From the IMG/VR virus record IMGVR_UViG_3300017987_005500: a stretch of 64,000 bases of DNA; one strand, 5' to 3'. Every line of letters begins with the position of its first letter. Within the stretch, counting starts at the first letter, position 1. Made by a program: the position numbers and the translations under genes. The notes beneath the pieces were generated by a model. That model ran no database searches. It saw only the letters and a list, made by a program, of their open reading frames with translations, and had not been told where the DNA came from. Positions 1-64,000 of the stretch are shown in pieces. This DNA is from a virus (lineage: Duplodnaviria; Heunggongvirae; Uroviricota; Caudoviricetes).

Positions 1-1331
1 TTGATGGTAATGAGATGAATTATTTAGTGGGTCAGGACTTCATAACCCCGTATTTCATTGATGTCAACAGTTGGAAGACCCCAAGTTACCCTGCGACCGC
101 TTTAATGGACTCTGTAAAGGATTGGGAGCATCCTGATGTGTACACTCCTGAGTCTGATTGGTTTGCATTTGCAATTATTTCATGTTGGATATTTGTAGGG
201 ATTCATCCATTCAGAGGTAATCATCCAGATTATAAAGATAAAGATCTTCATGTGAAAACAATGAAAAGGACATTAGATAGAGTTTCAATTTTTAACCCTG
301 ATGTTCTTTTAGCACCTAATGCCAGACTTTCAAGTATTCCAAAGCATTATAAGGATTGGTATTTAAGAGTATTTGAAAAAGGTGAAAGATCAATGCCTCC
401 ATTGGAAGCTGGAATGATTGTTGCAGTTCCTATAGACGTGACTGTCATTAAAGGAACTGATAAATTTGAGATTAAGGAAATGAAAAAATATAGAGATGAG
501 ATAATTTGGTATGCTAGAGTTGAGGGAAGACATGTTATTAAAACAATGTCAGGAATTAGGATTGATAATAAAGAATATTCCTCCCATAAAGATGCCAATG
601 TTGTATTTTCTGAAAAGAAACAAGTCCCTATATTTTCAGTTGTTGATAAAACTGTAGGAAGTGAATTAAAATTTACCTCAATCTCTGCCGACATAAGAAA
701 GACAACTCCGCCAAGAGCAAGCGAAATTATGGTTGTTGGAAATCATTTGTATTATAGGAATCGAGGAAGTCTTGTTGAAATGTCAATGCATGATCACCCA
801 AGTTTAAATAGAGTGATCCCTGCTATGAAACATGACTGGCAAATTATGCCAAACTCAAGCACATTATTTGCTGGAGTTGTATTTCAAAACATGTTAGGAG
901 TTCCTTATATTTCAATTCCTCTTCCAAAGAGTGATAAAAATAGTTCATTCATTACAAAGAAAATACCTGAATTAGATGGTCATAAAATAATGGATGCTAA
1001 ACATGACAATCATGTTGTTACTTTATTTACTTCTTGTAAAGGCGATTATAAAATAATTGTCTTGAGGTTTGATAAAGAATATAATAAATATGACTGCCGA
1101 GAAATTATATGCTCTGACGTTGGAGATATAAATATGACAACTCTGGACAATGGAGTTTGTATTATGATTCCTGAAAATGGAATACTTGAAGTATTTGGAA
1201 ATAAACCTTTTGTAAATGATGTTAAATCAATACATGATCCTGTCATTGAAACTGATATGAGATTATGCAAGAATGGAACAACTGCAATGTTTCATAAAGG
1301 GAAATCCCTTTATACAATTAAAATGAAATAG
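1..1331 (+). CDS. Protein-kinase-like protein, 5'-truncated at window edge
   Basis: ORF is open to position 1. Motif 'YTPESDWFAFAIISCWIFVGIHPF' resembles Ser/Thr kinase subdomains VIII-IX (APE...DxWSxG...PF). Confidence 0.4.
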   Translation, partial: DGNEMNYLVGQDFITPYFIDVNSWKTPSYPATALMDSVKDWEHPDVYTPESDWFAFAIISCWIFVGIHPFRGNHPDYKDKDLHVKTMKRTLDRVSIFNPDVLLAPNARLSSIPKHYKDWYLRVFEKGERSMPPLEAGMIVAVPIDVTVIKGTDKFEIKEMKKYRDEIIWYARVEGRHVIKTMSGIRIDNKEYSSHKDANVVFSEKKQVPIFSVVDKTVGSELKFTSISADIRKTTPPRASEIMVVGNHLYYRNRGSLVEMSMHDHPSLNRVIPAMKHDWQIMPNSSTLFAGVVFQNMLGVPYISIPLPKSDKNSSFITKKIPELDGHKIMDAKHDNHVVTLFTSCKGDYKIIVLRFDKEYNKYDCREIICSDVGDINMTTLDNGVCIMIPENGILEVFGNKPFVNDVKSIHDPVIETDMRLCKNGTTAMFHKGKSLYTIKMK

Positions 1332-1339
1332 GTGAAAAT

Positions 1340-1675
1340 ATGACAGTTGAATTAATATTGCGTACAGATAGGGATCGCCTCCTTATAAGAGAAAGAAGGG
1401 TTAACGATATTGTTGATCCATATGAAGAAAGTGATGTGTATGGAGAAGAGATGACTGACTATACACATGAAATAGAAAAAAGATTAATTGAGCTTATTGC
1501 ATATACTCCAAAAGATCCTGAAGAACTCTCAAAAATAATTGAGAGTGCTAAACAAGAGTTTGCAAATCATTTGCTCTATGCAACGAAAAATGGAATCAGG
1601 CAAACACTCACACATCTTTGTATGCATGATGATATATCATTTAGAATAATTGATGAAAGTGACAGGAACCCATAA
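1340..1675 (+). CDS. Hypothetical protein (111 aa)
   Basis: Intact ORF; stop overlaps next start (ATGA coupling). Confidence 0.5.
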   Translation: MTVELILRTDRDRLLIRERRVNDIVDPYEESDVYGEEMTDYTHEIEKRLIELIAYTPKDPEELSKIIESAKQEFANHLLYATKNGIRQTLTHLCMHDDISFRIIDESDRNP

Positions 1676-3036
1676 TGATTGACGCGGATAAAATTGTTGA
1701 GACGCTATGTAAGTGTGGTTATGAAGCTTACATAGTTGGTGGAGCTGTGCGTGATATGTTTCTTAGCAAAGATCCTAATGATGAGGACATTGTCACAAAC
1801 GCTTCACCCGAAGAAATTGGATTGATTTTCAAAGATGAAAAAGTGGACATGGTAGGTGCTAACTTCCTGGTAACATTAGTAAATGGTATTGATGTCTCAA
1901 CATACCGCAAAGATATGAATACAAAACCAGGAAGGGAGAATTGTCAAGTAACTCAATGTAAAACTATTCAAGAGGATTTACATAAAAGGGATTTTACAAT
2001 TAATGCCATTGCGACATGTCCTTATACTGGGGAAATCATAGATCCATTTGATGGGAGAGAAGACTTAAAGAATAAAGTTATAAGATTTGTAGGTGAACCT
2101 GGTCAAAGAATTAAAGAGGATTATTTACGAATGTTAAGAGCTGCTAGATTTTGTTGCTTAATTAAAGGGACAATTCATCCAGACACAATGGATGCTCTTA
2201 AAGGTCATGCATATTTAGTTAATAATATAGCTTTTGAAAGAATAAGAACTGAACTCTTGAAAGTTATGGAATATGATGAACCAAGTATATTCTTTGATGT
2301 ATTATATAAAGCAGGAATTCTTGAAATATTATTTCCTGAACTTTATTTTATGTATGGACATACTGGAGGAAAGTATCATCAGGAAACTTTAGATGTTCAT
2401 TTCAAAATAACTGGAGATGTATTATCTCCAAATGATAAGATGTTAAGATTAACTGGTTACCTACATGACATAGGAAAACCAGCTGCTTATGCGATGAATG
2501 ATGGTGAAAATTTTGTTGATCATGAAAAGTATGGCGCTGATTTAGTTAGACATTATCTCACGAAATATAAATTTTCAACTGAGGAAATTGAAAGGTCTAC
2601 TAATTTAGTAAAGTATCACATGAGATCATTTTCACAGACTATCACAAATAAAGCAATTCGACGTATGTTAAGAAAATTTGTGGAACATAATATAAATTGG
2701 AAGGATTGGTTTAAACTTAAAGTTGCTGATAATTTAGCAAATATAGGAAAACCAAAATACACCAAAAAAGAGATTAAAGCATTTTCATTGAAAGTTAGAG
2801 AAGCAATGAACTATGAGGATAAATGCTTTAAAATTACCGACTTAAATATAAATGGGAATCAAGTAATGGAAATTACAGGATTATCACCCGGTAAAGAAAT
2901 CGGAGAAATCTTATCTCATTTATTTGACATTGTAATAGATACGCCTCAAATGAATAACTACGAAACTTTAAGTAATGTTGTTACTGGAATCTATAAACGA
3001 AAAAAAGAGGAGATGTCAAATGAAAGCGGTATCTAA
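1675..3036 (+). CDS. cca: CCA-adding enzyme / tRNA nucleotidyltransferase with HD domain
   Basis: N-terminal 'GGAVRDMFLSKDPNDEDIVT' is the class-II nucleotidyltransferase head motif (GGxVRDxLLGxxxxDxDxxT); 'LHDIGK' is an HD motif; 453 aa. Confidence 0.8.
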   Translation: MIDADKIVETLCKCGYEAYIVGGAVRDMFLSKDPNDEDIVTNASPEEIGLIFKDEKVDMVGANFLVTLVNGIDVSTYRKDMNTKPGRENCQVTQCKTIQEDLHKRDFTINAIATCPYTGEIIDPFDGREDLKNKVIRFVGEPGQRIKEDYLRMLRAARFCCLIKGTIHPDTMDALKGHAYLVNNIAFERIRTELLKVMEYDEPSIFFDVLYKAGILEILFPELYFMYGHTGGKYHQETLDVHFKITGDVLSPNDKMLRLTGYLHDIGKPAAYAMNDGENFVDHEKYGADLVRHYLTKYKFSTEEIERSTNLVKYHMRSFSQTITNKAIRRMLRKFVEHNINWKDWFKLKVADNLANIGKPKYTKKEIKAFSLKVREAMNYEDKCFKITDLNINGNQVMEITGLSPGKEIGEILSHLFDIVIDTPQMNNYETLSNVVTGIYKRKKEEMSNESGI

Positions 3037-4141
3037 GAAATTTCAGGAATTGATGGATGAGTCAATCGTTAAAGTTATTTTGGACAAAACAAGTAATATT
3101 GACTCAGTGATTGGTGAAGTCAAATCCTGGTGGAGTTATGATTTATTCAACAGGAAACCCGGACCTGCTTATCAGGAAGATGGTACATTTGTAGGGACTG
3201 ACTTGGACATGGCGTGTTTTCTCTATGAGTTAGCTGAGAGAGGAGCTGCCATAAATATTCCTGAATACAAATCTTTTCGTCAGACCAAATTCAAAGAAGG
3301 TCAGATGTTGACGAGTAAAGATAATCGTCATGGTATTTTGAAAGGACTTGTTTCAAATAAAGAAACATGGGTCTTTAGCATTAACATGATTGATCAAAAT
3401 GTTATGACCTCAGATGGAACTGGAGATTCAAGAACATTTTCTTTAACAGACTTTAAAGGGAAATGGTATGATGGATGGAAAGATCTTCAATTCATCGGCA
3501 CTGCAAAAGAAAATGGTTGGTTGATGGAGAATAAACTCCTAACTGACAATAAAATTATATTCAGAGATTTTATTCACCCTAATCGGTGGACATCATTCTT
3601 TGGAGTTAAATACTTCATTACAAAGCTTCTTATTCAACGACTGACTGAAGAAGCGAGTCATTATTATAAACAAGTAAAGAGAATGAAAGAAGAAGGAATT
3701 ACTTTTGCTCCAGGCGGCGGAGCAACATCACCAGCATCATATACAGATAAATCAGTAGACAAAGGAAAACAAATTACTGTCGACGCATTTGAAGTCGAAC
3801 TTGACGTACCGCCAAATGACACAAAGTTTCCTGAATATGAAAGTAGTCAGGAAAACTATACGGAATTATACAGAAAAAGAAATAACTTTGTATTCGGAGT
3901 TGGTCCAGCTCTAAGATTTATGACAAGGGCAACTGAGTATGCACACTTTAAAAATCCTGATCGCTTTCCGCATTGGATAAAAGGCGCGGAATGGGTACAT
4001 GAATATAAACAAAAAGGTAAAAAGAAAGTTTGGAGTCGTTTAGTACTTTGCCAGCCAGAGAATTTTAAATTAGGACTTGCTTTAAGAAAAAGAACCTGGC
4101 CAAAAAGCACAAGAGTCTCCGAAGATTATGAAGAAAAATAA
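3019..4141 (+). CDS. Hypothetical protein (~374 aa)
   Basis: Long ORF. Probable start ATG 3019 (MKAVSKK) follows GAGGAG SD. The ORF-track start at 2975 overlaps the cca gene end. Confidence 0.55.
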
Positions 4142-4148
4142 ACTATAA

Positions 4149-4454
4149 ATGGAGGATATTATTATCATTGATTTTAAAGCATTAATACAAATGTTAAGTG
4201 AAGCATCTAATGGTAAGATGCGTATGTTTGATGACACTAACGATCCTGGGAAAGTTAGGATTGCTGGACTTGCTGTTGATAGTGAAAGACCTACGAGAGT
4301 ATTATATGCACATGACCTTCCCACAACAGCTGAGGATTATATGATGCTCACCTGGGGAAAGGCATTTGGGTTTGAACATCCTGCGTTAGTAGAATATGAT
4401 GAGCAAGGGAGAATGATAGATGGCGAAATTGAGCAAAATAATCAGACAGAATAA
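4149..4454 (+). CDS. Hypothetical protein (101 aa)
   Basis: ORF preceded by 'aaatggaggatatt' RBS-like sequence. Confidence 0.45.
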   Translation: MEDIIIIDFKALIQMLSEASNGKMRMFDDTNDPGKVRIAGLAVDSERPTRVLYAHDLPTTAEDYMMLTWGKAFGFEHPALVEYDEQGRMIDGEIEQNNQTE

Positions 4455-4689
4455 TAATTCCTCAAGATATACATTTATAAGACAAATGTTAGGTGGCGAA
4501 ACATGCCAAAGATGTAATAATAAATCATCATCCCATACAATGAGTATGTTTAATACAGATATAATATGTATGGAATGTAAACAATCAGAGATGAAATTAC
4601 CTGAATATGAAGCAGCTCGACAAAAAGAGACTGAAGAATGTTTAAAAGGCAATTTCAATTTTGAAGGGATTGGTCTCCCTACAGGATAA
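4420..4689 (+). CDS. Small Cys-rich (zinc-finger-like) protein
   Basis: 'CQRCNN...CMECKQ' CxxC pairs; followed by terminator at ~4718-4755. Confidence 0.4.
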   Translation: MAKLSKIIRQNNNSSRYTFIRQMLGGETCQRCNNKSSSHTMSMFNTDIICMECKQSEMKLPEYEAARQKETEECLKGNFNFEGIGLPTG

Positions 4690-4717
4690 CCTCCGTTAAA
4701 GACCTCCTACCTACTGT

Positions 4718-4755
4718 GTCCCTGAGAGAAGTTTCTCAGGGGCACTTTTTTTTCG
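4718..4755 (+). terminator. Rho-independent terminator
   Basis: Hairpin 'ccctgaga-gaagtt-tctcaggg' followed by T8 run. Confidence 0.7.
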
Positions 4756-4853
4756 TCGTTCTTCTCATTATAAAATTCCTAGTTATATATATAAATTAAT
4801 GAGGAAGGTTTGCAATTAATTTTTTAATTGAGAATATTTATAAATTAAGGAGA

Positions 4854-5117
4854 GTGCCAATGAGTGAAATTAAAAGTTGTGAAGGAAAGATGCCTCCTAA
4901 CAATGTACTCGAAAAAGATGGACAATTATTATGTAACGATAGTAGACGAGAGAACTGTGAACATCATATCATTTATTGCAAAGACTCTGGTGACATTGAT
5001 CTCTGCGATTATTTCAATGCTAAAGCTGGAATTAAAACTGCTTCAGATATTGATAAAATTGATAATGTAGTTGACTTTGAATCAATTGAAAAACCCAATA
5101 GGAGAATGCATGGATAA
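4854..5117 (+). CDS. Hypothetical protein (~85 aa)
   Basis: SD 'taaggagag' immediately upstream; likely ATG at 4860. Alternative overlapping frame 4864..5070 rejected. Confidence 0.45.
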   Translation: MPMSEIKSCEGKMPPNNVLEKDGQLLCNDSRRENCEHHIIYCKDSGDIDLCDYFNAKAGIKTASDIDKIDNVVDFESIEKPNRRMHG

Positions 5118-5245
5118 TATCTTAATTTTTATAGATGTACAAAATTCTTTTATAAAACCTAAAGAAAAAGATTTATGGCCAGATCATTGTATGATTGAAA
5201 ATAGCGATGAAATCATTTGGTATTGATGTGGAGGAATTCCAATAA

Positions 5246-5563
5246 TTGGAACTGATGGCAAATGCCCTATATGTGGTGAATTTTATAACTAAGGAGAGGA
5301 TGAACATGATAAACTGGACAATTCATAATTTGAATATACTTTCTACTGAGTTTAGAGAATCAATTGTAAGAAATACAAAACTTGATATAAAAGCGAAAGT
5401 AAGATTGGGACAATGTGGAAATGGACAAATGCCAAATTACCAAGTTGAGCATGAAAATGGAACAGTTGTTACATTTAGCGGAAGAAATCATCAAGAACTT
5501 GGTCATGAGTATTTCAATCCTAATAATGTTTCAGATTGCTTTTCTATTCAGCAACTTATATAG
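5246..5563 (+). CDS. Hypothetical protein (105 aa)
   Basis: ORF with 'aaggagagg' RBS upstream. Confidence 0.45.
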   Translation: MELMANALYVVNFITKERMNMINWTIHNLNILSTEFRESIVRNTKLDIKAKVRLGQCGNGQMPNYQVEHENGTVVTFSGRNHQELGHEYFNPNNVSDCFSIQQLI

Positions 5564-6006
5564 AAGGAGATTTTATTATGGTAGCATTAGCTATTTGGAC
5601 AGATAGTGATATTGAAAGACTTATTAAAAATGCCGAAGAAAATGTAATTTCTTTAGAAGAAATGAAAAAACTTTCGGGAGGTGACCCTACTCCAGTACCC
5701 GGAGATGATGGAAGATTTGTATTGCTAATTCAGCCATATTATAGAGTTGTGTTTACTCATGAAGAGCATCCTAATGGAAGAATTAGACATATGTCTATAT
5801 CTACCATGGGTAAAATAATGCCAACACCAATACTTGAAATTCTTGTAAAAGAACTTGGTTTTGTAAATCCTCTTAACAAGTGTAAATGTTTTGTTGAACC
5901 ACCTCATGGGGAAGAATGTTTAGAAGCTTTAAATATCATGGATCCAATTGATGGGAATTGGGAACCTCATATGATAAAGGATGGTGATGATGGACATAAT
6001 GCATAA
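5536..6006 (+). CDS. Hypothetical protein; shares domain with 6948..7766
   Basis: 'ILVKELGFVNPLNKC...IMDPIDGNWEPH' parallels 'KVLIDLFGFKNPIEEC...IIDPIDGDWSKH' in the 6948 gene. Confidence 0.5.
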   Translation: MLFYSATYIEGDFIMVALAIWTDSDIERLIKNAEENVISLEEMKKLSGGDPTPVPGDDGRFVLLIQPYYRVVFTHEEHPNGRIRHMSISTMGKIMPTPILEILVKELGFVNPLNKCKCFVEPPHGEECLEALNIMDPIDGNWEPHMIKDGDDGHNA

Positions 6007-6334
6007 AGATACTGTAGCTAAAATGATTGAAGTTGCAAAAAAGAATTTAATAAACGAAGAGGGTTATAAAGCTCTTAAAGAGTCTGGTGAAATCTCAGAT
6101 ATATTTATATTTAGAACATTTGATCATAGGATTGCTTATGTCCATATAAATCTTAATGGACATTTATGGCATTGTATCTCAATTGCAACATCTAAAAATA
6201 TGGGTAAAGACCTTGCCGATGACATTGGATTTGTAATGGACATATTCAAATTCAGGCGAGATGGCAATGGTAAAAGCTATTGGGGTGAGGTTGCTGGAGA
6301 ATATTTATTTACATTTTTGGAGGTTCTTGTATGA
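5981..6334 (+). CDS. Hypothetical protein (117 aa)
   Basis: ORF, overlapping-start coupling with neighbours. Confidence 0.45.
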   Translation: MVMMDIMHKDTVAKMIEVAKKNLINEEGYKALKESGEISDIFIFRTFDHRIAYVHINLNGHLWHCISIATSKNMGKDLADDIGFVMDIFKFRRDGNGKSYWGEVAGEYLFTFLEVLV

Positions 6335-6945
6335 CAATTATTAATGCAAATGAGGTTGACGATACGCCGGAAGAAATGTTTGGACCGTATGTTGATAGGA
6401 ATTCATCTATTGAATTACTTAGAGAGATTGTAAAATTAACCAATTCAGATATTGGATTACATGAAGAGTTTAATGTAAGTAATCGGACATTAGCAAGTTG
6501 GTTATTTCATAGTAAAATTCCATCAGTTAAAAATGCAAGTAAGATTGCATTCTTCTACATTTTATTTTATGACAGGTTATTATTCGCCACAGTAATTTTG
6601 AATATTATTGATCCTAAAGTGTTTGAAGGTGAAAATTATAAAACTGAAACTATAGATGTAATGTATGATATTAACGCGAAGCTTCATACAATTTCTTTAT
6701 TAAGAAATGATATTAATGACAAAGCACTGATTGAAGAATTTGATAAAATTGAGTATCTGTGGTATTCTGCGTATGGATTGATAGACTTTTTATATGATCT
6801 TAAAATTAGTAAATCATCTATAGATTATGTGGCATCTGTCTTCAATGAAAAAATTAAAGATCTTAAAGATTGTAAAATTAATGAGATAAATGACTTCCGC
6901 CAATACTTTGAGGAACTGAATATTTTAGATGATTTGGAGGACTGA
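6331..6945 (+). CDS. Hypothetical protein (204 aa)
   Basis: ORF; ATGA overlap with previous gene. Confidence 0.5.
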   Translation: MTIINANEVDDTPEEMFGPYVDRNSSIELLREIVKLTNSDIGLHEEFNVSNRTLASWLFHSKIPSVKNASKIAFFYILFYDRLLFATVILNIIDPKVFEGENYKTETIDVMYDINAKLHTISLLRNDINDKALIEEFDKIEYLWYSAYGLIDFLYDLKISKSSIDYVASVFNEKIKDLKDCKINEINDFRQYFEELNILDDLED

Positions 6946-6947
6946 AG

Positions 6948-7766
6948 ATGAAAAAGTTGGGTATCAGACTGGATAAGAGAAAGATTGATGATCTTATTGA
7001 ATATGCTATGAATAACATTGTCGATATGAATGAAGTAAAAGATACATTTCTTAATTCGGTTAAAGATGAAACTACAATATCCGGAGAAGACTTTGGAATA
7101 GGCAAAGAAAGTATAATGGAAATCGAACCTGCATTTTATGCAAAATTCACTATAGATAAATATGGTGATGAACTTATGAGACATTTATCAATTGGTGTAA
7201 CTGATCCAGTACTTAGAGCAGCGACTAGAGGAATTCCACCAGGTCCTTTAATTAAAGTTTTAATTGATTTATTTGGATTTAAAAATCCTATTGAAGAATG
7301 TTTTGTTAATGCAAGTTCTCTGAGAAATGGAGCGGTTACCATAATCGATCCCATTGATGGAGATTGGAGCAAACATAAATTATTTGCAATGGCAAGAGAT
7401 GCGATGAATGATCATTCTCTTATTCAACACATTAAAAGTTTTATTGGAGTCAAAGTAAGTGAAGAAGATTGTGAGAATTGTGATGATGATTGTCCTGGTT
7501 GTCATGATAAAGATGATGATTTTGTTAAACCAGGTCATGGCAATTTAATGGATGCCATTAAAGATTTAATGAGTGAACATATGGACTGTGATGGGGATTG
7601 TGCAAATTGTGATAAACATGATGACCCTAAACATCATGGAAATATTCCAAGCAGTCTTAACGACTTCATTGAGACAGTAGGTAAGTCAGTCGAGAGGTTC
7701 CAAGGTAATGAAAATTTGCCACCTGGAATGCAAAGCTTGAAAAGCAAAAAACCTACATTTCATTAA
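6948..7766 (+). CDS. Hypothetical protein with Cys/His/Asp-rich C-terminal region; paralogous domain to 5536..6006
   Basis: Shared 'FGFKNP...DPIDGDW' block; C-terminal 'CENCDDDCPGCHDKDDD...CDGDCANCDKHDD' metal-binding-like cluster. Confidence 0.5.
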   Translation: MKKLGIRLDKRKIDDLIEYAMNNIVDMNEVKDTFLNSVKDETTISGEDFGIGKESIMEIEPAFYAKFTIDKYGDELMRHLSIGVTDPVLRAATRGIPPGPLIKVLIDLFGFKNPIEECFVNASSLRNGAVTIIDPIDGDWSKHKLFAMARDAMNDHSLIQHIKSFIGVKVSEEDCENCDDDCPGCHDKDDDFVKPGHGNLMDAIKDLMSEHMDCDGDCANCDKHDDPKHHGNIPSSLNDFIETVGKSVERFQGNENLPPGMQSLKSKKPTFH

Positions 7767-7793
7767 GATTAGAATTACAGTAAGGAGAAACCC

Positions 7794-8150
7794 ATGGCGA
7801 AAAAGAGTCATAATAACAAGATTGATATGAGCATGTTAGAAGACTTTAGAGAAAAGTTAGAATTAGAATTTCCTGAAGAAATTATCACTTTTAATTATGC
7901 TGAGGTGAAAAAGACGAGGCGGTACGTAAGAAAAATAGTTGAACTAATGACCGGAACCGAGAGGGGAGCGTATGAATATGCTAATCCTTATATAGGTGCT
8001 GGAACAACAAACTTGATTTTACATGATGTTAACATAAGTCAATATCAAATGAATACAATGAAAAATTTAATCGATTCTGGATTTCCGGATGCATTTGTAG
8101 CTAAAATATTCAGGGACCTTAAAGTATACTGGAGAGGAGCTCCAAGATAA
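7794..8150 (+). CDS. Hypothetical protein (118 aa)
   Basis: ORF with 'taaggagaaaccc' RBS; ends before bidirectional terminator. Confidence 0.5.
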   Translation: MAKKSHNNKIDMSMLEDFREKLELEFPEEIITFNYAEVKKTRRYVRKIVELMTGTERGAYEYANPYIGAGTTNLILHDVNISQYQMNTMKNLIDSGFPDAFVAKIFRDLKVYWRGAPR

Positions 8151-8159
8151 ATACTGACG

Positions 8160-8203
8160 AAAAAAATGACCCTCAAGTCACTTAAGTACTTGAGGGTCAT
8201 TTA
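8160..8203. terminator. Bidirectional rho-independent terminator between convergent genes
   Basis: Near-perfect palindrome 'gaccctcaagt...acttgagggtc' flanked by A7 on one side and 'attt' on the other. On the minus strand it reads hairpin + T7, downstream of the capsid gene. Confidence 0.7.
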
Positions 8204-8259
8204 TGCGGCATATAGGGGTAGCGAAGCCCTATCAGGGAATAAACTTTTTTTACCTTACA

Positions 8260-9711
8260 TTAGGTAATTTGACAAATAGCAATACCATTTGATCTAACAA
8301 GAGTTGTTGCATATCTTGAAAGAATTGTCAAGCTTGGTGTTGCTCCTAATGGGTAAGGATGCAAGATTGCTGGTACATAAGGTGAGTAATAATAAACAGC
8401 TTTGAGTTCTTCAGTTGGGCGATATGTCATAAGCATAGTGCCTTGAGGAACGACTGCTGAAGTGAAAACTCTCCATTTTCCGCCAGCAACTGTGGCGCTT
8501 CGATATCCAAGATCGCCATCATTTACTGAAGTACCAGTGTAATTAAATCCTTGGAGATCTTCAAGAATAACAACGTCAAGAGGATTTGCAAGAATTGTAT
8601 TTGCTGCGTCCATATTTGTGTCAGTATAAACCTGAGCTGAAAGTGTATTGAGATCATAAACAATATTTTCATGCCAGTATTTAATACCCCAAGTGTATCC
8701 AGCAGGTGGATTTTTAGGGAATGCTCTAAGATGAGAAGAAGCATTTAATCTTGTATTTGCTGTGATCAATGCATTTACGATTTCTCTATCAATGTCAAGA
8801 GCGATTTGCTGACCAAGAATGTTAACGATTTCAGCTTGCATAGAAACATCAAATAGAGCTCTCATATCTTGCTCCATATTGATAGTCCAGTTAGCGCTGA
8901 TTTGTCTGTCTTTCGCATAAAGACGAACTTTGTCAACATAAAGTTGAACAGAAGGATTGATTTTATTTTCCTCAAGAGAACATGTAACTTCATATCTTAT
9001 TGAAGTGACAAGTCCTGTTGTACTGGAAACATCAACGGTTCCATTGAGATAGTCAACTTTTCCTGAAAGCACATCAGTGTTATTACCAATTGTAACACTT
9101 TGTGAGAAATGTCCTTCAACAGCTGGGATGATTGAAACTTCAACGAAGTTTGTACCATCTGAAGAAACTGCTGTAATTTGGAAATCTCTTTCAAGATGAG
9201 CTTGGTCTTTTGTCAAGGAAGCAACTGCAAGAATATCATAATTATTGCTTGGAACAGGCATTGCTGCAGCAATTGGAGTACCAATACTTGGTCCGCCAGA
9301 TATATCTTTTGAAGTTACAGGTGCGTCATATTGTTCAGATGAATTGGATGGTGAAAATTTAGCTTTGATGAAAGCTTTAATTGTTTCAGGTTTGTCCATT
9401 GGAGAAACTGTGATTGCTTCTTTGGCAACGAGTTTCGGATAGAACACTCTAAGAATAGGCATTGTTAGAGTTTCATATGGATTTATTTGAAACATTGAAT
9501 TTTCAAGAAGATTTATTCTGGTATTTTCGGCAAGTACCTTAAAATCAGCTTGATCTTTTTTGCTTTCAATTGACTCAGCGAGTCCAGTTACATAAGCGTC
9601 AAATGCTGTGTCATTAATTAAGACCTCTTTAATATTACCAGGTTTTGAAGGGTCAACCCCGGAAATCTTTTTCGTAGTCTTATAGACCTCTAGCAGAACT
9701 TCTTTTTCCAT
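8260..9711 (-). CDS. Major capsid protein candidate (483 aa)
   Basis: Large ORF at the end of a portal-protease-scaffold-capsid ordered block, followed by a strong terminator, with a GGAGG RBS. Assignment is by position and size only. Confidence 0.4.
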   Translation of the reverse strand: MEKEVLLEVYKTTKKISGVDPSKPGNIKEVLINDTAFDAYVTGLAESIESKKDQADFKVLAENTRINLLENSMFQINPYETLTMPILRVFYPKLVAKEAITVSPMDKPETIKAFIKAKFSPSNSSEQYDAPVTSKDISGGPSIGTPIAAAMPVPSNNYDILAVASLTKDQAHLERDFQITAVSSDGTNFVEVSIIPAVEGHFSQSVTIGNNTDVLSGKVDYLNGTVDVSSTTGLVTSIRYEVTCSLEENKINPSVQLYVDKVRLYAKDRQISANWTINMEQDMRALFDVSMQAEIVNILGQQIALDIDREIVNALITANTRLNASSHLRAFPKNPPAGYTWGIKYWHENIVYDLNTLSAQVYTDTNMDAANTILANPLDVVILEDLQGFNYTGTSVNDGDLGYRSATVAGGKWRVFTSAVVPQGTMLMTYRPTEELKAVYYYSPYVPAILHPYPLGATPSLTILSRYATTLVRSNGIAICQIT

Positions 9712-9739
9712 TATAATTTCCTCCGTGTTTAGTTAACTG

Positions 9740-10147
9740 TTACTTAAACCTTTTACTTATTGTTTTTGTAACATCTCTTAAATGAAATTCTAATTTTTGT
9801 TCTGGAAGGTTATCTAAAACTTTAAGTAGAACGATCACTTCATTTCTAAAACTTGAGTCATATCCCAATCCCGCAGTTACTAGTCGACTAATTTTCTCGA
9901 GTAATTGTTTAATTTTTCTCTTTTTTTCTAATTGACTAATATGGTTTTCTAACATCGTTTTCTTTTCAAGCACATCTTGTCTCAACGAGTTTAATGTATT
10001 TTTCAGCTCAGTGTATTCACTTTGCTTACTTACATAAAATTCGTCTAGCAATGGCGAAATATTTTCAATGACCCGATTGCCAAGATCGGCCTTAGCTTGA
10101 TTGATATTCTTACTTATGTCTGGGATGTTAGTGACTGTGATTTTCAT
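9740..10147 (-). CDS. Scaffold-like coiled-coil protein (135 aa)
   Basis: Charged, heptad-rich sequence (LEKKRKIKQLLEKISRL...) immediately upstream of capsid candidate. Confidence 0.35.
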   Translation of the reverse strand: MKITVTNIPDISKNINQAKADLGNRVIENISPLLDEFYVSKQSEYTELKNTLNSLRQDVLEKKTMLENHISQLEKKRKIKQLLEKISRLVTAGLGYDSSFRNEVIVLLKVLDNLPEQKLEFHLRDVTKTISKRFK

Positions 10148-10455
10148 ATTTCACTTCCTAAGATTTCAAGTAACCTTGACTTCATAGCAAAATTTTGCTC
10201 ATCAAGATCTTTAATTTTTCGCGTAGTTTCACTTTCAATGGTATTCGCTTGATCTAACAATTTTTGTTGCTTAACAACCTTCGTGTTTAGGGATTTAATT
10301 TTGTCGTCTAATTTCATGTTCTCTTCTCTGACAGAGAAATTTTTATCTGTCTTAGCAATAGCGAAAACATGATTAAGTACGGTGGAAAGGAAATCCCTAT
10401 TTTTCCTTTGTTCTCGTTTCCATCCAGGTTTAGAACGCTTTATTTCCATATTCAC
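10144..10455 (-). CDS. Scaffold-like coiled-coil protein (103 aa)
   Basis: Lys/Glu-rich coiled-coil-like sequence; ATGA overlap with downstream gene. Confidence 0.35.
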   Translation of the reverse strand: MNMEIKRSKPGWKREQRKNRDFLSTVLNHVFAIAKTDKNFSVREENMKLDDKIKSLNTKVVKQQKLLDQANTIESETTRKIKDLDEQNFAMKSRLLEILGSEI

Positions 10456-10505
10456 TCCCCTGTTTCATTCTTCACTGTGTTTTCACATATAGTTACTTTC
10501 TTTAT

Positions 10506-11186
10506 TTAAACCCACCTGTCAAAGAATTCAACTACTTTGGATTCAACTAATCTGTCGAAATAATTAGCAAGATAACATTGTCCATCAGGTGTACAAATAA
10601 CACCACTATTAGATTCTCTAATATTCTCAGTTAAGAATCTTTGAGATTCAAATTTCATCTCATTAAAATCAACCACAGCACTTTTATGGGATGGCAGGGA
10701 TACTGAGTCAAATGCAACAACTGTTAACGGACCTTCCACTTCATTAAAGTTACTTTGTCTTTTAATTGTAGCAAGTCCTCTCATTGATAATCCAACACCT
10801 GAACCATCCTTTAAAAGTCCTGCCATGATTTGACCATTTGGAGTTGAAGCAGTCTCAAGTTCTCCAACAAGATGCTTTCCTCTCCATTCATAATCTCTTA
10901 TTATATGACCTACCTCTTTTAACATAACTGTTGTTTGTCTAATTTCATCGAAAGTCTCTCGTCCCGTCGGCGTGGGGTGATCGAGCTCTCCATAAAATGC
11001 TTTTCTTTCAATTCTTGGTTTACATGCTGCCATGCCTTCGTCTAAAACTTGATGAGGATACATTCTTCTGTTTTGATTAATTTCATCAGATGTTTGCATG
11101 GTCATACGAAAAATTGCTTTACCAGGTGATGATTTAACAACTTCAGCTTCTTGAAAAATAGCACCTTCTGCTATAAAATGTGGCAT
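10506..11186 (-). CDS. Prohead protease / core protein candidate (226 aa)
   Basis: Sits between portal and scaffold/capsid, as T4 gp21 does. No catalytic motif could be verified by eye. Confidence 0.3.
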   Translation of the reverse strand: MPHFIAEGAIFQEAEVVKSSPGKAIFRMTMQTSDEINQNRRMYPHQVLDEGMAACKPRIERKAFYGELDHPTPTGRETFDEIRQTTVMLKEVGHIIRDYEWRGKHLVGELETASTPNGQIMAGLLKDGSGVGLSMRGLATIKRQSNFNEVEGPLTVVAFDSVSLPSHKSAVVDFNEMKFESQRFLTENIRESNSGVICTPDGQCYLANYFDRLVESKVVEFFDRWV

Positions 11187-11199
11187 TTATACAACCTCC

Positions 11200-12198
11200 T
11201 TAACATACTTTATAAGCTAATTGACCTGTTGAACATTCGTCTTTGTGACCTTTTTTATAATGACATGTTTCACAACAAGCAATTCCAAAGTCAGGATCAA
11301 GTGAAAAAAATGGTTCTAATTTTTTTGGTCTTGAATGATGGGCATGATTTGCTTTTTCTCCACAATATTCACATTTGTAGTTTGCTCTTTCTAAAACTTC
11401 AGTTCTCCATATCATATATTCTTCACTTGTATAATATTCTTCTTTGATAATTCCTGCTCTTATTTGATCTTCTTTAATAAGTTGAGTTATAGTTTTTCCA
11501 AATAATGGACATTCTTCTTTACACTTATTAGAACAATAAAAATAAGAACCTTCATTACCATTTATACTTTCCAATTGTCTTATTCTTTCAGTAATCTGAC
11601 TTCCAGTTGGAGTAAACCAACCATCTTTTTCTTTACTATTTATACAATTATGATTTTTACAATGTACCTGAATTTCTTTTTCTCCTGGTTTATCAGGATT
11701 ATATCTCATTTCCTCAATTTTACTAAATGTAGGATATTTATTTATATAATCTATAATTGTCATAAATCTATGATTTAATATACCAATTCTACTTTCACTT
11801 ATTTTACGATTATGTTCTTTTGTATTCTTTTTACCTTTCATAGATTTACTAAGTTTTTGTTTATGTGAATCAGATAAACTATGTAATTTTTTTCCTTTAT
11901 TCCAAGCTTTTTGCCCTTTACTAGATTCACTCATTTTTTTTAAAGACTCTTCTGAATAAATTCCAGTTTTTCCTCTATTCCATGACTTTTGTCCCTTATG
12001 AGATTCGCTCATTTTCTTTCTTGATTCTTCATTAACTTTTTTGCCTTTACGAGGATGTCCATTAACTTTAAATAAATCTTTCATTTTTCTTTTATTTGCT
12101 GGACATTTTCTATGATTATTTACACAACACCATTTTCCATTTTTAAACTGATGAACAGCTTCTTGTCCACATCCATATTCACAATTCATATTATTCAC
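11200..12198 (-). CDS. HNH homing endonuclease with NUMOD-like repeats
   Basis: C-terminal 'CEYCGEKANHAHHSRPKK' HNH box. Repeated 'SESHKGQKSWNRGKTG / SESSKGQKAWNKGKK' motifs, N-terminal Cys cluster. Inserted within the head gene block. Confidence 0.7.
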   Translation of the reverse strand: MNNMNCEYGCGQEAVHQFKNGKWCCVNNHRKCPANKRKMKDLFKVNGHPRKGKKVNEESRKKMSESHKGQKSWNRGKTGIYSEESLKKMSESSKGQKAWNKGKKLHSLSDSHKQKLSKSMKGKKNTKEHNRKISESRIGILNHRFMTIIDYINKYPTFSKIEEMRYNPDKPGEKEIQVHCKNHNCINSKEKDGWFTPTGSQITERIRQLESINGNEGSYFYCSNKCKEECPLFGKTITQLIKEDQIRAGIIKEEYYTSEEYMIWRTEVLERANYKCEYCGEKANHAHHSRPKKLEPFFSLDPDFGIACCETCHYKKGHKDECSTGQLAYKVC

Positions 12199-12948
12199 TT
12201 AGTTAGGATTTTTATTATATTTCTTATCTTCTGCTTCTTTCTCTTTATAGTATTTATCAAGTAACTTATATATTACTTTAAGAAATTTATAAAAAATAAC
12301 AATAATTTCATCTATATTCTCTTTATACGAGTCAATGTTTGCAGTTAATACTTTAAACATTTCTATAGACTGTGACACATATTTTCTTAAAGTAAGAATC
12401 TCAACATCAGAACTTGTAGATAAATAAGACTCAATTGAAATTAGTCGAGCATATATTTTCTTCATCTCATATACTCTACCAAGTTCTTGTGGATCTTTAG
12501 GTTCTTCTTCGCCTGGCATTCCCATACCTGGCATTCCATCAGCACCCATTTCTCCACCAGGAATTCCTGACATATCTCCAGAAGGTTGTCCTGCATCTGG
12601 CATATTATTTGCTGGATCAGGTTCGGGCAACTTTATATCTTTTTCAGTCTTCTCTACTTTTTTAATCTCTTCATCAGCTTCTCTTAATTCATCATTTTCA
12701 CTAGGAAAATTTACATGAGTTTTATAAGGTCTTGTATCATGGAGATTAGGAACATCTTCATCTTGTGGATCATCTTTTGTAAATACATCTCCTCCTATTG
12801 GATTTCCCCAATTACCACTCCCAGTTTCCTTTAACTCTTTTTCTTTCTGTCTAAGAGCATTTTCTATTTTATTTAATATTGAATGATTAAATTCAGTCAT
12901 GTTAGAATGATCCTCCTCCCATACCGCCCATACCACCCATACCATCAT
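12199..12948 (-). CDS. Hypothetical head-associated protein, Gly/Met/Pro-rich (249 aa)
   Basis: Low-complexity 'GMPGMGMPGEEEP' segment; sits between portal candidate and protease candidate. Confidence 0.4.
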   Translation of the reverse strand: MMVWVVWAVWEEDHSNMTEFNHSILNKIENALRQKEKELKETGSGNWGNPIGGDVFTKDDPQDEDVPNLHDTRPYKTHVNFPSENDELREADEEIKKVEKTEKDIKLPEPDPANNMPDAGQPSGDMSGIPGGEMGADGMPGMGMPGEEEPKDPQELGRVYEMKKIYARLISIESYLSTSSDVEILTLRKYVSQSIEMFKVLTANIDSYKENIDEIIVIFYKFLKVIYKLLDKYYKEKEAEDKKYNKNPN

Positions 12949-14782
12949 CCTCTTCTTCAGTTACTCCAAGAGCTTTATCAAGGTCATCATCAATTTTATA
13001 TTTTTCAACTTCATCCCAATCAATATTCGTTAAGTATCGTTTCTTACTATATTCTTTTGGAATTCCTATTCGTTCTAATGTTTCAATTAAGTTTGCGAGG
13101 TCTGACATTGATCTAGCTTCTCTTTCAATTTGTAAATTTTTAGGAGAAGGTAGAGCGATTAAAATATTATCAAATAGAGTTAATGCAACTTCTGGATTAA
13201 CAATATCTAATATTTTTTTAATTAATTTATTAAGATCTCTTGTTAAATATTTTTGATGCGATACAACCGTCCTTGCAAATAAAATATTTTCTTCACTTAA
13301 AGCTGCCTTATTAGAAAGATTCTCTTCAATAGATAAGAAACTAGCAGGGACTCCAAGAGAAGATACTAATTGATCTCTCATTAATTTTAATTCATCAACC
13401 TTACTTCTTACATCAACATTTCCTTCTGTGAACGTACTTATATCAACAAATTGCTTTCCATCTTTCATTGGAATATAAACATCTTCAAATGTAGTAATCA
13501 TTGAAGGAATTGTGTCAATAGTTCCAAATGAATCAAGACTAATCTTTCTTTTCCTAAATGCTTCCTTCATTGCTTCTATGGCATTTCTTGCATCTCTTGG
13601 TAATCCAATCTCAACTCCAATTTTTCTTTTCTCGGTTGATCGAGAAAGTCTTTGAATTGCAAGAGCAGTCTCTAAAGCAATGAGAACTTTGGCAGCATAT
13701 TGTGTTGAATCAAATATGGATTCTCCATAAGGAGCATACTTTGAAGATGGTCTTTTAAAATGTTGCATTTTATCAGGTGGAATAAACCTGATATTAACTG
13801 CTTTTCCCTCTGAGGTTTCATTGATCATTGCCGCAATTATTTCTTTTAAATCCTTATCATTTGTAAACCCTTTCATTTGAGGTACTTTTTCTTCAAGACT
13901 TCTGAGCAGTTTAGCACAAATCGAATTGATCATATTGTCTTGCATTGATAAATGAGGATTTACAGATACTTTAGGAAATACAAGATAACCAAAACATACA
14001 GGAAATAAATCGCTTTGTAATTTGACTACATATTTTGGTTCATGAAAAATGATATGGATATTTTTTATTTTATCTTCTTTCTCTTGTCTGTTTTTAACAT
14101 CAGACTTTTTTGCTTCATTATATGATGAAAAATCAACAACAAAATTAGCAGTTTCTTTTCCTTCTGTTACAGTGAATTTTTCTTGCTCATCACCAAATTT
14201 GAATTGTTCTGCTAAAAGAGATTTACTTGTAAGAGCTGTTTTTGAATCTGCTATTTCAGCAAACAAATCTCCATATAGTAAAGTATTTCTAACAATCAAT
14301 TCTAAATGGTCTTCTAATTTCAAATGTTTGATTATTTCATTTACGATATTTTGTTTTGACTCTGTTTCAACTTCATCTTCTAAATATGATTCAGGGTTAA
14401 CTTCTAATGAAATCTTCGTAATATCATCAGGTGAAAGAATATTGTCAACAAGAACTGTTAATGCTCTATAACAATAATTTACAAAATCAACAATTGTCTC
14501 ATATGTTTTATATCTATGAAGTCGCCCACCTTGTCCCATCATTGCTGGAGAAAGATTAGTTCCTCCCATCATTGCATTTTGGGATGCATCAAATTGAAAG
14601 TTACCGGTCTTGGATATGAGAGATTTAACTAAGTCAACATAACCATTTCTTCCAGTTTGACTTTTATATGAGAGAATAGACTTTGATGCAGAATCCAATG
14701 TTGAATCAATATCCGCAGTCTTGACTCCGAGAACTGTATTCTTTAGCTTGTCATATCTATCCTTTAAGGTAGTACTTGCCAT
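12902..14782 (-). CDS. Portal protein candidate (626 aa)
   Basis: Largest ORF at the head of the morphogenesis block, with a 'GMGGMGGMGGG' C-terminal tail. Assignment is by size and position only. Confidence 0.4.
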   Translation of the reverse strand: MASTTLKDRYDKLKNTVLGVKTADIDSTLDSASKSILSYKSQTGRNGYVDLVKSLISKTGNFQFDASQNAMMGGTNLSPAMMGQGGRLHRYKTYETIVDFVNYCYRALTVLVDNILSPDDITKISLEVNPESYLEDEVETESKQNIVNEIIKHLKLEDHLELIVRNTLLYGDLFAEIADSKTALTSKSLLAEQFKFGDEQEKFTVTEGKETANFVVDFSSYNEAKKSDVKNRQEKEDKIKNIHIIFHEPKYVVKLQSDLFPVCFGYLVFPKVSVNPHLSMQDNMINSICAKLLRSLEEKVPQMKGFTNDKDLKEIIAAMINETSEGKAVNIRFIPPDKMQHFKRPSSKYAPYGESIFDSTQYAAKVLIALETALAIQRLSRSTEKRKIGVEIGLPRDARNAIEAMKEAFRKRKISLDSFGTIDTIPSMITTFEDVYIPMKDGKQFVDISTFTEGNVDVRSKVDELKLMRDQLVSSLGVPASFLSIEENLSNKAALSEENILFARTVVSHQKYLTRDLNKLIKKILDIVNPEVALTLFDNILIALPSPKNLQIEREARSMSDLANLIETLERIGIPKEYSKKRYLTNIDWDEVEKYKIDDDLDKALGVTEEEDDGMGGMGGMGGGSF

Positions 14783-14805
14783 ATTAATTTCCTTTTTGAA
14801 TACCT

Positions 14806-15048
14806 TTATCTACGTGCTTGACTTCTAACTCGCGATGAATATTTCTTCTTAATTATTTCTCTATATTTTTTACATAAGTCACAGTAGCGTTTCATTTGTT
14901 TATAAGAAGAATCATTTTTCTTTCTAGCATGAACTGTTGCTAATTGACTAGTTGTACGTTTTATTTTATGCTGTCTCGTTGATCTTGAGATTGTTGTTCG
15001 TTTTGGTTTCTCTATCAAAAGTATATAATCATCTATTAATTTACTCAT
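14806..15048 (-). CDS. Small basic protein (80 aa)
   Basis: Arg/Lys-rich ORF (RRTTSQ...RVRSQARR). Confidence 0.35.
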   Translation of the reverse strand: MSKLIDDYILLIEKPKRTTISRSTRQHKIKRTTSQLATVHARKKNDSSYKQMKRYCDLCKKYREIIKKKYSSRVRSQARR

Positions 15049-15482
15049 TTGGTTTCCTCAATATCAGAGTCCATAAGATTTTTAACTGATGCTTCTCTTA
15101 TTTCATCTTCTTCATATCTGTTGTTAAAATATTCCATGATATTGAATATTAAAGTTTCCATTCCAAAATGAGAAGTAAATTCTTCTACGAGTTTATCTCC
15201 CATTAATTTAAAAACTAATCGAGAAAAATCTTTAGCTGTAACGGCGAATTGATTATCATCAACTTTTGTAGCTTCAATGGAATATATAAATAATTGATCC
15301 TTATATATAATATCGTAAGCTTTTGCTTCAAAGTATTCAAGAGTTGTCATATAATCCGCAAACTTTATAATGAAAAACTCTCTTTTTCTTTGTTTTGAAA
15401 ACTTTGATACCATCCTTAAAGAAATTATTGCAATCGAAGCAAGAATTAACAAAAGGCTGATATTTACAATCCAATTAAGCAT
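15045..15482 (-). CDS. Hypothetical protein with N-terminal transmembrane segment (145 aa)
   Basis: 'WIVNISLLLILASIAIISL' hydrophobic N-terminus. Confidence 0.45.
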   Translation of the reverse strand: MLNWIVNISLLLILASIAIISLRMVSKFSKQRKREFFIIKFADYMTTLEYFEAKAYDIIYKDQLFIYSIEATKVDDNQFAVTAKDFSRLVFKLMGDKLVEEFTSHFGMETLIFNIMEYFNNRYEEDEIREASVKNLMDSDIEETK

Positions 15483-15888
15483 CAGTTATAACATCCTCCT
15501 CTTCTTCGATTTTTACTTCAGGTTCTTCTTTCTCAATTTCTTCTTTAATAGGTTCTTCATCCTTAGGACCACTTTCAGCAAAATCTATAGTTTTAAGAAT
15601 GCTAACATCTTCATTTGGTTCAGGTTCTTCCTCAACATTAATTCCATTAATTCTTGTTGGGCGAATTATTAAACTTGACTCTGAAGTTGCTAAAATGACA
15701 ACATTTGTTTCTTCCATCATAGATGATAAATTATTCACATAGTCTTCAATTGGATCATTATTATTATCACTTATTTCTACGATTTTTCCATCATCCAGGT
15801 AAATGGTTATTGACTTCATATACCTTCTCCAATTCGTTTTAGTCCGTAAGGACTTTATCAAGTATTCTATTAGATTCGATTGAGTCAC
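15475..15888 (-). CDS. Acidic hypothetical protein (137 aa)
   Basis: Glu-rich C-terminus 'EEPIKEEIEKEEPEVKIEEEEDV'. Confidence 0.45.
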   Translation of the reverse strand: MTQSNLIEYLIKSLRTKTNWRRYMKSITIYLDDGKIVEISDNNNDPIEDYVNNLSSMMEETNVVILATSESSLIIRPTRINGINVEEEPEPNEDVSILKTIDFAESGPKDEEPIKEEIEKEEPEVKIEEEEDVITDA

Positions 15889-16222
15889 CTAATTCTTCAA
15901 CAACAGGTTCCTCAGTCGCTTTCACGGGTTCGTCTAAAATTGGACTTTCAATGAGAGTTTCTTCAAACATTGAGTCTTCTGATGAGATTTCTTCAGTGGT
16001 TTCTGCGGGAGGTGATTTTATGGAAACATCTTCCACAACTAATTCAGGATTGTTGGATGGTTTTATATCTTCAATGATCTCAAAATCTGCACATTCAGTC
16101 CTTAAATATGATTCCATGTATGCAAGCTCTGCTTTATTTCGTATATCAATCTCAACAGGAGTTCGCACAGGAATATTTTTAATTATTAACATTCGATTTG
16201 GTGTAGTGACTTTAATCTTCAT
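15839..16222 (-). CDS. Acidic hypothetical protein (127 aa)
   Basis: Glu/Asp-rich ORF, overlapping-start coupled. Confidence 0.45.
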   Translation of the reverse strand: MKIKVTTPNRMLIIKNIPVRTPVEIDIRNKAELAYMESYLRTECADFEIIEDIKPSNNPELVVEDVSIKSPPAETTEEISSEDSMFEETLIESPILDEPVKATEEPVVEELGDSIESNRILDKVLTD

Positions 16223-16291
16223 TGTTCAGCATTCTCCTTTCTTCGAAATTTTTTTGGGTGGATAAAAAATTACCCACCCAAAAAAGTATAA

Positions 16292-17026
16292 TTATATTCG
16301 AACGTCGTCAGATTTGATATCATCAGCTTCTTCAACAGATTCCGCTTCGATTTCTTCTCTGAATATTTTGAATGCTTCCTGAAGATCTTTATCATCATCA
16401 GTGTCTTCGTCAGCTGTTTTTGGATTGTCCAATGGACCCATTTCTTCCAAATTTTCATCAGCTCCATCATCACCAGCATCATCATCGTCGCCTGCGTCAT
16501 CAGCTTCTTTAACTGGTTTTTCATCAGTATCATCATCGTCATCATCATCGTCTTCGTTTTCCATCTCTGCGATGAGTTTTTCGATTACAGCTTCTTCAGC
16601 TTCAGAAAGATCATTTGATTCTTCAACAGGTTTTTCATCTGCTTTTTCACCATCGTCGCCTGCGTCATCAGGATCACCTTCGTCGCCAGCATCGTCAGCT
16701 TCTTTAACTGCTTTCTCAATATCTTTCTTTGTTTTGCTTACATTTTTGTCAGGAACATCATCAACATCATTTCTATCTGGCTCTGGAAAATCAGATCGTT
16801 TTTCTTCTTCGCCTAAAATAGAAACGCCCTTGTCCTCATCATTACCAAAGTAATATCTTTCAAGAATTGAAGCTGCATCGGAAGTGGTTTTTAATTCACC
16901 ATCGCCTTTGTAGCTGATAATTTGTTTGGTCATGGGTCCTGTAACGTCTACAGTTTTTGTTGTGTCAAAGTCTGCCATTGCTTCTTTAAGTAATTTTGTA
17001 TAAGAAACTTTTTTAGTATTACTCAT
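16292..17026 (-). CDS. Highly acidic repeat-containing protein (244 aa)
   Basis: Poly-Asp run 'DDDDDDDDTDE'. Repeat unit 'KPVKEADDAGD..DDAGDDG' appears twice. Confidence 0.55.
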   Translation of the reverse strand: MSNTKKVSYTKLLKEAMADFDTTKTVDVTGPMTKQIISYKGDGELKTTSDAASILERYYFGNDEDKGVSILGEEEKRSDFPEPDRNDVDDVPDKNVSKTKKDIEKAVKEADDAGDEGDPDDAGDDGEKADEKPVEESNDLSEAEEAVIEKLIAEMENEDDDDDDDDTDEKPVKEADDAGDDDDAGDDGADENLEEMGPLDNPKTADEDTDDDKDLQEAFKIFREEIEAESVEEADDIKSDDVRI

Positions 17027-17133
17027 CTTTTCCTCCTTAAAAGAAAATATTTCATGTTATTAACTCTTCCCAGGCATCACCTAGATTTTGTATTTGTTCT
17101 ATATGTATTGTTAGTAAAGTGCTAGTTTGTTTC

Positions 17134-18651
17134 TTAAAATGTCAGCTGATTAAATGCAAATGTAACATTGCTCTTATCACCTTTACCATTTTGAACTTTA
17201 TCACTTTTATTCTCATTTTTTAATCTGTGTCCTCTAATAAATTTGAAGTGTTCAAAATTGACATGAAATTCAACAGATATATTTGACTTACCTGATCTAT
17301 TTTTAGCAACTTTAAGTAATACAATTTTTTCATTATATTGATCTTTAACCAATAAAGCAACAAAGTCTGCATGCTCAACTTTCTTAATTGATTCACCCAT
17401 CTGATCTAAGTTTAATTGATTTGCCTGCTCTGTCCTATAAGCACTCCTACTTAATTGAGTCAATGTTATTACAGGAATATTATATTCAACTGCTAATGCT
17501 TTAAGTCCTAATGTAATATCTCCCAATTCAATTCTGTATAAGTCATATTTAAGATCCGTCTTCATTAAATCCAAATAATCGACGTATAAACCCCTTATAG
17601 AGTCTTTTCCATACTCTAATATAACATCATCGAGAACCATCATTAAATCGACGCAACTTATAGATTTAGGAGGGAAATACTTCATTATAATAGTTGAATT
17701 ATTTTTATCCAACTTATCAAGTAATCTTTTCTTTATATCAATCCCTTGTCCAATTTCAGCAAGAACTTCTCTATTTGTCTTTTCAAATATGTCTTGATAA
17801 GTCCTTAAAAATGATTCCTCAATGGTATTCTCCATTGTGATATAAAGATATACATCTTTAACTTTTTCAGTTCCTTCATCCTGGTTTTGATTAATTGGAG
17901 CTGCCATAAAAGATTTATCAATGGTCGCTGCATTATCAATAAAATTATTTAAAATAGTGGATTTTCCCGATCCCGACCCTCCCCCAAAAACATAAAGTCG
18001 AGAAGGTTCAAATCCACCATGAAGGATTTCATTATCAAATACTGGATACCCAGTTGGAGTTGCATTTACTCTTTCATATTTTTTAATGATTTGATCTTTA
18101 ACATGATCAAAATCATCTTTTACTAAATCAAGTGATGAAGTTGCCTCCACCATTGCAACTCTTTGTTCTTCCATTAAATTGGAATATAAAACTTTTACAA
18201 CATTATCGAAGTCCAATACAACATCATCAATTGAATCAAAGTTTCCATTCTTTACAGTCTCTAATAATTCTTCAACATTATCAACATTGGAAAATAAATT
18301 ATTCAATTTCTTTCTTAATCTTATCTGCCTAATGTTATCTTCCATTGTCTTTTCATTAGGTTCTTCAGATATCTTAGCTAATACAAACTCTGCAATGTTG
18401 TCGAATTTATTAGATACCAAGATGCTATCAATTACATTATCAGTCTCTCTGCCATCTATTTTCATCTCACAAATCTTTTTAAGACAATCAACCTTAGTTT
18501 GAACTGTTACAGGAATCTCTATAGATTTTCTATCTTCAGAAAACTTTACAATTTCAACAATATCCCTGAATAAAGTCTTGTCCTTACGTACCTTAGAATT
18601 GTTGCATAGAATTACAGTGAAACATGAATTGATAAACCCTTCAGTTATCAT
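17134..18651 (-). CDS. SF4 replicative helicase (DnaB / T7 gp4-like)
   Basis: Walker A 'GGGSGSGKST' (cf. T7 gp4 GSGMGKST); 'VDYLDLMK' (DnaB H2-like); 'ITLTQLSRS' (H3-like SQLxR). Confidence 0.6.
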   Translation of the reverse strand: MITEGFINSCFTVILCNNSKVRKDKTLFRDIVEIVKFSEDRKSIEIPVTVQTKVDCLKKICEMKIDGRETDNVIDSILVSNKFDNIAEFVLAKISEEPNEKTMEDNIRQIRLRKKLNNLFSNVDNVEELLETVKNGNFDSIDDVVLDFDNVVKVLYSNLMEEQRVAMVEATSSLDLVKDDFDHVKDQIIKKYERVNATPTGYPVFDNEILHGGFEPSRLYVFGGGSGSGKSTILNNFIDNAATIDKSFMAAPINQNQDEGTEKVKDVYLYITMENTIEESFLRTYQDIFEKTNREVLAEIGQGIDIKKRLLDKLDKNNSTIIMKYFPPKSISCVDLMMVLDDVILEYGKDSIRGLYVDYLDLMKTDLKYDLYRIELGDITLGLKALAVEYNIPVITLTQLSRSAYRTEQANQLNLDQMGESIKKVEHADFVALLVKDQYNEKIVLLKVAKNRSGKSNISVEFHVNFEHFKFIRGHRLKNENKSDKVQNGKGDKSNVTFAFNQLTF

Positions 18652-19255
18652 CTAATTTCTTCACTCCCATTTTTATAAGTTCCATTTGAAGCTTATTCGC
18701 TATTATTTTATCCATGTCCTTTAATATTTGTTCTTTAAATTTATCCTTAATACCCTCAATATATTTAGGATCTATACTAACTTCATGCTGTCCACCTAAA
18801 TCTTTAATTACAATTCCTTCTCCATTTGACACAACAGGAATTGGCATTACTGACGTATGTCCTGATGTTGCTACATTTGCTATACTATGATAATGAGTTA
18901 CGCCGGCATAACCACTTCCACCCGCTCCATAACCTCCATGAGCAATTCCACCCCCACCTCCCCCACCACCTCCAGCAAAAGCTTGAGCAATATTTGATGT
19001 TATATCTTCTTCATCGGATTTTTCTTTTCCAACTATTTTTTCAATCCAATTTAGTTTACCTTCTCCATTGCATTTTTTACATGTACTAATATTATCAGTC
19101 CCATGTATTTTTCCTGACCCATTACATTTGTCACATAATTCTTCACATGAGTCTTCATCTAATTTTGGTCTCTTAGTGAATTTTCTTATCCTGTCTGTCA
19201 TATTAGCTAATTTTTCTGCATTTATAGCTATAGAATGAGCTGTTGTTTTTGCCAT
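18641..19255 (-). CDS. Zinc-ribbon paralog family member 1 (Gly-rich C-terminal domain)
   Basis: 'CDKCNGSGK...CKKCNGEGKLNWIEKIVGK' followed by 'GGGGGGGGGIAHGGYGAGGSGYAG' and a unique C-terminus. Confidence 0.6.
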   Translation of the reverse strand: MAKTTAHSIAINAEKLANMTDRIRKFTKRPKLDEDSCEELCDKCNGSGKIHGTDNISTCKKCNGEGKLNWIEKIVGKEKSDEEDITSNIAQAFAGGGGGGGGGIAHGGYGAGGSGYAGVTHYHSIANVATSGHTSVMPIPVVSNGEGIVIKDLGGQHEVSIDPKYIEGIKDKFKEQILKDMDKIIANKLQMELIKMGVKKLDDN

Positions 19256-19256
19256 A

Positions 19257-19559
19257 TCATTTACCTTTAATAATATTAAACATATCTTTTAAGTCTACAG
19301 CAACTTCTTTACCATCACATTTAACATAACCGGGAGGTAGTCCAACAAGTGATGAAGTCATTTTTTGTGCTACTTCAAAAAATTCATATATGTCAGTTTT
19401 AGGTATTTTTTTACCTACTACATTTTCAACCCAGTCAACTTTTTTATGACCATGACATTTTGGACAAATAACTTTAATAACATTTTCATCGTCATCTTTA
19501 CCTGGAGGTAACCATCCTTCTCCATTGCATTTTGAGCATGATATTAATTTATCATTCAT
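19257..19559 (-). CDS. Zinc-ribbon paralog family member 2
   Basis: 'CSKCNGEGW...CPKCHGHKKVDWVENVVGKK'. Probable start 'MNDKLIS' (ORF-track start 19622 overlaps member 3). Confidence 0.55.
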   Translation of the reverse strand: MNDKLISCSKCNGEGWLPPGKDDDENVIKVICPKCHGHKKVDWVENVVGKKIPKTDIYEFFEVAQKMTSSLVGLPPGYVKCDGKEVAVDLKDMFNIIKGK

Positions 19560-19882
19560 TATAATAATACCCATCCATGTTTTGTAAATGTATAAGTGTT
19601 CCCATTTGTAGAGTCTTCCCATAATGATCCAAGAGATGCTGAAGTTGGAGGGTTATTTGATAATATATGAATAGCTAAACCATCATCTTTACCTACTACA
19701 TTTTCAACCCAATCAACCTTTCCTGTCCCTAAACATTTATCACATATCTCTACACTTGGGATTGAAGTTCCATCAAATGAACTAAACTCCATTTCTCCTG
19801 TTACTAACAAACGAGTTCCTTCACAACGAGAACATATCATTTCACCCTCTTTAAGGACGATAGGTGGCATATTATTCGACAT
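19559..19882 (-). CDS. Zinc-ribbon paralog family member 3
   Basis: 'CSRCEGTRL...CDKCLGTGKVDWVENVVGKDD'. Confidence 0.55.
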   Translation of the reverse strand: MSNNMPPIVLKEGEMICSRCEGTRLLVTGEMEFSSFDGTSIPSVEICDKCLGTGKVDWVENVVGKDDGLAIHILSNNPPTSASLGSLWEDSTNGNTYTFTKHGWVLL

Positions 19883-20150
19883 AATCTAATATAAAGTTCC
19901 CATTAAATATTGCATTTTGAAATTCATTTGAAGTATAAAATGTATTATCAACTTTAAAATATGTCTTATGCATAGATTTAAAGTTGATATTCATATCAGC
20001 GATAAAAATATCATCAGAAGATTTATTTAATACGCTCATCGTTTTTGAAGATTGTTTACCTACTATATTTTCAACCCAATCGACTTCTATAGTTCCTAAA
20101 CATTTAGGGCATAATTCACTATCAATTCCATTACATTTTGAACAAATCAT
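19872..20150 (-). CDS. Zinc-ribbon paralog family member 4
   Basis: 'MICSKCNGIDSELCPKCLGTIEVDWVENIVGKQ'. Confidence 0.55.
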   Translation of the reverse strand: MICSKCNGIDSELCPKCLGTIEVDWVENIVGKQSSKTMSVLNKSSDDIFIADMNINFKSMHKTYFKVDNTFYTSNEFQNAIFNGNFILDYVE

Positions 20151-20437
20151 TTTATAAATTTAACTCCATCTTTATCAATACAATATGAAATTTCAATAAA
20201 ATCAACTGGTTCATTAAGTGTTATTACAGTATCAAATGAGTTATGAGATTTACCTGTTGCATTTTCAATCCAATCAACTTTACCAGTACCTAAACATTTT
20301 GGACATAAATTTTTAATTGGAATTTTCCTATCATCGTCAGGAGTCTTTCCAACTTCTTCCTCAATTAATCGAGAACCTTTACACAATGAACATAATATCT
20401 CACCCTTATCTTCATCTATAAAAATATCATTCATCAT
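20147..20437 (-). CDS. Zinc-ribbon paralog family member 5
   Basis: 'CSLCKGSRL...CPKCLGTGKVDWIENATGK'. Confidence 0.55.
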   Translation of the reverse strand: MMNDIFIDEDKGEILCSLCKGSRLIEEEVGKTPDDDRKIPIKNLCPKCLGTGKVDWIENATGKSHNSFDTVITLNEPVDFIEISYCIDKDGVKFIK

Positions 20438-20443
20438 GTATCC

Positions 20444-20851
20444 TTATAATGTTAGAATTATTGATATTGCTTCATGAGTTTTAAATATTTTAAATTTTAT
20501 ATTTATTTTATTAGAATATGGAGGGTCATTATCAATTATAAAATCTGTGATGATGAATCTTTGACTTATTCTACTTAAAAAACTATCAATTAAATTTATA
20601 ATCTTGGATATTGTTACACTATCCATAAAATGTCCTATAAAAGGTTCTATAATCTTATTTAAATTCCTATCAATAAAACTAACTGTACTTTTAATATTTA
20701 GGTTATTAATGTCATTATAACTGATAGGATATGACTTACCTACTACATTTTCAATCCAATCAAGAGTTCCTTCTCCATGACATTTTTCACAAATATTATT
20801 ATGAAAAAATCCTTCTCCATCACATTTAGAACATAGTATATTGTTTTTCAC
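20444..20851 (-). CDS. Zinc-ribbon paralog family member 6
   Basis: 'CSKCDGEGFFHNNICEKCHGEGTLDWIENVVGK'. Confidence 0.55.
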   Translation of the reverse strand: MKNNILCSKCDGEGFFHNNICEKCHGEGTLDWIENVVGKSYPISYNDINNLNIKSTVSFIDRNLNKIIEPFIGHFMDSVTISKIINLIDSFLSRISQRFIITDFIIDNDPPYSNKINIKFKIFKTHEAISIILTL

Positions 20852-21113
20852 TACTTTCCACCCTTAACCAACGTTTACCATCATACATATTTATTGTATT
20901 ATTAGTTTCATTAAAATAAGCATCTCCAAAGTGAGGATTGTCGGGAGGTCGTAAAGATGGTTCTAACCAATTTAATCCTCCAGGAAAATCTGGAATAGAG
21001 GGACGGGGAGCACCAACTATATTATCAATCCAGTCGAGCTCCCCCTTTCCATGACATTTAGGACAAATATGTTCATCAAATATACCTGCCCCATCACATT
21101 TAGAACATTTCAT
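20826..21113 (-). CDS. Zinc-ribbon paralog family member 7
   Basis: 'MKCSKCDGAGIFDEHICPKCHGKGELDWIDNIVGAP'. Confidence 0.55.
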   Translation of the reverse strand: MKCSKCDGAGIFDEHICPKCHGKGELDWIDNIVGAPRPSIPDFPGGLNWLEPSLRPPDNPHFGDAYFNETNNTINMYDGKRWLRVESSEKQYTMF

Positions 21114-21433
21114 TTTTTGAATGATGTAATATAAGTGAATACTCTTGTTTCATCTTTTAAAGGAAATAGTATAGCTAAATGTAGATGAAGTTTATTATCG
21201 CCAAGCAAATGATCAAAACTATATTCAATTAAAAATTTAGATTTTAATTTACATAAAAAAAGTTTAATATCTCCTTTAACTTTAGCTACATCATCTTCAG
21301 TGATAGTAGTTTCTAAATCTTTAAGATACTCTTGTATATTGATATTGATAAATTGCACAAGATTATCTTTATTTTTTTGAATTAATAGTCTTGTAAATAC
21401 ATCAACTTTTTCTTCTAGGTCAATTGCTGGCAT
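21110..21433 (-). CDS. Hypothetical protein (107 aa)
   Basis: ORF, ATGA-coupled to paralog array. Confidence 0.45.
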   Translation of the reverse strand: MPAIDLEEKVDVFTRLLIQKNKDNLVQFININIQEYLKDLETTITEDDVAKVKGDIKLFLCKLKSKFLIEYSFDHLLGDNKLHLHLAILFPLKDETRVFTYITSFKK

Positions 21434-21443
21434 AAACTCCCCC

Positions 21444-22820
21444 TTAAAAAGTTAGAATTTTCTTTTCTTCAAGGTCAGTAAATTCGTCCTTACTTAATAC
21501 CTTATCAACAATATACTTACAAAAGGTTTCATCTAATGATGTAAGCATATCTAATGATTTCACAATGCTAACTGATTTAGCTCTTTGTTTTCTGCTTATT
21601 TTTCCACCATTTAAATTTCGAGTTATCATTTCAACTTCTCTGATAAACTCCTCAATAAGACCATCTTCATAAAGTGGATAAATACTTTCAGCTTTTTCTC
21701 TTGCCATTGTTTGAATATCAGCAAATTGATTAAGCATATGCAACATTGAATAAACTCTCATTTCATCATAGAAAGTTCCTGTGTCAGGATTATAAATATC
21801 AATGTTTCTAATATCTTTAAAACCATATCTTTCAGATAATTCATATAACGCTCTTTTATATCTGTCAATTCTCTTTTCACCATTAAGGAATCTCAAGTTA
21901 AGTTTCTTAGTTCTTAAATCAAGTTTTCTAATAACTCCATCATCAAGGACTGAAATATATCTTCCAACCATAAGTCCTTTAAAGAGTCCAGATGAGTCAT
22001 ATGATATTTCAACTTCAATTGCATGTTTCTTTAATAAATGAAGTCTAAATAATTCATAGAATAAAATATCTCTGAAATTAGCTCCACCTAATATATGAAA
22101 ATGTAAAGTATCTCGCCCATGTTTTAATGCTTCATTAATAAGAGGTATCATTGGAATGACATATATGATACAAGGTATTTGTGTATCACTTGCCATATTA
22201 GCAACAATTCCTCCAGTTCCATGATGTTTAAATTCTTTAAACATATCATTTTCTCTCATAATCTTTGTATAAATATCCCAAAGTTTAGGAGTTCTAAAAT
22301 GATGAATATAAATCATCTTATCTTTAACATCTTGAGGAAGATTTGCTGCCATTGAATATGTTTCTAAGTTCTTATCATATATCTGATCAAAACTTTCAAA
22401 TAATTCACAGCCAGGTCCAGGTGGTAAGTCTAATACAAAAGCTCTATCATATACATCTTTCTCTTGTACTAAAAATTGATGATACAAATCTATCAGTGCT
22501 TGTGTCTCATCTTTTTTAAGTTTACCAATTGATGCTTGAAACCCTCCTGAGTCGACTATAAATTCAGAGTCATTGAATAGTCCAGTATCTCTGCATTGTC
22601 TATAAAGCTTTGCTTCATTCTCAATATGTTTGTCGTATTTTTTCTTACCTGAGAAATTTTGTCCAAATGAATGTAAAAACATATTACAAGATTCTGCAAA
22701 GAAATTAGAAATTTGATCTCTTGTAAAATGATCGTCGTACCTATTGGATTTGTTCAATAAAAAATTGTCGAGAATTGTTGCTAACGTTTCGAAACCTGCA
22801 CATACATAATTACTTTTCAT
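21444..22820 (-). CDS. tRNA-guanine transglycosylase family protein (DpdA-like DNA 7-deazaguanine transglycosylase candidate)
   Basis: 'FIVDSGGFQASIG' matches the TGT/DpdA catalytic DSGGFQ motif. 458 aa; no obvious TGT C-terminal CxCxxC-H zinc motif. Neighbour of queE. Confidence 0.55.
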   Translation of the reverse strand: MKSNYVCAGFETLATILDNFLLNKSNRYDDHFTRDQISNFFAESCNMFLHSFGQNFSGKKKYDKHIENEAKLYRQCRDTGLFNDSEFIVDSGGFQASIGKLKKDETQALIDLYHQFLVQEKDVYDRAFVLDLPPGPGCELFESFDQIYDKNLETYSMAANLPQDVKDKMIYIHHFRTPKLWDIYTKIMRENDMFKEFKHHGTGGIVANMASDTQIPCIIYVIPMIPLINEALKHGRDTLHFHILGGANFRDILFYELFRLHLLKKHAIEVEISYDSSGLFKGLMVGRYISVLDDGVIRKLDLRTKKLNLRFLNGEKRIDRYKRALYELSERYGFKDIRNIDIYNPDTGTFYDEMRVYSMLHMLNQFADIQTMAREKAESIYPLYEDGLIEEFIREVEMITRNLNGGKISRKQRAKSVSIVKSLDMLTSLDETFCKYIVDKVLSKDEFTDLEEKKILTF

Positions 22821-22831
22821 TTTATTCTCCT

Positions 22832-22873
22832 AGTTAATGTTAATGTTAAATATAATATAGCATTAACATTAAC
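22832..22873. repeat. Perfect 14-bp inverted repeat (hairpin) in intergenic region upstream of DpdA-like gene
   Basis: 'agttaatgttaatg' ... 'cattaacattaact' separated by 15 nt. On the minus strand it is followed by 'taggagaataaa' SD and ATG. Confidence 0.6.
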
Positions 22874-22896
22874 TTTAGTCAACTCTTTTTTTAAAT

Positions 22897-23964
22897 TTAT
22901 TTTTCAACTCTTATAATTGTTTTTCGGTCTAACTGTAATTTCATATGTTCAATTACCATTTCCAATTGATTTATATATTTTTCAATTGACCCATCAATTG
23001 TAATTACTTTTTCTAAACTTCCAAAATGCATCTCAAGACATTCCATTAATAAATTCTTTATTTTAGGTTCATCAGGAGAATGTTGTAAATCACATTTAGT
23101 ATATAATTCTTCTAATGACTTTTCTTTATCTTCAAAATATTGAGTGATTGTTTCTTTTTTCCAGTCACCTCTGCGAATGGATTTAAGTTGCTCTCTATTT
23201 CTTTCAAGATCAAGATCATGTTCAGTCATTATTTGCTCAACTTCATTTATTAGTCTTACTACATGATAAGCAAATTTAACATCATATCCATGTTTCATTA
23301 TGTCAGGTAATCGTCTTGTTAATTTTTTCTTTCCACCTTCTGTCAATTCTAAAAATAATCTCCCGACATATTTTACTTCAGCAATTGGAAATTTTTCTTT
23401 TACTTCTTCAATATTAAAAGTGACAGGGTTGATATCCAATTTATCACATTCTTCAATAAAAGGTAAAATCTTTTTTGATTGCATTTTATTAAGTTGAGAA
23501 TATGCATACCCTTTGAATCTATGCCATGCTCCCTTATGTAAAAATAACTTTCTGTTTTCTCTTATATGCTCACCAATTTGAGTCGAATGTAATATACATC
23601 TTCTTGGTACAAATAAGGAGTCAATCATATTAGGATTATTTTGCATACATAATTGAAAATACTTTGTAATGCTATGAATATTTAAATCATATTCTTTGCC
23701 TTCTTCCTTATCCATAATATGATGTATTTGAAATTGTTCAAACCTTATAGGTTGTTTTCCAAAACCATGAATATAACCTGATAGATGAGGAAATATCATA
23801 TCTTTATAAGGAATTGAAAATCCATAAATATCCATATCCGACGTATCATTGCTACATCCATATGCAACACTTCCCATTAATACTTCATAATGAACATTAC
23901 TTTTCATATGAGCAGGAGGATTGATTAACTGCTTTTTCATTAATTTATCTATGATTGATCCCAT
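22897..23964 (-). CDS. Pol-beta superfamily nucleotidyltransferase (355 aa)
   Basis: 'GSVAYGCSNDTSDMDIYGF' matches the GS-x9-13-DxD nucleotidyltransferase signature. Confidence 0.5.
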   Translation of the reverse strand: MGSIIDKLMKKQLINPPAHMKSNVHYEVLMGSVAYGCSNDTSDMDIYGFSIPYKDMIFPHLSGYIHGFGKQPIRFEQFQIHHIMDKEEGKEYDLNIHSITKYFQLCMQNNPNMIDSLFVPRRCILHSTQIGEHIRENRKLFLHKGAWHRFKGYAYSQLNKMQSKKILPFIEECDKLDINPVTFNIEEVKEKFPIAEVKYVGRLFLELTEGGKKKLTRRLPDIMKHGYDVKFAYHVVRLINEVEQIMTEHDLDLERNREQLKSIRRGDWKKETITQYFEDKEKSLEELYTKCDLQHSPDEPKIKNLLMECLEMHFGSLEKVITIDGSIEKYINQLEMVIEHMKLQLDRKTIIRVEK

Positions 23965-24003
23965 GATTCACCTTTCATTTATTTTATATTATGTTACAAA
24001 GGA
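23965..24003 (-). promoter_or_regulatory. Conserved upstream motif TTTGTAACA + TATAAAATA (promoter-like)
   Basis: Minus-strand reading 'cctttGTAACAtaaTATAAAATAaatgAAAGGTGa..ATG'. The same motif is found upstream of other minus-strand genes. Confidence 0.4.
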
Positions 24004-24057
24004 TCCTTATAACTTCTTATTATTTCAATTGGATTTTAACTTTAGGTAGGACTTATA

Positions 24058-24529
24058 TTATCTGGTATCTCCATCACCTTTGATGAGATTTCTTTCTTTT
24101 CTTGAATTGAGTTTGTTAAGATTTTCTCTTGCTATATGACTTAAGTCGATATTCAATTCACATGCTGCATTTGCTACATACCAAAGAACATCACCTATTT
24201 CTTTAATAAGTAATTCTTTTCTTCCCTCTGTTAATTGACCACCATCATCTCTGATCATTTTTTTTTACTTTCTCAGCGACTTCTCCAGCTTCTCCACATA
24301 GTCCTAATGCAACATATGTTAAATTATCACCTTGGTTAGGATATATAGCTGTCTTTCTTGCTTCAACTTGATAATCATCTAATTTCATTATTCGATTTCC
24401 TTTTAAAAAATTAACGATTCGTTTTATCAAACTTGGTTTACAAGGTTTGAATAATTCAGCATCTGCTAATGCTTTATCTAATTCATAATCAGTCGATATA
24501 AAATAATGATCCCATATTGATTTTTTCAT
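24058..24529 (-). pseudogene. mazG: MazG-like NTP pyrophosphohydrolase interrupted by +1 frameshift in an A9 homopolymer
   Basis: Upstream ORF ends '...[20 protein letters not shown]'. Downstream frame encodes '[32 protein letters not shown]' (MazG EExxE...ElGDvLwY). One fewer A at 24259-24267 gives a continuous '[12 protein letters not shown]'. Confidence 0.55.
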
Positions 24530-24575
24530 TATTCACATTCCCTGCAAACTTCAGTTAGTTCTTCATATTTACAAA

Positions 24576-24872
24576 TTATACCAATTCTTGATACATACAT
24601 TTCATTGCAAATGGGACACGTTCCATAGTTGAAAAAGATTTTTTATTGTCTTCTACCTTAAAGAAACAACCAGTCCTTTTGTCATATTGAATGTCTTGCA
24701 TATTGTCCCAACATGCTTTTATTCTCTGGAATTCTTTTAATTCCTTTTCGTCATATCGAGGGCAGGTTGTATAGGTATTACATAATGTTATGTCATTATC
24801 ATTTTCAGTGACGTCAATGTCGGGAATTGAAAAGGAAGGTTCCTTTTCTCCCGTGTCCCATTTGAATGGCAT
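24576..24872 (-). CDS. Hypothetical protein (98 aa)
   Basis: ORF adjacent to ThyA-family gene. Confidence 0.4.
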   Translation of the reverse strand: MPFKWDTGEKEPSFSIPDIDVTENDNDITLCNTYTTCPRYDEKELKEFQRIKACWDNMQDIQYDKRTGCFFKVEDNKKSFSTMERVPFAMKCMYQELV

Positions 24873-25712
24873 TTAGTTAGTGCCTTCCTTTAATTCAATA
24901 TCTTCTTTCATACGAAGAACTTTTGAAATATCAAATGCATAATCATATACATGAAGACCTTTACATGTAGCAATGATTTCTCCATTTTCAACTCCAATAC
25001 ATGCTGCACAATATTGTTTAAGATTTTCAATTGCTGCTAAGTTTGCAGGGAAACCATTAAACAAATCCCATGATCTGAAGTAAGGATAAAAGTGTAAAGC
25101 ACCATCTTGAATTCTTGTGTCAATTGATCTGAGACAAGGAGGGTCTTGAAGAAGCATATCAGTCGGATGAGCGATCTGAAGAACCATTTGGTTATTTCGA
25201 TAACCCTTATTTTTATAAGTCCAAATAAGTAGTTCAGTTTGATTTAAATAACAATCATCAGGATTATCTTTATTGATTGATATTATTTTATCATTTTCCC
25301 AAATATCTTGTTCACTTACTACAATATTTTTTTCATTGAGATATGATTTTATGTAATCAATAGATATTGGATATTTGGTAAGACGTTGTCCATACGTATA
25401 AGATTCACCCTCTTCAACTTCTCCGGACATAAGATATTCAATATAAGACTTTGTAAATTCTCCTCGTCCATAAAGATAATCTTCATCACATGGATCAGGA
25501 ACTCCATAATGAGGTTCTATCTTTGGAACAAGAGGTAATGTCCAAGGTTGTTTAATTTGAATTGTTACCCAATCAAACTCAAGTCTTTTTTGTCCAGCAT
25601 AAGAACCTCTGTCAATTGTATAAACAAATGCTGCATCAGGTTCTAAAATTTTATACAATGTTTGAAACCATGCGTCACCTAAATCTCTTGCTACTATTTT
25701 CGTTGTCTTCAT
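24873..25712 (-). CDS. Thymidylate synthase family enzyme (ThyA-like; thymidylate synthase or deoxypyrimidylate hydroxymethylase)
   Basis: 'LQDPPCLRSIDTRIQDGALHFYPYFRSWDLFNGFPANLAAI' parallels ThyA 'PPCH..QFYV.dgkLSCQLYQRSxDvFLGvPFNIASY' (Cys nucleophile, RSxD, G.P.N.A). Confidence 0.6.
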   Translation of the reverse strand: MKTTKIVARDLGDAWFQTLYKILEPDAAFVYTIDRGSYAGQKRLEFDWVTIQIKQPWTLPLVPKIEPHYGVPDPCDEDYLYGRGEFTKSYIEYLMSGEVEEGESYTYGQRLTKYPISIDYIKSYLNEKNIVVSEQDIWENDKIISINKDNPDDCYLNQTELLIWTYKNKGYRNNQMVLQIAHPTDMLLQDPPCLRSIDTRIQDGALHFYPYFRSWDLFNGFPANLAAIENLKQYCAACIGVENGEIIATCKGLHVYDYAFDISKVLRMKEDIELKEGTN

Positions 25713-25835
25713 TTAATAAATCCTTTCACTTTTCGTTAAAATTCATCATTTATATTTTGTTCTAATGAATACATATGGATTCTCATACTATATATATTTA
25801 TTAATAAGAAATAAATTATTAATTAGGAGGAAATT

Positions 25836-26123
25836 ATGGAAGCAGAACATGTTATGAATTATATACTTAAAAATCTATCCGGAGAAGAATCGATGAAACA
25901 GACAAAGGATGAAAGGAAAAAATTGACAAACCTTTCATTGAGATTAATTAAGGAGTCTGATATATGTGATTCTATGTTGGAATATTATAAAGAAGAGATA
26001 AGAAATCTTAAATGTTTCATTATAAAGTTATATTTGCATCCATCTCATGATAGTACATATGAAGAAATTGTTGATGAAGTTTTAAATATATTATTAAAAT
26101 TAAGAGAAAAATATAAATCTTAA
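25836..26123 (+). CDS. Hypothetical protein (95 aa)
   Basis: Plus-strand ORF with 'attaggagg' RBS; followed by terminator. Confidence 0.45.
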   Translation: MEAEHVMNYILKNLSGEESMKQTKDERKKLTNLSLRLIKESDICDSMLEYYKEEIRNLKCFIIKLYLHPSHDSTYEEIVDEVLNILLKLREKYKS

Positions 26124-26159
26124 AAGTTTTCCTTCTTTGAGAGGAGAGATAACTTTAAA

Positions 26160-26198
26160 AAAATAAGGGCGCCACCATAAAAGCACCCTTATTTTTTG
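26160..26198. terminator. Bidirectional terminator between convergent genes
   Basis: Hairpin 'ataagggcgcc...gcacccttat' with T6 downstream on plus and T7-like run on minus. Confidence 0.55.
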
Positions 26199-26202
26199 TC
26201 AT

Positions 26203-26409
26203 TTATTCATTTATTGCAATTGAAGAGTTAGCATGCATTACACACTCTTGTAGTCTTCTTATTGCAATTGTCTTTTCAGCGCTGTCAGGACATGTATCGT
26301 CAATATGTTTTGCAAAATTTTTTGCATTTTCTCTTATTGACTCATATCTTTCAGTCTGATCTCCTTTTGGAGGATGATAAGTGAATAAATTATCAATGTC
26401 TTTAATCAT
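26203..26409 (-). CDS. Hypothetical protein (68 aa)
   Basis: Small ORF; RBS 'aaaggtgaaat'. Confidence 0.35.
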   Translation of the reverse strand: MIKDIDNLFTYHPPKGDQTERYESIRENAKNFAKHIDDTCPDSAEKTIAIRRLQECVMHANSSIAINE

Positions 26410-26423
26410 ATTTCACCTTTAGA

Positions 26424-26675
26424 CTATTTCACGTTTGCTGGCAAATGACATTTTACGCAATAAAGAACAGGAATATGAATAATCTGATCTTGACCTGTTT
26501 TATTAGCAGGATCTAAAGCAGAAGATCTAACCATTTGAATTCCTTCTTTAAAAACACCTGTTCCACATTTACATAAAACAGGTTTTGCATTTTTAACCAT
26601 TTCCATCATAAGTTCTTGATTCATACCTGGTGGCATTGGCGGTTGTTGGCCTGGTTGCATTTCACTATTCTCCAA
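26424..26675 (-). CDS. Small zinc-ribbon protein (83 aa)
   Basis: 'CKCGTG...CVKCH' Cys pairs; TTG/ATG start ambiguity. Confidence 0.4.
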   Translation of the reverse strand: MENSEMQPGQQPPMPPGMNQELMMEMVKNAKPVLCKCGTGVFKEGIQMVRSSALDPANKTGQDQIIHIPVLYCVKCHLPANVK

Positions 26676-26684
26676 TTTAAAGGG

Positions 26685-26948
26685 TTATTTAGATTTAATT
26701 TGTGGAACTGGTTTTCTTAAAATGGGTACGCCATCTTGTAAAATAGATCCACATTTTTTACATTGAACAGCGTCAATTGGGACATTCTTAGGACCTGTCT
26801 TTGGTGTATCAAGTCGTCTAAGCACAATTGCATATTCCCAAAGCATTCCACCACATATACATTTAACGATTGGTAAATCTTCCAGATTGAAAGGACCATC
26901 TGGATTTTTATTTTCAGTTTCTTTACTCGCTTCCTTTTTCTCCGTCAT
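26685..26948 (-). CDS. Small zinc-ribbon protein (87 aa)
   Basis: 'CICGG...CKKCGS' Cys pairs. Confidence 0.4.
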   Translation of the reverse strand: MTEKKEASKETENKNPDGPFNLEDLPIVKCICGGMLWEYAIVLRRLDTPKTGPKNVPIDAVQCKKCGSILQDGVPILRKPVPQIKSK

Positions 26949-27228
26949 TTTCTACCTCCCTAAGGATTGCATAAACTTCAGTATTACCAAGGACTTTCAT
27001 TAATTTTTCATCAACTATAATGTCCATACCAAAACTTGCATGAAACATTACAATGTCGCCCTCTTGAATTGCTTTATCACATTCAACACCTACTGAAAGA
27101 ACTTTTCCATATCGTTGAGGTTCCTGAGGTTGAGCTGTTTCAGGAATGATCAATCCACCAGGTGTTACATTACTTGTTTCCATTAATTCGACAACTAACT
27201 TATCTGCAACTGCAATAATTTGTTTCAT
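26923..27228 (-). CDS. groES: GroES-like co-chaperonin (cpn10)
   Basis: 'GGLIIPETAQPQEPQRYGKVLSVG...EGDIVMF' matches GroES 'sGIviPdtAkekpqeGeVvAvG...vGDkVlf'; 101 aa. Confidence 0.65.
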   Translation of the reverse strand: MKQIIAVADKLVVELMETSNVTPGGLIIPETAQPQEPQRYGKVLSVGVECDKAIQEGDIVMFHASFGMDIIVDEKLMKVLGNTEVYAILREVENDGEKGSE

Positions 27229-27464
27229 CTTTCATTTTTCCTTTCTTGGTTGCTTCGTTTAATAGACTCAGACTTCTTTCGATTTTTTCTAACACTACTT
27301 TTTTCGTGAAATCTTCGTTGATGAACTTCTTTTATTATACCTGCTTTTGATACTGTCCTTTTAAATCTTCTAAGGAGACTATCAAAATGTTCTCCGGATC
27401 CTGATATAACTCCAATACCTTTTGAGTCAGATATCAGTCTTCCTTTTTTATTATATAAAGTCAT
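27225..27464 (-). CDS. rpsU: Ribosomal protein S21 homolog
   Basis: 'FDSLLRRFKRTVSKAGIIKEVHQRRFHEKSSVRKNRKK' aligns with bacterial S21 'vALRRFKRsceKaGvlaEvRrReFyEKPtteRKRak'; 79 aa, basic C-terminus. Confidence 0.65.
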   Translation of the reverse strand: MTLYNKKGRLISDSKGIGVISGSGEHFDSLLRRFKRTVSKAGIIKEVHQRRFHEKSSVRKNRKKSESIKRSNQERKNER

Positions 27465-28146
27465 AAATTAAATGTTCCCGTGAGCTTATATTCATTTTAT
27501 GTTTATCTGCTAAATCAAACACAATAGGAGCATTCTTTAATATCTCCTCTCTACTCTTTCCTTTTGGCATCAAATATGTAATTGAAGATAAACCTAATAA
27601 ATTTAAATGTAAAAGAAATTCCATCATAAATTCATTTTTTTCTTCAGCTACAACTTTAATAAAAACTAAATCTTGATCTTCATCAAGTATATATTTAAAT
27701 TCATCTACTCTGGTTTTTTCAGCATCTAAATCAGATAGATTAAATATTTTTGGAGAATAAATAATTTTTACATTTTTATCATTAGCTCGTAAATCTCCGA
27801 GAAATGTTGTTAAGTTACATCCATTCGTTTCAATGTTTGCTACCTTATAATCCAATGTATTCAACATATTAAGAGTTGACTTATAATTTTCACTATATAA
27901 AGGTTCTCCACCTGTGATCATAAGTCCACAATTCTCTTTATTAATTGTGTCTTGAATATCTTTGATTTTATATTCAGCTGCTGATGATACTCTCATTTTA
28001 ATTAGAGTATCACACCATTGACATGGATTCCCATTAACAACTCTATCACAATCTTTAAATCTCAATAATAACATTCTTCTGCCACTATCCGCGCATTCTC
28101 CCTGCCACGTTACTATGTTTTCGATAAGCTTCACAGTTTCACTCAT
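27451..28146 (-). CDS. queE: 7-carboxy-7-deazaguanine synthase QueE (radical SAM)
   Basis: 'VTWQGECADSGRRMLLLRFKDCDRVVNGNPCQWCDT' parallels QueE 'TIQGEG..vGq.tvFvRtaGCd..CsWCDs'. Also 'ITGGEPL' and 'ETNG' motifs. Confidence 0.65.
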   Translation of the reverse strand: MSETVKLIENIVTWQGECADSGRRMLLLRFKDCDRVVNGNPCQWCDTLIKMRVSSAAEYKIKDIQDTINKENCGLMITGGEPLYSENYKSTLNMLNTLDYKVANIETNGCNLTTFLGDLRANDKNVKIIYSPKIFNLSDLDAEKTRVDEFKYILDEDQDLVFIKVVAEEKNEFMMEFLLHLNLLGLSSITYLMPKGKSREEILKNAPIVFDLADKHKMNISSREHLIYDFI

Positions 28147-28197
28147 GAATCCTCCAATTATAATTTATTATATGTTCTTACTAAATCTTATAACTAT

Positions 28198-31100
28198 CTA
28201 AAATGTTAAAACGTTTGTTTTTTGTTTTACTTCAGTAATTGGTTTAAGTAATAAATCGTGTCTATCTTTAAATGCGAATTCTAAATTTCCATTTAAGTCA
28301 GGTAATATATATGGTGGTAAGCATGGTTCATCATCTGGAATTGCTATGACTTTAAATTTATTTCCATCAGCTATAAATTTATCATATTTTTTAATTACAT
28401 CTTTTGGAGCTTTATCTCTATCAATTCCTAAAACTCTAAACATATATGACTTGGAACCTTGATTGTGAATATGATACATTACTTTGTTCCAAGCTTCCAT
28501 AGCTTTCACACCTTGAGGGATTGTTTTATAATCATTAATCTTTTTACCATATGATACAGGTCTTGCAATAGTCTTATCACCTTTCATAATTAGACTTTTA
28601 AATTCTTCTTCTTTTTGTTGAATATATGAGAAAATTTCATGCAACGATACATTCTCTGATTTCAATATTATATCAAGAAGTTCTTTCATAAACTCTTTTG
28701 ATTTACTTGGATAATCAGATCTCTTTATCTCAATACCCATATAGTTAATGTCATCAACTTTTTTACCTTCTTGATTAGTTACTCTTATTGAATATCGTTT
28801 CTTAGCTAAGAATAAACCTCTTGATATAATAAGCTCATTCTTTAACTCTAATCTATTTTTTTCAAATGGAACATTATGCTTTGCTACCATTTCTTTCATA
28901 ATTGTTTCATTCAAATAAGTTTGAATTTCATTACACCAACTTAATATTTGCTTTTCAGTTTTATCTCCTTTAAAGTCTTGAAAGCAACAAAAAATTGAAT
29001 CAGTATCGCCTGTTACAATATGAGGAGTTGATAATTTTCTTTTTTGCATTTCTTTTGGATCATACATCTCTTTCTTTGTAAGAGGTTTTGCTCTCTTTAT
29101 TTTTTGCCCTGTTCTTAAATGCTCCATAAATTCATTACCTTCAACAATACTCCATTTAAGAGCTTCCTGCCCACCCAATGTAATTGCAGTTGCACAACTC
29201 CTATCAAAGAATCTAAATATCTTATTTGCAATTGCTCCATATAATGAATTAGCAAGAACCTTATATGAATACTGTCTTGAATAATAAAAGTCAAAACCTG
29301 AATCATCTTTAGCTTCTTTTGCTTTAAACATCTTACCTTTATATATTTTACGAGAACCTAATAACATTGTAAGAATCCCACTATATACAGATTCAACATT
29401 TTCATGGTTATCATATACACAACCATTAATTGTAACAAGCCATTTTTTCTTATCAATATCTCCTAATAAATCTTTTGTATTAATTCTTTCAGGAATCCTA
29501 TCACACATTGGATCCATTATTATATCAATTTCATCTGGAAGACCTTCTCTATTATATGCTACATCATAACCGAGAGATTCATCTTCTAATTTCAGAATAA
29601 AATTATTTGGACCAATGTTATAAGTTATCATAAGACTCGGATATAGAGATGTGAAGTCAAAGTCAGTTATATCATCATATATTCCAGGAATTGGATCATA
29701 TACAAATGCTCCAGGATATTTTTCTTTTGCAATATGAGGATCTCCATTCTTAGACGCAAGACCTCTTTCCTTCAAATATGACACAGTTAATGAATCAACT
29801 TGACCCAATACTGCAGAACCTGAATCAAAACTTGTATTACAAATTGTCCTTATCTCATTTATAAAATTAACATGACTTAACTTATCTTCTAATTTCTCAA
29901 GAAGAACAACGTCCCTAATATTATACTCAATTAATTTATTTAATGCTTTTGTATACATCTCATGAAAAGGATAAGGCATTTGTATTTTGGTCATCTTTAC
30001 TTCAACTTGACCAATAAACCCTAATTGATAATTTTCCTTTTTTGTAAATGTAAACATCTTATATAAATGCATCTGATCTAATGGGACACAACCTACTAAA
30101 TTACAAATGAATCGAGAACCTTCAACATAAAATTCTCCAAACTTTGACATACTCCCCTGAGGAATTTTTAATCTTTTAAGTCTATTGAATATATACTCAA
30201 AGTCAAAGGCAACTGCATTCCAACCTGTAATAAAATCAGGATCAACTTCTTTAAAATCTTTAATGAATTGTTTTATTAATGTTAATTCATTTTTAAATAT
30301 TTTTAACTCAACACCTTTCTGCTCAATTATTGGTTCAGCTCCATTATCAATAACATAAGTTGTATATTTTTTATGATAAGCAGTTGTAAGAAGATTGATT
30401 GGAAACTTAGCTTCTTTCGGATCTGGAAATACTTGAACACCTTTTGTGTCGATCTCAATATCAATAAACATTATATTAAAATCAGTTCTCTTAGCTTCTC
30501 CAGTGGATTGAAGATAATAATCCATTGCATGCTTCTGAGTTATTTTTATATCTCCTTCATATGTTTTCTCAGAATCAAGAACAGCTCTTTCTCTATAATG
30601 ACATTGACCTTGATATAATTGATCATAAGGAATTATCTTATCTCTTTTAACACCATCTGGACAAGTATAAAAATAATAATTATCACCTTCTTGATGATAG
30701 ACTTTCTTATTATCTTTATCTCTAAATATGTACAATACTTTATTGGTTTTCATTATATATTGTACATCAACTAATCTATATTCATCAGTATAAAATTTAT
30801 CTGGAATTTTATAATTATAAACACCTTTTTTAAGATTCTCTGTTTTAATTGGAGCTTTCTTTTTATCTGTAAATGTCTTTCCTAAAAATTCAGCTGCTGT
30901 TTTAATATCTTCCTCAAATTTATCAGCATAACTTTGATTTCGATTTACGAAACTTGGGTGAACAGTTACTAAAACATCTCTATCTTCCCATTTAAAAAAT
31001 TGACCTCTTAAATTAGTTATTCCTTTTTCTGCAATTCCAAATGCTTTCATAGGACTTGATCCCATTACAATTATCAATTTTGGGTTACAAGTTTTAATAA

Positions 31101-31437
31101 TATCAAAACAATTTGTTTTACATTTTTCAATTGTTTCGTCATTTGGATTTCCTGTATTTCCATCTTCGTCTAAGGTCAAACATAATACACAATTTGTCAG
31201 TAACCATTTAAAGTCTTTCTTTATATATTTGTCAAAATGTTTTCTAAAAGTCTTTCCTGCTTTTCCAATTAAAGGAACACCTCTTTTAATCTCATCCTTG
31301 CCAGGATTTTCAGATACCACAACAACTTCAACTTTTGTAAGATCTGCTTTTGAGTTAGTGTCCATAATACATGATGGAGCTTCTAACAATTCACATGTTG
31401 AGCAATCAGCTAATGATTGTCTGAGACTTTTTGCCAT
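28198..31437 (-). CDS. Family B DNA polymerase with N-terminal uracil-DNA-glycosylase-like domain
   Basis: 'HIVTGDTDSIFCCF' PolB motif C (DTDS). Exonuclease-like 'MFIDIEID' (Exo I). N-terminal 'SENPGKDEIKRGVPLIGKAGKTFRKHF' resembles family-4 UDG motifs (GEAPG / GxPFvGxAGxlL). 1079 aa. Confidence 0.85.
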   Translation of the reverse strand: MAKSLRQSLADCSTCELLEAPSCIMDTNSKADLTKVEVVVVSENPGKDEIKRGVPLIGKAGKTFRKHFDKYIKKDFKWLLTNCVLCLTLDEDGNTGNPNDETIEKCKTNCFDIIKTCNPKLIIVMGSSPMKAFGIAEKGITNLRGQFFKWEDRDVLVTVHPSFVNRNQSYADKFEEDIKTAAEFLGKTFTDKKKAPIKTENLKKGVYNYKIPDKFYTDEYRLVDVQYIMKTNKVLYIFRDKDNKKVYHQEGDNYYFYTCPDGVKRDKIIPYDQLYQGQCHYRERAVLDSEKTYEGDIKITQKHAMDYYLQSTGEAKRTDFNIMFIDIEIDTKGVQVFPDPKEAKFPINLLTTAYHKKYTTYVIDNGAEPIIEQKGVELKIFKNELTLIKQFIKDFKEVDPDFITGWNAVAFDFEYIFNRLKRLKIPQGSMSKFGEFYVEGSRFICNLVGCVPLDQMHLYKMFTFTKKENYQLGFIGQVEVKMTKIQMPYPFHEMYTKALNKLIEYNIRDVVLLEKLEDKLSHVNFINEIRTICNTSFDSGSAVLGQVDSLTVSYLKERGLASKNGDPHIAKEKYPGAFVYDPIPGIYDDITDFDFTSLYPSLMITYNIGPNNFILKLEDESLGYDVAYNREGLPDEIDIIMDPMCDRIPERINTKDLLGDIDKKKWLVTINGCVYDNHENVESVYSGILTMLLGSRKIYKGKMFKAKEAKDDSGFDFYYSRQYSYKVLANSLYGAIANKIFRFFDRSCATAITLGGQEALKWSIVEGNEFMEHLRTGQKIKRAKPLTKKEMYDPKEMQKRKLSTPHIVTGDTDSIFCCFQDFKGDKTEKQILSWCNEIQTYLNETIMKEMVAKHNVPFEKNRLELKNELIISRGLFLAKKRYSIRVTNQEGKKVDDINYMGIEIKRSDYPSKSKEFMKELLDIILKSENVSLHEIFSYIQQKEEEFKSLIMKGDKTIARPVSYGKKINDYKTIPQGVKAMEAWNKVMYHIHNQGSKSYMFRVLGIDRDKAPKDVIKKYDKFIADGNKFKVIAIPDDEPCLPPYILPDLNGNLEFAFKDRHDLLLKPITEVKQKTNVLTF

Positions 31438-31439
31438 AT

Positions 31440-31470
31440 AAAATATCCTTTTATGTTTTGTTACAAATAA
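31440..31470 (-). promoter_or_regulatory. Conserved upstream motif TTTGTAACAAAA (promoter-like) upstream of polymerase gene
   Basis: Minus reading 'atattaTTTGTAACAAAAcATAAAAGGAtattttataATG'. Confidence 0.4.
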
Positions 31471-31718
31471 TATTTTTAATATCCTTTTTATGTTTAAAGT
31501 AATACTGCTATATATATTTATTAGTGAAGAGATGAAGAGTTTGTTAATTTTGTTTTACAGTTAGTGTTTTAGTGTTAATCTGGGCAAGGGAAGGAGAATT
31601 ATTATGAATCACTTTTATTAACTTTTTTAAATCTTAAGGAGAGATGACATGTGTACAGTTACTATGGAAATTGGTAAGAACTTAGACTCGACTGTAAATG
31701 GGAGGAGGTGCTTTAATG

Positions 31719-32318
31719 GATCAAACTGAGTGTCAAGAAGCGTGTAGAGTTTTGAATATTGATGATATAGACCCGCATAATTTAGACGTAAATCATGCAA
31801 ATGACATAATTCAAGTATTTTTTGATATACTTGAAGAAGTAGAAGACCCCGACGAAAAATTTAACATATCATTAATAAAAGCAAAAAATCAACTCTTATA
31901 TGAAATTATCAAAAATAAAAGCAATTGTAATAATGTTTTTGAGTTTGATCTTGACTTCAGTAATAGCATGAATAAATGCAAATACTGTGGTGGTGGAGGA
32001 ATTAAACCTGTTGTTGAGCAAGGCATTGTTAAAAACATGGATAAATGTCCTGATTGTTTGGGATCAGGAATTCAACATAAACCATGTAGAGAATGTCATG
32101 AAACAGGATGGATTGGTCCGAATCATTGTTCGATATGCAATGGTAGAAAGAGAATACCTTTCAGGAAAAACGCAAAGAAAAAATGTTCACGATGCGGCGG
32201 TAATAAATACATTGATCGAAAGGTAAGTACAGGAAGAATTCTTTCTCACATTACATGTACAGTATGTAAAGGTTATGGTGTGATTGGATGGGAAAAGGCA
32301 TGTTCACCAAAAACCTAA
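31719..32318 (+). CDS. DnaJ-type cysteine-rich (CxxCxGxG) zinc-finger protein
   Basis: 'CKYCGGGG...CPDCLGSG...CRECHETG...CSICNGRK...CSRCGGNK...CTVCKGYG' repeated CxxCxGxG units. Likely start ATG 31719 after GGAGG. Short upstream ORFs lie in the leader. Confidence 0.5.
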   Translation, partial: DQTECQEACRVLNIDDIDPHNLDVNHANDIIQVFFDILEEVEDPDEKFNISLIKAKNQLLYEIIKNKSNCNNVFEFDLDFSNSMNKCKYCGGGGIKPVVEQGIVKNMDKCPDCLGSGIQHKPCRECHETGWIGPNHCSICNGRKRIPFRKNAKKKCSRCGGNKYIDRKVSTGRILSHITCTVCKGYGVIGWEKACSPKT

Positions 32319-32378
32319 ATTAATTTAAGAAATATAATGGACGTCAGAGATTACACGTGGATAGCTGACGTCCATTTT

Positions 32379-32882
32379 TCATATATCAACCATTGAAAAG
32401 TTTTCACTTATATATGATTTGAAACTTATTTTTTTTGGTTTTTTCTTTTTTGTCTTTTTAACTTTTGGAACTTCAAGTCCTAAAGTTTCATATATCTGCT
32501 CTCTGTCTTTTGATCTAGAAATTATTTCAGATAATAATAAAACATCGTCATTTTTTAAAGATACTATTTTTTCTCTTAAAATGTCATATAACTTATCTTT
32601 ACTTGGTCGCCTTGTATAAAATGAGCTCCCTTTCCTAACCTTATAATCAATCACACATCTCTTTATAAATATTAAAAATTCTTCCTTATCAATACTAAAT
32701 ACATGATAAGTATTAAGATACGTATTCAAATATTTATTCAAAGGTCCATTATTCATAAACATAGTTAATAAGTTTCTATGTGTAACTGGAGAACCTGGTT
32801 TTGTTAAAATAGCAGGAACTGGAGATTTTCGATTACCATCCCATAACCAAGTATTCAATTGAGACCATACTGAGGTAGACAT
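32379..32882 (-). CDS. Hypothetical protein (167 aa)
   Basis: ORF preceded (minus strand) by the TGTAACA motif and 'AAAAAGGAAAA' RBS. Confidence 0.5.
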   Translation of the reverse strand: MSTSVWSQLNTWLWDGNRKSPVPAILTKPGSPVTHRNLLTMFMNNGPLNKYLNTYLNTYHVFSIDKEEFLIFIKRCVIDYKVRKGSSFYTRRPSKDKLYDILREKIVSLKNDDVLLLSEIISRSKDREQIYETLGLEVPKVKKTKKKKPKKISFKSYISENFSMVDI

Positions 32883-32912
32883 ACATTTTCCTTTTTAATA
32901 TGTTACAAATCA
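32883..32912 (-). promoter_or_regulatory. Conserved upstream motif (TGTAACA + A-rich/SD)
   Basis: Minus reading 'gatttGTAACAtattaaaaAGGAAAAtgtATG'. Confidence 0.4.
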
Positions 32913-32925
32913 TATAAATTTTATC

Positions 32926-33714
32926 TTATAATGAAGTTTCAGTTGATGTTTGAATATGAGGTTTCATATTTTTTCTCCAAGTTCTTATATCAAAATTTTC
33001 TTTATTCAATCCTGGAGGAAATGCGCAGTCCATCTCATGTAACATTTGATGTGCTCTTTCAGTTGGTAAATGGCCAGATCTTACATTTCTTATTATTTCT
33101 ATCATTTTCCATACTAATGGATCATCTTGAATATCCTTGGATAGACTTTTATGTACATCAGATAATCGTTTAACTTCTTTCCAAATTCTTTTTTTCTCTT
33201 CCTTTTCACATTCCTTTGCAATAGAGATAAGACTATTTATTGATGTTGAAATACTTTTCATTTGAGCATGAAGTCTATTATGAGATCTTATTAAAACAAC
33301 ATTTTCAAATCTGTTATTAAAAGGATTTCCATCAATATGATGAAGATCAAGTCCATTCTCTCGACATCCTCTGAAAATAAAATCAAGTCCATGATGAAAA
33401 TTCCAAATCAATGTACCTATTGTTATAGTCAAAGTCTTATCATTTGCTCTATTACTTCTTGTGTTAAGAATAGGATGCATAAACTTTCGCTTATCTTTAA
33501 CCCTTATCACTGGGCAATATTTGACAGGATGCCATAATGAGCAATTAGGAGGAAGTTCTCCATACTCATGTGGGCATGTTGCGCAAATAGTTTCTCCAAA
33601 TGGAAGATAATAACCATATATTTCTCCAGTTATTCTTTCCACTCTTCTTGGGTTAAAATTGTCTTTTGTGTTGTTGTAGACGTCGTGTAATTGAGTCCAG
33701 TCTGGCATTTTCAC
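32926..33714 (-). CDS. HNH endonuclease (262 aa)
   Basis: 'LDLHHIDGNPFNNRFENVVLIRSHNRLH' HNH box; N-terminal Cys/His cluster 'CATCPHEYG...CSLWHPVKYCP'. Confidence 0.55.
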   Translation of the reverse strand: MKMPDWTQLHDVYNNTKDNFNPRRVERITGEIYGYYLPFGETICATCPHEYGELPPNCSLWHPVKYCPVIRVKDKRKFMHPILNTRSNRANDKTLTITIGTLIWNFHHGLDFIFRGCRENGLDLHHIDGNPFNNRFENVVLIRSHNRLHAQMKSISTSINSLISIAKECEKEEKKRIWKEVKRLSDVHKSLSKDIQDDPLVWKMIEIIRNVRSGHLPTERAHQMLHEMDCAFPPGLNKENFDIRTWRKNMKPHIQTSTETSL

Positions 33715-33761
33715 ATCTCCTTATTTTAGGTTATAAAAAAAGATAAACGTCGTTATTGAGT

Positions 33762-34103
33762 TTATCTGTAATATTTAATTATTACAACATCTCCTGATTT
33801 TATTAATGAATCTAAATCATTAGACGATAATATTTGAGAAGGATTTAATATCTCTGATATATGATATTCTATATTAGGTTCTAATTGAATTCCAATATCT
33901 TGTATCGTTATAGGATAATTTGTTTTATTTTTTGCAGTGAGATGTAAAATCTTTTCAGGAGCTTTACCTACAATATTTTCAACCCAATCAAGTTCCCCCG
34001 CTCCATTGCATTTTGAACACGCTTGCTTTATAGGTTTTGTCGTGTCCCATCTTTCTTGAGGAATATATATCATTCCTTCTCCATCACATTTAGAGCATTT
34101 CAT
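33762..34103 (-). CDS. Zinc-ribbon paralog family member 8 (dispersed copy)
   Basis: 'MKCSKCDGEGMIY...CSKCNGAGELDWVENIVGKAP'. Same core as the 18.6-21.1 kb array, with a unique C-terminus. Confidence 0.55.
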   Translation of the reverse strand: MKCSKCDGEGMIYIPQERWDTTKPIKQACSKCNGAGELDWVENIVGKAPEKILHLTAKNKTNYPITIQDIGIQLEPNIEYHISEILNPSQILSSNDLDSLIKSGDVVIIKYYR

Positions 34104-35046
34104 TTTTCATTATCTCAATCATATTAGGATAAAAATTATCAACTTCATCCTGACATATCATTTCAGGAACAGGTAAACTTCCTATTAATATTTTTCGACA
34201 TATTTGAGCTGCTTCAATATAATCATCATATAAATATTCATTTGGAAGTATCTCAGGGAAACATAATGCTCGAGGAGCTACGGGAATACATCCACAACGA
34301 AGAGCATCCATAATTGTATAATTGAAAGTATCTTCTTGTGTTGAAATGAAAAGGATTTTTGATTGTGAAAGGAATCGAGAATATTCTTCAGGATCTGTAA
34401 ATGTTTTTCTTATAATTTTTGAACCAACTTGTCTTTCAACTTTTTTCTCTAATTTCAAATTTACTTTTTGAACACAAGGTCTTGATACAGAAATTATATT
34501 ATTTACTTTTGGTAATGGAAAATTTGTTATTATTTCATTGGGAGGTTTTGGTAATCTAACAACTTCAACATTATTCCAACCCAATTTTTCTTTGTGATAA
34601 TGAGATCCTACAAAGACCTTATCAAACATTTTTGAAAGTCCTGTCTCAACTTTAAATTTAGGTCTTCTTACATCTGAAAAGAAATCATATTTATTTTTCG
34701 CTGTTGCATGACAAAAAATAAATTTCTTTCCTATAAACCTTTTTGTGAAAAGTATATTAGGAAATATACCAGGAAAACTTATATCAGTACAAAATAATAC
34801 ATCACCAGGTTTTTCATAAATTTCAACATAATCTTCAATTTGTGCAATCTCTAATACTGCAGAATTATGTACACTTGAAAAGTCTTTAAAATGTGCTCTG
34901 TCATGAGCAAGGTCCTCAATAATATCTCCGCCAAGAACAACCACATCATCAAAATATTTTTTGAATACATCTTTAAATTCGGTATACCACCATTTCGTAT
35001 ATCTTCCATCAGTCGGAAGTTGAGGTACAAAATACATAGTTGCCAT
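34090..35046 (-). CDS. Glycosyltransferase (GT-B/GT4-like)
   Basis: 'FISTQEDTFNYTIMDALRCGCIPVAP' resembles the GT1/GT4 'E-x7-E' donor-binding motif (EgfGlvllEAmacGlPVIa). Confidence 0.45.
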   Translation of the reverse strand: MATMYFVPQLPTDGRYTKWWYTEFKDVFKKYFDDVVVLGGDIIEDLAHDRAHFKDFSSVHNSAVLEIAQIEDYVEIYEKPGDVLFCTDISFPGIFPNILFTKRFIGKKFIFCHATAKNKYDFFSDVRRPKFKVETGLSKMFDKVFVGSHYHKEKLGWNNVEVVRLPKPPNEIITNFPLPKVNNIISVSRPCVQKVNLKLEKKVERQVGSKIIRKTFTDPEEYSRFLSQSKILFISTQEDTFNYTIMDALRCGCIPVAPRALCFPEILPNEYLYDDYIEAAQICRKILIGSLPVPEMICQDEVDNFYPNMIEIMKNEML

Positions 35047-35258
35047 TATTTTTTCCCTTTTAAATTCTTTTTAAATTCATTCATCATTTTTTCCATATAT
35101 TTTGTTGTAGATGATTTAAATGCTAAGGTCAATTCCATTTTAATATCTTCTACTGAGTACGTATTATTCACATCTAATTTGTTCACTCTGTCAACAAAAT
35201 CATCATATGCTTGCGCTATAATGACTATTTGGTCGAATTTGTTTTGTTTAGATTTCAT
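35046..35258 (-). CDS. Hypothetical protein (70 aa)
   Basis: Small ORF, ATGA-coupled. Confidence 0.35.
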   Translation of the reverse strand: MKSKQNKFDQIVIIAQAYDDFVDRVNKLDVNNTYSVEDIKMELTLAFKSSTTKYMEKMMNEFKKNLKGKK

Positions 35259-35286
35259 GGCTAAATATATTACTATACGTATAACG

Positions 35287-35832
35287 TTAAAGGGAAATTG
35301 TGTTAATACATCGCTGGATAATTGATGTTGTTGAAATGTTAGAAACTAAATTGATAGATATAACATCTCCCCCATTTTCTTTTACAAAATCTTCTCCCAC
35401 AATCTTTCCCTCCCAATCTTTTCCTTTAACTAAGATATCAGGTACAATTCTCTTAATTAGGTTAATAGGCGTGAGTTCTTCAAATATGAATATATAGTCA
35501 ACCATTGGAAGCGCTGACAGTGTATTTCGCCTTATACTCTCGTCAAGTATAGGTCTTGTATCACCTTTTAATTGTTGGATTGATGTGTCAGAGTTCAATC
35601 CAACAATTACAATATCTCCAGCTTTTTTACAATCATTCAATAAAGTCAAATGACCTAAATGCAATATATCAAAACATCCATTTGTAAACACGACTTTTTT
35701 ATCTTTGCGTCGTATTTGAAAATGCATCATATGTCTCTCATTTAAATATTGACTTACCATCTTCATTTGAATTTTCCTATTTTTTGAATACCCATTTATC
35801 ATAACCACTGAATAGAAAATACTTATGTTCAT
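35287..35832 (-). CDS. Cytidylyltransferase-family nucleotidyltransferase (HIGH motif)
   Basis: 'VVFTNGCFDILHLGHLTLL' is the (T/H)xGH motif of the TagD/RfaE-II cytidylyl/adenylyltransferase family; 181 aa. Confidence 0.6.
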   Translation of the reverse strand: MNISIFYSVVMINGYSKNRKIQMKMVSQYLNERHMMHFQIRRKDKKVVFTNGCFDILHLGHLTLLNDCKKAGDIVIVGLNSDTSIQQLKGDTRPILDESIRRNTLSALPMVDYIFIFEELTPINLIKRIVPDILVKGKDWEGKIVGEDFVKENGGDVISINLVSNISTTSIIQRCINTISL

Positions 35833-36316
35833 ATTTCCATAAACTACTTTGTTTATGATAACATGTATCTAGTAATATTTTTTTCCTTTCAGATTGAGAA
35901 CATTCGAACTTAAATGGAGCATTCATTTCAGTGATATAAAATGTAACATCATATCCTGCTCTTGCTAATTGTTCTCCTCCAATTCCTTGAAGTCTGTGGT
36001 CTGGGTGTGTCTCATATATAGGGTGGGGAAAATAAAACATATTGGTGGGATGAAGAAATTTTGAGGGAATTGTATTTAAAAATAATTGAATTTTAACATT
36101 GGTGTGATTTCTTAACTCTGCTGCTTCAGCTCTTCTTTCATTATCAACGTCAGATGTATATATTACAATTGGTGATATTGAATTGTCATTTAATAATTCA
36201 AAGCAACCTATTATTTCATCGTCGGGATGAGGTGCTACAATAATTGTTTCAAATTGAGGTCCTGGTTTCTCTTCTTTTTTCTCGCCATTCAATGGTATTA
36301 ATTTATTTTCAGTCAT
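35777..36316 (-). CDS. LmbE/PIG-L family deacetylase
   Basis: 'IVAPHPDDEIIG' matches the PIG-L 'AHPDDE' zinc-binding motif. Confidence 0.6.
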   Translation of the reverse strand: MTENKLIPLNGEKKEEKPGPQFETIIVAPHPDDEIIGCFELLNDNSISPIVIYTSDVDNERRAEAAELRNHTNVKIQLFLNTIPSKFLHPTNMFYFPHPIYETHPDHRLQGIGGEQLARAGYDVTFYITEMNAPFKFECSQSERKKILLDTCYHKQSSLWKYEHKYFLFSGYDKWVFKK

Positions 36317-36350
36317 ACTATTTCCTTTTTTATATTTTGTTACAAAAAAA
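36317..36350 (-). promoter_or_regulatory. Conserved upstream motif (TTTGTAACAAAATATAAAAAAGGAAA)
   Basis: Minus reading 'ttttttGTAACAaaaTATAAAAAAGGAAAtagtATG' directly upstream of the LmbE-like gene. Confidence 0.4.
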
Positions 36351-36373
36351 ATAAATGGTATCTCAATTTAAAA

Positions 36374-36450
36374 TGGAACCCCCGACACGAATCGAACGTG
36401 CATAAAGCGGCCTTAGAAGGACCGTGCTGATCCATTTCAGCTACGGGGGC
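36374..36450 (-). tRNA. tRNA-Arg (anticodon TCT)
   Basis: Hand-folded cloverleaf: acceptor gcccccg/cgggggt, D arm gctg..cagc, anticodon stem-loop 'cggtc-cttctaa-ggccg', T arm gcacg-ttcgatt-cgtgt; CCA encoded. Confidence 0.65.
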
Positions 36451-36492
36451 ATGGAGCCGGCACGTGGATACACACGCGGTTCACCCGGCATA
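36451..36492. other. Isolated GC-rich hairpin-forming segment adjacent to tRNA-Arg
   Basis: 'ggagccggcacgtggatacacacgcggttcacccggc' (~65% GC in a ~30% GC context); ccgg..ccgg and cgtgtg/cacgtg inverted segments. Confidence 0.3.
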
Positions 36493-36493
36493 A

Positions 36494-36717
36494 TCATTTT
36501 ATTTCATATAACGTAACACGTGTTATATGAATTTTTGGAGAATTATTACTATTAAGTCTACATCGTTCACATACTTTTCTCGGCATTCCATTGCCAGACC
36601 ATTTCATTCGTCGTAAATAAATAGACTCGCAACGGGGACATTTACATTCTATTCTTTTTGCTTGAATTATTTCTACTGAAAAGTCTAAATCGTATCCGTC
36701 ATATTTAGTTACCATAA
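36494..36717 (-). CDS. Small zinc-ribbon protein (~74 aa)
   Basis: 'CKCPRCES...CERCR'. ORF-track N-terminal extension to 36784 runs through tRNA-Thr and is rejected; probable start 'MVTKYDGY'. Confidence 0.4.
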
Positions 36718-36723
36718 TTTTAA

Positions 36724-36799
36724 TGGAGCCTATGAGAGGAATCGAACCCCCAACTTTCTCCTTACAAGGGAGACACTCTGCCAATTGAGTTACATAGGC
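36724..36799 (-). tRNA. tRNA-Thr (anticodon TGT)
   Basis: Acceptor gcctatg/cataggc, D arm actc-aattggca-gagt, anticodon arm 'tctcc-cttgtaa-ggaga', T arm with two G.U pairs; CCA encoded. Confidence 0.65.
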
Positions 36800-36987
36800 A
36801 TTAAGGTTGATGAATGGGAAAGGATTCCTCCAATCCCATTCATATAATTAAATGTTAAATAATAAGAGAATTACTAATATATGAAAACCAAAACTTGACA
36901 TAAGAATATAAGTTATTACAAATGATAAATTTTTTTCATTCTTCCATATATGTTTTTCAACAAACTCTTTTATAGACATATATTCAC

Positions 36988-38019
36988 CTACATTGAAAAA
37001 TCGGCAGCATCAGTAAAGTTTGCTGCATTAGGATTTTTCATCCATGCTGCAGTTGTTACCATACTTACATATGGGAACCCATCTTCTTTATGTAATGCCT
37101 GTCCAATAAACTGACGATTTTTTATTGTCTCAAAAGATATATTCATTTCTTGTTGCTCAACATCTCTTTGAAACTTAGTTTTAATGAATCCTTTAAGAAC
37201 ATTTTTGACTCTTTCATCTTCCTTTGCTTCAACTTTCTTAAGTTCATCAAGGATGTCCTTAATAGAGTTTATGTTAGCTGATGCAAGAGGAACCCTCATT
37301 TTAGGAGGCGGTGTGTTCTTACCAAATTTCTTTGCAAACCATATAGCAACACTCCCATAGCTTTCTCTGATAAGAGGTTCCCATATTGATTTCCAATACT
37401 TATAATTCGGAGTTCTTTCAACACCAATAACATCTCCGTTTAAAAGGATTATAGCACCAACCATCTTTGGAACTATTTCAAATTCAGCTATAAATGTGCT
37501 AAGCTGTTTATCAAAACCTTGTAGAAATAATTCAAGATGACCTTTATTTAAAAGACCCAATTCTTGATTGAATTCTTTAATAACTGGCCACAATTCCTGA
37601 TATGAAGTACTGTTTTTTGTCATTGTTGCAAATTCTCTCATCGCCCAAGGTAAAATAGACATATGATAATCAGAGTCAGATCTTATACTTCCACCCTGAG
37701 AGTCTTGAATACAACGAGCTTGCTTTGTTGTATAACTCCCTCTGCCTTTCATAAAAATACCTTTAGGAGATGAATGATTTTGTGCAGTTTGTTTAGACAT
37801 TACAGCTCCACCGGTAGGAAATATTGTTGGAGCATTACCCAAGTTTTTCACATTTAATGTACCATAATCTCCGGTACTTGCTTCAATATTTCCAATTGGT
37901 GCTTCAAAACTATCATCGACAATGTCTGATAATAATGGGATGATTTGCATAAATCCCACTGACTGCATTCTTCCAGGTGTGCATCCTTTTAAGATGCTTG
38001 CAATTGTGATTTCTTTCAT
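36988..38019 (-). CDS. Hypothetical protein (343 aa)
   Basis: Long ORF, ATGA-coupled to upstream vWA gene. Confidence 0.5.
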   Translation of the reverse strand: MKEITIASILKGCTPGRMQSVGFMQIIPLLSDIVDDSFEAPIGNIEASTGDYGTLNVKNLGNAPTIFPTGGAVMSKQTAQNHSSPKGIFMKGRGSYTTKQARCIQDSQGGSIRSDSDYHMSILPWAMREFATMTKNSTSYQELWPVIKEFNQELGLLNKGHLELFLQGFDKQLSTFIAEFEIVPKMVGAIILLNGDVIGVERTPNYKYWKSIWEPLIRESYGSVAIWFAKKFGKNTPPPKMRVPLASANINSIKDILDELKKVEAKEDERVKNVLKGFIKTKFQRDVEQQEMNISFETIKNRQFIGQALHKEDGFPYVSMVTTAAWMKNPNAANFTDAADFSM

Positions 38020-39629
38020 TGCGTCACCTCCTTCTTTTTCTTCGGTGCTTCAAGCATAGGTAATATCATTTGTAATAATGATTTCAGTCCATTCATAGGG
38101 TCAACTTCCAACATTGGTTTGAAGAATGTTAGTCCAACCGCTTCAGGTTTTGAGATAGGCATAACAGGAATTAAATCACTAAGTTGTCTAACTCCTTCTT
38201 TTGCCTCAGCTGCACTTACAGGATTTATATGATAAATGGGAAGATTCCACCCAAGTCTTCTTACAACTTGAATGACTTCATGTGTTCTTCCTGCTGGAGC
38301 ATTTTCATACCCATCACTTATAATAAATACTGCGTCAGGTTCATTTTCCAAAACTTTAGCAAGAGACATTGCTAATGAAGAGTCACCCATTGGATAAGAA
38401 AGTCCATCCTTTGAATAACCTCCTGCAAATTCAATGTAATAATTTTCGCAAGCATGTTTAAGCATTTCTCTTGTGGCACTTGCTATTGAAATAGGACGCA
38501 TATGCTGCTCACCACTTCCTGACATTGAATAAGAACCGTCAAATACAATTCCTAATCTTCCATATCTGAAAGGTAATGATTGAGCTGCTTTTCTTGCTTT
38601 CCCATTAATTGCATTTTTAATATCTTTTGACATACCCATTTTATAGGCGTATATAAATAACTCTGCCATTGGGAATTTCTTTGGATTGAATGTAACAGCG
38701 ACTCCCTCTTTCTGTGCTTTATTTTGGACCAACTTCTTTTGCTTTGTTGTCATAGTTTTCTTGGTCAAATTAAGCATTTCAGCTTGAGTGGTTTTGGAAT
38801 GATATGTACTCCTTATCCCATCAAGAATATCAGGAGGTAAAATAGCTCCTGCTTTCAAGTCAGTTTTAGCGTCGCCATAAGCTTTAAGCATCTTTACAGT
38901 ATAATCCATTTTGATACCAAGTATAAAAGCAATACATTGGATCATATCACCGTCTGACATTTTAGGATTTTTAAATTTGAAAATATCTGCAGTAAGATAA
39001 TCCATCTCCTTTTGATCAAATGATGCAACCAATGGAGTTGATAAATCTTTCAGATTATTTTCTAATATTGCTTTCACAATATTTTTATAACGTATACCCC
39101 AACAATGAGTTAACACTTTTAAAACTTTTGGTTTATATTTTACTGACCAAAGTTCTAAAGAGCGAGACCCAAGGATATAAGTCAACATTACACGTCGTGT
39201 CCTTGAGTTATTCACTTTATTGTCCACCATTTCAACAAACGTATTAAGAACCTTGTTTGGTTGGAGTTCTTTTAATAGTTTATTGATGATGTCATTTTCG
39301 GTATTGATTGGTAAAGTACTTTTTGTATTTCCTCTCCATGGATTTGATAACAATGCTTTAAATGCAGCTTGTCTTGCAAATTCAATTGCTCCTGGAAGGC
39401 AAAAAATACTTGCGTAAATACCCCTGTCTATGGCAAATACGTTTCGATGGAGAGTTTTCCTTGCTAACTCCATCTCTTCTTTTGTCTGGTAATGTGTATC
39501 TTTGCTTGTGTCAACTGCTACAAGGTTAAGCAAAGATAATGTAGCGTCAGCTAATTCTTCAATCTTCTTAGTCGGTAAGTGATCGAACGTAATGTGCTCT
39601 GGTAGTCCAGACTTTTGTACTAATTCCAT
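38016..39629 (-). CDS. von Willebrand factor A (vWA) domain protein (537 aa)
   Basis: 'GIVFDGSYSMSGSGEQ' MIDAS-like DxSxS motif; later 'IISDGYENAP'. Confidence 0.45.
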   Translation of the reverse strand: MELVQKSGLPEHITFDHLPTKKIEELADATLSLLNLVAVDTSKDTHYQTKEEMELARKTLHRNVFAIDRGIYASIFCLPGAIEFARQAAFKALLSNPWRGNTKSTLPINTENDIINKLLKELQPNKVLNTFVEMVDNKVNNSRTRRVMLTYILGSRSLELWSVKYKPKVLKVLTHCWGIRYKNIVKAILENNLKDLSTPLVASFDQKEMDYLTADIFKFKNPKMSDGDMIQCIAFILGIKMDYTVKMLKAYGDAKTDLKAGAILPPDILDGIRSTYHSKTTQAEMLNLTKKTMTTKQKKLVQNKAQKEGVAVTFNPKKFPMAELFIYAYKMGMSKDIKNAINGKARKAAQSLPFRYGRLGIVFDGSYSMSGSGEQHMRPISIASATREMLKHACENYYIEFAGGYSKDGLSYPMGDSSLAMSLAKVLENEPDAVFIISDGYENAPAGRTHEVIQVVRRLGWNLPIYHINPVSAAEAKEGVRQLSDLIPVMPISKPEAVGLTFFKPMLEVDPMNGLKSLLQMILPMLEAPKKKKEVTQ

Positions 39630-39669
39630 TTTCTTTGTGCTCCGATGATTTCATTATTCAGTTTTAAAA

Positions 39670-39806
39670 TGGCGGCGGGTGAAGGACTCGAACCTTCAGA
39701 TTCAATCTTATTAGGACTGTGTCTTTACCATTATTCTAAAGTAACTTTAAAAGTCCCTTAAAGGGTAAGGTAAAAATTACAAGAAAGTCGATTTGACTAA
39801 CCCGCC
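39670..39806 (-). ncRNA. tRNA-like gene with ~60-nt insertion between acceptor 5' strand and D/anticodon region (anticodon loop reads AAT)
   Basis: 3' part has T arm 'gaagg-ttcgagt-ccttc', acceptor 'acccgcc'+g+CCA, and anticodon stem-loop 'cagtc-ctaataa-gattg'. The complementary acceptor strand 'ggcgggt' plus 'ta gtca' lies 137 nt upstream. The insert contains palindrome 'ccctttaaggg' and motif 'ttaccttaccc'. Confidence 0.4.
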
Positions 39807-39817
39807 ATTTATATCAT

Positions 39818-40468
39818 TTATCCAAGTAGTCCAGTTGATTCTTTCTTCAACTTGATTTCCTGAATAAGATCAAGACCTTCGATGAGTTTCATCATCACAT
39901 GGTCTTTTCTCTTTGTGTTATTGGAAATTGCTTCAAGCTCTTCCAGGGTCTTCCCACTCAAGAACTTTTGTGCCTTTTCCTTGAAACCTTCTCCGGTAAG
40001 TTCTTCAACGTCGCCGCCTCTTACAAGATAAGCTTTTCCGTCTTCTTTTTCAATTCTTGCATCACCCAATACGCCGGAGTTAATGATACTTTCAACAGCA
40101 ACTTTAAGAGCAATACCCTTGATGTCTTCTTTCAATGTAACTTCTTCAATTTTAAATCCTACTAATTTTGCAATCATTTCTTCTTCCTCCTTGTCTGTAA
40201 TTTCAGTCTTCTCTGATGTAATTCCTATTGGATTTCTCATTGTGACTAATTCATGGTCAAATCGTTTTGTATGGGAAATAAAAAGATCTTTCGGTGTATC
40301 ATCATCTAATCTTACATGGATGAAAAATTTCTCATGTTCTCCATACTCAACATAGCTTAGCATCGTCTTGATACCAAACAATTCAAAAATAATATTAACG
40401 TCAGTTGCGTCTGTCTTAAATTCAATTAGTTTTTCTCGAGAAATCTCGTAAACAACTGCTCTTCTCAT
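39818..40468 (-). CDS. Hypothetical protein (216 aa)
   Basis: ORF between two tRNA-like elements. Confidence 0.5.
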   Translation of the reverse strand: MRRAVVYEISREKLIEFKTDATDVNIIFELFGIKTMLSYVEYGEHEKFFIHVRLDDDTPKDLFISHTKRFDHELVTMRNPIGITSEKTEITDKEEEEMIAKLVGFKIEEVTLKEDIKGIALKVAVESIINSGVLGDARIEKEDGKAYLVRGGDVEELTGEGFKEKAQKFLSGKTLEELEAISNNTKRKDHVMMKLIEGLDLIQEIKLKKESTGLLG

Positions 40469-40494
40469 TTCTCATTCTCCTAAAAATATAAAAA

Positions 40495-40621
40495 TGGTCG
40501 GGGGGGCAGGAATCGAACCTGCAATCTCATTTCCCACAAAAATGCGTTTATCCTAAATTAACTTTTTGTAGTCCCTAAAAGGGTAGATTAAAAAATCAAT
40601 ATTTTTTTTAAACTTCCCCCC
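40495..40621 (-). ncRNA. tRNA-His-like gene (anticodon GTG) with ~50-nt insertion in the D-loop
   Basis: 3' part: anticodon arm 'cattt-ttgtggg-aaatg', T arm 'gcagg-ttcgatt-cctgc', acceptor 'ccccccg'+a+CCA. 5' strand 'cgggggg aa gttt' is 127 nt upstream, and the D stem gttt/aaac closes around the insert. Insert carries palindrome 'cccttttaggg'. Confidence 0.45.
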
Positions 40622-40645
40622 GATAAATTGTGTTTTAAAAAATTA

Positions 40646-40723
40646 GGCAGAATAATAAGGACCCTGAAAACCTCTCCAGCCACGGTAAGGTGTGAAGATT
40701 CCTTATCAATTCTGCCCATTATG
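40646..40723. other. Long imperfect hairpin (16-17-bp stem, ~37-nt loop) in tRNA cluster
   Basis: 'ggcagaataataagga' ... 'tccttatcaattctgcc'; loop contains 'ccacggtaaggtgtgaag' (GGTAAGGT motif). Confidence 0.4.
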
Positions 40724-40820
40724 CCGAGACCCCTCTCAGACATAAAAGTATTATGAATTATAATTATGAGGACAGACCAAGCGATTTAGGTCATAAAATA
40801 ATAATAATTCATAAAGAGTT

Positions 40821-40941
40821 GGAGAGTATCAGGTTCGAACCGATATATCATATCCGAAGATAAATGTTTTGCCCGACAATTTTCTACCCGCATGCCAACG
40901 CCGGAAGGTAAATCGAAAATTGTACTTTAAACTAACTCTCC
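40821..40941 (-). ncRNA. tRNA-like element with perfect acceptor and T arm but no canonical anticodon arm
   Basis: Acceptor ggagagt/actctcc (7/7), T arm 'atcgg-ttcgaac-ctgat'. 5' 'ggagagt ta gttt' is followed by a ~46-nt insert containing 'tttaccttcc'. The would-be anticodon region is a UUCG tetraloop hairpin 'tatc-ttcg-gata'. Confidence 0.3.
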
Positions 40942-40987
40942 ATAAAAAGGTGACGGGGTAAGGTAAATAGCACTGTGTTGTTTATCG

Positions 40988-41060
40988 TCAGATTTACGGT
41001 CTGATGCCTCAACCATTGGGCTATACACGCAAAGGAGCGTACAACGGGACTTGAACCCGC
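40988..41060 (-). ncRNA. tRNA-Tyr-like (GTA) 5' half preceded by a T-arm/acceptor-3' module: possible permuted or split tRNA
   Basis: Plus coords 40988-41030 encode (minus) acceptor 'gcgtgta', D arm, anticodon arm 'tcaga-ccgtaaa-tctga' (GTA). No T arm follows. Immediately 5' of it (plus 41034-41060) lies T arm 'gcggg-ttcaagt-cccgt' + 'tgtacgc', which can pair with 'gcgtgta' (5 WC + 2 G.U). Confidence 0.3.
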
Positions 41061-41145
41061 AAGATTTCTAAAGTACCATAAAAAGTCCCCGTATAAATTC
41101 TTAAAACTTTTACTAAACTAAGGTAGGGTAAAAAGCATATCGTAA

Positions 41146-41225
41146 AATTAATGTCCGGACTTGAACCGGAAACATCTTGCTTAGTAGGCAAGTACTCTAA
41201 CCAATTGAGCTACTTTATTTTCTAA
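41146..41225 (-). ncRNA. tRNA-like gene, anticodon loop reads ACT, weakly paired acceptor
   Basis: Good D arm 'gctc-aattggtta-gagt', anticodon arm 'cttgc-ctactaa-gcaag', T arm 'tccgg-ttcaagt-ccgga'. Acceptor strands 'aataaag'/'cattaat' pair at only 5/7. Confidence 0.35.
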
Positions 41226-41360
41226 AATGCCTCTTTGAGTCCTTAGCTTAGTAAAAGCTTTAAAAGTAAAATTTTAACAGGGTAAGGTGAACAGCACTGT
41301 AATACAAATGTTGATTCCAAAAATCAATGCCTTTACCAATTTGGCCATATCCCCGGTTTG

Positions 41361-41430
41361 TGGTGGAGAAAATAGGATTCGAACCTATAAATATTCTAAA
41401 GTACCATTATAAGTCCCTGTTAAAAATTTT
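41361..41430 (-). ncRNA. T-arm/acceptor-3'/CCA module preceded by conserved 'GGGAC(T)TTT..TACTTTAGAA' block; no complementary 5' acceptor found
   Basis: 'atagg-ttcgaat-cctat tttctcc a cca'. Upstream (minus) 'cagggacttataatggtactttagaatatttat' resembles blocks next to other tRNA-like elements. Confidence 0.25.
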
Positions 41431-41489
41431 AATTCATTAAAAATAAGTTTTGACATATTTTAAATTGAGGTAGGGTAAAAAAGTAGCTT

Positions 41490-41565
41490 TGGAGTATATT
41501 GAAGGAGTTGAACCTTCGACATCAAAATTACAAGTTTTGTGCTCTACCAACTGAGCTAAGTATAC
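41490..41565 (-). tRNA. tRNA-Thr (anticodon TGT), second copy
   Basis: Acceptor gtatact/aatatac (one mismatch), D arm 'gctc-agttggta-gagc', anticodon arm 'caaaa-cttgtaa-ttttg', T arm 'gaagg-ttcaact-ccttc', CCA encoded. Confidence 0.6.
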
Positions 41566-41796
41566 GAAAATACCTTTTAAAAGTCCTCAATTTAAAATAT
41601 GTCAAAACAAAATTATTTATATTCTTTTTTATGCCCATCATCACTTTTAAGCTATGTTACAGAAACTCGTATATCACATAGACCCGAAATCTAATGATAT
41701 ATCTTGAACTGCCTACAGGACTTAAATGTCAATAAAATTCTTTCGGGTTTTCACTGAGCACGCAATGATGAACACAAAGAAAAATATAAATACAAA

Positions 41797-41872
41797 AAGT
41801 ATGAGGGACTCGAACCCCCAACCTAACATTGATTTATTCAAAGTTTGCTCTACCAATTGAAGCTAATACTTT
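41797..41872 (-). ncRNA. tRNA-like gene / possible pseudogene (no canonical 7-nt anticodon loop)
   Basis: Acceptor aaagtat/atacttt perfect, D arm 'gctt-caattggta-gagc', T arm 'ggggg-ttcgagt-ccctc'. Anticodon region folds only as 'ttga-ataaa-tcaa' (5-nt loop). Confidence 0.3.
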
Positions 41873-41922
41873 CTATTAGTAAATAATATATATAGCAAAC
41901 TCTATTTATCCAAAATTTTTGA

Positions 41923-41999
41923 TGGAAGCGCCGACCGGAGTTGAACCGGCATATTCGAGTTTTGCAGACTCGTCCCTATCCATTTCGGGTCACGGCGCC
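41923..41999 (-). tRNA. tRNA-Cys (anticodon GCA)
   Basis: Acceptor ggcgccg/cggcgct (G.U at 1-72), anticodon arm 'cgagt-ctgcaaa-actcg', T arm 'gccgg-ttcaact-ccggt', CCA encoded. TGTAACAT motif lies just upstream (plus 42019-42026). Confidence 0.6.
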
Positions 42000-42030
42000 A
42001 CATCACTTAATTTATAATATGTTACATAAA
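42000..42030 (-). promoter_or_regulatory. TGTAACA promoter-like motif upstream of tRNA-Cys
   Basis: Minus reading 'ctttatGTAACATATTATAAAttaagtgatg' immediately 5' of the tRNA. Confidence 0.35.
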
Positions 42031-42044
42031 GAAAAAATAGCATC

Positions 42045-42305
42045 TTAAAACGATAATTCAGGAATATGAACTCGATATTCTTTCCCATCATATTTCCATT
42101 GAATATAAAATGATTGAGATCCAAAGTGCATAATCCATAAGAATGCCACAAATAAAAATCTAAGAAATAATACAAAATAAAATATTTGAAAATTAATTTC
42201 TTTTTTAAAAATTTCTATTATTATAATCAATGGAACTGCTATTGCCATACTGAAAAATAATAATACCATTATACCAAAAAGTGTTTCCATATTTCGCCTA
42301 TTCAA
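42045..42305 (-). CDS. Small hydrophobic membrane protein candidate (86 aa)
   Basis: Two predicted TM segments; sits between tRNA-Cys and tRNA-Ala. Alternative frame 41990..42175 rejected. Confidence 0.3.
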   Translation of the reverse strand: MNRRNMETLFGIMVLLFFSMAIAVPLIIIIEIFKKEINFQIFYFVLFLRFLFVAFLWIMHFGSQSFYIQWKYDGKEYRVHIPELSF

Positions 42306-42308
42306 AAA

Positions 42309-42384
42309 TGGTGGAGATGGTGAGAGTCGAACTCACGACTTCGACCTTGCAAGGGTCGCACTCATCCCACTGAGTTACATCCCC
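42309..42384 (-). tRNA. tRNA-Ala (anticodon TGC)
   Basis: Acceptor ggggatg/catctcc, D arm 'actc-agtgggat-gagt', anticodon arm 'cgacc-cttgcaa-ggtcg', T arm 'gtgag-ttcgact-ctcac', CCA encoded. Confidence 0.65.
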
Positions 42385-42916
42385 ACTTACTTAAAATATA
42401 TTTTTCTATAAAAGGAACTATTTCCTTTTTAAATCTTGAATGGTACATTTTATGATGATTTGGACAGAGGTAAATTAAATTTTCTTTTCTGTTATCAGTA
42501 TTATCTTCATTAACATGATGAACATCTAAAATCTTATTGAAATTGCATATTATACAACTATATGAATTATGTCTTTTGCATACAGTTTTATAATGAAGTT
42601 CACCCTTGTTTTCCATTGACTCTACATTTACTTTAGCAGAAAAGGATCTCGCACATTTATCAGAGCAATAATATCTATCTTTAGTAGGGAATTTATATTT
42701 TTTTTCAACAACTATAAAATCTTTTTTACAATTATTACAAATTACTGTAAATTCTTTATCTTCCCCACATTGAATAATAGATCGTTTTTGTTGTGCAAGT
42801 TTCATATTATCTGTACTGCGTTTGTTTGGATTTTCATTACACCATCTTGAATGATTACCTTTTTCAGATAATGTTTTAAAATCAAACTCTTTATCGCAAT
42901 ACTTACATGTCCACAT
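42362..42916 (-). CDS. HNH endonuclease (184 aa)
   Basis: 'DVHHVNEDNTDNRKENLIYLCPNHHKMYH' HNH box; N-terminal CxxC pairs; 3' end overlaps tRNA-Ala by ~20 nt. Confidence 0.6.
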   Translation of the reverse strand: MWTCKYCDKEFDFKTLSEKGNHSRWCNENPNKRSTDNMKLAQQKRSIIQCGEDKEFTVICNNCKKDFIVVEKKYKFPTKDRYYCSDKCARSFSAKVNVESMENKGELHYKTVCKRHNSYSCIICNFNKILDVHHVNEDNTDNRKENLIYLCPNHHKMYHSRFKKEIVPFIEKYILSKWGCNSVG

Positions 42917-43049
42917 AAAATTATATTATCTATTTTTTGAATGATATTTTTTTGGTGTTCCAGGGCAACGTTTATGAATAACAACTTTTGAGCTTCCATT
43001 AACGATAGTTCTTTTATTCCCAGTACCTTTACCAATTTTACATTTACAA

Positions 43050-43256
43050 TTAGGACATTTGCTCATTCGCTTTTTTCTCCCTTCGCTTTATTTGATCATT
43101 TAAGATTATTATACCGCCACACAAAGTCATCCATAATATCATAGGAATTGGATTACGAAATTTTAACACCCCTACAACTTCAAGTAAGAATGATGTTAAT
43201 GCTCCAATAAATCCTCCCCATGACATTTTAGCTAATGTATCTATTAATTCTTTCAT
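43050..43256 (-). CDS. Small membrane protein (68 aa)
   Basis: Hydrophobic 'WGGFIGALTSFLLEVVGVL...MILWMTLCGGIIIL'. Confidence 0.35.
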   Translation of the reverse strand: MKELIDTLAKMSWGGFIGALTSFLLEVVGVLKFRNPIPMILWMTLCGGIIILNDQIKRREKKANEQMS

Positions 43257-43642
43257 AACTTTCTCTTTTTCAATTGGTCATTTAATATTATAATTCCTCC
43301 ACAAAAGATTAACCATATTGTTCCAGTAATCCTATTAAAATAGGTATTGAAAAATACATGATCTAACTATACTGTTAGAGTTAATATAAAACTTAACCAT
43401 GCTGGAAGTTTAAAATTCTCAGCAAATGTAATAAGAATTTCTTCTTCTCGTTTAGTCATAATTCACCTACGCGATTCGGTCAATTAACTTACTTATAGAG
43501 TCCATTATTTGCATTATCTTATCAATTATGTCAGGACTTCCTCCTGCAATTAAACCGCAAAACATAAAGAATATTATAAATCTTCCAATCCATTGAATTA
43601 GCATAGAATCAGAGTCAAGTACTAATTTTGGAGTTTTCATAT

Positions 43643-43963
43643 TTACCTTCCTAGCATTTTTAATCGTAGGTCTTTATTTTCAGGTAATAAGAGATACTCT
43701 CCCATTCTACATAAATCTTCCGGAGACTCTTCAATTTGTCCATGAGAATGACATGGAGTTTCATCATACCATGTATAATGATGAATAAGACATTCACATA
43801 ACAATTCATCTTCGTCTATGTATAAATTGGGACAGATTTTCCCAGACTCTTTAAACATAAAAGTCTCTTCACTTTCCAAATTAATTGTCTGTTTAATCAT
43901 ATCAGGTTTGATAATTACAACACCCAATTGAATACAACAGTAACCACATCTTAGACATTTCAT
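43643..43963 (-). CDS. Cys-rich hypothetical protein (106 aa)
   Basis: 'CLRCGYCC...C..C' cluster. Confidence 0.4.
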   Translation of the reverse strand: MKCLRCGYCCIQLGVVIIKPDMIKQTINLESEETFMFKESGKICPNLYIDEDELLCECLIHHYTWYDETPCHSHGQIEESPEDLCRMGEYLLLPENKDLRLKMLGR

Positions 43964-43990
43964 AATTCACTCTTCGATTATTTCATTTAA

Positions 43991-44242
43991 TTATTTATTT
44001 CTTTTTCGTCTCGATGGTTCCTTTGATTTTTTTAGCTGACAAATCCCTCCTCGCTCCAAAAAGTCTTTCATGCAAAATGGACAAAACTTTGTCCCGGCGA
44101 CGTTAATCAATTTATCATGTTTAACATCAATTCGTCCATGAGTCTTGCATATAAAGACATTCACCATTTTAACTTTTTTCTTGCGATCTTGATTGAAATT
44201 TAAAAAGTCATTGCTGGTTGAAACAGGGATATTTTGAAACAT
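43991..44242 (-). CDS. Small zinc-finger-like protein (83 aa)
   Basis: 'CKTHG...CPFCMKDF'; basic C-terminus. Confidence 0.4.
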   Translation of the reverse strand: MFQNIPVSTSNDFLNFNQDRKKKVKMVNVFICKTHGRIDVKHDKLINVAGTKFCPFCMKDFLERGGICQLKKSKEPSRRKRNK

Positions 44243-44330
44243 ATAAACCTCATTATTTAAAGTTAATAATTAAGTTCTTCCCAATTGTCTTGCTAAAATT
44301 ATCGAAACATGAAACCTCCTTATATTATAA

Positions 44331-44408
44331 TGGTGACCCGGGTGGGATTCGAACCCACGACCGCCTGATTAAAAGTCAGATACTCTGACCGGACTGAGTT
44401 ACCGAGTC
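44331..44408 (-). tRNA. tRNA-Lys (anticodon TTT)
   Basis: Acceptor gactcgg/ccgggtc (one G.U), anticodon arm 'tctga-cttttaa-tcagg', T arm 'gtggg-ttcgaat-cccac', CCA encoded. Confidence 0.6.
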
Positions 44409-44412
44409 ATTA

Positions 44413-44504
44413 TGGTGGAGATAGAGGGATTCGAACCCTCGACACCCCAAGTGCAGTGCCGGCATTACCTGCTTTGGGCGCTCTTACCGCTAAAGCTATA
44501 TCCC
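44413..44504 (-). ncRNA. tRNA-like gene (92 nt) with extended/ambiguous anticodon region
   Basis: T arm 'gaggg-ttcgaat-ccctc', acceptor 'tatctcc'+a+CCA, D arm 'gctt-tagcggtaa-gagc', 5' acceptor 'tgggata' (6/7). Between D and T arms, a 'cccaa...ttggg' pairing encloses ~27 nt instead of a 7-nt loop. Confidence 0.35.
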
Positions 44505-44508
44505 ATTT

Positions 44509-44856
44509 TTACTTTTTAACAATTTTAAATTCTGGAATGAGTTTATTTGCATATATTACAAGATTTCTGAATACATGTGCAAATAATATTTTAATAGAAA
44601 AAGCAATTATATAACCAACACATATTAATGGCCAACATGTGTAAATATACATACATGCTAAAGTTACTTCAAAGTAACCAATTTTTTCATCATCAGGATC
44701 TTTATGTCTATCTTTTTCACAACTTCCAGTTGTGAAGAATTCAAATACATTAGGAAATATATGTCTAAATAATATTGTTCCTATGAAAAGAGTACATACA
44801 AAATAAATAAACCAAAATATCGAAGAACCTAATACACCTAACATAAATTTTATCAT
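44509..44856 (-). CDS. Membrane protein, paralog A (115 aa)
   Basis: 'MIKFMLGVLGSSIFWFIYFVCTLFIGTILF...LIPEFKIVKK'; paralog of 44881..45198. Confidence 0.5.
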   Translation of the reverse strand: MIKFMLGVLGSSIFWFIYFVCTLFIGTILFRHIFPNVFEFFTTGSCEKDRHKDPDDEKIGYFEVTLACMYIYTCWPLICVGYIIAFSIKILFAHVFRNLVIYANKLIPEFKIVKK

Positions 44857-44880
44857 TTTATATATTCCTTTTTTCGCATT

Positions 44881-45198
44881 TTATTTTTTCACAATTTTAA
44901 ATTCAGGGATGATTTTATCCATAAATAGTACTACTTGTTTGAATACATTCATGATTCCTACTCTTGTAAGGAAATACATAAAATAACAAAGCACTATAAC
45001 TGGCCAAAATAAATAACTACAACCGACTGCGGCAGTTATATCAAAACCATCAATTGATTTTTCAGATTCCCCAGTTGTATAGTTGAGATAAGTCTGAGGA
45101 AATACTTTTTTAAATACGATTGTCCCTATGAAACAAGATATAACTCCATATATAATCCAGAATACCGAAGAACCCAATACACCTAACATAAATTTCAT
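44881..45198 (-). CDS. Membrane protein, paralog B (105 aa)
   Basis: 'MKFMLGVLGSSVFWIIYGVISCFIGTIVF...IIPEFKIVKK'. Confidence 0.5.
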   Translation of the reverse strand: MKFMLGVLGSSVFWIIYGVISCFIGTIVFKKVFPQTYLNYTTGESEKSIDGFDITAAVGCSYLFWPVIVLCYFMYFLTRVGIMNVFKQVVLFMDKIIPEFKIVKK

Positions 45199-45225
45199 AT
45201 CAACTTCCTTTTTGCATTTAATAAA

Positions 45226-45308
45226 TGGAGCGAGAGACGGGACTCGAACCCGCAGTGCTTACGCGCCAGCTTGGAAGGCTGGTGATCTACCAGTTGATCG
45301 ACTCTCGC
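45226..45308 (-). tRNA. tRNA-Gly (anticodon TCC) with unusually long (~12-nt) variable region
   Basis: Acceptor gcgagag/ctctcgc, D arm 'gatc-aactggta-gatc', anticodon arm 'ccagc-cttccaa-gctgg', T arm 'gcggg-ttcgagt-cccgt', CCA; 83 nt. Confidence 0.5.
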
Positions 45309-45653
45309 TTAATCTTCATAAATATCATCTAAAGATTGTTTATTATCCATAAGTCTTCTTAATCTACTTACTGTTATTTCTTTCTTTAATTTTCTCTTGA
45401 TTTTAAATCTATGTTTGTTTATTTTTTCAAGTACATTTGCATTAGATAAAACTTGAAGATATGTATATATAGTTTTATCAAAATGTAAATCAAGATCATC
45501 GTTAATATTAATTCCCATGACATTTACTTTAGTAAATTCATGACCTATATCATGATCAATTAAATAACCATATAATAAATGCCATGCGCTAACTTTGCCT
45601 CTATTATTTTTCATGTAATTCATAATTACCTCATGCAAATAAATCAAAATCAA
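45309..45653 (-). CDS. Paralog family 2 member (114 aa)
   Basis: Member of five tandem ~90-115-aa paralogs. This copy is a divergent end member without the C-terminal 'GDWKSWFCNDIFE' box. Confidence 0.4.
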   Translation of the reverse strand: MILIYLHEVIMNYMKNNRGKVSAWHLLYGYLIDHDIGHEFTKVNVMGININDDLDLHFDKTIYTYLQVLSNANVLEKINKHRFKIKRKLKKEITVSRLRRLMDNKQSLDDIYED

Positions 45654-45903
45654 TGTTATTATGAATCACTTGTCTTAATTTGCTCCAAGTTGCATTTTCA
45701 CCTAATCGTTTCATCAACTCGAATTTATTTTTACCAACTCTTTCAAGACAACCAACTCTTATCAAATTATTAATATAAACAGTCATTGTGTCCTGAAAAG
45801 TTTTTTCAAAGCTGTCATGTAAAATACAAATATCCATTTTTGTAAAGACATCCCCAATATCTTTATTTTTTAAAAATGTAGTCATTATGTTCCACTTATC
45901 CAT
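45631..45903 (-). CDS. Paralog family 2 member (90 aa)
   Basis: Shares 'DIGDVFTKMDI...' / 'NLIRVGCLERVGKNKFEL' architecture with neighbours. Confidence 0.4.
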   Translation of the reverse strand: MDKWNIMTTFLKNKDIGDVFTKMDICILHDSFEKTFQDTMTVYINNLIRVGCLERVGKNKFELMKRLGENATWSKLRQVIHNNIDFDLFA

Positions 45904-45906
45904 AAT

Positions 45907-46215
45907 TCACTCGCTTTCAAATATGTCATTACAAAACCAAGCTTTCCAATCACCCTTTAGGTAATTTCTAATTGTGGTAATTTTAATTCCCTTTGCTAAT
46001 CTATTTTTAATTTCATATTTACCATTAGTGACAGTTTTAAGTGCTCCACATCTCTTTGCTATGTATATATAACTATCAATTGATTTACTAAATTGATTAA
46101 TAAAAGGATCAATATTTTCATCTTCCCACATTTCAATAAGTTCTAGTCTTGTAACTATTTCATTTAATTCTTTTTCTCTTAAATAATTAACAAACTTTTC
46201 CCATTTGTTTTCCAT
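45907..46215 (-). CDS. Paralog family 2 member (102 aa)
   Basis: C-terminal 'GDWKAWFCNDIFESE'. Confidence 0.5.
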   Translation of the reverse strand: MENKWEKFVNYLREKELNEIVTRLELIEMWEDENIDPFINQFSKSIDSYIYIAKRCGALKTVTNGKYEIKNRLAKGIKITTIRNYLKGDWKAWFCNDIFESE

Positions 46216-46218
46216 ATT

Positions 46219-46512
46219 TCACTCTTCAAATATGTCATTCATAAACCAAGATTTCCAATCCCCTTTTACCATTTGTCTAATGACTGAAATTTTCGCTTTT
46301 TTAGTTAGTCTTCTTAATATTTTATATGTGTCAAAACCACTTTTCTCAATGGCACCCGCTTCAACGAGATCATTAAAATATCCGTCAATTTTATTGTCTA
46401 TAACTAATACATATTTGTCTTTTATATTACGATACAAAATGTCTTCTTTTGTAAATTCATGACCTATTCTTTTTGTTCTCAGATATTTTTTAAGTTCGCC
46501 CCATGTAATCAT
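46219..46512 (-). CDS. Paralog family 2 member (97 aa)
   Basis: C-terminal 'GDWKSWFMNDIFEE'. Confidence 0.5.
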   Translation of the reverse strand: MITWGELKKYLRTKRIGHEFTKEDILYRNIKDKYVLVIDNKIDGYFNDLVEAGAIEKSGFDTYKILRRLTKKAKISVIRQMVKGDWKSWFMNDIFEE

Positions 46513-46850
46513 ATAGATTCCATTTCGAATAAATCATTACAAAACCATGATTTCCAATTACCGTTCACATAGTCTATAATGTTTTCAAATGTTGCATCAT
46601 TTGCTAATTTTTTCTCAAGAATATATAAACCTATAACTTGTGATTTTAAAACTCCAGCATCTATTAATAATTCAACCCTTTTATAAATTTCAGTAGTATC
46701 AACATCATCTATATCTTCCTCATCTTCTACATTTAAAGGAAAACGATGAGGAAGAGTTTTAAAACAATGGTCTAAAATTTTAAAATATGGTATTTGATCA
46801 CCAATATTCTGAGCGTTTATATATTCAGAAATCTTTTCAAAAATTTCCAT
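46509..46850 (-). CDS. Paralog family 2 member (113 aa)
   Basis: C-terminal 'GNWKSWFCNDLFEMESI'. Confidence 0.5.
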   Translation of the reverse strand: MEIFEKISEYINAQNIGDQIPYFKILDHCFKTLPHRFPLNVEDEEDIDDVDTTEIYKRVELLIDAGVLKSQVIGLYILEKKLANDATFENIIDYVNGNWKSWFCNDLFEMESI

Positions 46851-46854
46851 AATA

Positions 46855-47613
46855 TCACTTTAACAAATATTTCCACCAATGTGTTTCACCTGCCATGTTT
46901 AAGCAAGTCCATTTAGTGCCTTCATCGAAACCTTCCTTAAATAAATGCCAATGAGCAAAATACCATAAAGAAGGTCGATATTTTTTTAATAATACTGATA
47001 AAGCTTTCCTACTTGGGTCATTATACTTTTCACTATCTCCCTCAACTTTAAATTCAGTTGGACAAGTATGTGAAATTATTATGTCAACCTTAACATCAGG
47101 TAAATTATAAATGTCTCTTTGAGAAATTAATTCTTCAGGAAACCAGTCATATCCTGGAGTTCTCAAATTTTTGTCAATTGAGTCGCCCCCTCCCATAAAG
47201 AGAACAACTCTTTTGTCAGGTAAAGTTAACGTAGATCCCCTTTTCATATAGAAAACATTAGGGCAGATCTCGTTATCTTTTACCTCATTGAGCTTTGAAA
47301 ATTCTTCATGATTTCCATCGCACCAATATATCTTCGTATTTGGATTTTTCATTCCGCATACTTTATATTTGTTCTTCTTTCTATAGTAACCATGATCTTC
47401 ATATGGCACTTCTTCCATACTTGGCCAATAACCAAAGTCACCGCATTGAAGAATAATATCAGGGTTCTTAGTATTAATTAATGTATTTAAATATCTCCAA
47501 TTCCCATGAGTATCACCACATACTATAATCTTCATTTTTTCATTGAGTTTATAAATGCTAAAATTGCTGAAACTCCTCCAGCGCAAGCGCCTGCTCCAAA
47601 AGTTATAATACAT
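46855..47613 (-). CDS. Calcineurin-like metallophosphoesterase
   Basis: 'MKIIVCGDTHGNW' (GDxHG motif), 'LQCGDFGYW' (GDxxY), 'CDGNHE' (GNH[E/D]). Confidence 0.65.
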   Translation of the reverse strand: MYYNFWSRRLRWRSFSNFSIYKLNEKMKIIVCGDTHGNWRYLNTLINTKNPDIILQCGDFGYWPSMEEVPYEDHGYYRKKNKYKVCGMKNPNTKIYWCDGNHEEFSKLNEVKDNEICPNVFYMKRGSTLTLPDKRVVLFMGGGDSIDKNLRTPGYDWFPEELISQRDIYNLPDVKVDIIISHTCPTEFKVEGDSEKYNDPSRKALSVLLKKYRPSLWYFAHWHLFKEGFDEGTKWTCLNMAGETHWWKYLLK

Positions 47614-47732
47614 GAAGTCATGCGATGTTCTATATTAGATGCCATTAAAAATAATATCAGCCCAGCTACAGAAAGTCCTGCTATGACAATATTAACATTT
47701 TTCTTTGGGATCTCTGCTTTTATTTTTATCAT
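47532..47732 (-). CDS. Small membrane protein (66 aa)
   Basis: Hydrophobic 'IVIAGLSVAGLILFLMASNI...'; overlaps the phosphoesterase N-terminal region in a different frame, so uncertain. Confidence 0.25.
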   Translation of the reverse strand: MIKIKAEIPKKNVNIVIAGLSVAGLILFLMASNIEHRMTSCIITFGAGACAGGVSAILAFINSMKK

Positions 47733-47970
47733 TTTTAAAAGTTCCTTCTTTTCTTAAATGCAATGTATACTTTACTAAAATCATAAGACAGACAAATAAC
47801 ATCCCTGCTATAAAACCACAAAAGCATTTGAAATATACCATCTCGATTTTAATCATAAACACTACCATGAGAGCTATAGCTAAAATAGTCCATGTAAATA
47901 AAAATATTAAAGCATTTTTATGATTATCTTTTTCATGCTGCTTCGGCGTGTTCCCAATCTTCGACTTCAT
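47692..47970 (-). CDS. Small membrane protein (92 aa)
   Basis: Two TM-like segments 'ALIFLFTWTILAIALMVVFMI...FIAGMLFVCLMILV'. Confidence 0.35.
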   Translation of the reverse strand: MKSKIGNTPKQHEKDNHKNALIFLFTWTILAIALMVVFMIKIEMVYFKCFCGFIAGMLFVCLMILVKYTLHLRKEGTFKNDKNKSRDPKEKC

Positions 47971-49114
47971 ATAATAGACTGCTCCCAGGAACTAACTTCC
48001 TTGTATAAGATGTTGATTGAATGAAAACTCTATATTTATCAATTGCTTTTGGAGAAAGATATTCTGCATCAGCGCCTTTACATTCACTCTTAGGACGCCA
48101 CTCAACAAGTCCGAGCATTTCTCTACACTCAGAACCATTAAAGAAATCACCTGATTCACGATCCATCATTATAATTTCCTTATGAGGTTGGACTTTATAT
48201 CTCTTTTTTCCATATCTTACCAGCTCATAAAAACCTCGACCAGTCTTGAAGTCAATTCCTTGCTCTTCAATAAACTCTCGAATCTTAACATCTTCAAAGA
48301 CTTCAATTGTTTGAAATCTTCCAGATGGAACCGGGTTAAGTCCGTCCTCCTCAAAAGCATATTTTGTCCTTGCAACAACGTCAGGTCTTGGAGATGTCCC
48401 ATAACTTTCATATGAAACTTCTTCTCCTCTTAATGCGCCAATTGACATTGCAAGACCCCGAGTCATTCGGTTGCCTTTTTCAATCTCATTTGCATATTGA
48501 TTGAGAGCTTCATCGCTATCTTGCTTATAACATATACTCATTAGCAAGTCTGTAACATAGTTGAATTGATCAAGTGTTAAATAAAACCCACCTGTCTTTT
48601 CTGCAATTTCTGTATAAAAAGGTTTGGAGTGCCTTCTTATTCCTGGCATTGCATGAACTCCATATACATTAATTCCCGCTTCCATAAGGAGTCCTAACTC
48701 ATTTCGCCAGTCAATCTTTTTTGTATTTTCATGATGATTTGGACCATGAGGTACATCATCTCCAATCATTACAACAATTTTTGATCTTCCTGATTGCCAC
48801 GTCAGTTCAGTTCTTGCTTCATGAAGAACTAGCTCATAACATTCCGGAGTATCTCCGCCAAATGTTCTTTCTACATTATTTACAAATCTTGAAACTTCAT
48901 TAACGTCTGTTGAGAAATCCATAATCTTTGTTACATATGCACTTCTAGCATCACAATAATCACCATGAGCAATTATTGCAATTCTTAAGTCGGGTATGTC
49001 TTTGAAAAGTCTTTTAACTGTCTCAGTAACATTTCGTCGTACTTGTGTGAGACAAGGATACATACTTCCTGTTGTGTCAAAGGTAATGCAAGCATCAATA
49101 GAGGTATTCATCAA
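47933..49114 (-). CDS. vWA-domain protein (393 aa)
   Basis: 'ITFDTTGSMYP' MIDAS DxTGSM motif; 'VVMIGDDVPHG'. Confidence 0.55.
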   Translation of the reverse strand: MMNTSIDACITFDTTGSMYPCLTQVRRNVTETVKRLFKDIPDLRIAIIAHGDYCDARSAYVTKIMDFSTDVNEVSRFVNNVERTFGGDTPECYELVLHEARTELTWQSGRSKIVVMIGDDVPHGPNHHENTKKIDWRNELGLLMEAGINVYGVHAMPGIRRHSKPFYTEIAEKTGGFYLTLDQFNYVTDLLMSICYKQDSDEALNQYANEIEKGNRMTRGLAMSIGALRGEEVSYESYGTSPRPDVVARTKYAFEEDGLNPVPSGRFQTIEVFEDVKIREFIEEQGIDFKTGRGFYELVRYGKKRYKVQPHKEIIMMDRESGDFFNGSECREMLGLVEWRPKSECKGADAEYLSPKAIDKYRVFIQSTSYTRKLVPGSSLLYEVEDWEHAEAA

Positions 49115-49129
49115 AGTTTCCTTTTTCAG

Positions 49130-49402
49130 TTATCTTACTCTTATCCTTACATCATCATTTGGTATAAGGTCATCTCGAGTAATTCGTTTATAATAATCTT
49201 CAAGTTTCGAGTGTAATAAGCATCCAAATTTATAAGGATTATTAATAATCAAATATGGATGTTCACCATCTTCATCGTGAGTTGTAACCGGACTTAATAA
49301 ATCACCGACTGGAATTTTACCACATCGGTATCTCATTCCACCATTATGATTTACAACTACAATTGTTTCTTTTAAATGATCACACGTGTCACAAGATAAC
49401 AT
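49130..49402 (-). CDS. Hypothetical Cys-rich protein (90 aa)
   Basis: 'CDTCDH...' ORF. Confidence 0.4.
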   Translation of the reverse strand: MLSCDTCDHLKETIVVVNHNGGMRYRCGKIPVGDLLSPVTTHDEDGEHPYLIINNPYKFGCLLHSKLEDYYKRITRDDLIPNDDVRIRVR

Positions 49403-49407
49403 ATTCT

Positions 49408-49740
49408 CTATTCCTTTATTTCCTTTAATCCATCTCTATCAACTCTATATAACTTTGGTTCATGTGCATTATATGAAAATGATAATTTGTTAGAATCTTT
49501 ATTATCAATTGAATATATAAATTCAATAGTATCAATGTATCTATTGTACTTAAATGATATACTTTTATCACATTTATCATATTTAATAATGCAAATTTCT
49601 TCACCATCATATACAATTGTATCACCATTGAATGATATTTTATTTCCAAACATGTCTGAATATGTTTGAGTCGGTATTCTATGAATATTAGTGCATGATG
49701 ATAAAAATAATATAATGGGTATAATTAATAACCTTTTCAT
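49408..49740 (-). CDS. Predicted lipoprotein (110 aa)
   Basis: Signal peptide + lipobox 'MKRLLIIPIILFLSSC'. Confidence 0.5.
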   Translation of the reverse strand: MKRLLIIPIILFLSSCTNIHRIPTQTYSDMFGNKISFNGDTIVYDGEEICIIKYDKCDKSISFKYNRYIDTIEFIYSIDNKDSNKLSFSYNAHEPKLYRVDRDGLKEIKE

Positions 49741-49967
49741 TTATATCCTTCCATTTTTCGTAATTCGTTAATGTCTAAATATTCAAATCCTTGTCCACAT
49801 GAAATACAAAAATCCATTGAAAGAAGTTTAAAAGTTTTCTGATCTCTTGAAACTAATAAATATCCATCATCACATTTTGGGCAAATAGATCTATAAATAG
49901 ACTCTTCACTTGCTCTCGTTAATTCGCTATGCTTAACTTTCTCAGTTTCGTTATGCAGATTTTTCAT
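49737..49967 (-). CDS. Small zinc-ribbon protein (76 aa)
   Basis: 'CPKCDDG...CISCGQG'. Confidence 0.4.
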   Translation of the reverse strand: MKNLHNETEKVKHSELTRASEESIYRSICPKCDDGYLLVSRDQKTFKLLSMDFCISCGQGFEYLDINELRKMEGYK

Positions 49968-49969
49968 TA

Positions 49970-50255
49970 TTCTTCCTTTAAAAATACATGACGGTCACTC
50001 TTGCCGGAGCTGTCTAGTCCGGTTAGCATTCACGAAGTTATTGATTTTGAGGATTAAATCAACTCCGCTACATTTCCTTCAACAATATCACCTCATGGTG
50101 GTGCTTTCTCTGCTTAATTGTTATAAGATAACTTATACGCAGTCTTGTAGATATGATGAAGTATATCACCCCTTTTCCAATGTGACAGACCGTGAGTCCG
50201 GAACCCTCAGCTCACTCGTCGGGATAAGTCCTTTTCGCTGTCATGTAAATCGTGG
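49970..50255. other. ~285-nt ORF-free, relatively GC-rich region with hairpins, adjacent to tRNA-Met (candidate structured ncRNA)
   Basis: No credible ORF (the 50041..50382 ORF runs through the tRNA). Hairpin 'ccgga-gctgtctag-tccgg'; segments 'gtgagtccggaaccctcagctcac'. Confidence 0.3.
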
Positions 50256-50329
50256 TGGACCCGAGAGGATTCGAACCTCCAACCTTTCGGTTATGAGCCG
50301 AAGGATCTACGCAATTGATCTACGAGTCC
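50256..50329 (-). tRNA. tRNA-Met (anticodon CAT; could also be initiator or Ile-lysidine type)
   Basis: Acceptor ggactcg/cgggtcc (one G.U), D arm 'gatc-aattgcgta-gatc', anticodon arm 'ttcgg-ctcataa-ccgaa', T arm 'ggagg-ttcgaat-cctct', CCA encoded. Confidence 0.6.
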
Positions 50330-50333
50330 AAAA

Positions 50334-50582
50334 TCATAAAATGTCTTTTGTTTTTATTCTAAAAAATTTTTTAATTTTATAACGTCTTGTTTTCCAAGTT
50401 AAATAAGATTCCTCATCAAGCAAAACCCACTCTTTAGGAATTATATTTAAATCTTGTGTCCAAATTGCAAATAATCTAGTGGGTGGCAAACCTTCACCGA
50501 AGTGATAATATCTCCATTTACCACCCACTATAAATCTTGTCAATTTGAAGGCAGATAAAAACCCTCCTTCGATTAATCTCAT
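50334..50582 (-). CDS. Hypothetical protein (82 aa)
   Basis: Small ORF. Confidence 0.35.
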   Translation of the reverse strand: MRLIEGGFLSAFKLTRFIVGGKWRYYHFGEGLPPTRLFAIWTQDLNIIPKEWVLLDEESYLTWKTRRYKIKKFFRIKTKDIL

Positions 50583-50590
50583 AATTCACC

Positions 50591-51541
50591 TTAGTCAAGA
50601 AATACTACATTCGCTCCTCTAATTTCACCATTGACAACAACTTTGTGCCATCTTTTTAAAGTAATGGTTGCGTGATCAGGATGGCGAATAGTTCCTTTTA
50701 CATATAAAGTAGGATCTTTCACCATTGGAGTCCAACTAAGTTTTTTCTTTTTAGGATATTTTTTGTATAATTTCTTTCTTTCTTCTTCAGTATATCCTGT
50801 TCTTAGTTTATCTCTTTCAGATTCAGTAAGATCACTATGTCCCCAAGGATCTGTAGCAACATAAACAACTTCTCCTCCGAAGCGATAAGCATATTGTGCA
50901 ATATGAGGTTTTCCTCCAACACGTCCGGCGAGAATTAAAGGTTCATTTTTAAGAATGATATCTTCAGGATCTTTATGATCGGTGGGAACGAAAAACCACT
51001 CACCTTGTCTGACGAACCCATCATTCTTTCTTTTATTCCAGTTTTTTCTCTTTACTCCACTTCGTTTTTGGGCGTCAATAATCTCAGCTGGTTTAAGAGA
51101 GTCTTTCGCTGTATTGATATTTGTAGCACTGGCATTGACTTGACTTGAGAACCAATGTCTTTCGTCATGTCCGCAAAGAGCTTTTACCATATCAGCTTTT
51201 TCGTGAGGATTTTCTCTTGGGATTTTTGCATTGAGTAAGAGATGTCTATCTTTAGCGTCAATATTAACAATGTCAATGTCAACTTTATCAGTCACAACAA
51301 TGTCGAAAAATTCTCCCTTTTTGTCTTCACTCACGTCTACTGTGAATCTATGTTCAGGTGGGGTATTTCGTCTTAGTCTTTCACCTAACATATTTAATCT
51401 GAATGTTCGTCCGATGAAGGGATTTCTTTCTCTTGGCGCTCTGATTTTAACACGCGCTCCCATCTCTTCGAACTTTTTAATTACGTTTTGTCTTTCCATT
51501 GTCTTACTACCTTGATTTTGATGTACATATTTTGCCATCAC
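50591..51541 (-). CDS. Hypothetical protein (316 aa), basic N-terminus
   Basis: Long ORF; no motif recognised with confidence. Confidence 0.5.
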   Translation of the reverse strand: MMAKYVHQNQGSKTMERQNVIKKFEEMGARVKIRAPRERNPFIGRTFRLNMLGERLRRNTPPEHRFTVDVSEDKKGEFFDIVVTDKVDIDIVNIDAKDRHLLLNAKIPRENPHEKADMVKALCGHDERHWFSSQVNASATNINTAKDSLKPAEIIDAQKRSGVKRKNWNKRKNDGFVRQGEWFFVPTDHKDPEDIILKNEPLILAGRVGGKPHIAQYAYRFGGEVVYVATDPWGHSDLTESERDKLRTGYTEEERKKLYKKYPKKKKLSWTPMVKDPTLYVKGTIRHPDHATITLKRWHKVVVNGEIRGANVVFLD

Positions 51542-51622
51542 ACGTCCTCCTTTGTTAGAGTTTTACGTGTGTGGCAGACCTCCCGCTGCTAAAATTGATC
51601 TATAAACCATTGTATTTCCTCC

Positions 51623-52069
51623 TTAAAATGGGTCAATTGGCATGCAAACAATATCATCTATACAACCTGTCACTTTTAATTTATATTCAGTTTGTCTTTT
51701 ATACATCTTTGAAATAATTAAAGCATAACCTGCAGCTTCAAGAAAATTATTAAAAAGTCCAAACCAAAATGTTTTTCCAGTTCTTAAATCTCTTAATTCA
51801 CTTTGATAATGATCAGCATATCTTGTTGATACATTATGCTGTATATCAATCTTTCCACCTTCTGGATGGAGTTTAATGAAACTTCTTTCATAATTGATGT
51901 TGATAAACCATCTTTTGTATAAACCGCTTTTTGCAAATGTATTATTTAAAATAAATTGCTGTGCATCATCAACTGCTTTTCGTACTTCTTTCTCATGTAG
52001 CATAATTGTCTCCAAACTTCGTAATTCGTCATGGTACCCCAGGCAGGATTCGAACCTGCGCGCAAACAT
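51623..52069 (-). CDS. Hypothetical protein (148 aa)
   Basis: ORF; function not recognisable. Confidence 0.45.
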   Translation of the reverse strand: MFARRFESCLGYHDELRSLETIMLHEKEVRKAVDDAQQFILNNTFAKSGLYKRWFININYERSFIKLHPEGGKIDIQHNVSTRYADHYQSELRDLRTGKTFWFGLFNNFLEAAGYALIISKMYKRQTEYKLKVTGCIDDIVCMPIDPF

Positions 52070-52107
52070 TTAGAGTGTCCTGCTCTAAACCACTGAGCTA
52101 CTGGGGC
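52032..52107 (-). tRNA. Suppressor tRNA (anticodon CTA, reads UAG amber)
   Basis: Acceptor gccccag/ctggggt, D arm 'gctc-agtggttta-gagc', anticodon arm 'ggaca-ctctaaa-tgttt' (two G.U pairs), T arm 'gcagg-ttcgaat-cctgc', CCA encoded. Confidence 0.5.
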
Positions 52108-52114
52108 AGTTTAA

Positions 52115-52417
52115 TTAAAGTAAGTTGAGTCCCTTAAATGAGTCATTTTGGTCTAAGCACGCGATTGAGGTTAATTGGTTACCTATATCTGGCTCAATAA
52201 ATTTCTCATGAAATATACCGTCCATACTTAGTCTATGAAGGTATTTTTTCAATTGGTATTGACTTACTTTTAAATAAACAAACGTCTGTCTATCCCAGTT
52301 TATGTCAGGTCGCTTTGATGCAAATTTAGCGACGACGTGACCACCTTGTACTGCTTGCTGGGAACTACTTAAGTCATTTCGTATGAGGACATATAACTTC
52401 ATTCCTTTGTCCTCCAT
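52115..52417 (-). CDS. Peptidyl-tRNA hydrolase PTH2-like protein (100 aa)
   Basis: 'KLYVLIRNDLSSSQQAVQGGHVVAKF' resembles the PTH2 'vvRtDLkMgkGKiaAQcsHaa' core; short (100 aa). Confidence 0.4.
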   Translation of the reverse strand: MEDKGMKLYVLIRNDLSSSQQAVQGGHVVAKFASKRPDINWDRQTFVYLKVSQYQLKKYLHRLSMDGIFHEKFIEPDIGNQLTSIACLDQNDSFKGLNLL

Positions 52418-52650
52418 TCTGTAATTTTCTCTTGTAACTCTTTTTTAATTCTATCAATCCAATCTTCGTCCGGTTCATTATCTTCTCTTGGGATTTCAAT
52501 TTGTTTTCGTTTTCGCCCTCTTAATTCACAATAGGCGATGTGTTGATGTCTAAAAATAACACTATCCCAATTATCATGTTCTTCTCTAATTTTAGATGCA
52601 AGTGCTTTCTGTGTTTCTTTGAATTTTAAAAATGGATTAATTGTAGTCAT
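52399..52650 (-). CDS. Hypothetical protein (83 aa)
   Basis: Small charged ORF. Confidence 0.4.
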   Translation of the reverse strand: MTTINPFLKFKETQKALASKIREEHDNWDSVIFRHQHIAYCELRGRKRKQIEIPREDNEPDEDWIDRIKKELQEKITEWRTKE

Positions 52651-52763
52651 TTTATGTTCTCCTTATAAATTATGTTTATTAAATTAAAATTATCAAATGT
52701 TAATAAACATATAAGGAGGTCCACGAATGACCTACGTATCAAAATCTTTGTAATTAAGCTACG

Positions 52764-53006
52764 TCATAATTTTCCCTTTCTTCTAAATAGTTTAAAAAAA
52801 CTTCTCCAAAAAGATTTTTTTATAGGAACATCATTGGATGATCCTATAATTATAACTGTGGAAGGTTTAGGTTTGATCAATTCAAATTCATCTTCTGTAG
52901 CATCTTTATATTCATATATTTCTCTTTGCTTACAATCTTCACAAACCAAATCCTCCATCGAGTCATAATAAATTGGTTCATTATCGCATCCTATGTAATC
53001 ACACAT
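52764..53006 (-). CDS. Small zinc-ribbon protein (80 aa)
   Basis: 'MCDYIGCDNE...CEDCKQ'. Confidence 0.35.
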   Translation of the reverse strand: MCDYIGCDNEPIYYDSMEDLVCEDCKQREIYEYKDATEDEFELIKPKPSTVIIIGSSNDVPIKKSFWRSFFKLFRRKGKL

Positions 53007-53155
53007 TAAAACCTTCCTATTAAAAAATTAAAATAAATTCCCTCTTATAAATTAATATATATAATAGGAAGGTTTATATTAAAACTTCAATTCTTTATCA
53101 TCATCGTCTTTATTACATATTCTGAATAATTTCCAGATCCAACATAAGAACTTTC

Positions 53156-53449
53156 CTATACGATCTCCAGCTCTGTTGGGGCAGCGGGAGCAACGAAATC
53201 TAAAGGGACGTTATTCTTTACCGCCAAAGGTCCCTCATTTCCAACATCATCAACTGCTGAAAGACCTATATTATAAGTCCCATCAACATCACCAAGAAGT
53301 CCATTTAATTCAACTGAAGTAACATTTCCCAATGAATGTTTTGTTGAGGACATTGTTACAGCATTTGGAACTTCTTCAACATATAAATTATAACCTGTTA
53401 CATCTGAAGCAGTACTTGCTTTCCATTTAAGAGTTTTTGTTTTTGCCAT
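53156..53449 (-). CDS. Hypothetical protein (97 aa), beta-rich
   Basis: 'LKWKASTASDVTGYNLYVEE' (FN3-like W..Y.LY signature). Confidence 0.4.
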   Translation of the reverse strand: MAKTKTLKWKASTASDVTGYNLYVEEVPNAVTMSSTKHSLGNVTSVELNGLLGDVDGTYNIGLSAVDDVGNEGPLAVKNNVPLDFVAPAAPTELEIV

Positions 53450-53468
53450 TTTTATTCTCCTTATTAAG

Positions 53469-53885
53469 TTATTCTAAGATTAATCCCTCAATTGGAGGGA
53501 TTTGTGCATATACCCACCATGCTTGCTTTTCACCATTCATTCTTGAATTTTCAGGTTGGGTTGTATGAGACCAATCTGAAGTTTTAGTTTCTCCATCAAC
53601 TAAAGTTATTGATCTAATTATAAATATATAATGACCAACTTTATTAAAAGTATATGTTGTTGATATACTTGTCGTGGACCCTAAATCTATGAGTTGTTCT
53701 GTCTCAGCATGATATGCTTTAATCTCATATATGATAATATTATCAATAGGTTCCCAACCAAGTTCAATTGTATCACCAACATAAACCCATCGAGTAGCGA
53801 ATACATAATGACCTTTTTCAAATGCATGAATGTATGAAGCAAACATTGAAATAAGCATAAATGAAATTAAAATTATTTTTTTCAT
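53469..53885 (-). CDS. Secreted FN3/Ig-like protein, paralog A (138 aa)
   Basis: Signal peptide 'MKKIILISFMLISMFASYIHA'; shared C-terminus 'WVYAQIPPIEGLILE'. Confidence 0.5.
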   Translation of the reverse strand: MKKIILISFMLISMFASYIHAFEKGHYVFATRWVYVGDTIELGWEPIDNIIIYEIKAYHAETEQLIDLGSTTSISTTYTFNKVGHYIFIIRSITLVDGETKTSDWSHTTQPENSRMNGEKQAWWVYAQIPPIEGLILE

Positions 53886-53887
53886 AT

Positions 53888-54286
53888 TTACTCCAATATA
53901 AGGTCTTCAATAGGTGGTATTTGTGCATATATCCAAAAACTTCTATGTTCTCCATTTACTCTACAATTTTCAGATTCTGATGTTATTGTCCATGGTGATT
54001 CTCCAACATCATTTAATGCTCTTAATTTAAGAAAATAATGACCAACTCTTTTTAATACAAATGAAATTTGTATATTTGGAGTTTTCCCAAGAGCAGTTAC
54101 TTGATCAGTTTCAACATGAATCAATAAAACTTCATATTCAGTTGCATTACTTACAGTGCTCCATTTAGCAGTAATTGTATCTCCTGAATAATTCCAATAA
54201 GTTGCATGATCATGAAGTCCTGGTTCAATTGCATAAACTGGAGAAGTAAAAAAAATAATAAGAAAGATTAAAATGATTTTTTTCAT
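53888..54286 (-). CDS. Secreted FN3/Ig-like protein, paralog B (132 aa)
   Basis: Signal peptide 'MKKIILIFLIIFFTSPVYA'; 'WIYAQIPPIEDLILE'; 'TEYEVLLIH' FN3-like. Confidence 0.5.
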   Translation of the reverse strand: MKKIILIFLIIFFTSPVYAIEPGLHDHATYWNYSGDTITAKWSTVSNATEYEVLLIHVETDQVTALGKTPNIQISFVLKRVGHYFLKLRALNDVGESPWTITSESENCRVNGEHRSFWIYAQIPPIEDLILE

Positions 54287-54308
54287 ATTTCTCCTTTCTT
54301 ATAAAAAA

Positions 54309-54383
54309 TGGTAGCGACACTCAGATTTGAACTGAGAACACATGGCTTATCGGGCCACCGCTCTACCGTTGAGCTATGCCGCT
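54309..54383 (-). tRNA. tRNA-Ile (anticodon GAT)
   Basis: Acceptor agcggca/tgtcgct (one G.U), D arm 'gctc-aacggta-gagc', anticodon arm 'gtggc-ccgataa-gccat', T arm 'ctcag-ttcaaat-ctgag', CCA encoded. Confidence 0.6.
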
Positions 54384-54620
54384 TTATTTTTTAACTAATT
54401 CTAAATTTGTGTTTAATGCTGTTTTAGGTTGTCTGTAATCAAGAGTTCTTTCGCTTGTAGCGCCATGAGGAAGAGATATTTTCTTAACTGTCCCGCATTC
54501 CTTACACCAAAGTATTTCCTCATGTCCTAAAGATTGTATTCTGTCAGACATCATAGAAACCCAATTGTTAGTACCACAAGCACAACTTTTCACTTGTACA
54601 GCCATATTTCCTCCAAAAAA
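54384..54620 (-). CDS. Small zinc-ribbon protein (~75 aa)
   Basis: 'CACGTNNW...CKECGT'. ORF-track N-terminal extension to 54656 overlaps tRNA-Ser; probable start 'MAVQVKS'. Confidence 0.35.
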   Translation of the reverse strand, partial: FFGGNMAVQVKSCACGTNNWVSMMSDRIQSLGHEEILWCKECGTVKKISLPHGATSERTLDYRQPKTALNTNLELVKK

Positions 54621-54625
54621 ATTAA

Positions 54626-54710
54626 TTGGCGGAGGGTAGACGAATCGAACGCCCACGTGTCACCGCGCCCAAGGGTTCAAGCCTTGTTGCCGACCATTCA
54701 GCGGTACCCT
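54626..54710 (-). tRNA. tRNA-Ser (anticodon TGA), class II with long variable arm
   Basis: Acceptor ggagggt/accctcc perfect, anticodon arm 'caagg-cttgaac-ccttg', T arm 'gggcg-ttcgatt-cgtct', 85 nt, CCA encoded. Confidence 0.6.
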
Positions 54711-54763
54711 CCAAATTGTAAAGGGTGGCAAACACTTATAATTATTTACCACCCTACTCTTAT

Positions 54764-54982
54764 TTATTGTACAACAGTTCCTTCAAATATAGTTTCACCA
54801 CCATTTTCAACTAAAGCATGATCAATAGTCTTTTCAGTATCGTCATAAGTATTTAAATTTTTAACTCTTTTGAAGATTTGAGTTAGTACATTTCTTGCTC
54901 TTTTCAAAGTAATATTTCCAGTTACAATTGGATTTGAAGTCTTAAATGTAATGTTTAATCTTGCCATAATACTTTCCTCCAT
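54764..54982 (-). CDS. Hypothetical protein (72 aa)
   Basis: Small ORF. Confidence 0.35.
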   Translation of the reverse strand: MEESIMARLNITFKTSNPIVTGNITLKRARNVLTQIFKRVKNLNTYDDTEKTIDHALVENGGETIFEGTVVQ

Positions 54983-55057
54983 TATTGTTAATATAATCTC
55001 ATTATTTTAAATAAGTATTCATTAATTTGTTCACAATTCAGGAGGTACTATCTTAAA

Positions 55058-55330
55058 TTATTCGTGATAACCTTCATCATAAAATACTTTGTCAACTTCA
55101 TCGATCCAATGCATTATCTCATCTGTCCCAATGTTATGTTCTGAATTGTTCTCACATTTAAAATCTAAATAAGCATTATCACCATCAGGACAAGTTGTGA
55201 TATTTTGATCAACTCTTTTAAGCTGAATATTGTTATTATTAGAAATTGAAAATGTTTTAGTTGGAGTTTTATAATCAACTAAAATATTTCCTCCACATTC
55301 AGGACATTTTTTTAGAGACATTTTTACCAC
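55058..55330 (-). CDS. Small zinc-ribbon protein (90 aa)
   Basis: 'CPECGG...CPDG...C'. Confidence 0.4.
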   Translation of the reverse strand: MVKMSLKKCPECGGNILVDYKTPTKTFSISNNNNIQLKRVDQNITTCPDGDNAYLDFKCENNSEHNIGTDEIMHWIDEVDKVFYDEGYHE

Positions 55331-55656
55331 CTGTCAATTCGACAACTTACGTTATTGTTTCCCCAACAAGAACATTCACAGTCAACTTCAACTGATTTCG
55401 GTCTTCCATCACCTCTATTAAATACAACGTCAGTTTCATAATCATTATCTTCGTCTTCATATTCCCACGGGTCAAAACTAAAATTATATGCTCCAGGATA
55501 TTTTGCTTTTATAACTTCAATTGCCACTTCTTCATATTCTTCGTCAGAGACACTTTGTGTTATAACTGAACAATAAATGCTTATAATTATAGCTCCACCA
55601 ACAAAAATAATTCCTCCAATGATTTTTAACCAATCAATTAAATCTTCAGTTCGCAT
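55324..55656 (-). CDS. Membrane-anchored protein (110 aa)
   Basis: N-terminal TM 'IIGGIIFVGGAIIISIYCSVI'; C-terminal Cys-rich 'CECSCWGNNNVSC'. Confidence 0.45.
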   Translation of the reverse strand: MRTEDLIDWLKIIGGIIFVGGAIIISIYCSVITQSVSDEEYEEVAIEVIKAKYPGAYNFSFDPWEYEDEDNDYETDVVFNRGDGRPKSVEVDCECSCWGNNNVSCRIDRW

Positions 55657-55687
55657 TTTAATTCCTTTCGCTATTCTCTAATTTAAA

Positions 55688-55764
55688 TGGTGGGGACAGG
55701 CGGACTCGAACCGCCGACTCGGAGATTTTCAGTCTCCAGCTACTACCATCTGAGCTACATCCCC
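55688..55764 (-). tRNA. tRNA-Phe (anticodon GAA)
   Basis: Acceptor ggggatg/tgtcccc (two G.U), anticodon arm 'ggaga-ctgaaaa-tctcc', T arm 'ggcgg-ttcgagt-ccgcc', CCA encoded. Confidence 0.6.
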
Positions 55765-55768
55765 AATT

Positions 55769-56365
55769 TCATTCCCATAAATATTTATATTGATTTAAAA
55801 TAAAAATTACAACTTTACCTATAATTAATTCTTTAAATTCAGAATGCATATATTTATGATGTGTAGGACACAATGGAATCAAATTTTCTTTTTGATTATT
55901 ATTATGATTTTCATCAAAATGATGAACTTCTACTACATTTTCTTCATCACAAATTATACAACGTTTATCATGATAATAAAAACATATTTTTCTATAATCA
56001 TTACTTTCATCAATTTCAATTTTATTAGGTCCACCAAAAAGAATATATCTACATTCTTGAGAACATGTTACACATCCTCTGTTCACAACTTTTTTACATA
56101 TTGGACATAATTTCTTATGAATAGGATTTTCTTTGCATGATCTTTCATGTTGTTTAATACCACGAATTGAAATTAATTTATTGCAATGTAAACAGTTTGT
56201 CAATTTAGCAGAATATTGTCTTTGTCCTTCTTTATACGATGTCTTTAATTTTAACTTATTTTTTCGTCTAACTTCAGGACATTTTGCTACAAATTCACTG
56301 CAACAATGATTTCCATTTTTAAATGTTTTTATTGCATCATTGCCACAACCATATGAACAAAGCAT
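55769..56365 (-). CDS. HNH endonuclease (198 aa)
   Basis: 'VVEVHHFDENHNNNQKENLIPLCPTHHKYMH' HNH box; multiple CxxC; abuts tRNA-Phe. Confidence 0.65.
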   Translation of the reverse strand: MLCSYGCGNDAIKTFKNGNHCCSEFVAKCPEVRRKNKLKLKTSYKEGQRQYSAKLTNCLHCNKLISIRGIKQHERSCKENPIHKKLCPICKKVVNRGCVTCSQECRYILFGGPNKIEIDESNDYRKICFYYHDKRCIICDEENVVEVHHFDENHNNNQKENLIPLCPTHHKYMHSEFKELIIGKVVIFILNQYKYLWE

Positions 56366-56377
56366 AAATTTCCTTTA

Positions 56378-56466
56378 TGGCGGAGAGACTGGGATTTGAA
56401 CCCAGATGTGCTTTTACACACGTTCGATTAGCAGTCGAATGCACTACCTGATTATGCGACCTCTCC
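56378..56466 (-). tRNA. tRNA-Ser (anticodon GCT), class II
   Basis: Acceptor ggagagg/tctctcc (one G.U), anticodon arm 'ttcga-ctgctaa-tcgaa', T arm 'ctggg-ttcaaat-cccag', 89 nt, CCA encoded. Confidence 0.6.
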
Positions 56467-56669
56467 TTTTATTTTTTCTTTAATGAAATCATAACCTAAA
56501 CTTATAAATCCCAATACAAATATTATTATAACTAAAATCCATAAGGTTATATAATCATAAGTTTCTTTCATTGGAACCTCTTTAATCAATTAATTCAATA
56601 ACAAAGTCAACAAATACAACAAGACCTTTTATTATATTTTTAAATAATCTAATAAAGAATAATTTTATT

Positions 56670-56957
56670 TTATTGAGCAATGTCATTTATCGGTGTGCCT
56701 CCAATGAAACTATCATAGTATTGAAAATAAGGTACATATGTATTTTTGTAATAAAATTCAACTTCACCAAATTCAATTTTTTTACAAGCTGAATCAAATC
56801 TCATTGGACCAAATTCACCTCTTATATGAAGAGTTTGAATAATCTCATCAGCAACATCTCCATTGTCTACTAAAAGATTACCATTGTCCCATTGAAATTT
56901 TCCTTTAAATTGTTTATGAGTATTCAAAATAGATGTTACATAACTTTCTAATCCCAT
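56670..56957 (-). CDS. Hypothetical protein (95 aa)
   Basis: ORF overlapping-start coupled to kinase gene. Confidence 0.4.
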   Translation of the reverse strand: MGLESYVTSILNTHKQFKGKFQWDNGNLLVDNGDVADEIIQTLHIRGEFGPMRFDSACKKIEFGEVEFYYKNTYVPYFQYYDSFIGGTPINDIAQ

Positions 56958-57475
56958 CTCTTTAACTCTCCTTCTTTATCAACTTCTAATATTTTATCTG
57001 CTCCAAGTTCATGTATTCTATAAGTCAAGTCTTGCATTTGATTTGCAAACCTATACATTTTTTCAGTTCCAACATTTTTAGTTTGTCGTTTTTCGCATGT
57101 CTCCATGTCAATATTCATCAATACAATTGTTGTGTCATAATTGTATTCTTTAGCATAGTCTATCCAACGCTTTGTAATGTAATAAGATACATTCGTTGAA
57201 TCAAGAGCAATATTTTGTCCTCTTATCATAATTGCTCTTCCAACCAACTCATACATTCCTTGTAAAAGTTTATCAATATTAGGATTGAATGTAGATCCTG
57301 CTGCTAATCTAAAATCATCAAGACATAAAATTGTATGAGTATCTTTTTTATATTTATCAATGTATGTCGATTTTCCTGCTCCAGGAATTCCTACTGGAAT
57401 AAATAATTCGGGATTCATATGTACGGTCCTATTATTTTTAGAAATCCATATATCCAAGGGATGAAAATGAAACAA
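56948..57475 (-). CDS. P-loop polynucleotide-kinase-like protein (Pnk kinase-domain homolog)
   Basis: 'IPVGIPGAGKSTYIDKY' Walker A resembling the T4 Pnk N-terminal kinase domain (GxPGSGKST); 175 aa, so the kinase domain only. Confidence 0.5.
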   Translation of the reverse strand: MFHFHPLDIWISKNNRTVHMNPELFIPVGIPGAGKSTYIDKYKKDTHTILCLDDFRLAAGSTFNPNIDKLLQGMYELVGRAIMIRGQNIALDSTNVSYYITKRWIDYAKEYNYDTTIVLMNIDMETCEKRQTKNVGTEKMYRFANQMQDLTYRIHELGADKILEVDKEGELKRWD

Positions 57476-57607
57476 AGAATAATAAGTAAAACACTTTTAA
57501 TAATGAATGAATGTAATTTTGTATTATAAATAATATAATCATCTACCTTCTCACTAAAAAAAGTTCTTACTTTTCTTATCATAACATTTTCTCCCATTAT
57601 AATTTAA

Positions 57608-57686
57608 ATGGTCGGACATGTCCGATTTGAACGGCGATTGGTGCTCCCAAAGCACCCGTGTTACCAGGTTACACTACATGTCCGAT
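57608..57686 (-). tRNA. tRNA-Pro (anticodon TGG) with non-canonical acceptor/T-stem register
   Basis: Anticodon arm 'ggtgc-tttggga-gcacc' perfect, D arm 'gtgt-aacctggta-acac'. Extended acceptor pairing 'tcggacatg/catgtccga' (9 bp) with only a 3-bp T stem 'ccg-ttcaaat-cgg'; ends ...GACCA. Confidence 0.45.
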
Positions 57687-57733
57687 ATATGTATAGGACG
57701 AAGAGTCATTCTCCGCCCTATGAAATTACAATG

Positions 57734-58774
57734 TTATTTTAATTTTGCTTGATATCTTTGTTTTCTTTCAGCAGCTTCTTTTTTAAATCGTGCTGCCATC
57801 TCTGCTCGATTTTTATCTCTTTGTGCTTTCTGTGCATCCGTCAATGGTGCATTTGAAGCAATGAGTTCATCAATTTTGGCATTATTCATTACCGTCTTAA
57901 CAGCTTCCCCTGAGCGTAACGCATCATATGGGAAGACAAACACTTGATTGTTTGGAGAATCTGCCATTCTCTCCATTACATCATATTGTCGATTAACAAG
58001 AATAGCTGAAGTCAAAGATGATGTTACAATCATATTTGATGCCGCTTTTGTTCTTGCTTTAATAATTTCAGCTTTACCTTCTTCTCTGGCAATATCTTCA
58101 GCTCGAGATGCTTGGGCGAGTGTTGCTTCAGCTAAGGCAGCTTGTTTTTCATCTTCCAATAGAGCTTCCTTAATTTCCTCTCGTTGATTCTTAACAACTT
58201 CAGGATAATCAAGATTTGAAACTAAAAGAGCTGATGTCGCAATTGGATATTTAAGCTCTTTAAATTTTGCAATTACAGCTTTGGAAATAGCTGCTTCAAT
58301 TTTCTTTCTTTCTGCCCTTATATTGTCAGTAATATAAGGAGAAACAATAGCTCTTGAATTTGATCTAACAACATCCATCATTGCCAGTTGATAAAACTTT
58401 TCCAGTGAAAGAGAATACCCCTGTTGATCTCCAGTGTTAATTGGAATTGCAGGGACTTTATCTTTAATAACGTCAATTGTTGCGTCGGTGATATGGAATG
58501 AACCTAACCATTTAACGTCCACGTCCATATTAATGTCGTCTTTACACAGAATCTTCATAGGTTCTGTGAAACTTTTTAACTTTGTGTCAACAAAGTATAC
58601 TTTATCACGTCCATAAGCTGTATAAGAACCACTCTTTTTAATTGTAGTTCCACCACTTGCTGTAAGCACAATTACTGTAGTGCCGGGTGGGACAACTTTT
58701 GATTGACATGAAATTGTAGTCAGAGTTAGCAAAACTGCGAGAATCATTACAATATTAAAGTTTCGACGATTCAT
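57734..58774 (-). CDS. SPFH/band-7 (prohibitin/HflKC-like) domain lipoprotein or secreted protein
   Basis: Signal peptide with 'LTLTTISC' lipobox-like cleavage site; SPFH-type core followed by long Ala/Glu/Lys-rich helical region 'EKQAALAEATLAQASRAEDIAREEGKAEIIKAR'. Confidence 0.55.
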   Translation of the reverse strand: MNRRNFNIVMILAVLLTLTTISCQSKVVPPGTTVIVLTASGGTTIKKSGSYTAYGRDKVYFVDTKLKSFTEPMKILCKDDINMDVDVKWLGSFHITDATIDVIKDKVPAIPINTGDQQGYSLSLEKFYQLAMMDVVRSNSRAIVSPYITDNIRAERKKIEAAISKAVIAKFKELKYPIATSALLVSNLDYPEVVKNQREEIKEALLEDEKQAALAEATLAQASRAEDIAREEGKAEIIKARTKAASNMIVTSSLTSAILVNRQYDVMERMADSPNNQVFVFPYDALRSGEAVKTVMNNAKIDELIASNAPLTDAQKAQRDKNRAEMAARFKKEAAERKQRYQAKLK

Positions 58775-58789
58775 TAACTTTTCTCTCCT

Positions 58790-59260
58790 TTAAGGTGTTT
58801 TCGGTTGAGGCACATTTGCCTTCATGAAATCTTCAAAGTTTTCGCTGCTTTTCTTCTTTTGTTCAATTATTCGCTCTTCTCTTTTTTCCTCCTTTACTTT
58901 TTCTAAATTTTCATTTGATTCTACAATTGCCTCGGGAGTTTCTGGTATATATTCTTCTGCTTGTTGTGCGACTGTCTCAGCTCCCATATCACTCAATTTC
59001 TCTGGTTGCATATTTATTGCAAAGAAAAATGTGATAATTAATATTACACAAATCCATATTCCAGGAATCGCTATTGAAAGATTTTTCCATAATGTTGAAT
59101 GGACTTTATAGGAGTTTGTCTTTTCCTCACCTTTCAAATTAAGTTTGATGATTTCCTTTGACCTGTTCTTAATAAGCATAGATAAAAAGTAAGTCAAAAT
59201 AATTCCACCAACACACCACGCATACATCATTACATCAATGTAAACATTACCAATCTGCAT
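58790..59260 (-). CDS. Membrane protein (156 aa)
   Basis: Two N-terminal TM segments; Glu/Lys-rich C-terminus. Confidence 0.45.
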   Translation of the reverse strand: MQIGNVYIDVMMYAWCVGGIILTYFLSMLIKNRSKEIIKLNLKGEEKTNSYKVHSTLWKNLSIAIPGIWICVILIITFFFAINMQPEKLSDMGAETVAQQAEEYIPETPEAIVESNENLEKVKEEKREERIIEQKKKSSENFEDFMKANVPQPKTP

Positions 59261-59261
59261 T

Positions 59262-59765
59262 TCACTCTCCTTCGTTTAATTTTTTAATTGCTTCATTCGC
59301 GATTTCTTCAGTTAATCCATTTGTCATATAATCAGTTTGAATTAAATGATCCATTAAGTCTTCCATATCATCATCGTCATCTAAAATAATAAATTTACAG
59401 TCTTCTCCAAATTCATCTAACCATTCTTTAATTTCAGTTCCTCGATATGTTTCTCTTGATACGTCATATAATAAGTCTGGAGTCTCTCCAATAAATTCGC
59501 CTTTTATATTAGCAGTTAATAAAAAATCATAGTGATTCTTATGTCTTCTCCAAGTGCTAGATAATACAATCTTAGCACCTGTTTCCTTGATGATTCTATT
59601 TAATTGTTTGACACATTCAATAGATATCTTAAGGACTCCTTCCCCACCCTTTACTATTTCAGCAGGATGAGGATTTTTCCCATTGTCATTCCAACAATCA
59701 ACGTGATTAAGAACTCCATCAACATCAAGGAAAATTATCTTTTCCATTATAACTCCTCTTACCAA
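59262..59765 (-). CDS. HAD-family phosphatase (polynucleotide 3'-phosphatase-like)
   Basis: 'KIIFLDVDGVLNH' HAD motif I (DxDGxL), 'VLSSTWR' motif II-like, 'ILDDDDD' motif IV-like; resembles the phosphatase domain of T4 Pnk. Confidence 0.55.
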   Translation of the reverse strand: MVRGVIMEKIIFLDVDGVLNHVDCWNDNGKNPHPAEIVKGGEGVLKISIECVKQLNRIIKETGAKIVLSSTWRRHKNHYDFLLTANIKGEFIGETPDLLYDVSRETYRGTEIKEWLDEFGEDCKFIILDDDDDMEDLMDHLIQTDYMTNGLTEEIANEAIKKLNEGE

Positions 59766-59789
59766 GTAATATATATAGTCATTATTTAA

Positions 59790-59981
59790 TTAACCAAAAT
59801 AAGCATTGAGTGCCCATCCAGCTGAAAATACAATGCCCATAGCATAACAAGCTAATGAAATGAATGGAGTTAAAAAGTCATAGTCAGATGCTTTTTCTTT
59901 TCCTATCATATATCCAACTACAAAGAATGCTGATGTAAACACTACTGGAATGATCCAATGTGGTAAAGTTATTGTAAACAT
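59790..59981 (-). CDS. Small membrane protein (63 aa)
   Basis: Two hydrophobic segments. Confidence 0.35.
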   Translation of the reverse strand: MFTITLPHWIIPVVFTSAFFVVGYMIGKEKASDYDFLTPFISLACYAMGIVFSAGWALNAYFG

Positions 59982-59995
59982 AATAAATCCTTATG

Positions 59996-60071
59996 GGGTG
60001 AGCGACGAGACTTGAACTCGCAACCACCGGGACCACAACCCAGCGCTCTACCATTGAGCTACACCCACCAT
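59996..60071 (-). tRNA. tRNA-His (anticodon GTG) with G-1
   Basis: Extra 5' G pairing with discriminator C (His hallmark). Acceptor gtgggtg/cgctcac, D arm 'gctc-aatggta-gagc', anticodon arm 'ctggg-ttgtggt-cccgg', T arm 'gcgag-ttcaagt-ctcgt', CCA encoded. Confidence 0.65.
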
Positions 60072-60077
60072 AAAACA

Positions 60078-60272
60078 TTATTCTTTACATGAAACTGTAA
60101 GACAACCGCAATGTGTACAAAGTTGATCGCTTACATAACCTTGACATTTATCTTCCCCATCGCCTCCTATACAATGATATTTTCCCCCATTCTTAATATA
60201 TCTTGGACAATCATTATAATCGACCGGGATCATACCTGCATCTTCATATTCTTGACAAGGAATTGTTTTCAT
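60078..60272 (-). CDS. Small Cys-rich protein (64 aa)
   Basis: 'C..C...C..C..C' pattern. Confidence 0.35.
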   Translation of the reverse strand: MKTIPCQEYEDAGMIPVDYNDCPRYIKNGGKYHCIGGDGEDKCQGYVSDQLCTHCGCLTVSCKE

Positions 60273-60273
60273 T

Positions 60274-60567
60274 TTAAGGTCCTGTTTTCTTTAGTAAAGT
60301 ATTAAAAATATCAGAAGCTTTTTCCTTTCCAGCACTAGTTGCTTCATCAATCTTTTCCGCTTTCTCTTTAGCATAACCAGAGACATTTTTATCAAATTTA
60401 TCAACAACTTGACCTATTTGAGTTGAAATTTGCTTAACTTCAGTGACAGCTTGATCACCAACTTCTTTTACTTCAGCTATCATAAAAGAAGCAACTATAA
60501 GCATTATCAACAACTCAATTAACCACGACACCCAATTATTCGCTATAATTTCCATTATCTTATTCAT
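60274..60567 (-). CDS. Membrane-anchored protein (97 aa)
   Basis: N-terminal TM 'WVSWLIELLIMLIVASFMIA'. Confidence 0.4.
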   Translation of the reverse strand: MNKIMEIIANNWVSWLIELLIMLIVASFMIAEVKEVGDQAVTEVKQISTQIGQVVDKFDKNVSGYAKEKAEKIDEATSAGKEKASDIFNTLLKKTGP

Positions 60568-60956
60568 TAGAATACCTTATTCCCTTTCATTTTATTATTA
60601 AACATTGATTTAATAGCTTCATCACCTCTTCCCATTTTGATTAAAGCTTTTGCAACATCTGAGTTGAAGTTATCACCTTGCATATAAATCAAGTTAATAA
60701 ATAACAATTTTCGCATGATTGAATTTTGGTCATTAATAACTTTCATTAATGTCTTAAACTTTTTTCGTATATTTGGTTCTGTCATGTCAGCATTATCAAT
60801 ATTATTAAGAAAATGCTCAAGTCCTTTTGCATATTTGTCGGTTGTATCAATGTCAGTAAATATTGATTTCAATGAAGCTTCTTTGTCATTTAAAAAATTC
60901 ATCAATAAGTCATCAAACATTGTGAATCTCCCAATTATTTCTTTTCTCTTTATCAA
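60567..60956 (-). CDS. Hypothetical protein (129 aa)
   Basis: ORF, ATGA-coupled. Confidence 0.45.
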   Translation of the reverse strand: MIKRKEIIGRFTMFDDLLMNFLNDKEASLKSIFTDIDTTDKYAKGLEHFLNNIDNADMTEPNIRKKFKTLMKVINDQNSIMRKLLFINLIYMQGDNFNSDVAKALIKMGRGDEAIKSMFNNKMKGNKVF

Positions 60957-61051
60957 ACGAGATTAAAATTTTATCTTCCTTATCCCACATATACCAACAT
61001 TTCCATTTAGTACTTGCTGTGTATTTATTTGTTAAGATAAGAAAGATTAAT

Positions 61052-61885
61052 TTAATTTTTAGCTTGAAGTCTCTCATATTCTTCCTTCGCAAATTCACTG
61101 GCGTATGCAATTAATAACATAACATCGCACTCATAAAATCCTGAAGCATTGAAACAATTAACTTCAATAACTTTTAAACCATCCGCTGTTTGACATATAT
61201 CAAGAGTATAAGCTTTCTCAACTTGCCAATCAGCTCTTGCAATTGATAAGGCAAATTCAATAACATTTCCTGGCATATCAAAAGCTTCCGCTGATTGATA
61301 TAACCTATTGTGTTTCTTATACATTGAACCTGTCACAACTTCTTTATCAATTACAACAAATCTCCATTCTGCCCAAATATCTTTAACAGAACTTATTGTA
61401 ACTTCTGATTTAATGGTTATGTTTTTAAATTGACTAGTTGAATCATTAATGACGTCATACCATTTTTCAAATTCATACTTATCAAAAACATCACCTGAGA
61501 ATAGTTTAAAATCAGAGTTTGGTCTTATAAATAATGGAGGTCCGTCAAAATGATCTAATACTTCATATATTTTCATAACCTTAGAGTCATGATTTAACCA
61601 TTTTTCCCCATATTGTTTTCCCCATACGCTTGGTTTAAATGTCTCCTCATTAAACCACATACCTGGAAAATATTTACCGCTTTTAACTATGTTCTTTAAT
61701 AATGTCGTAGTTCCATATGCTAAAACAGGACCGTCATGGTCAGTAATTCCCTCTGGTAAACAATCTGCAAAGGGAATTATTTTAACTAAGTCATATGGAA
61801 GCTCTTGTCTTTCAAAGCAATTGATCATTTTATCAACTGCTTTTTCTTTAAAAATATTTGTCTGTAATATCCATTTGGTTTTCAT
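61052..61885 (-). CDS. Hypothetical enzyme, possible ATP-grasp-like fold (277 aa)
   Basis: C-terminal 'YTLDICQTADGLKVIEVNCFNASGF' resembles the ATP-grasp 'D..g..vlEvN' segment; weak. Confidence 0.3.
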   Translation of the reverse strand: MKTKWILQTNIFKEKAVDKMINCFERQELPYDLVKIIPFADCLPEGITDHDGPVLAYGTTTLLKNIVKSGKYFPGMWFNEETFKPSVWGKQYGEKWLNHDSKVMKIYEVLDHFDGPPLFIRPNSDFKLFSGDVFDKYEFEKWYDVINDSTSQFKNITIKSEVTISSVKDIWAEWRFVVIDKEVVTGSMYKKHNRLYQSAEAFDMPGNVIEFALSIARADWQVEKAYTLDICQTADGLKVIEVNCFNASGFYECDVMLLIAYASEFAKEEYERLQAKN

Positions 61886-62304
61886 CGTACTATCTTTTTA
61901 TCAGCATATTCACAATCACGACCATCACATACTGCTGTAACAATTACAGGTAAATTATCTCGATTTGTGCCAATTGCCCAACATAACATATGAGATTTTA
62001 AATAAGATTCTGAAAATCTTGTTCCCGTATTTGAACAATCATCACATTCACCTGAAAATAAATCATCGCAATTACAAGTTATATTACGCATTTCTGAATG
62101 ATCTCTCTTCACATATGTTTGCATAGTTTCAATCATAATAGGTTTTATAGCATAAGAAACATCTTCTACGCTGTGAGATGTTGAGGTCATTGTTGTGGCA
62201 GTTCCAAATATCATTGGAACTACAATTGCGCAAACTATTCCAATTATTGCAATTACTATCATCAATTCAACTAATGTAAAACCTTTCGCTTTTTCTTTTT
62301 TCAT
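61882..62304 (-). CDS. Type IV pilin / pseudopilin-like protein with class-III signal peptide
   Basis: 'MKKEKAKG|FTLVELMIVIAIIGIVCAIVVPMIFG' is the canonical prepilin leader + G/FTLxE + hydrophobic helix; Cys-rich C-terminal domain. In the ORF track it is the C-terminal part of 61882..63120. Confidence 0.55.
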   Translation of the reverse strand: MKKEKAKGFTLVELMIVIAIIGIVCAIVVPMIFGTATTMTSTSHSVEDVSYAIKPIMIETMQTYVKRDHSEMRNITCNCDDLFSGECDDCSNTGTRFSESYLKSHMLCWAIGTNRDNLPVIVTAVCDGRDCEYADKKIVR

Positions 62305-62459
62305 GATTTTCTTATACCTTTCTTGATCTTCTTTAGTAGGTTCCCAATCTAAAATACCTAAGTCCTTATCAATCTCCCATTGTTCTCTTGCTGAGAGATA
62401 TTTATAATTACCTGGTCTTTTCAATGCTTGCTCTAATGACATTGTCAAATTTCCTTTTA

Positions 62460-62533
62460 TGGTAGCCCTGCTCGGACTTGAACCGAGAACATCTTGCTTG
62501 TAAGGACAGTGCTCTTCGCGCTGAGCTATAGCT
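62460..62533 (-). ncRNA. tRNA-like element (degenerate), embedded in-frame between HNH and pilin-like coding sequences
   Basis: T arm 'ctcgg-ttcaagt-ccgag' + 'cagggct a CCA', D arm 'gctc-agcgcgaa-gagc'. Anticodon stem is mismatched ('ctgtc-cttacaa-gcaag'). No complementary 5' acceptor. Confidence 0.3.
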
Positions 62534-62539
62534 TTTTTC

Positions 62540-63120
62540 CCAACAATATATGTTTCTGTTAATGAATGACAATTTGGGCAAAGTAAATCTAAATTTTCAG
62601 GTCTATTATTAGTCCAGTCTCCATCTTTATGATGTAATTGCAATGGGACTTTATTTGTAGTAGGATGTATTTCATCCCATTTGCATATAGAACATTGATT
62701 ATTATATTTTTCAATTAACCATTTTTTCATAAATCCTTGAGGAGATTTATATTTATTTGGATTTTTAAACCAATCTTCTAATTTGTCATTGTAAAGTTTA
62801 TTATGATAGCATTTAAAATTACAATATTGTCTATTGGTTATCTCATTCTCGCAAAATAAACATTTATTTATAGTTGGAGTTTTTGGTTCCCCAGTTCCTC
62901 CAAGACTTATACTTATTTTCCTTTTTGTTTCTTCATTATGTACTCTTCCTTTATTAGTAATTGTTGCTGAACAACTTAAAGAGCAGAATTTATTTTGATC
63001 ACCAATTAACTTATTATTACATTCTGGATTTTCACAAATTCGCAATCCTTTGCAATGTTTTTTATGCATATCATAATGCTGACTTGATTTAAAACTTCGC
63101 CCACAAATACATTCTATCAT
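62540..63120 (-). CDS. HNH endonuclease (N-terminal part of the 61882..63120 ORF)
   Basis: 'LQLHHKDGDWTNNRPENLDLLCPNCHSLTE' HNH box; N-terminal CxxC/HxxC clusters. No stop codon before the tRNA-like element, so the 3' boundary is uncertain. Confidence 0.55.
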
Positions 63121-63377
63121 AATAATCTTTCTTCGTTTATCTTTTCATAAATAAGAATATGTTCAATTGAATGAATCCCATCTTCGCTTGTTGGACACAT
63201 ATCGCTAAATATATCAATAAGCTCAGAGTCTACATTTGGATATAAATCACTGGGAACTCCACTTATAGAGTTATGATTTGGCCAACTGTTTTTATAAGGA
63301 TTATTCTTTTTAAACTCTTTGATAGCTTCAAATAAAGGTCTTAATTTGTTGATAGTTTCTTTATCAACGTCAGTCAT
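63117..63377 (-). CDS. Hypothetical protein (86 aa)
   Basis: Small ORF, ATGA-coupled. Confidence 0.4.
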   Translation of the reverse strand: MTDVDKETINKLRPLFEAIKEFKKNNPYKNSWPNHNSISGVPSDLYPNVDSELIDIFSDMCPTSEDGIHSIEHILIYEKINEERLL

Positions 63378-63425
63378 TTCCCATAGTCCGCGTCATTTTT
63401 GTCTGCTTTAATATCAAGGATCATT

Positions 63426-63677
63426 TCAAAATTCCTTTCGTTTAAATTTCTCATGCCATGCTTCCATATTTTCTCCCCGATATTCTTTTGGCAAACTTTC
63501 AACATAAGTAATATGATCTTGCCAATGAGGTTTTATAAGGGGATGAGCATGTTTAAATGCTTCGTCATATTCGCCTTTTAAAAGCAATGTCGTACATGAT
63601 CCAGGATAAATTCCATGACTTACCCATGTTTCAATTGCTTCTATAATTGATGTGTCAACTCTTAATTCTTTAGTCAT
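63426..63677 (-). CDS. Hypothetical protein (83 aa)
   Basis: Small ORF. Confidence 0.4.
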   Translation of the reverse strand: MTKELRVDTSIIEAIETWVSHGIYPGSCTTLLLKGEYDEAFKHAHPLIKPHWQDHITYVESLPKEYRGENMEAWHEKFKRKEF

Positions 63678-64000
63678 TTATATCTAACCTTTACTAATTG
63701 CAATGTTAAAAATGTACATGTCATAACTGGTCCAAAACAAAATAATACTAAATCCATTAAAATTGATTCTTGATCAAGTTTAAATGAAAATAACCAATTA
63801 ATTATGCCACATATCAACCATGGCCAACCCATAACATTTCCCATAGCTAAGAAAATTGAACATAAAAGGGAATAAACTACAAATGCGCTATGAGTAATTA
63901 CTTGTGTTCTCATTTTTGAAAAAAGTTTAAATTCTTCTTTCAATTCACATGACTCTGCACAAATCATATGAACCATACAATGATGACAAGGATTTTTCAT
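63674..64000 (-). CDS. Membrane protein, partial at window edge
   Basis: Multiple hydrophobic segments; ORF open at window end. Confidence 0.4.
   Translation of the reverse strand: MKNPCHHCMVHMICAESCELKEEFKLFSKMRTQVITHSAFVVYSLLCSIFLAMGNVMGWPWLICGIINWLFSFKLDQESILMDLVLFCFGPVMTCTFLTLQLVKVRYK

Follow-up and report, generated by a model that had tools for sequence, protein, structure and literature searches.

Suppressor tRNAs are known from phages that use the standard genetic code (XacN1 is one) without an explanation of their role, and they have also been interpreted as a way-station to recoding. What such a phage gains from a tRNA that reads a stop codon is the question raised by a 64-kb stretch of DNA (64,000 nucleotides, hereafter the window; IMG/VR record IMGVR_UViG_3300017987_005500, Caudoviricetes), which represents about 21% of a genome of ~308 kb and contains a tRNA(CUA) gene of the amber-suppressor type at 52032–52107 on the minus strand. 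We propose, at a probability of roughly 0.55, that this tRNA is a functional amber suppressor which, with a Pth2-like protein as its clean-up or feedback partner, belongs to a recurrent mobile cassette and is not part of a code switch.

Features of the tRNA gene

The gene was identified by ARAGORN, by the Rfam model RF00005 and by reading of the sequence. ARAGORN places the anticodon CTA at position 35 of the tRNA, and RF00005 matches 52035–52107 (minus strand) over model positions 1–71 of 71 with 65.1 bits (E 6.8e-12; gathering threshold, 29 bits). In the covariance alignment, CUA occupies positions 34–36 of the 7-nt loop CUCUAAA and is preceded by U33, and the two programs agree on the loop as C32 U33 C34 U35 A36 A37 A38. 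Since the alignment fixes CUA at 34–36, a sense anticodon cannot be obtained from a shifted stem, which was the fold that an earlier, sequence-only reading of this DNA had named as fatal to its proposal. That reading had described a well-formed tRNA with the loop ctCTAaa; its coordinates are right, and the strand (minus), which it did not give, is added here.

The acceptor stem is GCCCCAG/CUGGGGU, with a G1·U72 pair and A73 as the discriminator; the D-loop (AGUGGUUUA) contains GG, the anticodon stem has 5 bp, the variable loop 4 nt, the T-loop is UUCGAAU, and CCA is genomically encoded. ARAGORN labelled the gene tRNA-Pyl because of the anticodon alone. Molecules of that type have a 6-bp anticodon stem, a 3-nt variable loop, a small D-loop without G18G19 and a non-canonical T-loop, and the label was rejected on architecture, the D-loop here being canonical and the anticodon stem and variable loop having the lengths just given. 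An initiator-like tRNA starting at UAG was also discarded: the anticodon stem lacks a run of three G-C pairs, the 1–72 pair is G·U, and in the gated genes described below an ATG stands 1–8 codons 5' of every gate.

The bacterial Leu, Ser and Tyr types are excluded by the short variable loop. A comparison with 427 phage tRNAs brings the window tRNA closest to the sense types Arg(UCU) and Lys(UUU), a similarity that is not decisive for isotype; the BLAST matches in INPHARED carry mixed annotation (Met, Lys or Arg), the only match in E. coli genomes is a prophage tRNA-Arg at ~75% identity, and an exact-pattern search of IMG/VR returned 0 matches. The evidence does not settle which amino acid the suppressor inserts, and its identity is probably immaterial.

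The suppressors supE, supF and T4 psu1 are mutant alleles of sense tRNAs with a CUA anticodon, and A37 and A38 after the anticodon are a favourable context for suppression. Like these, the window tRNA has CUA in an ordinary elongator body with A37 A38; unlike them, it belongs to a conserved wild-type gene family that has a variable acceptor and discriminator and is linked to a protein partner.

Organization of the cassette locus

Three minus-strand genes form a group in which up83 comes first, the Pth2-like gene second and the tRNA last, at the 3' end. The first base of the tRNA lies 7 nt past the TAA of the Pth2-like gene (52115–52402; 95 aa, MKLYVLIRNDL...EPDIGNQLT...LNLL), and 28 nt separate it from the next gene. 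up83 (52399–52650), recognized by its recurrence upstream of the Pth2-like gene, encodes an 83-aa helical protein with the core motif FRHQHIAYCELRGR..QIE.P and overlaps the Pth2-like start by 4 nt. A consensus scan placed a promoter-like site, TTGATA-16-CATAAT (52669–52696, minus strand), just 5' of up83; it is weak, with 10 of 12 positions matching, and the regional count of such matches (13) is not above chance (shuffle expectation, 9.9 ± 3.4). The promoter and terminator scan detected no terminator-like site from up83 through the cassette to the gene after the tRNA. The tRNA is probably transcribed together with up83 and the Pth2-like gene and then cut out of the transcript.

Synteny places these genes in a lineage-variable block (52004–53155, minus strand), which also contains an 80-aa orphan ORF (52764–53006) and is bounded by two conserved flanks, a 126-aa gene (51623–52003) and an fn3 gene (53156–53449). 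Syntenic relatives at ~70% identity lack this 1.15-kb block: in L041/L042 and L044/L045, where the flanking genes and the tRNA order His-Pro-Ser-Phe-Ser-Ile...Met are retained, the block position spans only 217 or 89 nt and holds no tRNA. The cassette is intact at the same place in the syntenic locus L124, and it is also intact in L047, at 59% protein identity. The 80-aa ORF has no homologue among the fetched loci and is therefore placed outside the conserved cassette. No match to 15 kb of the window was obtained by megablast against INPHARED; a neighbouring 316-aa protein could not be assigned to a Pfam, PHROG or NCBIfam family and has no relatives in IMG/VR, and a protein designated 'VFHFNK' has no family or structural match. 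The cassette context with a Pth2-like gene is the decisive point that was absent from the sequence-only reading.

The AF2 model of the Pth2-like protein has a pLDDT of 90.8, and its best Foldseek matches in the PDB, 2zv3, 1rlk and 1q7s (Bit1), are all Pth2 structures (E 3e-6 to 1e-4, TMq 0.71–0.78, probability 1.00). The family profile, searched against the PDB, matches the peptidyl-tRNA hydrolase 24bt_A (E 5.6e-5). PF01981 scores the window protein below the cutoff of 23 (12.2 bits, E 0.22), and the homologues P0128 and P0129 carry a precomputed PF01981 assignment. Judged by its predicted structure, the 95-aa neighbour of the tRNA has a Pth2 fold. Its family, with 2868 metagenomic representatives at 50% identity, differs from canonical Pth2 by a 2-residue (GK) deletion in a loop; a nearly invariant Gln15 aligns where the loop Lys stands in the canonical proteins, and the family is invariant at the Asp of EPDIG and at a Thr further downstream. 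In S. solfataricus Pth2, the loop Lys (GKGK motif) is reportedly catalytic. Since the GK insertion is missing and Gln replaces the loop Lys, hydrolase activity of the family is not assured.

In at least 19 loci, and also in L124–L127, the gene directly 5' of the Pth2-like one is up83. The AF2 model of its product (pLDDT 88) consists of three helices, with no fold match in the PDB and no Pfam or PHROG family.

Linkage of the tRNA and the Pth2-like gene in other phages

Pth2-like genes were collected by protein patterns alone from IMG/VR, GTDB contigs and INPHARED, together with exact-match look-ups, and dereplicated at 90% identity into 60 clusters. A stop-reading tRNA was found within 4 kb of the Pth2-like gene in 48 of these (80%), 45 of them CUA, in counts over clusters that are phylogenetically non-independent. 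It lies within 1 kb in 41 clusters and within 100 nt in 15, is on the same strand as the Pth2-like gene in 47 of the 48 linked cases and is the sole tRNA present in 21 loci; the pairing recurs despite changed order and spacing. In ~760 kb of other jumbo-phage loci, used as a control, the tRNA(CUA) genes numbered only 3, all distinct and unrelated, with none of them beside a Pth2-like gene. The tRNA(CUA) genes of three loci with a vWA gene (L011, L025 and L030) were set aside as non-homologous to the window tRNA and without an adjoining Pth2-like gene. The cultured phages XacN1, Xoo-sp13 and RAS14 have the Pth2-like domain fused within a longer protein with no adjoining tRNA, and the TAG-recoded Lak phages carry the mini Pth2-like gene beside a stop-reading tRNA.

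Compensatory double-sided changes were observed in 20 of the 21 cloverleaf pairs in an alignment of 33 cassette-linked tRNA(CUA) sequences. The anticodon loop is CUCUAAA in 44 of 54 cassette tRNAs, with both the acceptor stem and the discriminator (A 27, G 13, U 11, C 3) being variable. By this pattern of substitution, the cassette-linked tRNAs evolve as tRNAs.

Early in-frame stops in related cassettes

In about 20 clusters, the Pth2-like gene consists of an ATG, 1–8 codons, an in-frame TAG (here termed a gate) and then the conserved core, with no canonical start between the TAG and the core except in L093, in which an ATG directly follows the TAG. A second small gene opens in the same manner (ATG, 1–8 codons, UAG) in many relatives. 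The UAG codons of the relatives thus stand at codons 3–10 of the cassette's own small genes, i.e. at 5' ends and not at gene ends; the Pth2-like copy of the window is of the ungated form. TGA occupies the gate position in 2 clusters, one of which has a tRNA(UCA) close by on the other strand, and TAA occupies it in none, despite being the most frequent stop of these loci (447 TAA, 221 TGA, 113 TAG). The gate TAG (n = 19) is followed by A in 13 cases, by G in 4, by C in 2 and by U in none. LR756500 and LR756501, huge phages with gated genes, have a code-11 density of 0.96, and no further gated genes were found in 50-kb samples from elsewhere in their genomes. On the sequences compared, the gate is specific to the cassette.

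The linkage in 48 of 60 clusters, the 21 loci in which the stop-reading tRNA is the only one, and the ~20 gated genes make it very likely that the cassette tRNA family is used as a real suppressor. In the gated relatives, the proteins would be made only after the tRNA has decoded the UAG, and this need would tie the tRNA and the Pth2-like gene functionally.

These observations bear on two other accounts of the tRNA. The first is a counter-defence or ribosome-rescue kit, in which the suppressor would occupy UAG A-sites and, with the Pth2-like protein and sometimes a tmRNA, would relieve stalling imposed by the host, e.g. by stop-codon-directed A-site mRNases or tRNA-acylating toxins. The PTH2 genes that Iyer et al. 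(2021) described in jumbo phages were proposed to help rescue jammed ribosomes (PMC7824862), RelE is known to cut A-site mRNA with tmRNA rescuing the result (PMC3985003), and a tmRNA gene is found a few kb or less from the cassette in L049/50, L061, L080, L085/86/89 and L125. However, these make up only ~6 clusters, a minority of the loci, and tmRNA is present in the control loci L012 and L013 as well; the account is inferential throughout and leaves the UAG in the cassette's own genes unexplained, so that we regard it as improbable.

The second treats the tRNA as a neutral passenger or a relic, either an array sense tRNA with a mutated anticodon or a suppressor acquired recently, ahead of any recoding, that has no role at present. 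It can draw on the standard-code phages known to have acquired suppressors (10.1101/2021.08.26.457843) and on Arg(UCU) and Lys(UUU) as the nearest sense tRNA types; in addition, the window shows no client codon, and close syntenic relatives lack the block. A passenger would hardly be expected, however, to stay paired with the same gene across most clusters in changing arrangements, to have its cloverleaf maintained by compensatory changes around a nearly invariant loop, or to persist within an intact cassette in both L047 and L124, and we think this origin unlikely.

Genetic code of the window

Recoding is recognized by Borges et al. from a rise in coding density of more than 5–10% when TAG is read as sense. 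The greedy ORF density of the 64-kb window is 0.881 under code 11 and 0.882 with TAG as sense, well short of the rise expected for code 15. The genes for the gp23-like capsid protein, the gp20-like portal, the prohead protease, the DnaB-like helicase and the 1079-aa PolB are uninterrupted under code 11, and TAG terminates 12–13 of the 114 window genes, PolB among them, in a sequence with 31.8% GC and TAA-biased stop use. No accessory code-switch gene (RF2, GlnRS) was detected among ~50 window proteins scanned against Pfam, and no UAG-containing client gene was found in the 64 kb. A search for early-TAG genes in the window gave 11 raw candidates, none of them credible; the best (35046–35348, minus strand) is an ordinary small gene with its start at the ATG at 35257. 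The window is not TAG-recoded, and the phage around the tRNA uses the ordinary code, as the sequence-only reading had concluded from its intact long ORFs.

Suppressor tRNA(CUA) is used by the code-15 phages, which include crAss-like, Lak and other gut clades (10.1101/2021.08.26.457843; PMC7886860; PMC9523058), and in recoded phages the in-frame stops are concentrated in structural and lysis genes (10.1101/2021.08.26.457843). Borges et al. also described standard-code phages with acquired suppressors and proposed TAA-biased stop use as a pre-recoding state (10.1101/2021.08.26.457843). The window phage resembles the code-15 phages in being AT-rich, in encoding tRNA(CUA) and in presumably infecting a standard-code host, but its 64 kb are without recoding, TAG is a genuine stop, and its structural genes are free of in-frame TAG. 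In code-15 phages, UAG is scattered through late genes, whereas in the cassette relatives it is confined to the gate positions of cassette genes. The phage might nevertheless be partially of code 15, with the tRNA serving in-frame TAG in late or lysis genes outside the window. Such a reading draws on the coverage of 64 kb out of ~308 kb, on the GC content and stop bias, which fit the proposed pre-recoding state, and on the Pth2-like gene shared with the recoded Lak phages. It seems doubtful to us, as the window includes the capsid, portal and prohead protease genes and code 11 reads each of them without interruption, TAG is the stop of 12 genes, that for DNA polymerase among them, with no density gain from TAG as sense, and the standard code also holds in the two gated relatives for which 50 kb were sampled.

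The further suggestion of the sequence-only reading, that the suppressor modulates read-through of specific TAG-terminated genes, here to make functional C-terminal isoforms of particular proteins from among the 12–13 TAG-ended genes, is very improbable: the check for conserved extensions that it proposed, when run in the window, gave in-frame tails of 2–22 codons past the TAG stops (median 5.5 vs 9 for genes ending in TAA or TGA), the longest of them, that of the fn3 gene, is unconserved (8 codons in the L041 orthologue, a TAA stop in the L044 orthologue), and in-silico read-through of 18 amber stops in XacN1 gave no targets (PMC5852040). Its other suggestion, a tRNA that prepares the phage for, or counters, hosts with altered release-factor activity, finds no support in the data from the window and its relatives.

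Comparison with known systems

The jumbo myovirus XacN1 uses the standard code and encodes a large number of tRNAs, two of them tRNA(CUA) (PMC5852040). Like the window phage, it has both tRNA(CUA) and a Pth2-like domain protein (ORF364). Its tRNA(CUA) genes, however, are located in the terminal repeats, and its Pth2-like domain, the C-terminus of a 279-aa protein encoded elsewhere, has no adjoining tRNA, in contrast to the 7-nt spacing in the window. The survey of Iyer et al. does not mention suppressor tRNAs (PMC7824862). Their PTH2 proteins and the present family share a fold family and occur in large phages that also encode tRNA-repair and translation functions; the present family differs in its size (~95 aa), in lacking the GK loop insertion and in standing beside a stop-reading tRNA in 80% of cases.

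The prfB gene, encoding RF2, is autoregulated through an in-frame UGA that is passed by a +1 frameshift and thereby senses release factor. ArfA is controlled by trans-translation (PMC3985003). In both cases, the message of a translation factor senses the activity to which that factor relates. The gated genes resemble these in logic only, in that an early in-frame stop would make the output depend on termination versus alternative decoding; unlike prfB, the cassette implies plain read-through by a dedicated phage tRNA, and the window copy is ungated.

Proposed role of the cassette

The preferred reading, a functional suppressor with a Pth2-like partner, would make the cassette a recurrent mobile unit of large phages that involves no genome-wide code change. 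In the window phage, with its ungated cassette, the tRNA would be expected to give modest UAG read-through, which would be tolerated because nearby in-frame stops back the phage's own TAG stops. Read-through by suppressor tRNAs creates non-stop stalls that are cleared by rescue systems (PMC3985003), and the Pth2-like protein may handle the products of suppression. It could do so i) through hydrolysis of the peptidyl-tRNA or N-blocked aminoacyl-tRNA that read-through and stalling would release, or ii) through action on the suppressor tRNA itself, which would hold suppression at a fixed level; on this view, gated versions would serve as a feedback sensor.

A more specific form of this proposal, which we put forward tentatively, is that the mini Pth2-like protein and the stop-reading tRNA constitute a two-component translation device, with an amber or opal sensor at codons 3–10 and a protein specific to the suppressor tRNA or its peptidyl form. 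Feedback would set the level of read-through, or the tRNA would resolve ribosomes at UAG without release factor.

Conclusion

No description of the up83/Pth2-like/tRNA(CUA) cassette was found in the literature searched; the cassette and its early stop gates are new here, suppressors in standard-code phages having been reported before. The gated cassette genes are the first concrete clients for suppressor tRNAs of standard-code phages, and the three-part cassette makes the role of a suppressor in such a phage experimentally approachable. Gene callers truncate or miss gated genes, and coding-density tests for alternative codes are blind to such local stop-codon use. If the two-component reading is true, phages with the cassette would manipulate or survive changes in termination, such as those caused by stop-codon-directed host toxins or loss of RF1, and the cassette would constitute a form of phage-encoded control over translation that is new as a class and different from a genome-wide code switch.

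A tRNA(CUA) gene in a standard-code window

ARAGORN called 16 tRNAs, every one of them on the minus strand and located between 36 and 60 kb of the window; the one at 52032-52107(-) has the anticodon CTA. The Rfam tRNA model spans 52035-52107(-) at full length (65.1 bits, gathering threshold 29; E 6.8e-12) and keeps CUA at positions 34-36 in the loop CUCUAAA, so the amber anticodon proposed in the sequence-only reading is upheld against a shifted fold. Read from the sequence, this tRNA has a GCCCCAG/CUGGGGU acceptor stem with G1.U72, discriminator A73, canonical D- and T-loops, a 5-bp anticodon stem and a 4-nt variable loop, and its CCA end is genomically encoded. The ARAGORN label tRNA-Pyl was rejected, since it derives from the anticodon only and the architecture is unlike that of tRNA-Pyl. 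The short variable loop rules out the bacterial Leu, Ser and Tyr types, and the closest sense tRNAs are Arg(UCU) and Lys(UUU). In E. coli, U35 together with A73 points to LysRS or GlnRS, a precedent that would suggest, rather than establish, charging by one of these enzymes.

Elsewhere in the array, Rfam gave two weak tRNA matches without an ARAGORN call, at 40820-40941(-) (33.4 bits over 122 nt, possibly intron-containing) and 44416-44505(-) (38.2 bits over 90 nt), and the ARAGORN tRNAs Arg(TCT), Ser(TGA) and Pro(TGG) (36374-36450, 54627-54712, 57609-57684) are missing from the Rfam above-threshold list. ARAGORN also called a tRNA-Ser with the unusual anticodon ACT at 41145-41220(-), the related array of locus L044 having Ser(AGA). 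An HNH-type ORF lies within the array at 55769-56365.

The window (31.8% GC) encodes a T4-type capsid (Gp23 family), portal (Gp20 family) and prohead protease, a DnaB-like helicase, a CCA-adding enzyme and an RlaP-type nucleotidyltransferase. Its family-B polymerase (1079 aa; 28198-31437, minus strand), with an N-terminal UDG-superfamily domain (residues 35-173), has top cultured-phage matches only about 25% identical, and no close relative at the DNA level was found in INPHARED. Since public contigs of up to 308 kb carry an identical copy of a neighbouring protein, the source is a jumbo phage, of which the window represents about a fifth. With our own greedy ORF cover, coding density in the 64-kb window was 0.881 under code 11 and 0.882 with TAG as sense, and TAG ends 12 of the 114 called genes, including the polymerase gene. 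Read-through of these stops adds only 2-22 codons (median 5.5, versus 9 for genes ending in TAA or TGA). The nearly equal densities, the use of TAG as a terminator and the short tails indicate that the window is not recoded, as the sequence-only reading had held, and that read-through would be cheap. Recoding elsewhere in the phage genome, of which 64 of about 308 kb were examined, is thus a weaker explanation for the tRNA, as is the production of C-terminal extensions on TAG-terminated proteins, against which the tails of 2-22 codons speak.

Other genes of the window include a NUMOD3-motif (homing-endonuclease-type) ORF at 11200-12198(-), between a portal-side gene and the prohead protease gene, and tRNA/RNA-maintenance and NAD-related genes at 1675-3036(+), 22897-23964(-), 35287-35832(-) and 36988-38019(-), encoding the CCA-adding enzyme, the RlaP RNA-repair nucleotidyltransferase, a cytidylyltransferase-like (NMNAT-type) protein and an ARPP-1 domain protein. 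The 412-aa protein of 61882-63120(-) has a prepilin-type N-terminal methylation motif at the odd internal position of residues 277-300.

The cassette and its variable block

On the minus strand, an fn3-like gene (53156-53449) is followed by an orphan ORF of 80 aa (52764-53006), up83 (83 aa; 52399-52650) and a 95-aa gene with a TAA stop (52115-52402), which overlaps up83 by 4 nt and encodes a protein with the fold of peptidyl-tRNA hydrolase 2 (Pth2). The tRNA(CUA) (52107-52032) begins 7 nt beyond it, and after a further 28 nt come a 126-aa gene (52003-51623), a 316-aa gene and a tRNA-Met. A scan found no terminator-like sites within this run; a promoter-like site lies directly upstream of up83, such sites being not above chance in the AT-rich DNA of the window. 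The up83 product is a three-helix protein for which neither a family nor a structural match was found, and within the subgroup to which the window belongs, at least 19 loci have it ahead of the Pth2-like gene.

Two sets of syntenic relatives (L041/42 and L044/45), with a 316-aa protein 68-71% identical, have kept the genes on either side and tRNAs in the order His-Pro-Ser-Phe-Ser-Ile...Met, but their gap between the fn3-like and 126-aa genes is only 217 or 89 nt and holds no tRNA by ARAGORN or Rfam. In a third relative (L124/125), the position is occupied as in the window, by up83, the 95-aa gene and a tRNA(CUA). The suppressor thus moves as part of a variable block about 1.15 kb long. Nearby, at 53469-53885(-) and 53888-54286(-), are tandem paralogous genes whose small products resemble signal peptides at the N-terminus and have their ends in common (...WVYAQIPPIEGLILE); relative L044 has a single copy.

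For the 95-aa protein, single-sequence searches gave only hints below threshold (Pfam PF01981, E 0.22; PDB 2zv3, E 1.6; PHROG 3668 'hydrolase'). An AlphaFold model built from a 20-member alignment (pLDDT 90.8) had as its only significant PDB neighbours the Pth2 structures 2zv3 (M. jannaschii), 1rlk (T. acidophilum) and 1q7s (human Bit1) and the Pth2-like Atu0240 (E 3e-6 to 2e-4, TMq 0.71-0.78), and the family profile matched peptidyl-tRNA hydrolase in PDB at E 5.6e-5. The family comprises 2868 representatives at 50% identity (E <= 1e-3). It is shortened, with two residues of the GKGK loop missing and a near-invariant Gln aligned to the loop Lys, which is catalytic in archaeal Pth2; the Asp of EPDIG and a Thr further downstream are invariant. 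Hydrolase activity is plausible, though not assured.

Linkage of Pth2-like genes to stop-reading tRNAs

Homologous loci were gathered via the protein alone, by exact-match look-ups, a pattern and tblastn search of IMG/VR (56 loci), a scan of the same kind on GTDB genome contigs (8 loci) and tblastn against INPHARED, and were dereplicated at 90% protein identity into 60 clusters, which are not phylogenetically independent. A stop-codon-reading tRNA was found within the fetched flank (<=4 kb) in 48 of the 60 clusters, at <=1 kb in 41 and <=100 nt in 15; the anticodon was CUA in 45, UUA in 2 (Lak-A1 and Lak-B4) and UCA in 1. It lies on the strand of the Pth2-like gene in 47 of the 48 linked clusters and is the sole tRNA of the locus in 21, and the GTDB scan alone gave linkage at 7 of 8 loci. 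About 760 kb of other tRNA-rich jumbo-phage loci, used as a control, contained three distinct tRNA(CUA) genes; these are unrelated, and none is adjacent to a Pth2-like gene. The linkage is thus strong and replicated. Since the tRNA may be directly downstream, downstream beyond one or two ORFs, or upstream of the Pth2-like gene, the association has outlived rearrangement, beside which the view of the tRNA as a neutral relic is the weaker one.

In the TAG-recoded Lak phages (L120, Lak-B4, MK250023.1 342903-351151; L121, Lak-A1), the tRNA beside the Pth2-like gene is of the ochre type (UUA), not CUA, and lies about 600-700 nt upstream. In the cultured jumbo phages XacN1 (L118, ORF360-ORF364), Xoo-sp13 (L119, Xoo-sp13_324-327) and RAS14 (L117), the Pth2-like domain forms the C-terminal part of a protein of 261-280 aa, encoded near an annotated glutamyl-tRNA amidotransferase (XacN1, Xoo-sp13) or valyl-tRNA synthetase (RAS14), and no tRNA was found within 3 kb of these fused genes. 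tmRNA genes lie about 0.03-3.5 kb from the cassette in several lineages (L049/L050, L061, L080, L085/L086/L089, L125), an enrichment that is unproven since control loci L012 and L013 contain tmRNAs as well.

Early in-frame stop codons in relatives

The Pth2-like frame of about 20 clusters opens with ATG and 1-8 further codons, followed by a TAG that shares its frame with the conserved core (...R.DL...Q..H...EPDIGN...), as in the leaders MKNL#INKLIVVTRKDL (L065), MK#INNHKLIIITREDL (LR756500), MPDT#NLYVYVFIRTDL (L096) and MR#NHPYIYIFTRKDL (L074), where # marks the stop, here called the gate. No ATG, GTG or TTG occurs between gate and core except in L093, with an ATG directly after the TAG. Among the close relatives L065, L066, L067 and L069 the leader residues differ, while leader length and the TAG are constant. 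A second, unannotated small gene family of the cassette, of about 80 aa and with the sequence ...VFHFNKxHLxDPxIPMWV...GFSTKETPDNxHTKGSIK..., was found in 11 loci (L065-L069, L075/76, L079, L092, L097, L107 and L108), 7 of which have an in-frame TAG at codon 3-7.

About 20 clusters have TAG as the gate, 2 have TGA (Pth2-like genes of L081 and L084 from IMG/VR, and of L082) and none has TAA, even though genes in these loci most often end in TAA (447 TAA, 221 TGA, 113 TAG). The TGA cluster L081/L084 lacks a tRNA(CUA) and has a tRNA(UCA) on the opposite strand, at a distance of 2.3-2.9 kb. Of the 20 TAG-gated clusters, 16 have a tRNA(CUA) within 4 kb. Immediately 3' of the gate TAG stands A in 13, G in 4, C in 2 and U in none, and a purine at this position favours suppression over release. 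In the gated, complete huge-phage genomes LR756500 and LR756501, 50-kb samples taken elsewhere have a code-11 density of 0.96, hardly any TAG stops (1 of 46 and 0 of 59), and no further gated ORFs, indicating that the gate is not part of a general recoding. The gated cassette genes of the relatives require UAG (or UGA) decoding for translation. The window itself has no credible gates, and its Pth2-like gene opens with a plain ATG.

Many database entries of the family (P0185, P0204, P0227, P0232, P0236, P0263, P0280, P0284 and P0287) start at profile position 5-14, the output expected of gene callers if an early TAG gate removed the true start. In L070/L071 (1715-2452 / 3245-3982) and L077 (3244-3996), paralogues of about 245 aa with an N-terminal Pth2-like domain immediately precede the mini Pth2-like gene and are likewise TAG-gated (MT#INHKLIIITRRDL...).

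Thirty-three cassette-linked tRNA(CUA) sequences fold as a cloverleaf, and 20 of its 21 pairs show compensatory changes; of 54 tRNAs, 44 have the loop CUCUAAA and 24 an encoded CCA. Since the acceptor stem and the discriminator (A 27, G 13, U 11, C 3) vary, no single synthetase identity is conserved, which fits a UAG placed in variable leaders, where any residue would suffice.

Proposed role and relation to known systems

In the window phage the tRNA would be expressed together with up83 and the Pth2-like gene and then cut from the transcript, and would suppress UAG at some level. The Pth2-like protein may handle by-products of suppression or restrain suppression by acting on the tRNA, and its gated versions could form a sensor loop. 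Suppressor read-through sends ribosomes to message ends, where they have to be cleared by rescue systems (PMC3985003). That the cassette is a counter-defence or rescue kit is a weaker explanation than such a role in suppression.

Phage suppressor tRNAs are well described in recoded phages and occasionally noted in standard-code relatives. The published standard-code jumbo phage XacN1 has two tRNA(CUA) genes, for which no targets were identified (PMC5852040), and the catalogue of jumbo-phage PTH2 draws no link to suppressors (PMC7824862). Neither a Pth2-like gene tied to suppressor tRNAs nor early amber gates were found in the searchable full-text literature, an incomplete source that leaves novelty unproven. 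The tRNA of the window is itself of an already known sort; the cassette and its gates look like a novel variation on the uses that phages make of stop codons.

Follow-up and report, generated by a model that had tools for sequence, protein, structure and literature searches.

The 412-aa open reading frame (ORF) at positions 61882-63120 on the minus strand of a phage DNA stretch of 64,000 nucleotides (hereafter, the window) is not one gene. Four separate elements lie there head to tail and share one frame by coincidence, and the real gene of interest is a 186-aa ORF, 61882-62442, which comprises a 46-aa domain predicted to be cytoplasmic (hereafter, the N-module), a class III signal, a pilin alpha1-N helix, and a 100-aa Cys-rich ectodomain. 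The account that explains the locus best, and to which we give slightly more credence than doubt, joins these four separate elements with a 186-aa fusion of N-module and pilin that is proposed to act via the host pilus or pseudopilus. The anatomy of the locus, its prepilin motif, its domain families, and its polymorphism among strains are observed directly. The features are as follows.

62534-63120, minus strand: predicted free-standing HNH homing-endonuclease gene, matching PHROG HNH families and without its own stop codon
62460-62533, minus strand: apparently decayed tRNA-Val(UAC) remnant, from a sub-threshold Rfam match and the sister alignment (ARAGORN negative)
62451-62457, minus strand: Shine-Dalgarno (SD) sequence AAAGGAA of the 186-aa gene, immediately following the remnant's CCA
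62305-62442, minus strand: N-module, aa 1-46 of the 186-aa gene, from homologues and AF2
62281-62304, minus strand: prepilin-type leader MKKEKAKG (aa 47-54), basic and with Gly-1 as its last residue, from the sequence and the start of the N_methyl match
62203-62280, minus strand: pilin alpha1-N helix FTLVELMIVIAIIGIVCAIVVPMIFG, from PF07963, TIGR02532, and PDB matches
61885-62202, minus strand: predicted extracytoplasmic part, an amphipathic helix followed by a seven-Cys domain
61882-61885, minus strand: ATGA overlap between the TGA of the pilin-like gene and the ATG of the R2K ATP-grasp gene
61052-61885: R2K ATP-grasp gene, downstream of the pilin-like gene (R2K_3, E = 5.7e-18)

The source is a large, distant T4-like phage. 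The window carries a major head protein that is distantly gp23-like, a portal, a DNA polymerase, DnaB, and a CCA-adding enzyme, together with 16 tRNAs, and the GC content of the genome is 31%. A blastn search with the 3-kb region returned a sole match, to an Enterococcus phage (169 bp at 72.5%), and promoter and terminator scans yielded a signal no better than chance. We rejected a recoding of TAG through a tRNA(CUA) that would alter the ORF calls, as long ORFs are free of mid-gene in-frame TAGs.

The first codon of the 412-aa ORF, an ATG, shares bases with the stop codon of the gene upstream (ATGA, 63117-63120). The preliminary description had read it as a chimera of three parts, namely an HNH endonuclease, a tRNA-like element, and a pilin gene. 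Chimeric it is, since separate elements share one frame with no stop between them, but the parts number four: the 46-aa conserved domain at 62305-62442, lying in the same frame and stop-free between the tRNA remnant and MKKEKAKG, had been missed. The exact ORF is recorded in 8 assembled contigs and is therefore no assembly error. A single functional protein, in which an HNH nuclease is tethered to the membrane by the pilin helix, would accord with the 1239 nt that run stop-free despite the 31% GC of the genome, and with gene callers listing the ORF as one gene on all 8 contigs. We nevertheless consider such a protein extremely improbable. Its middle 25 codons are the tRNA remnant, whose bases align one by one with the intact tRNA-Val that the sister strains carry; there, an unrelated nuclease ORF lies upstream and terminates within the tRNA, and the pilin-like gene stands by itself. 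In addition, a normal SD and ATG lie directly beyond the remnant, and the N-module is N-terminal in all of its homologues. The read-through of the remnant itself amounts to approximately 25 stop-free codons of 52% GC whose frame matches by accident, and such an in-frame passage is unremarkable, with a chance that we roughly estimate at 10%.

Comparison with the sister strains L001-L003 explains how the frame came to be open. On both flanks, these strains are 94-97% identical to the window, and between the flanks they encode a non-homologous 249-aa nuclease, a tRNA-Arg(GCG), and an intact tRNA-Val (in L001 at 7907-7983, called tRNA-Val(tac) by ARAGORN and scoring 55.6 bits in Rfam). The segments of 0.9 kb and 1.9 kb that separate the flanks in the window and L001 are unrelated, and the homology breakpoint falls within the 5' acceptor strand of tRNA-Val. 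The nuclease ORF of the sisters ends at a TAG in the variable loop of tRNA-Val. The window has lost this TAG, so the HNH frame runs on, and the 412-aa “protein” is accordingly an artefact of ORF scanning or, at most, a rare read-through product. As public gene calls list the 412-aa protein, a caution applies: long ORFs through tRNA genes are annotation artefacts.

The tRNA-like element had been described as consisting of a T arm, the 3' acceptor strand, and CCA. Its tRNA origin stands, given an Rfam tRNA match (RF00005) at 62463-62533 on the minus strand that scores 28.9 bits, just short of the gathering score of 29 (E = 0.0014). The restriction to a 3' part does not, because the D arm, the anticodon loop UAC, the T arm, and CCA are all covered. 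The window copy of tRNA-Val(UAC) appears to be a non-functional remnant: it falls below the Rfam gathering score and forms no paired-stem cloverleaf, with three of seven pairs in the acceptor stem and three of five in the anticodon stem. Its minimum-energy fold is likewise no cloverleaf (z = -0.4), and ARAGORN made no call for it in the window. The damage consists of four replaced nucleotides at the start of the acceptor strand and a diverged 3' half; the lost tRNA-Arg and the other tRNAs of the window were considered as sources of this 3' half and rejected. Elsewhere in the window, the ORF at 59884-60078 also reads through a tRNA, in that case tRNA-His.

The upstream element was correctly recognized as an HNH endonuclease. 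It matches PHROG HNH endonuclease families (E = 3.5e-15 to 1e-13) and carries the full CxxC...HH...N...N...CxxCH motif (CSICKW...HHKDGDWTNNRPENLDLLCPNCH), with Zn-ribbon/NUMOD3-like repeats at its N-terminus and the HNH motif at approximately aa 131-190. In Pfam, HNH_3 (18.4 bits, cut-off 24.8) and NUMOD3 (17.3 bits, cut-off 20.4) remained under threshold, and a scan of IMG/VR with the protein recovered a single distant locus. The gene starts in the ATGA overlap with its upstream neighbor, its SD is weak (-1.0 kcal/mol), and, as had been noted, no stop occurs ahead of the tRNA-like element. The suggestion that the nuclease is a mobile insertion beside a tRNA also held in the sister comparison, through the near-identical flanks, the non-homologous middle, and the breakpoint in tRNA-Val.

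Free-standing homing endonucleases occur in phage tRNA regions, examples being T4 SegB, which belongs to that phage's tRNA gene cluster, and the mob HNH genes of T4. Similarly to these nucleases, which are present, absent, or replaced between closely related phages, the HNH gene, predicted to be a homing endonuclease, is absent from the sister strains, where a different nuclease occupies the site. It also sits in a tRNA cluster with weak expression signals, and a homology breakpoint and a divergent 33-nt patch lie within the adjacent tRNA gene. Unlike the T4 cases, the adjacent tRNA-Val here is without a normal 5' end and the tRNA-Arg of the sisters is missing; because of these two losses, the insertion was costly. 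The HNH and tRNA part of the locus presents a clear natural case of homing-endonuclease turnover destroying phage tRNA genes.

Beyond the remnant, the 186-aa gene begins with the N-module, a small helical domain conserved in phages (ALKRPxNYxxLSxREQWxIDKxLGILDWEPT) and modeled by AF2 with a pLDDT of 92.6. The copy in the window retains every invariant residue of the family. We found dozens of homologues, mostly stand-alone proteins of 50-75 aa and some with other C-terminal domains; elsewhere, N-modules are fused to variable Cys-rich C-terminal parts (P0002, P0011, P0019, and P0029). No relative was present in Pfam, PDB sequences, or PDB folds. Matches in metagenome-assembled genomes came from Clostridia, Bacteroidales, Armatimonadota, Aureispira, and Alphaproteobacteria, and since they are taxonomically scattered they provide no pointer to the host. 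An N-module joined to a prepilin was found in none of 1.84 billion representative proteins, save the sister allele P0001, and in none of 124 viral prepilin ORFs.

The preliminary description had the pilin gene begin at MKKEKAKG, that is, at Met47. We found that the frame begins 46 codons upstream, where an ATG (62442) with a typical SD directly follows the tRNA remnant, that these 46 codons encode an intact member of the conserved phage family, and that gene callers on the sister contigs report a gene of 186 aa. The SD of Met1 has a hybridization energy of -5.6 kcal/mol to the anti-SD and a spacing of 8, equal to the median of the 93 genes in the window, and its “CCATAAAGGAAATTT” context recurs after the tRNA-Ser at 56378. 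The SD of Met47 is poorer (-3.9 kcal/mol, spacing 10). From Met47, the predicted leader has 8 aa; from Met1, it has 54 aa and includes a folded domain. We regard the 186-aa fusion as probably the main product.

A canonical 140-aa prepilin translated from Met47, with the N-module as an adjoining small gene that lacks its stop and the fusion as incidental or minor, is in our assessment possible though rather doubtful. It would explain why MKKEKAKG exactly resembles the leaders of real pilins (MKKQKLKG, MKKMNNKG, and MKKAKG), why the leader, at 8 aa, falls within the 3-12 aa seen in 115 of the 124 viral prepilin ORFs, and why most N-module homologues are stand-alone proteins of 50-75 aa that end about here; the AAAGG upstream of Met47 ranks at the 73rd percentile, inside the range of true starts. 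Yet 18% of internal ATGs have an equally good SD, and the “YKKIM” and Lys-rich tail also occur in N-module proteins that are not pilins (“YQKIM” in P0006, “RKRRNKEKQK” in P0007). In the AF2 model, moreover, MKKEKAKG forms part of the N-module's final helix, the in-frame junction is preserved in two haplotypes, and the N-module is intact and, without a stop of its own, can be made solely as a fusion.

That the gene is genuinely derived from a pilin is very probable. The leader, cleavage site, and Glu+5 helix singled out at the start were recovered by Pfam N_methyl (PF07963, 36.8 bits against a cut-off of 21.2) and by TIGR02532 (29.4 bits against 16.3), both above their curated cut-offs. The predicted cleavage site, MKKEKAKG|FTLVE, places Gly-1 before the helix, within which Phe+1, Glu+5, Gly14, and Pro22 are present, and the helix constitutes both a membrane segment and a predicted substrate site of prepilin peptidase. 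All matches among PDB sequences were to type IV pilins (Geobacter, Pseudomonas, and Neisseria) or GspG, via the alpha1-N segment alone. Models of pilin orthologues (GspG, GspH/FimU-like, PilA, PpdD, and ComGC/GD/GE/GF) gave no full-length match above the NCBIfam equivalog cut-offs; their matches were limited to the 25-50 residues at the N-terminus (residues 50-100 in the numbering of the 186-aa ORF) and scored far below threshold, the best being GspG (32.2 bits against 88.85), with ComGC at 27 against 75. A tblastn search of the pilin part against 50,697 GenBank phages found no match, a scan of IMG/VR with the pilin ORF found no relatives, and the window contains no second prepilin motif.

The gene resembles the type IV pilins of bacteria and their T2SS pseudopilins (PilA, PilE, GspG, and ComGC) in its Gly-ended leader and its residues Phe+1, Glu+5, Gly14, and Pro22, in a 26-residue hydrophobic helix and a mature size of 132 aa, and in a predicted succession of long helix, loop, and four strands with Cys residues near the C-terminus. 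It differs from them in lying outside any pilus operon, under every equivalog cut-off, with a possible 54-aa leader that includes a folded domain and with a globular part that matched no known fold.

The seven-Cys core of the ectodomain (61891-62118; CNC...ECDDC...CW...VC...C) belongs to an orphan domain of approximately 100 aa. Beyond the sister allele P0001, its sole homologue in the 1.84 billion representative proteins is P0024 (E = 5.6e-8), whose match concerns the ectodomain, with 38% identity and seven of seven Cys conserved, and whose contig is only 515 bp and apparently chimeric. A word-indexed protein search with the C-terminal domain alone returned P0001 only, and one with its alignment P0024 only; the same alignment had no relatives in the IMG/VR scan and gave nothing in the metagenome scan. 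AF2 predicted a helix, a loop, and 4 strands (pLDDT 52), and a structural search revealed no fold match.

Such an orphan domain and the odd fusion architecture, at a site where homing endonucleases have shaped a hyperplastic region, could indicate that the pilin-like gene is the decaying relic of a captured host gene with no current function. We judge this very unlikely, as all 186 codons of the ORF are intact in a genome of 31% GC and it is translationally coupled to the next gene, and all seven Cys are kept in the sole distant homologue. The sister strains, too, retain the whole ORF. Two haplotypes thus preserve it, and the differences between them, 4 synonymous and 2 non-synonymous, are too few to test selection firmly.

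A pilin carried by a phage was initially regarded as unusual, a view that our searches do not bear out. Six PHROG families share the prepilin motif (phrog_3433, annotated “pilin”, 13280, 27437, 10597, 11596, and 11263; E = 5e-9 to 4e-6), and at least 120 IMG/VR contigs encode prepilin starts of the form KGFT[L/F][I/V/M]EL. The PHROG matches are confined to the N-terminal segment, save for phrog_11596 (to approximately residue 143), and none of the six families has the N-module or the Cys-rich domain. Published phage-encoded components of type IV pili include P-FimU of F10-like Pseudomonas prophages and P-PilA of Xylella prophages (Sztanko et al., Cell Rep 2026, PMC12952977), and virulent phages also encode PilA-like proteins (PMC12952977). 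What sets the present gene apart is its fusion to the N-module, its sole unusual feature: at 132 aa, the mature length lies in the main size class of viral pilin-like ORFs (127-141 aa), whereas a leader of 54 aa that includes a folded domain departs from the norm of viral prepilin ORFs, whose leaders were measured from the nearest Met.

We infer topology, cleavage, incorporation, and benefit as follows. The pilin helix would insert N-in/C-out into the host inner membrane, where a host prepilin peptidase of the PilD/GspO type would cut between Gly54 and Phe55; neither a prepilin peptidase (searched for as a polytopic peptidase-like ORF) nor any other pilus gene was found within the 64-kb window. 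The mature 132-aa subunit would then join the membrane pool of pilins and be built into, or poison, the type IV pilus, the T2SS, or the competence pseudopilus of the host. The most plausible benefit would be that the pilus receptor is altered or removed and competing phages are excluded, as with the FimU-like pilins of prophages. We consider the case for action through the host pilus or pseudopilus machinery evenly balanced, and propose superinfection exclusion in particular only tentatively, by analogy.

For phage FimU- and PilA-like proteins, an anti-phage role has been demonstrated, and proteins of the P-FimU and P-PilA type depend on the host pilus machinery (PMC12952977). The gene described here is likewise a phage gene with a prepilin N-terminus for which alteration of the pilus receptor is the proposed role (PMC12952977). 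However, those published proteins show homology to host FimU or PilA over their full extent, while here just the N-terminal 25-50 residues match any pilin model, the ectodomain is a seven-Cys orphan, and a 46-aa phage domain stands ahead of the leader. Past the N-terminal helix, profile, PDB sequence, and fold searches detected no similarity to the globular domain of host FimU or PilA; we therefore do not class the protein with them, though it may work alike. If it truly enters the pilus or pseudopilus machinery, an uncultured, distant T4-like virulent phage would join the recently recognized phages whose own pilin-like subunits remodel type IV pili, and its ectodomain would bear no relation to known pilins.

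The pilin helix might instead have been co-opted as a mere membrane anchor for a bitopic, unprocessed protein unrelated to pili, such as a protein that blocks injection or confers immunity, a regulator of lysis, or a tether holding the N-module. Several other small coding-strand ORFs at 42-64 kb indeed have N-terminal hydrophobic segments, no pilin fold is detectable in the orphan ectodomain, pilus genes are absent nearby, and the long folded N-terminal extension is unlike pilins. We hold this reading to be unlikely: beyond hydrophobicity, all residues that processing and assembly require (Gly-1, Phe+1, Glu+5, Gly14, and Pro22) are kept, at 15 bits over the Pfam cut-off, a conserved buried glutamate is unexpected in a plain anchor, and the mature length fits the main class of viral pilin-like proteins. 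An identity as holin or spanin was rejected, since none of the holin or spanin families in Pfam gave a match at E <= 1.

The fusion also raises the prospect, which we rate as distinctly improbable, of a two-in-one precursor that exploits the host prepilin peptidase for its processing, so that cleavage at Gly54|Phe55 frees a conserved 54-aa cytoplasmic phage effector, the N-module, together with the mature pilin-like subunit in the membrane. Were this so, delivery of the cytoplasmic factor would depend on whether the host has type IV pilus or T2SS machinery and on whether that machinery is active. The fusion of a widespread, confidently folded but uncharacterised N-module to a pilin-like protein offers an entry point to the function of the module, and it becomes possible to ask whether prepilin peptidases process substrates with long folded leaders.

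Regarding the downstream R2K ATP-grasp gene, a scan of IMG/VR with this neighbor found zero relatives. A functional link between R2K ATP-grasp and the pilin was considered and dropped, the R2K loci of two jumbo phages having no prepilin motif nearby. The ATGA arrangement at 61882-61885, in which the stop of the pilin-like gene overlaps the R2K start, is present in the sister contigs as well.

The 412-aa reading frame contains a genuine pilin-like gene of an already known kind; what is distinctive is that a conserved phage domain is fused in frame to its N-terminus and that its cysteine-rich ectodomain is an orphan. The observation made in the preliminary description is real and confirmed: the frame is a chimera whose HNH, tRNA-like and pilin parts are each matched by family models. 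Its count of three parts overlooked a fourth, a module of 46 codons before MKKEKAKG (the N-module), and its interpretation is supported in part. The frame is composed as follows.

61882-63120, minus strand: 412-aa ORF, stop-free throughout
62534-63120, minus strand: HNH gene
62463-62533, minus strand: tRNA-like match, Rfam tRNA model end to end, 28.9 bits (gathering score 29)
62305-62442, minus strand: N-module, also present at loci L004, L005, L007-L009 and L011-L015

The window has a GC content of 31% and encodes a major head protein, a portal, a family-A-type DNA polymerase, a DnaB helicase and a CCA-adding enzyme (1675-3036, plus strand), together with 16 tRNAs, all within a 24-kb island at 36-60 kb. 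Because the head protein is only ~23% identical to gp23 of cultured T4-like phages, we consider this an uncultured, distant T4-like phage. The identical 412-aa ORF is recorded in eight assembled contigs, including one 148.5 kb long and another of the 0.2-1 Mb class, which rules out an accident of assembly as its origin.

The HNH and tRNA part is ordinary and is accounted for by strain comparison. The HNH part matches PHROG HNH endonuclease families (best E = 3.5e-15) and, weakly, Pfam HNH_3 and NUMOD3, bearing out the proposed endonuclease. The tRNA-like element had been described as a T arm and acceptor 3' end only; the Rfam model extends over the whole of it, and its anticodon is UAC (Val). 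Pairing is retained at 3/7 positions of the acceptor stem and 3/5 of the anticodon stem, folding gave no cloverleaf (z = -0.4), and ARAGORN did not call it in a scan of the window. Identity between the window and three sister-strain contigs of other samples (L001-L003) is 97% from this tRNA onward and 94% further upstream; between these flanks the sequences differ. The window carries ~0.9 kb with an 86-aa gene and the HNH gene, and the sister strains ~1.9 kb with 176-aa, 108-aa and 82-aa genes, a tRNA-Arg(GCG) and a Zn-ribbon-bearing 249-aa nuclease whose PHROG matches are endonuclease/resolvase-like. One slot thus holds two unrelated nuclease genes (L001:6853-7954, spanning tRNA-Arg(GCG), the 82-aa gene and the nuclease, vs window 62534-63120). 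An RtcB gene lies further upstream in L001. Homology breaks at base 4-5 of the tRNA-Val, which is intact in the sister strains (ARAGORN call, Rfam 55.6 bits, perfect acceptor stem AGCCCUA/UGGGGCU). The 33-nt 3' half in the window has diverged, with a compensated T-stem change and one anticodon-stem base missing; in this region of the window haplotype, tRNA-Arg(GCG) is missing and no tRNA-Val can be called. To judge from the sequences, this pattern appears to be the signature of turnover among free-standing homing endonuclease genes within a phage tRNA cluster, during which tRNA genes were damaged as a side effect, in line with the suggested insertion beside a tRNA. Similar behaviour is known for the T4 segB and mob genes.

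That the HNH frame runs on into the next gene is coincidental; we roughly estimate a chance of ~10% for some 25 stop-free codons in sequence of 52% GC in the correct frame. The sister nuclease ORF also enters tRNA-Val but is closed by a variable-loop TAG, which the window lacks. At both ends the 412-aa ORF overlaps its neighbours, its start the preceding gene's stop and its stop the following gene's start (both ATGA). A true 412-aa fusion protein is very improbable. tRNA-spanning ORFs recur within the window: ORF 59884-60078 (minus strand, MFYGGCSSMVERWVVV...) reads across tRNA-His 59994-60068.

After the CCA of the tRNA remnant comes an ATG at 62442 (Met1), and 46 in-frame codons (MSLEQALKRPGNYKYLSAREQWEIDKDLGILDWEPTKEDQERYKKI) separate the remnant from MKKEKAKG. 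The proposal that the pilin gene starts at MKKEKAKG (Met47) is not established: the frame opens 46 codons earlier and Met1 has the stronger Shine-Dalgarno sequence (-5.6 kcal/mol at spacing 8, which equals the phage's median, vs -3.9 kcal/mol for Met47); in the sister contigs, gene callers give a 186-aa gene. Met47 may be an additional start. Internal initiation there would yield a canonical 140-aa prepilin with a textbook 8-aa leader, which we consider possible but less likely; 18% of internal ATGs have an equal or better Shine-Dalgarno sequence.

Run exhaustively against 1.84 billion representative proteins, phmmer placed the N-module in a widespread small phage protein family (consensus ALKRPxNYxxLSxREQWxIDKxLGILDW[ED]PT), also carried by MAG contigs of five phyla. 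Most members stand alone and measure 50-75 aa; others are N-terminally fused to unrelated, often Cys-rich and variable C-terminal parts, and one (P0035) is a tandem. All invariant family residues are kept here. AF2 with a 44-sequence alignment gives a small helical domain (pLDDT 92.6) whose last helix extends through MKKEKAK; no relative was found in Pfam, PDB sequences or PDB folds. As this module has no stop of its own, any product of it must be fused to the pilin-like part.

The prepilin leader, cleavage site and Glu+5 helix are upheld by scores above cut-off for Pfam N_methyl (36.8 bits, cut-off 21.2) and TIGR02532 (29.4 bits, cut-off 16.3). The KG/FTLVELMIVIAIIGIVCAIVVP segment has Gly-1, Phe+1, Glu+5, Gly14 and Pro22, and PDB sequence matches are without exception type IV pilins or GspG. 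Specific pilin and pseudopilin models, including GspG, GspH, PilA and ComGC, match the N-terminus only, far below their cut-offs. The cleavage motif is followed by a 26-residue hydrophobic helix, an amphipathic stretch and a seven-cysteine domain (CNC...ECDDC...CW...VC...C), the mature protein having 132 aa. Among 1.84 billion proteins, the ectodomain has a single other homologue, P0024 (38% identity, 7/7 cysteines conserved), on a 515-bp contig (L006) whose 5' part resembles an unrelated bacterial permease fragment. L006:1-140 is GC-rich, with the membrane permease-like reading on the opposite strand; it reflects a chimeric assembly or else an integration junction. AF2, run on a shallow alignment (pLDDT 52), gives a long helix, a loop and four strands, a pilin-compatible order that is no proof of fold. 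The two haplotypes differ by four synonymous and two non-synonymous codons, which would be consistent with constraint, the changes being too few for a firm test; that the gene is a relic is improbable.

In the mechanism considered most likely, the protein would act through a host pilus or pseudopilus. By the positive-inside rule, the N-module and lysine-rich leader would be cytoplasmic; the Cys-rich domain would lie on the outer side of the membrane, a position compatible with disulfide formation. Cleavage at Gly54/Phe55 would be the work of a host peptidase of the PilD/GspO type, after which the mature subunit could join or jam a host structure (type IV pilus, T2SS or competence pseudopilus); the payoff judged most plausible would be receptor alteration or superinfection exclusion. 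Neither a second prepilin motif nor a polytopic, PilD-like ORF occurs in the 64-kb window. That the helix serves only as a membrane anchor is unlikely, though likelier than a relic.

Contrary to what had been supposed, a phage-borne pilin is not very unusual. Six PHROG families match the prepilin motif (phrog_3433 is annotated "pilin"), and a degenerate DNA pattern for KGFT[L/F][I/V/M]EL matches at least 120 IMG/VR contigs, some of which may include host flanks, where we estimate ~1 match by chance under uniform base composition. Among the matches listed, many contigs are 50-490 kb long, 115 of 124 motif-bearing ORFs have a leader of 3-12 aa (from the nearest Met), and mature lengths cluster at 127-141 aa, a range that takes in the present protein; none of these 124 has a similar ectodomain. 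One recurrent family of pilin-like ORFs on viral contigs (mature ~135 aa, FTLIELVMVTIILGILAAVAIPRY...WPYNPL...; L019, L027, L042, L054, L064 and other loci, several on contigs of ~17-120 kb) is unrelated to the window ectodomain. In Pseudomonas, FimU-like minor pilins encoded by prophages were shown to be incorporated into the pilus and to block tip-binding phages, and PilA-like proteins are listed in Xylella prophages and four groups of virulent phages (Sztanko et al., PMC12952977).

The neighbourhood includes the following features.

61052-61885, minus strand: R2K-clade ATP-grasp gene (PF14243, E = 5.7e-18; phrog_7313)
52032-52107, minus strand: tRNA, ARAGORN "Pyl", anticodon CUA
41145-41220, minus strand: tRNA-Ser, unusual anticodon ACU
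36724-36799 and 41490-41565, minus strand: tRNA-Thr(UGU), two copies
53469-53885, 53888-54286, 55324-55656, 58790-59260, 59790-59981, 60274-60567 and 63674-64000, minus strand: small ORFs with hydrophobic segments (examples)

Translation of the R2K gene is coupled to that of the pilin-like gene. Homologues of its product are found in phages that infect Ralstonia, Xanthomonas, Caulobacter, Rhizobium and other hosts, and many of these phages have genomes >300 kb; a pilin-like motif was absent near the homologue at both of the loci examined among these. From its anticodon, the tRNA(CUA) is a potential amber suppressor, yet the long ORFs of the window have no mid-gene in-frame TAG; 93 ORFs end in TAA (58), TGA (27) or TAG (8). 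Many small minus-strand ORFs with one or two hydrophobic segments are interspersed among the tRNAs at 42000-64000.
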